Below, in pieces: positions 1 through 24,874 of a DNA stretch of 24,874 bases. Origin of the DNA: an uncultured archaeon (lineage in GTDB: Archaea > Asgardarchaeota > Thorarchaeia > Thorarchaeales > Thorarchaeaceae); the NCBI GenBank assembly GCA_964648855.1, contig CAZYLT010000016.1, positions 29,799-54,672 on the forward strand. Direction: 5' to 3'. The notes beneath the pieces are model-generated. The model made no database searches. It worked only from the letters and a program-made list of their open reading frames with translations, and had not been told where the DNA came from. Made by a program: the position numbers and the translations under genes. Each line of letters begins with the position of its first letter. Position 1 is the first letter of the stretch.

Positions 1-85
1 AGAGAGTATGGTGGAGAGAAAGCTGAGCGGTGCATAAATGAAGGCTTTGAATTCTGCCATTCATGTACATCATAGGTAAAATGCT

Positions 86-556
86 TCATCCATTCTGCTC
101 GATTAGAAATACAAGTTCTTCCTCGATAGTAGGTGTATTCTTTGCCTTGGTTTTTATTCTCCCTACTTCTTCGCCGTTTTCATCAAAAATAAGAATAGTT
201 GGACTACTGGTGATATCGAATGTTCCAACCTCTTCTGGACTGGGCGGTATCGCCCACAGTTTTTTTGACCCATATGGTGGCTTTGTCATTCCGCCGAGTG
301 CCTTGATTCTTATGTCTAGTTCTTTCTCCAAGAGTGCCAGAACAGGAATTGCTTTTCTTGCATCACCGCACCAATCAGCGAAGACTGCAACAAACGTGTA
401 ATCATCTTTGTATTCTCTGAGCTTTTCAAGGGCTTTCTCATCAAGCTGGTAGTTTTCCTTAACCTGTTGCCATCGCTTCCGTCTATACTCGGACATGTCT
501 TCTATGTAATCTGCACAAGATGGGCAATCTTCTGAAACGTCATTCAAATCTGCCAT
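86..556 (-). CDS. Thioredoxin-fold protein (WCGD-type)
   Basis: VAVFADWCGDARKAIP active-site motif (second Cys replaced by Ala); ITSSPTILIFDENGEEVGRI matches the cis-Pro/beta-hairpin of the Trx fold; extra N-terminal CPSC. Confidence 0.85.
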   Translation of the reverse strand: MADLNDVSEDCPSCADYIEDMSEYRRKRWQQVKENYQLDEKALEKLREYKDDYTFVAVFADWCGDARKAIPVLALLEKELDIRIKALGGMTKPPYGSKKLWAIPPSPEEVGTFDITSSPTILIFDENGEEVGRIKTKAKNTPTIEEELVFLIEQNG

Positions 557-650
557 TTATATCACTCAAAGTACTGGTATCATGTGTAATGTATTTTATT
601 AGCTATCTGGTCCTCTATATCAGCTAGGATTACATTCAGAAGCCCTATTT

Positions 651-1136
651 TCATTCATCCTCGCACACTATATCAGACCCTTTTTCTCCCTTGACAGACT
701 GCAATGGGGATTTTTGAATAATACGAATGAGCTCCATCAGGGTATCTCTATGATGTTTCTCATCTCCAATCAGATGATTCAACATGAACTTCGCAATGGG
801 GTCTCTCACGTTTTCAAGTGATTCCTTAGCTAAGGACAGCATCTCTATTTCTTTCTCTTTAATCGAATTAACCATTCTCTCAAGTTTGACTCTATCAATA
901 TATCGCTGCGCCTTCGCACTCCATTCGTCACACGGTGTTGCATCGAGCATCTCAATGAATCCTTCAAGGAACTTCTGATGCTTTAGTGAGTCTAACCTAA
1001 TATCCATAAAAGCCAACTTAACAGCTGTTTCTGAAACTCGTTCCTCAGCTTTTTTCACCATTTCAGTTGTTTCCTTTTCCACCTCGATTTGTCTCTGCAG
1101 CGTTTCTCTAAGCTTGTCATCGTTAATCTTCATCAT
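651..1136 (-). CDS. Ferritin-like/rubrerythrin-like four-helix-bundle protein
   Basis: Helical, charged sequence with two repeats of E...(D/E)xxH: QIEVE...DSLKH and EKEIE...DEKHH; paralogous to 9168..9644. Confidence 0.75.
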   Translation of the reverse strand: MMKINDDKLRETLQRQIEVEKETTEMVKKAEERVSETAVKLAFMDIRLDSLKHQKFLEGFIEMLDATPCDEWSAKAQRYIDRVKLERMVNSIKEKEIEMLSLAKESLENVRDPIAKFMLNHLIGDEKHHRDTLMELIRIIQKSPLQSVKGEKGSDIVCEDE

Positions 1137-1187
1137 TTTGCACTCCCAAGTATCAATATAGAATTAACTATAGAAAACAAACACTGC

Positions 1188-1202
1188 CTAATAAGCGTTT
1201 TT
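1188..1202 (-). promoter_or_regulatory. Putative archaeal BRE/TATA promoter for the ferritin-like gene
   Basis: Minus strand reads AAAAACGCTTATTAG about 50-65 nt upstream of the start at 1136: an A-rich BRE-like run followed by a TATA-like box. Confidence 0.4.
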
Positions 1203-1270
1203 GTTGGGAAACTAATGTTTTTCGGATGGATGGTGCTAGAAACCAATATTGACCTCTCACATAGTAGACA

Positions 1271-2281
1271 TCAAGTGAGATGAAGGATATTGCGACATTC
1301 TGGGTGGTCGAATATTTCTTCCTTCTCATACTTGTTACCAAGAAACTGATTGATCATGAGTGCGGCATAGTTCCCAGTACCTGTTGCCATAGCAACTTGT
1401 TGCGTTATGGGTCTAACGTCACCAGCAGCCCAAATTCCCTCTACATTTGTCTTTCCCCTATGGTCTGTGATAATATTTCCCCTCTCGTCAACCTTTACTC
1501 CAAGATGTCTAGCTAGCTCTGATCGAGCTTCAGCAACATGTGCGACGAAAAAGACTTCACATCGATAGGACTCACCACTTTCCAATGTAATTCTCTGAAA
1601 CTCACCTGGTCTCCGAAACTCTATCTCTTTGATTTTGCCATGCATCCATTCAAAGGGAGAGTCATCCAGTTTGGACAAATCCTGACCGTCAAATGGGATG
1701 TACGAGTCCTCGGTCATCAAGATTCGAATCTGACCGGTGAATCGCGATAGCGAATTTGCCACATGTAATGCGCTACCTACAGTTCCTGCATTCACAACTA
1801 TGACATCTTTGTCTTTGCAGAGTGGCGCCTCACAATCAGGGCAATAGAAACTGCCATTTCCGACATTCGCTACGGGTAACCAGTTCCTCCAAAACCCGCC
1901 CACCTGTGGATGCTTCCTTGCAGTACCTGTAGCAAAAACCAACGTTTTTGCTCTGTAGACATCCTCGTCTTTTGTTCTGAAACTGGGCTGGGTTGAAATG
2001 GTAAAATCAGGATACTCTCCGGTTATCTCGGTCACATTTGCTTCCTTGAACTCAGCACCGGCTGAACTGGCAGCCCCCTGAAGATTTCTCAATAGCGATC
2101 TGCCTTCATGGTAGGAGTCACCAGTGGCGAAGTTCATGATCGTGTTGGTGTGGTAAGCCATTGGGCTCGTTCCCCGATCGAGAACCAATACATTCCGCTT
2201 GTGATATGCCAAATGAAGCGCAGCGGAACACCCTGCAGGACCGCCGCCAATGACTATTGTATCATATTTCTCGTGAGCCAA
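1271..2281 (-). CDS. Thioredoxin-reductase-family FAD-dependent disulfide oxidoreductase with atypical NAD(P)H site
   Basis: IVIGGGPAG FAD motif, FATG, YCPDCE redox CxxC and GIWAAGDV. Start refined to TTG at 2281, downstream of a GAGGT Shine-Dalgarno (ORF track extends to 2332). Confidence 0.85.
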   Translation of the reverse strand: MAHEKYDTIVIGGGPAGCSAALHLAYHKRNVLVLDRGTSPMAYHTNTIMNFATGDSYHEGRSLLRNLQGAASSAGAEFKEANVTEITGEYPDFTISTQPSFRTKDEDVYRAKTLVFATGTARKHPQVGGFWRNWLPVANVGNGSFYCPDCEAPLCKDKDVIVVNAGTVGSALHVANSLSRFTGQIRILMTEDSYIPFDGQDLSKLDDSPFEWMHGKIKEIEFRRPGEFQRITLESGESYRCEVFFVAHVAEARSELARHLGVKVDERGNIITDHRGKTNVEGIWAAGDVRPITQQVAMATGTGNYAALMINQFLGNKYEKEEIFDHPECRNILHLT

Positions 2282-2413
2282 ATTGGAAACCTCTATCTCA
2301 AGTCGTTCATACTGCAATAAAACTCTATTCAAGCATCATCTTAAGACAATATTACCGCTTGTTCAAGATGGCAAGTTGATTGAGATGACTATCGTTCGAT
2401 TTCCTTTCTGATT

Positions 2414-3037
2414 CTAGCCCAGACATGTGTTTCCTTGCTCTACACCCAAGTCAAAGGCCTTCGAGTTTGCCTCTACCGTCTTGGGAGGAACCAAATCCAG
2501 AACAGCCTTGCGGACATCCTCAGCATCTATGGGAAATCCTGGACAGGAAACTGCAGCGCCGATAAGGACAGAATTCTCCGTACGGGGATTGCCCGCCGTC
2601 TCTGCGAGTTCTAAAGCATCAAGAATGACCACGTTAGAAGTCACCTGATTCAGTTTATCCACGATTTCATCCAGAGTGAGGTATTTCGTTTCTCTTTCCT
2701 TATCCAATGCAACTTCTTCCGTTTCGTTTACCGGGTGCATAATTCTGTTGCTGGTTATTACTACGCCATCATCCTTCAGATATTCGATATATCTTAGAGT
2801 CTCACTGGCCTCCATTGAAATCATCATGTCTGCTTTTCCATATGGAATCAACGGAGATATCGGGTTACCAACTCTGAAGTGCACATAGATAGAACCACTC
2901 CTCTGGGAGAGCCCATGTTGCTCTCCTGTCATTACATTTATTCCCTTGTCGACTGCTGCTTTTCCGAGAATCGATGAGAGGGTCATGAGCCCTTGTCCGC
3001 CCACTCCGCAGAACATGATATTGAAGGTACCCTCCAT
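2414..3037 (-). CDS. iorB: Indolepyruvate:ferredoxin oxidoreductase subunit beta
   Basis: GVGGQG, HGLSQRSGS and ENSVLIGA motifs; start refined to ATG 3037 (MEGTFNI), directly after the iorA stop at 3039. Confidence 0.92.
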   Translation of the reverse strand: MEGTFNIMFCGVGGQGLMTLSSILGKAAVDKGINVMTGEQHGLSQRSGSIYVHFRVGNPISPLIPYGKADMMISMEASETLRYIEYLKDDGVVITSNRIMHPVNETEEVALDKERETKYLTLDEIVDKLNQVTSNVVILDALELAETAGNPRTENSVLIGAAVSCPGFPIDAEDVRKAVLDLVPPKTVEANSKAFDLGVEQGNTCLG

Positions 3038-3038
3038 T

Positions 3039-4946
3039 CTATTTCCCTCCCTCCAATCTAATATGATGTGGCGCATCCACAGGGCACACCTGTCGACATT
3101 CAAGACAGCCATCGCATAGGTCTTGTTGAATCATCATCTTGTGGTCGGTTTCATCTATCTCGATAGCAGGGCAGTAAAACTCTTTCACACAGGCATAGAT
3201 TCCTCTACAGGTTTCTTTATCATTTTCACTAGGAATGATCTTCTCGCCCGCTCTTTTCTTCTCACGGTCTCCATATAGCGCACATGCCCGCCGAGAGATG
3301 ATGACTGAGAATCCTTCAGCCTCAATCGCGTCCATCATTGGTTTGATGCAATCCCTCGTTTCATAGGGATCGACCACAGTGATATTGTCCGCTCCGAGGC
3401 CCTCGAACATTCTTTCCATGTCTATTTTCCTAGCCGGGCTTCTTCCTGCGTCGTAGGGGGAGTTTGGATTGAACTGCTGACCTGTCATGGCTGTCACAGA
3501 GTTGTCAAGAACAAAGAGGGTGACATTGGCATTATGATGAATTAGGTTCACAATTCCAGGGAGGCCTGCATGATATAGGGTCGAGTCTCCGACCATCGCA
3601 ATGACCTTATCCTCTAGAGACATCTCCATTCCGGCAGATACCCCCAGAGAAGCACCCATCGCCAGCATAGAGTCACTGAACTCATTGGGTGGTAGGAATG
3701 CCATCGAGTAGCAGCCTATGTCGTTATTGAAGACAATACTATCTCTGATTTTCAACCTCTTCAATGCTTGCCTGAATGCCCAGAGAGTGCCTCTGTGAGG
3801 ACAGCCCGGACAGAATATAGGATTTCTGTCAGGAAGTATCTCTTTTAGCTTCTGTGCTCGTTCGAGGATTGCGTCATAATCCGCACTGGGTTCTTTGCCA
3901 GTCACCTCTGCTAGCACCTTTTCTACTATCGGCACGTTGTATTCGTACATCTCACTAAAATGCCTACTTTCTTTGCCGATAAATTCTATATTTGGATTGG
4001 CATCCTTCGCAATAGAACGAACGCGGGTCTCCAAATAAGGTGTCAATTCCTCAACTACTACGACCCTATCTAATTCACGGATGAACTCTGCAATCTTCTT
4101 CTTGGGAAGGGGAAAGAGTGTGCCAATCTTCAATAGTGGGAGATTGAGACCGAGATTTTGCATCGCCTCTTTTGCATGGAGGTAACAAACCCCTGCGGTG
4201 ATGATCCCGACCTTGCCCTCTTCTTCTTCGATGATATTGAACCTCGTCGTTTCGAATTCTCTCTCTATCTTCTCGGCCTTCTCCAAGAGCTTTGCCTTTA
4301 ACTGCCGAGCGATTGCTCCAACGGTATAGTATCGTTCTTTAACATCTGCCCACTTGTTCTTCTTGAAGGGGGTTCTATCCAGCTTGCCAAGTCTTACCAT
4401 TCCTCTCTGGTGGTTTACTCGGGTGGTGGTTCTCATGATGACTAGTGTCTTGTACTTCTCAGATACATCAAAAGCCCACTTCACCATGTCATGAGCTTCT
4501 TGAGCTGTGGAAGGCTCTATCATTGGAACATAAGCAGCTTCTCCGAAGTATCTGCCGTCTTGCTCAGACTGTGATGAATGTGCATGGGGATCGTCAGCAA
4601 TTAGGCATACACATCCAGCGTTGACTCCGGTGTATCCAATGCTAAACATGGCATCACTTGCAACATTCATACCGACACTTTTCATAGATGTGAAGGAGCG
4701 TTGTCCGGCCATTGATGCTCCTGCTGCTGTTTCAAGTGCGACCTTCTCATTAGCAGCGATTTGCATTTTGTAATTGCCAAATTCCTTCATCACTTCTCCG
4801 AATGTATCTAGTATCTCTGAAGTCGGAGACCCCGGGTAAAATGCTACAACTTTAACGTCCGCTTCGAGGGCTCCTCTGACTACAGCTTCATTTGCTAGCA
4901 TCAGGGCCGGGCCCGTATCTTCTCTCAAAACATCTTCAACTGTCAT
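3039..4946 (-). CDS. iorA: Indolepyruvate:ferredoxin oxidoreductase subunit alpha
   Basis: ANEAVVRGA, YPGSPTSE, NEKVALE, SSQSEQD, FCPGCPHR, DIGCY, TPP motif GDST...LDN..TAMTGQQ, and a C-terminal ferredoxin domain; GGAGGT RBS upstream. Confidence 0.95.
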   Translation of the reverse strand: MTVEDVLREDTGPALMLANEAVVRGALEADVKVVAFYPGSPTSEILDTFGEVMKEFGNYKMQIAANEKVALETAAGASMAGQRSFTSMKSVGMNVASDAMFSIGYTGVNAGCVCLIADDPHAHSSQSEQDGRYFGEAAYVPMIEPSTAQEAHDMVKWAFDVSEKYKTLVIMRTTTRVNHQRGMVRLGKLDRTPFKKNKWADVKERYYTVGAIARQLKAKLLEKAEKIEREFETTRFNIIEEEEGKVGIITAGVCYLHAKEAMQNLGLNLPLLKIGTLFPLPKKKIAEFIRELDRVVVVEELTPYLETRVRSIAKDANPNIEFIGKESRHFSEMYEYNVPIVEKVLAEVTGKEPSADYDAILERAQKLKEILPDRNPIFCPGCPHRGTLWAFRQALKRLKIRDSIVFNNDIGCYSMAFLPPNEFSDSMLAMGASLGVSAGMEMSLEDKVIAMVGDSTLYHAGLPGIVNLIHHNANVTLFVLDNSVTAMTGQQFNPNSPYDAGRSPARKIDMERMFEGLGADNITVVDPYETRDCIKPMMDAIEAEGFSVIISRRACALYGDREKKRAGEKIIPSENDKETCRGIYACVKEFYCPAIEIDETDHKMMIQQDLCDGCLECRQVCPVDAPHHIRLEGGK

Positions 4947-5150
4947 TCCTATTTACCTCCAGTAATTGAACAAAGGTTTCCCAAAATAACGGTATAGACA
5001 AAATAAGCATTGGCTTCTATTCTTTGATAGTATATTCCCGAGAATTCGTACCATCTATACGGTTAAACAATATATGTGATATCAAATACAGGAAAACAAA
5101 CTCATAGAAAATGCCCGTTTACTTGCTACGACAGTTGGGAGCACGCTAGA

Positions 5151-5441
5151 ATGAATCTGAAGATAACTTGTCCAGAATGTGACAGTGACGCTACACTCTC
5201 GCTTAGTGAAGAGCAACAAAATGACGTGAAAAATAAGATTCGTTCTGAAGGTAGGTCTCCAACGCTCATTACTGAGTGCTCTCAGGGACATGAACTACTA
5301 ATAACTCTGTATTTTCGCGGTTCCAACCTTTCAGTGCGCGACGTCATTGTCGCATACAAGACTCAACCTGAAGAGCACGATTCGGACGAGAGCCCATCTG
5401 AAATCGATTGGGTCAAACAGGCATTTGGGGATGGAAGATAG
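5151..5441 (+). CDS. Small putative Zn-binding protein (CPEC...CxxGH)
   Basis: Start refined to ATG 5151 (MNLKITCPEC). CxxC and CSQGH give a C3H ligand set; acidic linker and C-terminal IDWVKQAF; stop abuts the next ATG. Confidence 0.7.
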   Translation: MNLKITCPECDSDATLSLSEEQQNDVKNKIRSEGRSPTLITECSQGHELLITLYFRGSNLSVRDVIVAYKTQPEEHDSDESPSEIDWVKQAFGDGR

Positions 5442-5819
5442 ATGGTTGTGCGACTCGTAGCCAGAATTCAAATGGATGATCTTAATCCTGAAGTCATATA
5501 TCCTCGTGGTGATAGACAGGATGAGCGTATAGCTAAGCTGACGGGTATCATTCAGTTGGTTTCCGTGGCGTTAGAAAGGAGTGAGGTTTCTACTGAGAAA
5601 AGATGCACTCCCATGTATATGAAATCTGAAACTGGTGTAATCGGATATTGCCAGCTGGAAGATCATATTCTGATATGCGAAGGCGATGCCGAGCGTGAAA
5701 CTGCTGATGCTTTACGAGTCATCATTGACCGGGCTGATTCTTCTTTTGAAGAGTTGAGTGAGAAAGTTGAGAGCGTTGTGGAAAAACGAGGGAAAGAGAT
5801 AGGAGATTTGTGGAGATAG
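5442..5819 (+). CDS. Putative longin-like domain protein
   Basis: 125 aa; by-eye secondary-structure order b-b-a-b-b-b-a-a (VRLVARIQ/EVIYP/DERIAKLTGIIQLVSVALER/PMYMK/VIGYCQL/HILICEG/ERETADALRVIIDR/FEELSEKVESVVEK). The CDS is well supported; the fold is inferred. Confidence 0.55.
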   Translation: MVVRLVARIQMDDLNPEVIYPRGDRQDERIAKLTGIIQLVSVALERSEVSTEKRCTPMYMKSETGVIGYCQLEDHILICEGDAERETADALRVIIDRADSSFEELSEKVESVVEKRGKEIGDLWR

Positions 5820-5831
5820 GAGGAGGTATTT

Positions 5832-7205
5832 TTGGATTTTCAACTCTCATTAACAATTAGCGGAATAGTTACGATTGCTCTTTTGTTTGCAGCGTCCATT
5901 TTGTTCGCCTCTCGCCTCTCGAAGGTCTTCGATGATTTAACTCATGAAACCCGACGTGCTCTGTCGTTTTTCGGGTTCTCGTTGATATCAATGGGAATGA
6001 TAGTCGTGCAAGCTTTAGTCTTACCTGGATTGGTCACAATATGGGTCGCACTCGTGTTGTGTTTGCTCGTCATATCCCAATCCTACCTATTTGCAAGTGG
6101 TAAGAAATTCCTGCATTCTAGCATTTTGGTTTCATTTATCATCTTCTTGGCAATCACTGTTGAAACAATTTTTCGACTATCGGTATCAATCATTCCTATT
6201 GCATTGATTGTTGGAATGTCTACATTACTCGTTGCTGCAACCGGAATGGGAATCTACCTATTGGTTAAGGCACCATCTCCATTTACAGGCTCAATCATGG
6301 TCCTTCTCATAACCTTCATCATCACTTGGTTGTCTGCGTCTTCGGGGGCGGTTGCAACCAACCCCGAGTACTTCATGCTAGAAGTCACGCCCATTGCTAT
6401 CGCTGCTTCTATTCTAGCAGCAACCCTAAAATCTTGGCGTTATATTGTGATTTATTCCTTGGGAGCTCTTGGATTTATCATCAGTATCTCGCTCGCAATC
6501 CCTGCATTTCTTGCGGGTGATTTCTTTATCTGGACCTATACTCTCATAGCACCCATTGCGGGGATATCTGTTATTGTTCCTTTAGACTTCTTCCTTTCTC
6601 AAGTAGAAGAACTGAAGACACGAACGCCTCAATTCATTTCATTGACTCTGATAGGTGTGGGCCTCCTAGCTGTTACTCATGCTAATGCCTGGGCAATTGC
6701 CGTCGAACGGGGAGCTTGGGACACTAATCTTCTATACATTGATTGGATTATTGGTGTTATCGCGGTTATGGCATTCACATTAGCTGGGTTGTCTTCTGTA
6801 CTGAGCCAACGAGCCACCGGCTATATTGTTGATATTCAACTATTTATCGCAACTATATTCTTTATCCTGGGGCATCCATTCATCCAAGCGGGGAGATTCC
6901 AGCTACAACCCCTATATGTTCCTCTTGCAGGAATCATCCTCATCGGTGTGGTTTCTCATGTGTATTCAGCACGAGCAATTGCCAGAGCAGGTTCGCCAAC
7001 TGCTGCACGGAGATTCATTATGTTCATTATGGCATCACTTGGAATCGGTATTGTTGCCATGTTCTCAGATATTATCCCGTTTGGCGTAGTGATTATTCTT
7101 CTTGTTTCGGTTGCAATGCTGCTTATCTTAAGCGCGCCAAGGAGGCAATCTGTCCAAGCCCCCCCGGAAGATGCGGACATTCAATCACCTGAGGAGGAGA
7201 TATAG
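5832..7205 (+). CDS. Polytopic membrane protein (~15 predicted TM helices), paralog A
   Basis: Almost entirely hydrophobic segments; TTG start behind a strong GGAGGAGGT RBS; full-length similarity to 7207..8556. Confidence 0.85.
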   Translation: MDFQLSLTISGIVTIALLFAASILFASRLSKVFDDLTHETRRALSFFGFSLISMGMIVVQALVLPGLVTIWVALVLCLLVISQSYLFASGKKFLHSSILVSFIIFLAITVETIFRLSVSIIPIALIVGMSTLLVAATGMGIYLLVKAPSPFTGSIMVLLITFIITWLSASSGAVATNPEYFMLEVTPIAIAASILAATLKSWRYIVIYSLGALGFIISISLAIPAFLAGDFFIWTYTLIAPIAGISVIVPLDFFLSQVEELKTRTPQFISLTLIGVGLLAVTHANAWAIAVERGAWDTNLLYIDWIIGVIAVMAFTLAGLSSVLSQRATGYIVDIQLFIATIFFILGHPFIQAGRFQLQPLYVPLAGIILIGVVSHVYSARAIARAGSPTAARRFIMFIMASLGIGIVAMFSDIIPFGVVIILLVSVAMLLILSAPRRQSVQAPPEDADIQSPEEEI

Positions 7206-7206
7206 G

Positions 7207-8556
7207 ATGGATTTTGGGTTATCATTCCATCTTGGTGCAGTTACGGTATTATTCATCTTGATTGTATCTTTGGTGAGATATTCAAAATCGATTCTTGCTG
7301 TACGCAATAGGGTTTCATCGGCTACAATCAAGGCGCTGATTTTCTTTGGCCTTGCAGGTGCTACACTCAGTGTAATTGCATTTATATCAACATTGACTGA
7401 GGGTACCATAGGAGTCCGGTTGTGGATTGTCTTCTTCTTTGTCTTCCTCATAAATGCACAGATGCAAATTTTTACGGAAAACAGATACGCTCACTATGGG
7501 ACTTATGCAGTTGCTGGTGTGGCGACGATCTGGTCAGTATTCGTAGCCCTTGGGAGTCCAACAGAGATATCGCCGGTATTGAGTCTAGCCCTCTATGTAA
7601 CATTTTCAGTTGCACTACTCCTCTCGATTTGGCTTCTTTATGATTCTCCCTCTCCCTTCACAGCTGGTATGCTGATAATTCTGCTGTCCTTTTTGGGCGC
7701 ATGGTTTTCTATCATAACGGGTGTAATTTTCACTGACCAACAATATTTCATGATTGTGCTTCTCCCCGCAGTAGTTTCCGCATCTATTTTGGCTACCATG
7801 CTCCAGCCGTGGAAGCAGACCATCACTACATTCATGCTCCTCATGGCTGTCGTTGTGGCTGTTTCTATCATTCCTGTGGCTTTCATTGCCGGACAATTTG
7901 AAATCTGGAGTTTTGTAGCACTCTCTTCATTCGTTGCTCTTGCCGCAATAGGCTCAATAGATTTCTTTGTCGAGCAGGCCCTGGAAACAAAAGCACGTAT
8001 TCCGTCTCTCATTGCATTTACGCTGATCTGTATTTCCATGATTGCAGTCATTCATGGCATTTTTTGGGCATCCTTGATTGACACGGGAGTCCAGGATGAA
8101 CCTATGATATTTCTAGAATGGATTTTTGGGGTGTTGGGTGGGTCAAGCTTCGTCTTGGCGGGTGTTTTCTCGACTGTTTCGCCTAGTATTCAACGGGTAG
8201 CAAGACATTTGATGGTGGCATTCAGCGGTGCTATGATAGTGTTGGGTCATGAATATGTTAGAATGAATCGCTGGGTGTACAATGATTTGTTCCTGATCCT
8301 AGCTGGAGCTCTTACCATAGGCATTATCGCGTATATTCGTGTTGCACTACGATTAAGGCGGCTTGGGTCAAAAAGGGCCTCGCGCAATTTCATAGCTTTC
8401 ATGCTTGCCGCTTTAGGAGCATCAATCGTAGCCATCGCTTCTGACAACTTACCGTTACCCTTATCTCTTACACTCCTTGCTCTGACAGGGATCATGTTGA
8501 TTTTTAGCAGTCCTCGTATAATCGGAAGGAGAGGCAAGAATAGCAAAAAAGAATAA
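7207..8556 (+). CDS. Polytopic membrane protein (~15 predicted TM helices), paralog B
   Basis: Start refined to ATG 7207 (MDFGLS, compare MDFQLS in paralog A) after GAGGAGGAG; shares PSPFT, SILA..L..W, DFF..Q..E.K.R.P, LGH and GS..A.R.FI.F motifs with paralog A. Confidence 0.85.
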   Translation: MDFGLSFHLGAVTVLFILIVSLVRYSKSILAVRNRVSSATIKALIFFGLAGATLSVIAFISTLTEGTIGVRLWIVFFFVFLINAQMQIFTENRYAHYGTYAVAGVATIWSVFVALGSPTEISPVLSLALYVTFSVALLLSIWLLYDSPSPFTAGMLIILLSFLGAWFSIITGVIFTDQQYFMIVLLPAVVSASILATMLQPWKQTITTFMLLMAVVVAVSIIPVAFIAGQFEIWSFVALSSFVALAAIGSIDFFVEQALETKARIPSLIAFTLICISMIAVIHGIFWASLIDTGVQDEPMIFLEWIFGVLGGSSFVLAGVFSTVSPSIQRVARHLMVAFSGAMIVLGHEYVRMNRWVYNDLFLILAGALTIGIIAYIRVALRLRRLGSKRASRNFIAFMLAALGASIVAIASDNLPLPLSLTLLALTGIMLIFSSPRIIGRRGKNSKKE

Positions 8557-8596
8557 ATTGCGCTCTTTATTGGAATAAGTGAAAGGAGATGCGTCG

Positions 8597-9139
8597 TTGG
8601 CAATAATCAAGGCGGTAATACTCGGTGATACAGAATGTGGGAAGACCTCCTTCACTCAAAGGTGGACCACCGGGAGCTTTCCTGACCCAGAACAGCTCAA
8701 GACCACTGTGGGCGCTGCTTTTGACACAAAGAAGATTGAATTGCCTAGTGGAAAGCAGACCACGTTGAGCCTATGGGATTTCGGGGGTCAAATGCGATTC
8801 ATTGAAACCCTGCAGGGCATGATACGTGGTGCAAAAATCGGGCTCTTATTCTTCGATGTTTCTAAGATGTCCACTCTAGACTCACTCTTTGGGTACTGGA
8901 TTCCACGGATAGAAAAAAACAGCCAATTGTCTTTCGTTGAGGATGCCGGAAGCCGCTTTCTACTGGTGGGAAACAAGATTGATCTTCTCAATCCACCGTT
9001 TGATAATGTAGAAGAAGAGATGGATAAGTATGCAAAACAATATGGCATTAAGACTCAATTGATTTCTGCCAAGACCGGAATCGGCATTGAGAGCCTCGAC
9101 TACAAGTTCATGCAGATTATTGAGCAGTTTGCCGAATAG
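8597..9139 (+). CDS. Small GTPase, Rab/Ras-superfamily-like
   Basis: G1 GDTECGKT, G2 TTVG, G3 WDFGGQ, G4 NKID, G5 SAKTG. Likely TTG start at 8597 after GGAG (ORF track starts at GTG 8579). No C-terminal Cys lipidation motif. Confidence 0.93.
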   Translation: MAIIKAVILGDTECGKTSFTQRWTTGSFPDPEQLKTTVGAAFDTKKIELPSGKQTTLSLWDFGGQMRFIETLQGMIRGAKIGLLFFDVSKMSTLDSLFGYWIPRIEKNSQLSFVEDAGSRFLLVGNKIDLLNPPFDNVEEEMDKYAKQYGIKTQLISAKTGIGIESLDYKFMQIIEQFAE

Positions 9140-9167
9140 GCTTATCAGATTTTGCTACTCTTTTCCT

Positions 9168-9644
9168 CTAGCCGCCCGGGCTCCCATGCCACGGACTATC
9201 TTTCCAGAATGTGTCCCAAATCATGTCTTCCGTAAGGGTTTCTGGAGAAATGACCGTTTTGTGTAACTCCTTCAGAAGGCTATGGTGCTTGATTTCATCT
9301 TCTTTGATGATTGATGCAATGGTCATAACTTGATGATTGTCGGTGGACTCGACGAGTTTGCCATAAGTGTCGATGGCCTTTTCCTCCAACTCTATGTGCT
9401 TTTCGATTCCTTTCGCTATACCATCTCGTTCTTCTTCGCTAATGAATGGAGTTGGTCCTGCAACTGCTTCCTTGAGGGCACCTAGCAACTCAGCGTGCTT
9501 CTTGGAATCCCGTGAAATTGCAAGCAATAACACCTTTACAAAGGCGTTTCCAAGTTTTTCGACATTGGATTCAATAAGAGCGATTATCTTATATTCAAGC
9601 TTTACTTGTTCTTCAATAAATTCCAACGTTTGTTCTTTGTCCAT
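9168..9644 (-). CDS. Ferritin-like/rubrerythrin-like protein
   Basis: EQVKLE...DSKKH and HIELEE...DEIKHH di-metal-type repeats; C-terminus WKDSPWHGSPGG; GGAG RBS. Confidence 0.78.
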   Translation of the reverse strand: MDKEQTLEFIEEQVKLEYKIIALIESNVEKLGNAFVKVLLLAISRDSKKHAELLGALKEAVAGPTPFISEEERDGIAKGIEKHIELEEKAIDTYGKLVESTDNHQVMTIASIIKEDEIKHHSLLKELHKTVISPETLTEDMIWDTFWKDSPWHGSPGG

Positions 9645-9796
9645 CTGGCTCTTCTCCTAGCCTTTAAAGCATGAAAACTACCTCTATACTCTACTTAAGG
9701 ATATAGGCACAGCTATGAAGAATACAGCTATTCTTCGAATTCTGTAAAACCATTTAAGAGGAGTCAGAGTTGACAGGTATTGCCACCAATTGATTA

Positions 9797-9821
9797 TTTA
9801 TATTGGGTTGTCACTCAATAT
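9797..9821 (+). promoter_or_regulatory. TATA box (TTTATA 9797-9802) with overlapping inverted repeat (putative operator)
   Basis: ATATTGGGT-TGTC-ACTCAATAT at 9800-9821, 8 of 9 bp inverted match, upstream of the grx-trxB genes. Confidence 0.5.
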
Positions 9822-9858
9822 CTCAGACAGATAACTCAAGCATAGAGGATACCAACAA

Positions 9859-10101
9859 ATGCCAACTGCAAAAGTCTACACAGCTCCACAATGCCCGCAT
9901 TCAAAGAAGCTCAAGGAATTTCTTGACGAGGAAGGTGTACCCTACAAGGAAAAATGCATCCTTACAGATTCAGAAACTGTAGAAGAGCTGTTCGAGCTAA
10001 CTAAACAGAAGGCGGTCCCAGTAACGGTGATTGACGATGATTTCTTTATCGGATTTGATCGTCGAACTCAGAGAAGGATAAAGAGAAAGATGAGGGGTTG
10101 A
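9859..10101 (+). CDS. Glutaredoxin/NrdH-like protein (CPHS monothiol)
   Basis: KVYTAPQCPHS, AVPVTVI and IGFD are typical Grx/NrdH signatures. Confidence 0.88.
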   Translation: MPTAKVYTAPQCPHSKKLKEFLDEEGVPYKEKCILTDSETVEELFELTKQKAVPVTVIDDDFFIGFDRRTQRRIKRKMRG

Positions 10102-10105
10102 TACA

Positions 10106-11113
10106 ATGTACGATCTTGTAGTAATAGGATCAGGGGTCACTGGTTACGGAGCAGCAATGTATGCTGCGAGGCTTGACCTATCGACAGCTGTGATTGGAGA
10201 TGTTGATGGCGGAACAATCACACTTACTGATGATGTTGCGAACTATCCGGGATATATTCAGCTCACTGGGCAAGAATTGGCAGACAAGATCAAGTCTCAT
10301 GCACAAGATTATCCCGTTCATATCGACATTGACTTGGTTGAAAGAGTCTTCAGGGATAAACAGGGCTTCTTCTACGTGGTAACTGATAGCAAGACCTACC
10401 TTGCAAAGACAGTTCTTATTGCCACAGGAATGGAAGAACGAGAACTTGACGTGCCAGGCCACGACCGCTTGAAAAACCGTGGGGTAAGCTACTGTGCTCT
10501 ATGTGATGCGCCTCTTTTCAAGGGAAAGACTGTTGCAGTTGTAGGTGGCAGCGATAGCGCTGCAAAGGAGGCATTATTGCTTGCAAAATATTGTCCGAAG
10601 GTCTACATCATATATCGCGGCGAGAAAATTAGACCTGAGCCAGTCAACCAAAGAAGAATTTCCAAGGAAGATAAGATAGAGGTCATCACAAATACTAATG
10701 TCGTTGAAATCATTGGTGAAAATAGAGTTGAGGGTGTGAAGCTGGACAAACCGTACAATGGCAGCGACACACTGGAGATGGATGGCATCTTCATTGCTAT
10801 TGGAGGCATTCCCTTATCTGATTTGGCTCAAGAGCTTGGAGTCGAAGTCAATGAGAAAAAGGAGATTATAATTGACCGCTCAAGTCGAACCAATATCCCC
10901 GGAGTCTTCGCTGCAGGGGATGTTGTGGATAGTGAATTCAAGCAAGCCATTACCGGAGTTGCTGAGGGCGTCCATGCGGCATATCAGGCATACCGGTATG
11001 TCAATGAGAATGAGTTTGTGTACACCTGTCAGCAAGCTGAAGACGGTGAGTTCAAACCTACTTCGACCAAAGAGATGCCAGAAACCGGAGATGAGGATAT
11101 TATCACCAGATAG
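10106..11113 (+). CDS. trxB: Thioredoxin reductase
   Basis: VIGSGVTG, NYPG, IATG, GVSYCALCDA, VVGGSDSA, IYRG and GVFAAGDV; starts 4 nt after the grx stop. Confidence 0.92.
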   Translation: MYDLVVIGSGVTGYGAAMYAARLDLSTAVIGDVDGGTITLTDDVANYPGYIQLTGQELADKIKSHAQDYPVHIDIDLVERVFRDKQGFFYVVTDSKTYLAKTVLIATGMEERELDVPGHDRLKNRGVSYCALCDAPLFKGKTVAVVGGSDSAAKEALLLAKYCPKVYIIYRGEKIRPEPVNQRRISKEDKIEVITNTNVVEIIGENRVEGVKLDKPYNGSDTLEMDGIFIAIGGIPLSDLAQELGVEVNEKKEIIIDRSSRTNIPGVFAAGDVVDSEFKQAITGVAEGVHAAYQAYRYVNENEFVYTCQQAEDGEFKPTSTKEMPETGDEDIITR

Positions 11114-11130
11114 TTTCTCAATGCACTCTT

Positions 11131-11775
11131 TTAGCTAATGGCATCATACAGTTTGTCTACGAAGAGGTCTGGTGATGCTAATCCTTCAATAGATGTCTTC
11201 TCATTGATTATTGTCTTGGGAACCCCGAACACCTCGTATTTCTTAGCAACTTCCTGAAACTCTAGAGATTCAACCATGTCCGCCTGTATTTTTGGATTAA
11301 GTATTGCAGCATAGTGAGCCAACTTGACCATATCGGGACAATACGGGCATTGAGGTGTTGTAAAGACCTGAATATGAACGGGCTCATCAATATCCTTGAT
11401 ATCTTCAATGATGCCTTCCTCCAATGGTACATCTGCAGTCGACACCGCAACAATACCCGCAATCAATGCTCCAAATTCATGTCCTGCTGGAATCCCATAG
11501 TATCGGACATTGTAACGTTCTTTTCCCTCAAGAACTATGGCGGGCAATCTCTGGACGCCGAACTCCACAGCCTTTTCATCCCCTGGTTCATCATGATGTT
11601 CCACGACTTTAACCTTATCAGACAATTCTGCTATCTTTTCGGCGAGCGTTTTTGTGTCGCCACAGTATAGGCACTCGTGGTCTTTCACAAATAGGTGTAT
11701 TTTGACATCACTATCAAGAGGTTTGAAAAGGGTTCTCACCTGTTCTTGTGTTTCTTGGTCCATCTCCACAACCAT
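11131..11775 (-). CDS. pdo: Archaeal protein disulfide oxidoreductase (two Trx folds, AhpF-N-like)
   Basis: CLYC and CPYC active sites; YYGIPAGHEF; FGVPKTIIN. Confidence 0.9.
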   Translation of the reverse strand: MVVEMDQETQEQVRTLFKPLDSDVKIHLFVKDHECLYCGDTKTLAEKIAELSDKVKVVEHHDEPGDEKAVEFGVQRLPAIVLEGKERYNVRYYGIPAGHEFGALIAGIVAVSTADVPLEEGIIEDIKDIDEPVHIQVFTTPQCPYCPDMVKLAHYAAILNPKIQADMVESLEFQEVAKKYEVFGVPKTIINEKTSIEGLASPDLFVDKLYDAIS

Positions 11776-11894
11776 TGTCTATCCACCTAGTAAGTACGAT
11801 TTAGAAGGAGGTGTATACTACCTCATAAGAACCTATTGACATGTACTTTCATGTAATTTAATCCGATAAGGGTCAATCGAGATTGAAGGCGCTC

Positions 11895-12122
11895 TTAGAA
11901 CAGCTCGTATGCCTTTCTGCTAAGATGGTCCGTTTCCGCTAACTCCACCTCAACAACCGCTTTTCCATCTTTCTTTTTTACTCGCATGATTTCGCTCTGG
12001 GTCTTTATCGAAAACTCTTGTCCTTCTTCAAGCCGACCCATGACTCCTTTTCCAATAGGACCATTTAGGTACTCCATGTAGATTTTTGCCATCCGCTCAA
12101 TTTCTTTTCTTCTAGCATCCAT
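11895..12122 (-). CDS. Small hypothetical protein (75 aa)
   Basis: ATG at 12122 (MDARRKEIERMAKIYMEYL); protein-like composition; fills the gap between flanking genes. Confidence 0.6.
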   Translation of the reverse strand: MDARRKEIERMAKIYMEYLNGPIGKGVMGRLEEGQEFSIKTQSEIMRVKKKDGKAVVEVELAETDHLSRKAYELF

Positions 12123-12231
12123 ATAATCAAACCCAACGATTCCAGCAAGAACGTCAGGCGCGCAGGTATTATAATGATTTAATTCTATAAAAAGTTGACC
12201 GATTATCAAATCTAGCACTATAAAGCATCAT

Positions 12232-13299
12232 TCAATCCCATTTTACCCTTTTTTCTTCAATCAGATCCTCAATGGCAAAGGGGATATCATCAGAGTTTCT
12301 TAGAGATGCTTTGGCACGGATTTCTGTATGAGGTGACACAGTCATATCTTCTAAATTACTGCATGCAAATAGTGGACTAATCTCCAGTTCCCTGATATTG
12401 TTCTCATCGGGGTGGTCGCTGTAGATATAGAGGTCCTCAAGTGACTTACATTTCGCTAGGGGGGACAAATCTAAGGCTTGCAGGTCATTTCCTGCTACGT
12501 CTAGCGCACGCAATTCAGGACAATTCTCTAATGATTGCAGATCGAGTTCTGTGATTCGGTTCATTGCCAAGCCAAGCCTTCTCAGTTCACCACAGTTCGA
12601 TAATGGGCTCAAGTCTAGAGACTCCAGATCGTTACCGCCTAGTCTGAGAATTCTGAAGTCATGCCAATTATCCATTGGCGAGAGATCTATTTCAGAGAGC
12701 ATATTATGATGAAGATAGAGAAAATTCATCTCTTCACAACCTGCAAGGGGAGACAGGTCTAGCGAGGTCAGCTCATTGTACATCAGATTGACCTGATTAA
12801 GGTGATTACACTTGGCAAGCGGACCTAAGTCTATCGATGCTATTTGATTATTCTCTAGTTCCAGCGATTCCAAATACGTGCAAGCTGAAAGCGGCTCCAA
12901 GTCTATCTCTGCAATTTGATTGTTGAATAAACGAATCCTTCTTAGGTCAGTTCTGGATAGAGGCTCCAAGGATATTGATGCGAGCTCGGTTGACCCAAGA
13001 TTCAGCTCTTGCAGGTTCTCGCAGTTTCTTAGCGGTTCGATATCAATTGTTCCTAAAGGGTTCTTGAAGAGATTAAGTGACTGCAAATCGGGGCATTCGC
13101 CTAATGGCGTTAAATCCACGCTTTCTAGATAGTTTGCGCCTAAATCAAGAGAAACGATTCCAGTCCTTTCTGCCAAGGGCGTCAAATCTACTTGCGAGAT
13201 TTTTTTCCGCCGTAGCTGAATGGAAGACTCGCCCTCTTTTACCTCATACGTTCTATCTCTTCCATCCTTGTCGATATAGCTAATCCGAATTTCTGCCAT
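12232..13299 (-). CDS. Leucine-rich repeat protein (~12 repeats of 24 aa)
   Basis: Consensus LxxLxLxxNxLxxLDLxPLxxCxx; probable start ATG 13299 after GAGG (ORF track extends to 13320). Confidence 0.93.
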   Translation of the reverse strand: MAEIRISYIDKDGRDRTYEVKEGESSIQLRRKKISQVDLTPLAERTGIVSLDLGANYLESVDLTPLGECPDLQSLNLFKNPLGTIDIEPLRNCENLQELNLGSTELASISLEPLSRTDLRRIRLFNNQIAEIDLEPLSACTYLESLELENNQIASIDLGPLAKCNHLNQVNLMYNELTSLDLSPLAGCEEMNFLYLHHNMLSEIDLSPMDNWHDFRILRLGGNDLESLDLSPLSNCGELRRLGLAMNRITELDLQSLENCPELRALDVAGNDLQALDLSPLAKCKSLEDLYIYSDHPDENNIRELEISPLFACSNLEDMTVSPHTEIRAKASLRNSDDIPFAIEDLIEEKRVKWD

Positions 13300-13476
13300 C
13301 CGAAGGTCCTCAGCATTCATGATTCTTTACTAATTGCAGCTATACATCTTATTCAATCTTGTTGCGGAATGAGTGGGTTGTCATTTCATCGTCCATGCAA
13401 TTCTCCGTCAATCGCTTCGTCGTTTCAGTTGGATTTTTAAACAGTTGTCTAATTTGGAAAATCCACTATCTGGAGC

Positions 13477-13851
13477 TTGATACCTTTGGAAAAGAAATGT
13501 CTAGGCATCCTTTTGCTTACTGGCCCTTATACCTATGAAAATAGCCACACCTTTTTCAATCTTGCAAAGGCTGCATTAGAGAAGGGATATTGCGTAAAGG
13601 TCTTCCTGTTTATTGATGGAGTAAACAATGCGATAGTTGGACAGGAACCTGACCCCGACAGACCAATGGAGGTGAGATTCAAAGAGCTTGCAGAATTAGG
13701 CGCAGATTTTCAAGCATGTGGACTCTGTACCGCTGCCCGAGGATTTGACCAAGAGGGCTCCGATTTCATCCCAGAAGTTGAAGTCACCGGGTTGACTGAG
13801 TTGGCTGAGATGGTTGGCGAATGTGAAAGGTTCGTGACATTCACGATGTAG
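13477..13851 (+). CDS. dsrE: DsrE/TusD-family sulfur relay protein
   Basis: LLTGPY, VFLFIDGV and ACGLCTAARG; C-terminal RFVTF. The start could be TTG at 13486. Confidence 0.85.
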   Translation: MIPLEKKCLGILLLTGPYTYENSHTFFNLAKAALEKGYCVKVFLFIDGVNNAIVGQEPDPDRPMEVRFKELAELGADFQACGLCTAARGFDQEGSDFIPEVEVTGLTELAEMVGECERFVTFTM

Positions 13852-13857
13852 GAGGCT

Positions 13858-14214
13858 ATGAGAATGGAATTTACAGAACGAAGGGTATTGCTTCTGATTC
13901 GGAGCAGGCCATTTGGAACCGTCACCAATTTTGAAGGGTGGCGAGCGAGTGTCGGTATGTTTGGAATGGACCACGAACCGACAATGTTGCTTCTAGGCGA
14001 TGGCGTGTATGCAGCGTTGAAAGACATGGATGATATGCCAATTAGAATGTTCAAATCTGTCTACAAGAGCTTCGACGGACGCATGTGTGTTAGTAAGGAA
14101 TCTCTTGAGGCGAGGAAGATATCACCAGATGAGATTCAGGACGATATGGAAATTGTGGGCAATGCTGAGATTGGTAAGATGTTCACAGAGAATGAAATCG
14201 TGGTGACCTTCTGA
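13858..14214 (+). CDS. dsrF: DsrF/TusC-family protein
   Basis: IRSRPFGT, LLGDGVY, ESLEARKI, IVVTF; second gene of the triad. Confidence 0.82.
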   Translation: MRMEFTERRVLLLIRSRPFGTVTNFEGWRASVGMFGMDHEPTMLLLGDGVYAALKDMDDMPIRMFKSVYKSFDGRMCVSKESLEARKISPDEIQDDMEIVGNAEIGKMFTENEIVVTF

Positions 14215-14225
14215 GGGTGATATGA

Positions 14226-14525
14226 GTGAAGTTCTTGCTATGGTTGTCAAGTGAATGCAAAAGCATGGAAGAGATAGCAAAAGCGCTCAAGGCAGAGGGA
14301 CATGAGATTGCTCTCTTGCTGGTCCAAGATGGCGTCTTTTTGGCAGACAAAGGCTGTGAACACTCCTCAAAGGTTGTTGATTTGAATGTTGCAATGTTTG
14401 TTTCAGAACATCACGTAGAGGAGCGAGGAATCAAGAGCCGCATGGTGGGCGATGTGTCCTTGGTAAATTATGATGAAATGGTCGACTTGATGATGGAAAA
14501 ATATGATCGAGTAGTCTCCGTTTGA
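14226..14525 (+). CDS. dsrH: DsrH/TusB-family protein
   Basis: LLLVQDGVF, EERGI, VNYDEMVDLM; third gene of the triad. Confidence 0.82.
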   Translation: MKFLLWLSSECKSMEEIAKALKAEGHEIALLLVQDGVFLADKGCEHSSKVVDLNVAMFVSEHHVEERGIKSRMVGDVSLVNYDEMVDLMMEKYDRVVSV

Positions 14526-14537
14526 ATTGTTGGGACC

Positions 14538-14945
14538 CTATTTTTTCTTGCCTTCTACAATCAAGGCCATTCCAAGGAGATCGTTCTGCATCACTGGGGC
14601 TTTTACCCGTGATCTGAACATACCAATGGTTGCTGTCCGTTCTTCGTGATCGGGTTTCATTTCTGTAGAACCAATGCAAGTAAGGTGTCCCATGCCATTA
14701 GACCCATAAAAAGAGCTTAAAACGATTGAATTGACTGGTATATCAATCGGTCGAATAGAAACCATTTTTGTTTCATCTTCTTCAAAGGGAACCCTCTCTG
14801 CTGCCACAACTGGTATCAAGGTAGCATTGCTCCAATCGAGATTGAGCTTGGCAGGTCCAAGACCTTCGACACTTGTTCGCATTCTGTCGAGCCCCATTGA
14901 AGCCAATTCTTGGTTGCAGCTGATAACGTATATCTTATCTGTCAT
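14538..14945 (-). CDS. DUF22-like archaeal protein
   Basis: IPVVAAE...IRPIDIPVNSIV...GH...NDLLG resembles the DUF22 pattern as I recall it; GGTGA RBS. Confidence 0.6.
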   Translation of the reverse strand: MTDKIYVISCNQELASMGLDRMRTSVEGLGPAKLNLDWSNATLIPVVAAERVPFEEDETKMVSIRPIDIPVNSIVLSSFYGSNGMGHLTCIGSTEMKPDHEERTATIGMFRSRVKAPVMQNDLLGMALIVEGKKK

Positions 14946-15132
14946 TCCTAAGTCACCTTAGAGTCGATTCGAACTGAGATTCTTGCTATTTAAGTAGTTA
15001 GAGGTTTCATTCTTTCGAATGGATTGCTCTATTTTTGGATTCGGATTACGATATACCACAAATTTCATTCAGTGGTTTAATTGCAACCGGTGAAGTATCC
15101 TATTTAGATGCTCTAGGACATGCTGGGAACAT

Positions 15133-16014
15133 CTAAAGCCCTCTCAAGTATGAAGGCCTCAGGCTACTCGTATCTCCTTTTTCTAGCACTGCGTCTATTC
15201 TGTCTAGCACCCGTTGCTTATCGCGACTCAGTGTTCCTCTAACAGCCAAGTAGTTTGATGCATGATTCGTCCTAAAGATGCAATCTGTGAGTTCCAGTCG
15301 CTCAACTATAATCCTCAGTTCCCTAAGAATATTGATTGATGACATTGGCGTGAAATCTCCCCTCTTAACCATTTCATGGATGGGAGTAGTCGGAGGTGTC
15401 ATTAGGGTCAGTGCGCCCACATACTCAGGATCTATCTGGTTGAGAGCAGAGGCTGTTGCTATAGCATGCCGTTCTGAGTTTTTCAACCCACCAAGTCCGA
15501 GAATTATAGTAAGCGAGAGTGGGATTCCTGCCTCTCGTATCTTCTTACAAGCGTCAATGTTCACTCGATTTGAAACTCCCTTTCTTATCCATCTGAGAAG
15601 CTCGTCATCCCCTGTTTCCATTCCAAGATACACAATACCAAGCCCCAGTTTGTGCAGTCGTTGCAGGTCATTGATAGTTTTTTCATCGACATCGTGGGCA
15701 TAGGCATATGTGCCAACTCGTTCTAGATTTGGCAGTTCATCATAAAGCCGTTTTAGAACATCAGCCATTTCATCAGTATCCATTGCTAGAGCATTTCCAT
15801 CAGCAAGGAATACCCTTGTAGCTCTTGATTTTTGAATATCTGATAGCCCTGCTAGGTCCTTCTCTATTCCCTCAGCGCCTCTCACTCTGTATTTTTTGTT
15901 TTTGTAAGAAACACAGAATATGCAAGCATTGTGTGAGCAGCCAATCGTTGCCTGTAGAATTAGACTTCTCGCCTCGCTGGGTGGCCTCCAGATTGAACCT
16001 TCATATTGAACCAA
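15133..16014 (-). CDS. Radical SAM protein (stand-alone core, function unknown)
   Basis: IWRPPSEA.SLILQATIGCSHNACIFC (CX4CX2C), VFLADGNAL, YLGMETG, NHASNY. Confidence 0.9.
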   Translation of the reverse strand: MVQYEGSIWRPPSEARSLILQATIGCSHNACIFCVSYKNKKYRVRGAEGIEKDLAGLSDIQKSRATRVFLADGNALAMDTDEMADVLKRLYDELPNLERVGTYAYAHDVDEKTINDLQRLHKLGLGIVYLGMETGDDELLRWIRKGVSNRVNIDACKKIREAGIPLSLTIILGLGGLKNSERHAIATASALNQIDPEYVGALTLMTPPTTPIHEMVKRGDFTPMSSINILRELRIIVERLELTDCIFRTNHASNYLAVRGTLSRDKQRVLDRIDAVLEKGDTSSLRPSYLRGL

Positions 16015-16165
16015 GATGCTTCATCCTCAAGATATGCGATAACAATCTCATGTGTCTTCTCTTTTGTAGCTTATTCAATCGCATTTCAGGATATATACTG
16101 TTCACAAATGGGAGATAAGACGCATCGCTTTACGATTCATAAGCAAAATGTCCTATCAAACTTAA

Positions 16166-17743
16166 GTGGAAAAGAGTCGCTCGTGGACACGAGTGATACG
16201 CGTGACATACTATTGCTTCCACCAGCCAGTTCCGATGCGAGATGGCGTCGAGTTATCGGCAATTGTAACTCATCCAGAAAAAGTAGGAAAATACACCTGC
16301 GTCCTCATGAGAACCCCTTACAATGCGAAGGCATTCATTCAGTTAGCGGAAGCCCTCTTGGAGAAGGTGCCTTATGCCTTTGTCATTCAGGACACTCGCG
16401 GAAGGTATGACTCACAGGGCAAGCGGTTCATCCCACTGCGCGAGAGGGAAGATTCGCTTGACACGTTTGCATGGATTAAGAAACAATCATGGTCAAATGG
16501 ACGCGTTGTTGTTTTCGGCCCTTCGTACTTGGGGTATGCGGCCTTGCAGGTCTTGGATGACGAATGTGACTGCATCGATGCAGTCTTTGCTCCGATGACG
16601 TTCACGCGTCCAGATGATGGAATGGTATACCGAAGCGGTGTATTGCAATTGCATTGGGCACTCCCATGGGCTATAATGACCTCTACACGAACCCAGGCTT
16701 CTCTGAAATTGATTAATGGATCTTGGCCTGATGCCTATAGGGGACCGTTAAAGAATAAAGTAAAAGGGCTTGGCTGGCCCCAGCATGTTTGGGATACATT
16801 CCTCACACCGCTCGAAAGCAAAATGTGGGAAAATTCTCGCCTTAAGTTTGAGAACCCTCTCAAGTCAAGGGCGTGTCTCGTTGGTGGATGGTACGACTTT
16901 CTCCTCGGCGGTACTCTAACCAGCTATGAGGACCTCGTGGCTGTTGGCGGCATTAAGCCGGACCTAATAATTGGCGGTTGGGGTCACAACGGGTACCTCC
17001 AAAGTCTTTCGGGAGTTGGTGATTTCGATTTGGGTGAGGGTGGCAGAGGTCAGGCTATGAAAGACTTCCTAGATTTGATATCTCGGGCAGAGTCAGAGGA
17101 TGAGCAACTCATCCGAGTCTACATCCTCCGCTCAGACAGATGGCTGGAATTGGATGATTGGCCGCCAACAAATACCGTTGAAGAAAAGCTTTACCTGGGC
17201 TGCGGCTATGAGTTACTGAAGAAACCCCCTGAGGACGAAATGGAATTTGGCATTCCAGTTGAACCCAGCGATCCTGTTCCCACGATTGGTGGTTCAGTGT
17301 GGGAGTTTCCGCCACATCTTGAACCAGGACCCGCCGACCAATCCTCATTGGATCATAGATCTGACATTATTCGCTTCATATCTCCTCCAATGAAACAATC
17401 TAGGACTCTTCTTGGGCCCATCTATGCCAAGCTTTGGGTATCTACTCCAACCGATAACCTCCACTTCACAACCAAACTCACAGTGATTACGGAAGGGAAG
17501 GAACGTATCATCCAAGATGGAATTGCTTGTGTTGAGTCCACCAAGAATTCCTCTAAACCGGTTACTATTGATCTGCTTGCCACTGGAATGGAGATAAAGA
17601 AAGAGGAAAGCTTGGGATTACATATCTCATGGTCCAATTTTCCCAAATTTGCACTTCCCGAATTAGACAAGCCGGTTGTTCAGTCTGTCTTCACATCAGA
17701 TTCCATGCCATCATATGTTTCAGTATCCTATCTCGATGAGTAA
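16166..17743 (+). CDS. CocE/NonD-family hydrolase (S15-like alpha/beta hydrolase)
   Basis: PMRDGVEL, RTPY, QDTRGRYDSQG, WSNG, nucleophile GPSYLG, GGWYD, GGWGH, DPVPTIGG. True start uncertain (GTG near 16193-16202 is possible). Confidence 0.9.
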   Translation: MEKSRSWTRVIRVTYYCFHQPVPMRDGVELSAIVTHPEKVGKYTCVLMRTPYNAKAFIQLAEALLEKVPYAFVIQDTRGRYDSQGKRFIPLREREDSLDTFAWIKKQSWSNGRVVVFGPSYLGYAALQVLDDECDCIDAVFAPMTFTRPDDGMVYRSGVLQLHWALPWAIMTSTRTQASLKLINGSWPDAYRGPLKNKVKGLGWPQHVWDTFLTPLESKMWENSRLKFENPLKSRACLVGGWYDFLLGGTLTSYEDLVAVGGIKPDLIIGGWGHNGYLQSLSGVGDFDLGEGGRGQAMKDFLDLISRAESEDEQLIRVYILRSDRWLELDDWPPTNTVEEKLYLGCGYELLKKPPEDEMEFGIPVEPSDPVPTIGGSVWEFPPHLEPGPADQSSLDHRSDIIRFISPPMKQSRTLLGPIYAKLWVSTPTDNLHFTTKLTVITEGKERIIQDGIACVESTKNSSKPVTIDLLATGMEIKKEESLGLHISWSNFPKFALPELDKPVVQSVFTSDSMPSYVSVSYLDE

Positions 17744-17784
17744 ATAAGATAGGACCCATATCCCAATTCAGAGGAGCCGAGAGA

Positions 17785-18360
17785 TTGACAGTTGCCACTT
17801 ACAAAGTCCTTTTGATTGGTGAACCTAATGTGGGGAAGAGCTCCATTATTAGAAGGCTTCTATTGGGAGACTTTGATGAGGAGTATAATGCCACTGTTGG
17901 CGTAGACCTAAGTGCAGTCCCCTTGAATATCGACCCTATCACCCCTGTGATTCTAACCCTCATTGACCTGGGAGGGCAGGAAGACTTCTCGGCCCTTAGA
18001 ACGCAGTACTATAGAGGGGCACATTTTGCCCTTCTTGTATATGATGTGGCAGACAGATCTTCCTTTGAATGCCTTGATTCCTGGCACGAGGGTCTAATGA
18101 GCAATCTAGAAACACAGAAGAAAATGGATCTTCCTGGCATCATTCTTGCCAACAAAAAAGACCTGTCAAATAGACGCGAAATTCCTTCCTCAGAAGGGAG
18201 AAAATACGCTGAAGAACTCGACTGGCCCTTCTTTGAATGCAGTGCTAAGACTGGCGAAAACATTGAAGCGGTCTTCATGAGAATCGCCAAGGAGCTCTAT
18301 GCGGATTATCCCCCCAGAAGACTACCTCGTCATAGGAAGCAGGTCCCTGAGAATGAGTGA
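17785..18360 (+). CDS. Rab-like small GTPase
   Basis: G1 GEPNVGKS, YNATVGVD (RabF1-like), DLGGQE, YYRGA and LVYDV (RabF4/F5-like), NKKD, CSAKTG; GAGGAG RBS. Confidence 0.95.
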   Translation: MTVATYKVLLIGEPNVGKSSIIRRLLLGDFDEEYNATVGVDLSAVPLNIDPITPVILTLIDLGGQEDFSALRTQYYRGAHFALLVYDVADRSSFECLDSWHEGLMSNLETQKKMDLPGIILANKKDLSNRREIPSSEGRKYAEELDWPFFECSAKTGENIEAVFMRIAKELYADYPPRRLPRHRKQVPENE

Positions 18361-18435
18361 CGCTATTTTCCCATTCCCTGTAAGTTATTAATCGCCTCAA
18401 CTTAACTATAGATAGTACAAGGGAGCTAAGAATAG

Positions 18436-19206
18436 ATGTTTGAACTTGCAACTGAATTGGGAAAATGTACCTTGATGACTGGGGATGGCGAATCTGCAGA
18501 TGTAGTGGCATTCCTGTTTGATGACCGAGAATGGCACATAGACTACCTGATTGTGGATACGGATGAGTGGCTAACTGGCCGGAACGTTCTTTTGTCTACT
18601 GAAACTGTTGGAACGCCAGATGTCGCCGAGAAGGTGATACGAACAGATTTACGAAAGTCACGAATTGAAGATGCTCCTAGTGTAGACCTGAGCAAACCGA
18701 TCTCCGAAAGAGAACTGGCTGACCTGCATCGGTACTATGAATGGTCTACATTCAGACCCGGGATACTTCCGGACGAGCCTACTACTGTTCCAGGAAGTGC
18801 AATGCCCGACTCTATCACAACACAATATGCAATCACTGACGAATCTAGAGGCGAAGAGCATAGAGCTCCACCCCCTGAAAGGCATCTTAGAAATACATCT
18901 GAGGTTCATGGCTATTCTATTCAGCTGGCAGACGAGATGCTAGGGCGTGTCGCCGACTTTTTTGTGGACACTGATGACTGGAATATTAGGTACCTAATTG
19001 CAGATGTTGGCAACTGGAAGGAAGGAACAGAGTACGTTGTGCCAACCATGTGGGTTGAGTCAATCGACTATCTGGAACAAAAAATGCGTGTTGGTGTCAA
19101 GAGGTCACAGTTTGAAGAGGCGCCCAAGTTTGACCGCGGTGGAGAATTTACTAAAGAAGAAGAGCTGCGATTTTATGAGCATTTTGACTTACCTGGATAC
19201 TGGTAA
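18436..19206 (+). CDS. Tandem PRC-barrel domain protein
   Basis: Two repeats: FLFDDREWHIDYLIVDTDEW and FFVDTDDWNIRYLIADVGNW, each followed by APxxD and a LxxYY/FY...W motif. Confidence 0.85.
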   Translation: MFELATELGKCTLMTGDGESADVVAFLFDDREWHIDYLIVDTDEWLTGRNVLLSTETVGTPDVAEKVIRTDLRKSRIEDAPSVDLSKPISERELADLHRYYEWSTFRPGILPDEPTTVPGSAMPDSITTQYAITDESRGEEHRAPPPERHLRNTSEVHGYSIQLADEMLGRVADFFVDTDDWNIRYLIADVGNWKEGTEYVVPTMWVESIDYLEQKMRVGVKRSQFEEAPKFDRGGEFTKEEELRFYEHFDLPGYW

Positions 19207-19232
19207 CGAGGCATCCAATCTTCCTAGATAAT

Positions 19233-19256
19233 GGGCGAGCCCAACCATGCTCGCCC
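19233..19256 (+). terminator. GC-rich hairpin downstream of the PRC-barrel gene
   Basis: GGGCGAGC-CCAACCAT-GCTCGCCC, a perfect 8-bp stem 26 nt after the stop; no strong U-tract, so the terminator role is uncertain. Confidence 0.4.
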
Positions 19257-19531
19257 CGTGTTTACCTGAGGATATAGAGGGAATTTTGTACTACCTGAAA
19301 TACTGGGTTAATACTGCGTGTAACGATGTAATGTTTGTTAATAGAACAATGATGGATTTTCAGTTTAGAAAAGCAACCATTATTAGAAAGCGGTTTCCAT
19401 TCTTCAGTACCTACAAAATACATAATGGTCGCTCGATAAGGAACTCACTGGCATACGCTGCAGAACTATGCTACAAGTCAAACACCGGCTTTCGGGGTTA
19501 TGATTATGACCGTGTTAGTAAGAGGTAAAAT

Positions 19532-20959
19532 ATGATGATGGAAAATCTAAAGAAAGCTGTGCGGCATGGCGAGAAGTTGGGCGCAGATTTCGTGGAATCT
19601 CGCTTCGATGACTTAGTACTTAGAACGCTGATACGTACAGATGAAACATGGAAGGACATCCAAGCAAAATCGCGAATGGGTTTTGGAATAACCTGCTATG
19701 TAGAGGGAGTGAGTGGGTTCTCGTTCACACCAAGTCCCGAGGAATCTGATGTGGTTTCTGCGACGGAGCGTGCCTTTAAGATGGCGAAGGCATCCGCAAA
19801 TTCAGCGGATCTGAAATTGCCTTTCGATGAAGAACCCCCTGTGAAGAGCAATCCTTCTGATATCGTGAAGGTCAAGCAACATCCGCGTGACGTTTCCATC
19901 GATTTCAAAACTGAAATGCTCAACAGGGAAGTCGAATCTGCAAAAGAACATGGCGAGAACGTTAGGAGAATCAGAGCAAGATACGGTGAATTATATGGAC
20001 AGAAAATGCTCTATAACAGTGATGGTTCAGAAATCGACTGGGAGTTTCTAGTTGTTGATACAAGATGCAACGTAACTTCGAAGACCGATAGTGGTGCAAT
20101 GGTAATAGGTGCAGAAAGTCATGGCGGCACGTGGGGCATCGAATATTACAACCAGAAGGAAAAAACTCCCGAAGACATTGGCCGCTTGTGCGCATTGCGG
20201 GCTAAGGAACAGCTAGCAGCAAAAGCCTGTCCTGCAGGGCAGTTCAGATCCTTGATACAAGAAGATCTTGTAGGTGTCCTAGCTCATGAGTCATTCGGAC
20301 ATCTGAGTGAAGCAGATTTTGTCGTGACAGGAGGCTCCCCTCTTACAGGAAAATTGGATGAGCAACTCGGAACAGAGCATGCAACAATTATAGATTCTGG
20401 TGTTCCTGACTTGAAGAAATTTGGTGGGCTTTGGGTTCCGTATGACGATCAGGGGACTCCGGGAAGCGAAACGGTGGTCCTAGATAAGGGAAGATTGGCT
20501 CATTATCTTCATAATAGAGGAACTGCTACGAAATTAGGGCAAGAGCCAACTGGCAACGCACGAGCAGTGAGTTTTGTCTTTCCTCCTATAGTGCGAATGA
20601 CAAACACCTACTTCGCCCCAGGTGACCTTTCAGAGGAAGAGGCACTGGAAAAACTTGATACCGGAATTTATGCCATCCAGAGCTCGGGAGGTCAAGTTAC
20701 CTCTGATGGCAGCTTTTTGTTCAAGGCTCTAAGAGGCTATTGGGTTGAGAGTGGTGAAAAGAAATATCCGATTAGAGAGGTTTCGCTCTCTGGTAACATC
20801 CTAGATTTGCTCTCTAGGGTAGAAGGTGCAACAAAGAACCTAGAACTGCACTCGGGATACTTCGGAGGCTGTGGAAAAGGTGACCAGTTCCCGCTGCCAA
20901 CCGGTTTGGGGGGACCAAAACTCGTTGTCGACAGCGTTACATTTGGAGGCCAGGCATAG
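19532..20959 (+). CDS. tldD: TldD metalloprotease
   Basis: GVLAHESFGHLSEAD (HExxGH), YDDQG, TGNAR, RMTNTY and GCGK..Q...G.GGP. Confidence 0.93.
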   Translation: MMMENLKKAVRHGEKLGADFVESRFDDLVLRTLIRTDETWKDIQAKSRMGFGITCYVEGVSGFSFTPSPEESDVVSATERAFKMAKASANSADLKLPFDEEPPVKSNPSDIVKVKQHPRDVSIDFKTEMLNREVESAKEHGENVRRIRARYGELYGQKMLYNSDGSEIDWEFLVVDTRCNVTSKTDSGAMVIGAESHGGTWGIEYYNQKEKTPEDIGRLCALRAKEQLAAKACPAGQFRSLIQEDLVGVLAHESFGHLSEADFVVTGGSPLTGKLDEQLGTEHATIIDSGVPDLKKFGGLWVPYDDQGTPGSETVVLDKGRLAHYLHNRGTATKLGQEPTGNARAVSFVFPPIVRMTNTYFAPGDLSEEEALEKLDTGIYAIQSSGGQVTSDGSFLFKALRGYWVESGEKKYPIREVSLSGNILDLLSRVEGATKNLELHSGYFGGCGKGDQFPLPTGLGGPKLVVDSVTFGGQA

Positions 20960-20970
20960 GAGGAATTGAA

Positions 20971-22365
20971 ATGAAATACGATGAGTTAAAAGACGAGTTG
21001 CTATCTGCTGCTGACTCAGCGATAGAATACGCAAGGGCTCTTCATGCTGATGCGGACTTTGAAATCTATCTTTACTATGAAAGAAGTGGAAATGCCAGCA
21101 TCAATCAGGGTATTGTTGACGCCAAGGATGGTGCCATTGCGGGGAATGCCGTCAGAGCGTCAATTGGCAAAAAGGTTGGATTTGCTTCAGCGAGTGGCGT
21201 GACAACCGAGAGAATAAAACTCTCTGCCAAAGAAGCTTTAAGCTTGGTCAAGAGTGTCGAATTTGAGGATGACCGATTCCAGGGATTTGCTGATCCGAAG
21301 CCTCCCGGAAAGGATGGTATATTCAATGAGGCCATTTTGAATTTGGGCGTTGATGATATGATTCGATCTTGTCAATCATTATCACAAGAAGCTAAAGAAA
21401 CAGATGATCGCATCAAGATAGTGGGTACGACTGCAGAAACTCACTGGGGAGCTTTCGCAGTAACAAATACTCGTGGAATTCTAGAAGCCTCATCATTCGG
21501 CTACAATGGTATCCAAGTATATGCTATTGCCATAGAGAATGGGGACAGGAAGTCATCGTTTGACTTCGACTATTCACGTGAGCATGTATTCTCCGAAGCT
21601 GGATTGGGTGAGAGTGCCGCAGAAAAGGCTGTCAAGCTTCTTGGAGGGGAGAAAATGGATTTCACAGGGAAGCTCCCAACTATCTGGGAACCCATAGCTG
21701 CATCTACCTATATTCTCTCTAGTTTGGGACAAGCAGCTGTTGGCGAACCAGTAGTTGACGGAATCTCTCCCCTCTGCGATATGGTCGGTGACTCCGTTGG
21801 TCCCAGAATGCTTTCAATTATTGATGATGGGCAAGCTCCTACCGGCCTAAGAACAACTGCTGTCGATGCAGAGGGACATCCCCAGAGCAAAACCCCGATA
21901 ATCGAGGACGGTGTTTTGAAGAGCTTTCTTTTTGACACCTATTTTGCACAAGCATTTGGTGTTGAATCAACAGGAAATTGTTCCCGTGGAGGAGGTGTCT
22001 TTGGTGGGTCAACACCGTATGAAAACACTCCGGGCCCTTCGACAACGAATCTGATTGTACATCCTGGCACGAAATCACAAGAGAGTGTGTTGGGGTCTAT
22101 AGATGGAAAGGCTATTTTCATAGAAGGAATGCCATTAGGCATTTTTCATACAAGTGTTGCTACAGGAGAGTTCTCTATCGTAGCTAATAATGTCTATCTG
22201 GTTGAAAACGGGTCTATTACTAAACCGGTGAAGCCACTTTCCATAAGCGGAAACTTCTACGATGGCTTTAAGAATCTCTTGTCCCTAGGAGGCGACTCTG
22301 TTAAGACCCCACTCAACATTGAAACTCCCACACTGGCATTTGATGGATTTTCAATTACAGGCTAA
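20971..22365 (+). CDS. pmbA: PmbA/TldE partner subunit
   Basis: DAEG.P, IIEDGVL, STGN, TGEFS, ENG.I..PV; no HExxH; starts 11 nt after tldD with a GGAGG RBS. Confidence 0.9.
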   Translation: MKYDELKDELLSAADSAIEYARALHADADFEIYLYYERSGNASINQGIVDAKDGAIAGNAVRASIGKKVGFASASGVTTERIKLSAKEALSLVKSVEFEDDRFQGFADPKPPGKDGIFNEAILNLGVDDMIRSCQSLSQEAKETDDRIKIVGTTAETHWGAFAVTNTRGILEASSFGYNGIQVYAIAIENGDRKSSFDFDYSREHVFSEAGLGESAAEKAVKLLGGEKMDFTGKLPTIWEPIAASTYILSSLGQAAVGEPVVDGISPLCDMVGDSVGPRMLSIIDDGQAPTGLRTTAVDAEGHPQSKTPIIEDGVLKSFLFDTYFAQAFGVESTGNCSRGGGVFGGSTPYENTPGPSTTNLIVHPGTKSQESVLGSIDGKAIFIEGMPLGIFHTSVATGEFSIVANNVYLVENGSITKPVKPLSISGNFYDGFKNLLSLGGDSVKTPLNIETPTLAFDGFSITG

Positions 22366-22385
22366 CAAAATGCGATTTGCTCTTC

Positions 22386-22404
22386 GACCCGGGCTGACCG
22401 GGTC
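22386..22404 (+). terminator. Hairpin after the tldD-pmbA operon
   Basis: GACCCGG-GCTGA-CCGGGTC, a perfect 7-bp stem followed by pyrimidine-rich CTCCTTTTCT. Confidence 0.45.
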
Positions 22405-22529
22405 ATCACTCCTTTTCTGTAGATTGTAATTTGCAAGGTTATACTTATCAGAGCTTGAGCTTACAATCTCACCAACGTTTCGAGTTAGCCATCATATTGT
22501 ACCACTCGATAACGAATGGGGAAAGGCAA

Positions 22530-23102
22530 GTGAGCTCAGAACATGATCGCTACAAAGTAATTGTGGCAGGGGACACAGAACTGGGGTACAGCCTTTGTGC
22601 CAAATTGACGAACGAATCTATCAGGCACCCTAGAAGGCTTGCAGCACAGGCTTTGGCAAGAGATTGGCCAGAGGTTGAGTGGACGAAATTCATGTCAGTG
22701 TCGGTCCATGGTGAGATAACTACGATGGAACTGGATTTAGAACTTCATGGACCCTGGGTTTGGGAGCTGTATAATGTCATGCAGCCGAGGGACTACTATC
22801 GCCGATTTGATGCTGCACTCATAGTAGCCAATCCTCGTGACCCTGATTCATTTGCTCATATTCCAGAGCTTCTTGAAGCTATTCGCGCTCATATAGACGG
22901 ACAAATTCCAACTTTCCTTGTTGGCGAGTCTTCATTGGATTTGAGTGATGAAGAGAGAAAAAGAATAATTGAATTAGGCATTCTGCTAGATTTGCCTGTT
23001 AAAATGGCAAATGTAGAAACCGGAGACAACATCGACCAAGTATTTAGAGAACTTGCCATCGATATTCAGGTAGACAAAGAGGCAGGCATTATTGGGTCTT
23101 GA
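22530..23102 (+). CDS. Degenerate small-GTPase-fold protein (pseudo-GTPase)
   Basis: YKVIVAGD, DYYRRFDAALIV, DSF, PTFLVG and NVETGDNIDQVFRELA align with the Rab scaffold, but G1/G3/G4 catalytic residues are altered. Likely GTG start at 22530; ORF intact. Confidence 0.75.
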   Translation: MSSEHDRYKVIVAGDTELGYSLCAKLTNESIRHPRRLAAQALARDWPEVEWTKFMSVSVHGEITTMELDLELHGPWVWELYNVMQPRDYYRRFDAALIVANPRDPDSFAHIPELLEAIRAHIDGQIPTFLVGESSLDLSDEERKRIIELGILLDLPVKMANVETGDNIDQVFRELAIDIQVDKEAGIIGS

Positions 23103-23169
23103 CCAGATGGGTTTCTGAAATTAGAAGGAGCCCTGACTGAATTTGGCAAGGCTCCGATACAGTTCATAT

Positions 23170-24678
23170 CTAGAAAATCTTCTCCAATTTTCTTTCTAGG
23201 TATGTTAGGAAGGGCTTAGCAGTCATTTTCTTTCCAGTTACCCGCTCCACCAAGTCTCCAGGGTCGTATCTGTTAGATGTGTGATGGACATTTTCCGTAT
23301 GCCATTTGATTGGTTTGATGACATTTCCATTTCTCACATCGTTGTACCAGCCGGGGATGTCTTCATTCATCTTATCGTACCACATTCCATCGAAAACGTT
23401 CCCCAGGGCATAGCTCGGGAAATAGCCATACAGTCCACTTGCCCAGTGTGTGTCTTGCATGACACCTTCTGAGTCATTGTCTATTTCCACGCCTAGATAT
23501 TCCTCATATTTCTCGTTCCAAATCTGGGGCAATTCAGAAACTTCAATCTTACCACTGAATAGATCCCTCTCAATCTCAAAGCGGATGATAATGTGCAATG
23601 AATAGGTCACTTCATCAGCTTCGATTCTAATTTTTGAGGGTCTGACTAGGTTTACAGCTTGGGTAAATTTCTCTCGGGATATGTCCTTGAAGGCACCATC
23701 AGTGATGTTATTCAGTTTTGAGTAATAAAACTCCCAGAACTCAGGAGACCGCCCAATCATATTCTCTACAAATCTCGACTCTGATTCATGAATACCTGCA
23801 CTGGATGCGGATCCAATATGTTTGAACTTCCAGTCTGGATTGAGATTGAGTTCATAAAGCGCATGCCCTGCCTCGTGTAATATAGCAAAAATCGCAGAAG
23901 CTACATTATCTTCGTGATATTTGACGGTAATTCGTACATCATCATAGTAGCCGGTTGTAAATGGATGCTCAACCTCGTCGATTCTACCAGATGCTTTCTC
24001 CGATGTGGTGTCATATCCTATCAAGGACGCGAGTTCCGTCGCTAGCTTTCTTTGAAGCCTAGCGGGTACTCTCACACTCATGAATGACTTATTGAAGTCA
24101 GCAGTTGCTTCTGCGTACTTCTCTGTAAGTGGAATCAGCCCCTTCTTTAACTCATCAAAAACCCGAGTTATCTCGTCAGCAGTCATATTCGGTTCGAAAT
24201 CGTCAATCATTGTATCATAGATGTTTGATGCGCCCTTCACGTCTTGGAGATATTCTGCTCGCTCTTTGGCGAGGTTGACGGTCTTCTCAAGCTCGGGCTG
24301 AAGTATTTTCCACTTTTGTTCTTTTTTCGCCTTCTTCCAAGTCTGCGTGGAAACTGCTCTTTGCTTCGCTATGTCTGCAACCAACTTTTCAGGCAGCTTT
24401 GTTAGCTCATCATACTCCTTCCTCATTAGATAGAGGTCACGCTGCGCTACCTCATCAAGGTGGTCTTTGTCCCTCTCTGCTTCGTCCAGTAATTCTCCAA
24501 TCTGGGGGTGGACATTTATTCTGTGAGCTAGTTGGCTCATCAAGCCTAGCTGTTCACTGCGCAGTCCAATTCCTCCTCCAGGCATGTATGTTTCCCTATC
24601 CCAGTTTAGGATACCTATTGAACTGTAGAGGAGCACAATTTCCTTTGTTTTTGCTACTAGTTTTTCATACGCTGACAT
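23170..24678 (-). CDS. Carboxypeptidase M32 (Taq-like)
   Basis: HPF, DVRIT, HEAGH, HESES, IRIEADE, GVMQDTHW, GYFPSYALG. Confidence 0.96.
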   Translation of the reverse strand: MSAYEKLVAKTKEIVLLYSSIGILNWDRETYMPGGGIGLRSEQLGLMSQLAHRINVHPQIGELLDEAERDKDHLDEVAQRDLYLMRKEYDELTKLPEKLVADIAKQRAVSTQTWKKAKKEQKWKILQPELEKTVNLAKERAEYLQDVKGASNIYDTMIDDFEPNMTADEITRVFDELKKGLIPLTEKYAEATADFNKSFMSVRVPARLQRKLATELASLIGYDTTSEKASGRIDEVEHPFTTGYYDDVRITVKYHEDNVASAIFAILHEAGHALYELNLNPDWKFKHIGSASSAGIHESESRFVENMIGRSPEFWEFYYSKLNNITDGAFKDISREKFTQAVNLVRPSKIRIEADEVTYSLHIIIRFEIERDLFSGKIEVSELPQIWNEKYEEYLGVEIDNDSEGVMQDTHWASGLYGYFPSYALGNVFDGMWYDKMNEDIPGWYNDVRNGNVIKPIKWHTENVHHTSNRYDPGDLVERVTGKKMTAKPFLTYLERKLEKIF

Positions 24679-24832
24679 ATGAGCACCTTCATCATTCTGA
24701 GTAGTATCGAGGAATATGCTCGGTTATCTTTCTTCTGGATAGGACAATAATTTTGAGTTAGTCCAATAATCTCTTAAGTGGACCAAAACGAATGGAAGCT
24801 ACACAGCGAAACGAGAGAACGGTGTCAATGAA

Positions 24833-24874
24833 ATGACCGAAATCCCATTGCCGGATGACATGGAACCCCCAAGG
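24833..24874 (+). CDS. Possible 5' end of a gene running off the window (MTEIPLPDDMEPPR...)
   Basis: Open frame from ATG 24833 to the window edge, preceded by GGTG; divergent from the M32 gene. Confidence 0.3.
   Translation, partial: MTEIPLPDDMEPPR

Follow-up and report, generated by a model that had tools for sequence, protein, structure and literature searches.

Organization of the locus

The window, that is, the whole stretch of 24,874 nucleotides analyzed here, comes from an uncultured archaeon of the family Thorarchaeaceae and carries five genes on the forward strand at 5151-9139, recognized from ORF calls and by direct reading of the sequence. They encode a C3H zinc-ribbon protein of 96 aa (g1, 5151-5441), a predicted longin-fold protein of 125 aa (g2, 5442-5819), a predicted 15-TM protein of 457 aa (g3, 5832-7205), its paralogue of 449 aa (g4, 7207-8556) and a Rab/Ras-like small GTPase of 180 aa (g5, 8597-9139). 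The genes are spaced by 0, 12, 1 and then 22 or 40 nt: the ATG of g2 abuts the stop codon of g1, g3 starts with TTG 12 nt past g2 and has GGAGGAGG upstream, g4 starts 1 nt past g3 and has GAGGAGGAG upstream, and g5 starts with TTG 8 nt past AAGGAGA. An in-frame GTG at 8579 is an alternative start of g5, so the last gap was given as 22-40 nt in an earlier note on this DNA; the orthologues of g5 start at the position of the TTG.

Upstream, iorA (3039-4946, reverse strand; TIGR03336, E 1.8e-197) diverges from the operon and has in common with it a presumed promoter region (4947-5150) containing A/T-rich TATA-like stretches. Downstream, a ferritin/rubrerythrin-like gene with weak matches (9168-9644, reverse strand) is convergent with the operon. 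The ORF calls, the direct reading and the TIGR03336 match confirm what the earlier note had seen, namely five co-oriented genes with these gaps between iorA and a ferritin-like gene. The divergent iorA arrangement is seen again in most Thorarchaeaceae loci and the common promoter region is conserved across the family, in which the operon adjoins iorAB, with several peptidase genes near.

The small GTPase and the two small proteins

g5 has the motifs G1 GxxxxGKT, the switch I Thr, G3 DxxGQ with the catalytic Gln, G4 NKxD and G5 SAK, and these are conserved in 28 orthologues. It matches Ras (E 2.2e-25) and Roc (E 2.8e-19) in Pfam, is under the cut-off for Gtr1_RagA and lacks a C-terminal roadblock domain; among solved structures, Rab28 and a Thorarchaeota Rab, 7EZB (E 3e-17), are nearest. 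It forms a separate orthogroup, its best paralogue in the genome scoring 60.6 bits versus 408 bits for g5 itself. It contains no C-terminal Cys, no lipidation site and no N-terminal amphipathic helix. The description of g5 as a non-lipidated Rab-like GTPase with intact G1-G5 motifs therefore stands.

The N-terminus of g1 is a Brz-type Zn β-ribbon, which is followed by GRSP and VRD motifs, a variable acidic linker and a C-terminal DW..FGG. Residues C7, P8, C10, G34, S36, P37, C43, H47, R63, W87, F92 and G93 are invariant in 28 cassettes, and the Cys7, Cys10, Cys43 and His47 among them bear out the assignment of g1 as a Zn-binding protein. Zn_ribbon_Brz of Pfam matches the N-terminal 50 residues in 25 of the 28 members (best E 6.3e-7), g1 of the window itself reaching 26.7 bits, under the cut-off of 27.9, and the NCBIfam Brz equivalog gives it 14.4, far under the cut-off of 100. 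Neither g1 nor g2 matches DUF2072 (ArvC) or DUF2073 (ArvB).

By sequence, g2 has no match in Pfam, including the roadblock and longin families. However, its AF2 model (pLDDT 85.7) has the topology β-β-α-β-β-β-α-α, which is the longin strand order, and its top 50 structural matches by VIA-align all belong to the longin/roadblock superfold. The top ones (Z 8-10) are the longin domains of DENND1A (Z 10.0), Fuzzy and VAMP7, LAMTOR2 and TRAPP subunits, and Rag C-terminal domains are also found among the matches, so that the designation longin-like is upheld for the predicted fold. The C-terminus has a conserved ..LW(R/G) end in which W124 is invariant.

The double-7TM proteins

g3 and g4 are indeed the paralogous membrane pair that had been noticed, since BLASTP aligns them over the full length with 28% identity (E 3e-61). 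The AF2 model of g3 (pLDDT 94.2, pTM 0.90) predicts a 7TM bundle, a linker helix and a second 7TM bundle (7+1+7), with the N-terminus outside and the C-terminus inside; both 7TM bundles are modeled with high confidence, and g4 would have the same architecture by homology. Lys and Arg residues of g3 number about 16 on the loops assigned to the inside and about 2 on those assigned to the outside. The conserved motifs are located on the cytoplasmic loops, and columns conserved at 80% or more are 11/63 in inside loops and 2/46 in outside loops. The extracellular loops have 2-9 residues each.

Residues 1-204 of g3 give Z up to 15.8 and residues 229-445 give Z 10-11.8 to GPCR/rhodopsin-type 7TM chains (VIA wide), these values being in the range (Z 10-16) where helical bundles may match through their arrangement alone, and the best 50 structural matches are all GPCRs (class A, B, C or adhesion) or rhodopsins. 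In the ESM Atlas, g3 is similar to membrane modules found in bacterial sensor proteins, with a 7TMR-DISM_7TM-type match at residues 237-428, and Foldseek gave no PDB match at E ≤ 1e-3, LYCHOS being only a weak hit in its output. The TM proteins have no sequence match to any receptor family, and those of the window and 39 relatives match no transporter, channel or enzyme family in Pfam or NCBIfam; a match to an unrelated transporter or enzyme family, which would have spoken against the earlier proposal, was thus not found. The two halves have no mutual sequence similarity. The invariant residues of the whole family are G387 and P436 only. There is no conserved charged or polar intramembrane residue such as is usual in ion-coupled transporters or hydrolases, and no residue pattern suggesting a ligand site; as read from the sequence, the retinal-binding Lys is missing from both seventh helices.

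Most relatives have a single TM gene, and because of this the heterodimeric sensor postulated earlier is not a general property of the system. g4-type orthologues are found only in two-TM cassettes, and the second copy is limited to a subset of genera.

Distribution and evolution of the cassette

The order Zn, longin, TM (one or two) and GTPase characterizes 32 cassettes (29 complete) from 15 genera of Thorarchaeaceae, and is present in every adequately covered locus of about 30 genomes of the family. A TM profile search among 1.84 billion representatives gave 67 proteins only, and the distant full-length ones, from Odinarchaeia and 'Asgardarchaeia' MAGs, all lie (7/7) within the same four-gene order. 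In these six distant loci, the homology of g1 and g2 was confirmed, the iorA linkage is absent and the flanks are unrelated (a ribosomal operon, ArsB, PEPCK, hisD and an M1 peptidase). Because the gene order is common to 32 related cassettes and six distant loci with unrelated flanks, the operon is far beyond chance. The cassette is conserved as a unit across three Asgard classes, and the synteny among Asgard genomes on which the earlier proposal depended does exist. It is missing, on the other hand, from 40 of 85 Thorarchaeaceae genomes, roughly half, and is therefore dispensable.

Tandem cassettes are present in four genomes. All four genes of cassette L040a are nearest to those of L061 and all four of L040b to those of L041; tandem duplication has copied whole cassettes, whose four genes have diverged together. 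In one genus (three genomes), a g1-like gene and the g5 orthologue are all that is left in the iorA/ferritin locus; g2 and the TM gene are found nowhere in these genomes, and the g1-like protein has a polybasic tail (KKKARKRK) instead of the DW..FGG tail motif. Here the longin and TM genes have been deleted in place. Other Thorarchaeaceae have a paralogous, permuted cassette, in the order GTPase, Zn-ribbon, small protein and a TM protein of 464 aa; compared with the main cassette by hhalign, its TM protein matches over the full length at 86.5% probability and its Zn protein at 97.6%. In none of the contexts seen is the cassette linked to coat-like or ESCRT genes.

Comparison with known systems

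The literature searched contains no publication on this cassette, and to this extent the earlier statement that no described system has its composition holds; its architecture, however, has an analogue, and the closest known one is the actinobacterial conservon (AGPS). The conservon (CvnA-CvnD; Mfp operon) combines a membrane sensor with a roadblock protein, a small GTPase and a further small protein of unknown function, and has been proposed to be a membrane-associated, G-protein-like regulatory complex (PMC4316618, PMC13343842). Each is an operon of four genes in which a membrane protein gene is combined with those for a Ras-superfamily GTPase, a small protein and a member of the roadblock/longin superfold, and whole units are multiplied within genomes in both. 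However, CvnA is histidine-kinase-like with HAMP and HK, whereas the 15-TM protein has no kinase or soluble domain; CvnB is a roadblock protein of the MglB type, but the strand order of g2 is that of longins; g1 is a Zn-ribbon without a match to Pfam families of unknown function; CvnD is an MglA-family protein, but g5 a Rab/Ras-like one whose G3 is a normal DxxGQ; and the conservon is bacterial, the cassette Asgard archaeal.

In MglA-MglB-type pairs and the Asgard LAMTOR1-like/Rab-like/DENN operon (PMC10933270; bioRxiv 10.1101/2020.10.19.343400), a GTPase gene likewise lies beside a roadblock/longin-superfold gene, which is expected to be a GAP or GEF platform, and the Asgard pairs share with the cassette the lineage and a Rab-like GTPase without prenylation. 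As described, these pairs have neither a membrane protein nor a Zn-ribbon protein, unlike the cassette, which in turn has no DENN domain.

In the eukaryotic Rag-Ragulator system, the polytopic lysosomal SLC38A9 or the GPCR-like LYCHOS/GPR155, together with roadblock/longin scaffolds, controls a non-lipidated GTPase. LAMTOR2 and Rag C-terminal domains are among the structural matches of g2, but g5 has no C-terminal roadblock domain, it is below the Gtr1_RagA cut-off, and SLC38A9 and LYCHOS have no sequence homology to the cassette TM proteins; the similarity is one of logic, not of demonstrated descent. With GPCRs and 7TMR-DISM proteins, the cassette shares seven-helix bundles, N-out and C-in, and a GTPase genetically coupled to a 7TM protein. 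However, its TM protein has two bundles per chain, no ectodomains, no fused output domains and no sequence family membership, and, unlike in GPCR systems, the GTPase is small and Ras-like, not G-alpha, and any coupling would go via the longin and Zn-ribbon proteins.

In haloarchaeal ArvABC, too, an archaeal small GTPase is encoded in one operon with a Zn-ribbon protein and a second small protein (PMC10927574), but ArvA is Arf/MMR_HSR1-like. In Halobacterium, Brz is co-transcribed with the small protein Brb upstream of bacterio-opsin (PMC2253796, PMC3184054), that is, a Zn-ribbon of the Pfam domain type of g1 and a small protein are encoded upstream of a 7TM gene; the bop locus, however, has no GTPase, and the cassette TM proteins lack the retinal Lys.

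Proposed mechanism

The earlier interpretation, a membrane sensor signaling through longin/Zn adaptors to a GTPase, is partly supported overall. We consider it somewhat probable (about 0.55) that the five genes encode one Asgard-specific membrane-associated small-GTPase switch module; the gene structure, folds, conservation as a unit and co-divergence described above are its basis, and the physical contacts, the direction of signaling, the input and the output are what we infer. The catalytic site of g5 is complete, but a lipid anchor is missing, and g5 therefore needs protein partners, through which it would reach the membrane. g1 would be its core partner: the N-terminal Zn-ribbon/β-hairpin part with the invariant Arg63 would face g5 and might serve, by analogy, as a GAP-type or effector-type element, and the C-terminal DW..FGG peptide would tether the g1-g5 pair to the other members of the module. 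g2 would be a longin/roadblock platform for g5, a GEF or GAP scaffold, as longin and roadblock domains are GTPase platforms in MglB, Ragulator, DENN, Mon1-Ccz1 and TRAPP (PMC3747258, PMC10933270). The double-7TM protein (g3 alone in most relatives, g3 and g4 here) would be the membrane anchor and probable sensor, with its conserved cytoplasmic loops as the docking surface. Its extracellular loops are nearly absent, and therefore the input would be a small molecule, a lipid or a membrane state and not a macromolecule. What state the 7TM bundles are in would determine which nucleotide g5 carries or whether it resides at the membrane, and the signal would flow from the membrane protein via the longin and Zn proteins to the GTPase. 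In this way the operon points to a switch that can be tested, with its likely regulators and membrane partner, in archaea closely related to eukaryotes.

Alternative explanations

The TM protein may instead be the target, a transporter, channel or lipid-handling protein controlled by the upstream GTPase and its longin/Zn partners, and this is unlikely but deserves serious attention. Synteny and co-divergence are equally compatible with a GTPase-upstream direction, the short extracellular loops leave no room for a ligand-binding ectodomain, and the iorAB and peptidase neighbors would suit nutrient uptake, but the Odin and 'Asgardarchaeia' loci do not have this iorA neighborhood. Moreover, the window proteins and 39 relatives fall into no transporter, channel or enzyme family of Pfam or NCBIfam, the two invariants G387 and P436 are not accompanied by a conserved intramembrane charged or polar residue, and the best 50 structural matches contain receptors and rhodopsins and no transporters.

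It is rather improbable that the module serves membrane remodeling or trafficking, with the TM protein recruiting the GTPase, or exchanging its nucleotide, for budding, vesicles or protrusion dynamics, much as Sec12 is a membrane-fixed recruitment and exchange platform for Sar1. The nearest structures to g5 are of the Rab family, longin domains are typical of trafficking GEFs and coats, and the polybasic g1 tail of the reduced variant suggests direct membrane binding; however, g5 has no amphipathic N-terminal helix, and coat-like and ESCRT genes are unlinked to the cassette. The haloarchaeal GTPase ArvA with its Zn-ribbon partner ArvC is comparable, and this archaeal operon of a GTPase, a Zn-ribbon and a small protein controls vesicle formation (PMC10927574), but g1 and g2 do not match ArvC (DUF2072) and ArvB (DUF2073).

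The likelihood is lower again that g1 is a Brz-type zinc-finger transcription regulator whose release from the TM protein is controlled by the GTPase and longin proteins, the output being gene expression, for example of iorAB. The Zn_ribbon_Brz match in 25/28 members would fit this, although g1 of the window is itself under both the Pfam and the NCBIfam cut-off, and so would the iorA-operon promoter region conserved in Thorarchaeaceae, although the iorA linkage is missing in the other classes. Brz regulates the bop mRNA, and its gene immediately precedes that of the 7TM protein bacterio-opsin (PMC2253796, PMC3184054), but DNA binding was not demonstrated in the Brz paper, and the retinal-binding Lys is missing here.

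Finally, because the wider neighborhood (iorA upstream, ferritin downstream) is also conserved within Thorarchaeaceae, family-level synteny alone is weak functional evidence, but that the genes are mere neighbors, held together by slow rearrangement in one family and with no joint function, is hardly credible and is contradicted by the four-gene order in unrelated contexts of two other Asgard classes, the tandem whole-cassette duplication with congruent divergence of four genes, the permuted paralogous cassette with the same four kinds of protein, and start and stop codons that abut or are 1-12 nt apart.

Organization of the Cassette

The cassette at positions 5151-9139 consists of five plus-strand genes, which encode a Zn-ribbon protein (g1), a longin-fold protein (g2), two paralogous double-7TM membrane proteins (g3 and g4; TM proteins, together with their relatives) and a Rab/Ras-like small GTPase (g5). 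The operon is opened by g1 (5151-5441, 96 aa), whose stop codon is directly abutted by the start of g2 (5442-5819, 125 aa). Next come g3 (5832-7205, 457 aa), with a TTG start preceded by GGAGGAGG, and, after a gap of 1 nt, g4 (7207-8556, 449 aa), with GAGGAGGAG before its start. The last gene, g5 (8597-9139, 180 aa), has a TTG start after AAGGAGA, and an in-frame GTG at 8579 is an alternative start. The unit is flanked by iorA (3039-4946, minus strand; TIGR03336, E 1.8e-197), which is divergent from g1, and by a ferritin/rubrerythrin-like gene (9168-9644, minus strand; all matches weak), which is convergent with g5. The intergenic gaps, ribosome-binding sites and operon boundaries described in the earlier note proved correct on ORF calling and direct reading of the five genes. 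A scan for promoters and terminators with bacterial models, which are not applicable to archaea, gave no excess over shuffled sequences.

The nearest public record for g3 comes from a Candidatus Thorarchaeota metagenome-assembled genome (MAG), with 71% amino-acid identity and an identical gene order. The stretch is present in DNA runs of a microbial-mat metagenome study, and no RNA run is listed among those that contain it.

Conservation of the Cassette as a Unit

A search with g3 gave a match in 40 of the 85 other Thorarchaeaceae genomes (the family to which the window belongs) and just one marginal match (E 3.2e-4) in the remaining 314 sampled Asgard genomes. With a Thor profile and a distant profile the TM family was likewise confined to the window's own family among 400 Asgard species representatives, a sample which evidently excludes the Odin and "Asgardarchaeia" carriers and so does not give the true phyletic range. 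The loci around the g3 matches numbered 32, and every one with enough DNA had the order g1, g2, one or two TM genes and g5; they hold 32 cassettes, 29 of them complete. Synteny within the family is by itself weak evidence, since iorA and the ferritin-like gene share in it. The decisive evidence for the unity of the cassette comes from outside the family.

Among 1.84 billion cluster-representative proteins, the TM-family profile detected only 67, including seven distant full-length TM proteins, whose MAGs carry the labels Candidatus Odinarchaeia and Candidatus Asgardarchaeia. All seven are accompanied, in the same order, by genes for proteins of ~95 aa, ~130 aa, ~440 aa (one or two copies) and a Ras-family GTPase of ~190 aa, and they lie in wholly unrelated surroundings (a ribosomal protein operon, ArsB, PEPCK, hisD and an M1 peptidase). 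The small genes in these loci were recognized by the profiles of g1 (E 1e-19 to 1e-23) and g2 (E 3e-5 to 8e-13). The gene order is conserved both in the family and in these distant MAGs with other neighbours, which bears out the synteny on which the earlier note had made its operon depend.

Furthermore, several genomes contain tandem copies of the entire cassette. The genome to which locus L040 belongs has two cassettes; here the nearest relatives of all four genes of one cassette lie at L061 and those of the other at L041; on these sequence relationships, the pattern is co-divergence, which is unexplained by the species phylogeny. Chance co-location of the cassette genes is excluded for practical purposes.

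The GTPase

The g5 protein matches Pfam Ras at 89.6 bits (cut-off 21.6, E 2.2e-25), and Pfam Roc also matches. It contains the motifs of the Ras superfamily, namely G1 GxxxxGK[ST], the switch I Thr, G3 DxxGQ, G4 NKxD and G5 SAK. The residues G10, G15, K16, T17, T37, D61, G64, Q65, K127, D129 and S157 do not vary in any of the 28 orthologues, the catalytic Gln of DxxGQ being among them. The nearest solved sequences are Rab28, Thor-Rab 7EZB (E 3e-17), Rab12 and Ypt7, all at E ~1e-17; the comparison covers these nearest solved sequences. The window's genome encodes about 15 small GTPases, in which g5 forms a separate orthogroup: its best in-genome paralogue scores 60.6 bits versus 408 bits for self, and its orthologues across the family share 54-86% identity.

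The C-terminal Cys for geranylgeranylation is absent from g5, which ends ...IEQFAE, and from every orthologue examined, so g5 does not belong to the Rab family proper as judged by this residue. The crystallized Thor-Rab likewise has no C-terminal Cys (PMC10933270). No N-terminal amphipathic helix was found in g5 either. With both features missing, g5 lacks an intrinsic membrane anchor. Members of the MglA family have an MglA-type G3 and, separating G1 from G2, the bacterial insertion (PMC4316618). The g5 protein is not one of them, since its G3 is the canonical D61-x-x-G64-Q65 and nothing is inserted in it by comparison with Rab structures. Nor is it a Rag/Gtr GTPase, being only 180 aa long without a C-terminal roadblock domain and scoring 17.7 bits for Gtr1_RagA against a cut-off of 22.

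The Zinc-Ribbon Protein and the Variant Cassettes

In g1, Cys7, Cys10, Cys43 and His47 are invariant, and so are G34-x-S36-P37, Arg63 (in a VRD motif) and a C-terminal W87..F92-G93 motif, which follows an acidic linker of variable sequence. The N-terminal half gives 26.7 bits with the Brz zinc beta-ribbon (Pfam PF23454; E 8.3e-6), just below the gathering cut-off of 27.9, and the same match is found in 25 of 28 g1 relatives (E <= 0.01, best 6.3e-7). The protein is not an NCBIfam Brz equivalog (14.4 bits versus 100 required). Halobacterium Brz, a small regulator with no established mechanism, has its gene immediately upstream of that for the 7TM bacterio-opsin, together with the gene of a second small protein (PMC2253796, PMC3184054). 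The cassette resembles this arrangement in its putative Brz-type Zn beta-ribbon (window 5151-5300), its second small protein and the seven-helix protein downstream, and this parallel with Halobacterium brz-brb-bop is a lead from Brz-type ribbons and 7TM proteins to a possible wider link between the two.

A reduced form of the cassette occurs at the iorA/ferritin locus of three genomes (87-90% complete) that belong to a single genus (L077:5514-6558, L078:4976-6022 and L079:5650-6640, in G376, G378 and G373, respectively), and consists of a g1-like gene followed by a g5 orthologue (59% identity) and nothing else. Neither g2 nor the TM family was found anywhere in these three genomes. The g1-like protein retains the Zn site, GRSP and VRD, and its DW..FGG tail is gone, a polybasic end, KKKARKRK, standing in its place. 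From this co-variation, on which the argument rests, we infer a division of labour in g1, its Zn-ribbon body working with the GTPase and its tail motif with g2 and/or the membrane protein; in the reduced variant a lipid-binding tail may replace the lost protein anchor.

Other Thorarchaeaceae carry a permuted paralogous cassette (L080:3176-6569, minus strand, and also L081 and L082; genomes G356, G348 and G336), which is absent from the window's own genome. It is ordered as a Rab-like GTPase, an 89-aa Zn-ribbon protein ending in DWFSSL, a 147-aa roadblock/longin-looking protein, a 464-aa polytopic protein distantly related to g3 along its whole length, and a 142-aa small protein. In hhalign comparisons with the main cassette, the TM proteins aligned over their full length with 86.5% probability and the Zn proteins with 97.6%.

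The Longin-Fold Protein

No curated family was found for g2: it had no Pfam or NCBIfam match, and its 28 relatives showed no consistent Pfam family. The Pfam longin and Robl_LC7 sequence families are thus not matched, and its profile gave only chance-level matches with PDB sequences. The assignment comes from the AlphaFold2 model (27 relatives, pLDDT 85.7), whose elements are strands 5-10 and 16-20, helix 27-46, strands 58-62, 65-71 and 75-81, and helices 84-96 and 102-124. The predicted order, b-b-a-b-b-b-a-a, is that of longin domains as opposed to the roadblock order a-b-b-a-b-b-b. In VIA-align the best match was the longin domain of DENND1A (Z 10.0, 112 residues aligned, rmsd 3.5), followed by Fuzzy (Z 9.4) and the VAMP7 longin domain (Z 9.3), with LAMTOR2, zeta-COP, TRAPP subunits and Asgard roadblock/longin structures at lower ranks; the best 50 matches all (50/50) have the longin/roadblock superfold. 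Foldseek against the PDB gave nothing at E <= 1e-3, the E-values being 3e-3 and above; though weak, every one of these matches is also of the longin/roadblock superfold. The longin fold proposed from the sequence alone is accordingly supported by the modelled structure, with no curated sequence family behind it.

The Double-7TM Proteins

The g3 and g4 proteins are paralogous over their full length (28% identity, E 3e-61), and no Pfam or NCBIfam family was matched by either or by 39 relatives. The model of g3, built with these 39 relatives, has a pLDDT of 94.2, a pTM of 0.90 and about 15 membrane helices. When it was compared exhaustively with 48,161 PDB representatives by VIA-align, the best 50 matches were seven-helix receptors and rhodopsins only. 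Residues 1-204 resembled designed GPCR-like folds (Z 15.8), ADGRL3 (15.1), mGlu2 (14.4) and GABA-B (14.1), overall Z to 7TM chains being 15.8-12, and residues 229-445 resembled adhesion and class B GPCRs (Z 10-11.8), with ~190-209 residues aligned for the halves, although Z values of this order are possible between helical bundles. Foldseek of g3 against the PDB gave nothing at E <= 1e-3, and the fold calls for both g2 and g3 rest on VIA-align. In the ESM Atlas, g3 is closest in shape to the membrane parts of SpoIIE, histidine-kinase and GGDEF proteins of bacteria, and one further structural row, the sole link to a curated 7TM family, is a cluster with 7TMR-DISM_7TM in 20% of its members; the leads from the feature search were all below 0.9.

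Since both halves have such structural matches, the architecture of g3 is read as 7TM, one linker helix and 7TM, and in the model the linker helix puts both bundles in the same N-out, C-in orientation. A sequence-level internal repeat is unsupported, hhalign of the N-terminal against the C-terminal half giving 8% probability. Lys and Arg average ~16 in the inside loops and ~2 in the outside loops, with loop sides as assigned, and the outside loops are only 2-9 residues each. Conserved positions cluster in the cytoplasmic loops: columns at 80% or more amount to 11/63 in the inside loops and 2/46 in the outside loops. The conserved cytoplasmic motifs are PSxF (148-151), PWR (201-203), ARTP (near 263-266), RxGxxxAAxRF (384-395) and SSP (434-436). 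No polar intramembrane residue is conserved throughout the family.

The sequences match no profile of GPCRs (7tm_1/2/3), of 7TMR-DISM_7TM or of any other curated 7TM family. A microbial rhodopsin is also rejected, as no Schiff-base Lys is present in either seventh helix (179-196, 418-433). The likeness of g3 to GPCRs is claimed for predicted fold and topology, not for homology; the double-7TM proteins constitute a confidently modelled new membrane-protein family. Nearly all Thorarchaeaceae members start with Met-Asp-Phe (window 5832-5840), which is lost in the Odin/"Asgardarchaeia" branch; the model places this N-terminus outside, without further extracellular residues.

Comparison with Known Systems

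The closest architecture, by analogy, is that of the actinobacterial conservon (CvnA-CvnD), now called the actinobacterial G protein system. The two are alike in architecture only, as a four-gene operon of a membrane protein, a roadblock-superfold protein, a small protein and a small GTPase. The CvnA-type kinase (HAMP, HisKA, HATPase_c) has no counterpart, g3 and g4 being all membrane helices with no soluble domain. The cassette is not a conservon member, because the defining domains are absent except for the GTPase superfamily and the roadblock/longin superfold. The Asgard operon of Liu et al., with a LAMTOR1-like roadblock protein, a Rab-like GTPase and DENN, differs in composition. The haloarchaeal ArvABC system also has a GTPase beside a Zn-ribbon and a small protein, but with other domains: that of ArvB is DUF2073 and that of ArvC is DUF2072 (PMC10927574), and neither is matched in g1, g2 or their relatives. 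Recent structural surveys report 7TM/GPCR-like clusters in Asgard archaea without a gene-context link to GTPases.

The cassette belongs with known operon layouts of a membrane protein, a roadblock/longin protein and a small GTPase, and can be classed among them. No published description of it was found in the full-text literature searched, and it is confirmed as a real, conserved and, as far as found, unpublished Asgard module.

Proposed Mechanism

We propose that the module is a small-GTPase switch tethered to the membrane, with the double-7TM protein serving as anchor and probably as sensor. This protein may act as a homodimer where there is a single gene and as a g3/g4 pair where there are two. 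The g2 protein would provide a longin platform serving the GTPase, and g1 would be both the core GTPase partner and a tether, its invariant Arg63 being a possible catalytic or recognition residue. The controlled quantity would be the nucleotide state or the membrane residence of g5. A four-chain complex prediction of g3 with g1, g2 and g5, made with row-matched alignments, gave ipSAE values of 0.01 and 0.05 (threshold 0.32); as four chains are outside the calibration of the method, these values count neither for nor against binding.

In the most far-reaching form of this reading, the double-7TM protein would be a true receptor, in which a small-molecule, lipid or membrane-state signal alters the cytoplasmic face, the bundles bind the conserved C-terminal Trp peptides of g1 and g2, and the nucleotide state of the Rab-like GTPase is switched. 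The Trp peptides would be bound much as the C-terminal helix of G-alpha is received in the cavity of a GPCR. We give this reading roughly one chance in four. The rival readings differ mainly in three respects: the direction may be reversed, the GTPase controlling the membrane protein; the purpose may differ and be membrane remodelling; or the output may differ, g1 acting as a Brz-like regulator. If the receptor reading is true, this would be an archaeal pathway from a 7TM receptor to a small GTPase, analogous in function and perhaps related to the eukaryotic logic of LYCHOS or SLC38A9/Ragulator/Rag and of GPCR/G protein.

The earlier note interpreted the genes as a membrane sensor acting through a longin/Zn adaptor on a non-lipidated GTPase; this interpretation is partly supported, in that the real, conserved gene unit stands, the genetic evidence for it being strong and its setting next to eukaryotes important, and the mechanistic steps are all ones that we infer.

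Asgard archaea encode dozens of eukaryote-like small GTPases and longin/roadblock proteins. To our knowledge, the partner, regulator and site of action are known for almost none of them. The cassette offers a genetically defined set for one GTPase: the switch itself, a longin-fold candidate regulator, a Zn-ribbon core partner and a receptor-shaped membrane partner. Moreover, the natural variants, that is, single and double TM genes, tandem subtypes, the permuted paralogue and the reduced pair with a polybasic tail, predict who binds what. Recombinant proteins would allow direct tests of how Asgard GTPases without a lipid anchor get to the membrane and read it, and of whether the coupling of a membrane sensor to a GTPase predates eukaryotes.

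Other Genes in the Window

A cluster of peptide-degradation genes occupies 16166-24678, including an S15 X-Pro dipeptidyl-peptidase, an M32 carboxypeptidase and, at 19532-22365, two TldD/PmbA metallopeptidase paralogues in tandem; together with iorAB upstream, it suggests a neighbourhood devoted to fermenting peptides and aromatic amino acids. A second, unrelated Rab/Ras-like GTPase (17785-18360, plus strand; Pfam Ras, E 1.7e-43) sits between the genes for the S15 peptidase and a PRC-barrel protein, without Zn-ribbon, longin or TM neighbours. An ORF at 22431-23102 (plus strand) matches Ras only weakly and in part (E 1e-4, residues 113-176), which is consistent with the degenerate "pseudo-GTPase" suspected from the sequence. 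In addition, a leucine-rich-repeat protein (LRR_4/LRR_8, E 1e-23 to 1e-26) is encoded at 12232-13320 on the minus strand, and enrichment of such proteins in Asgard proteomes has been reported (bioRxiv 10.64898/2026.10.28.762692).
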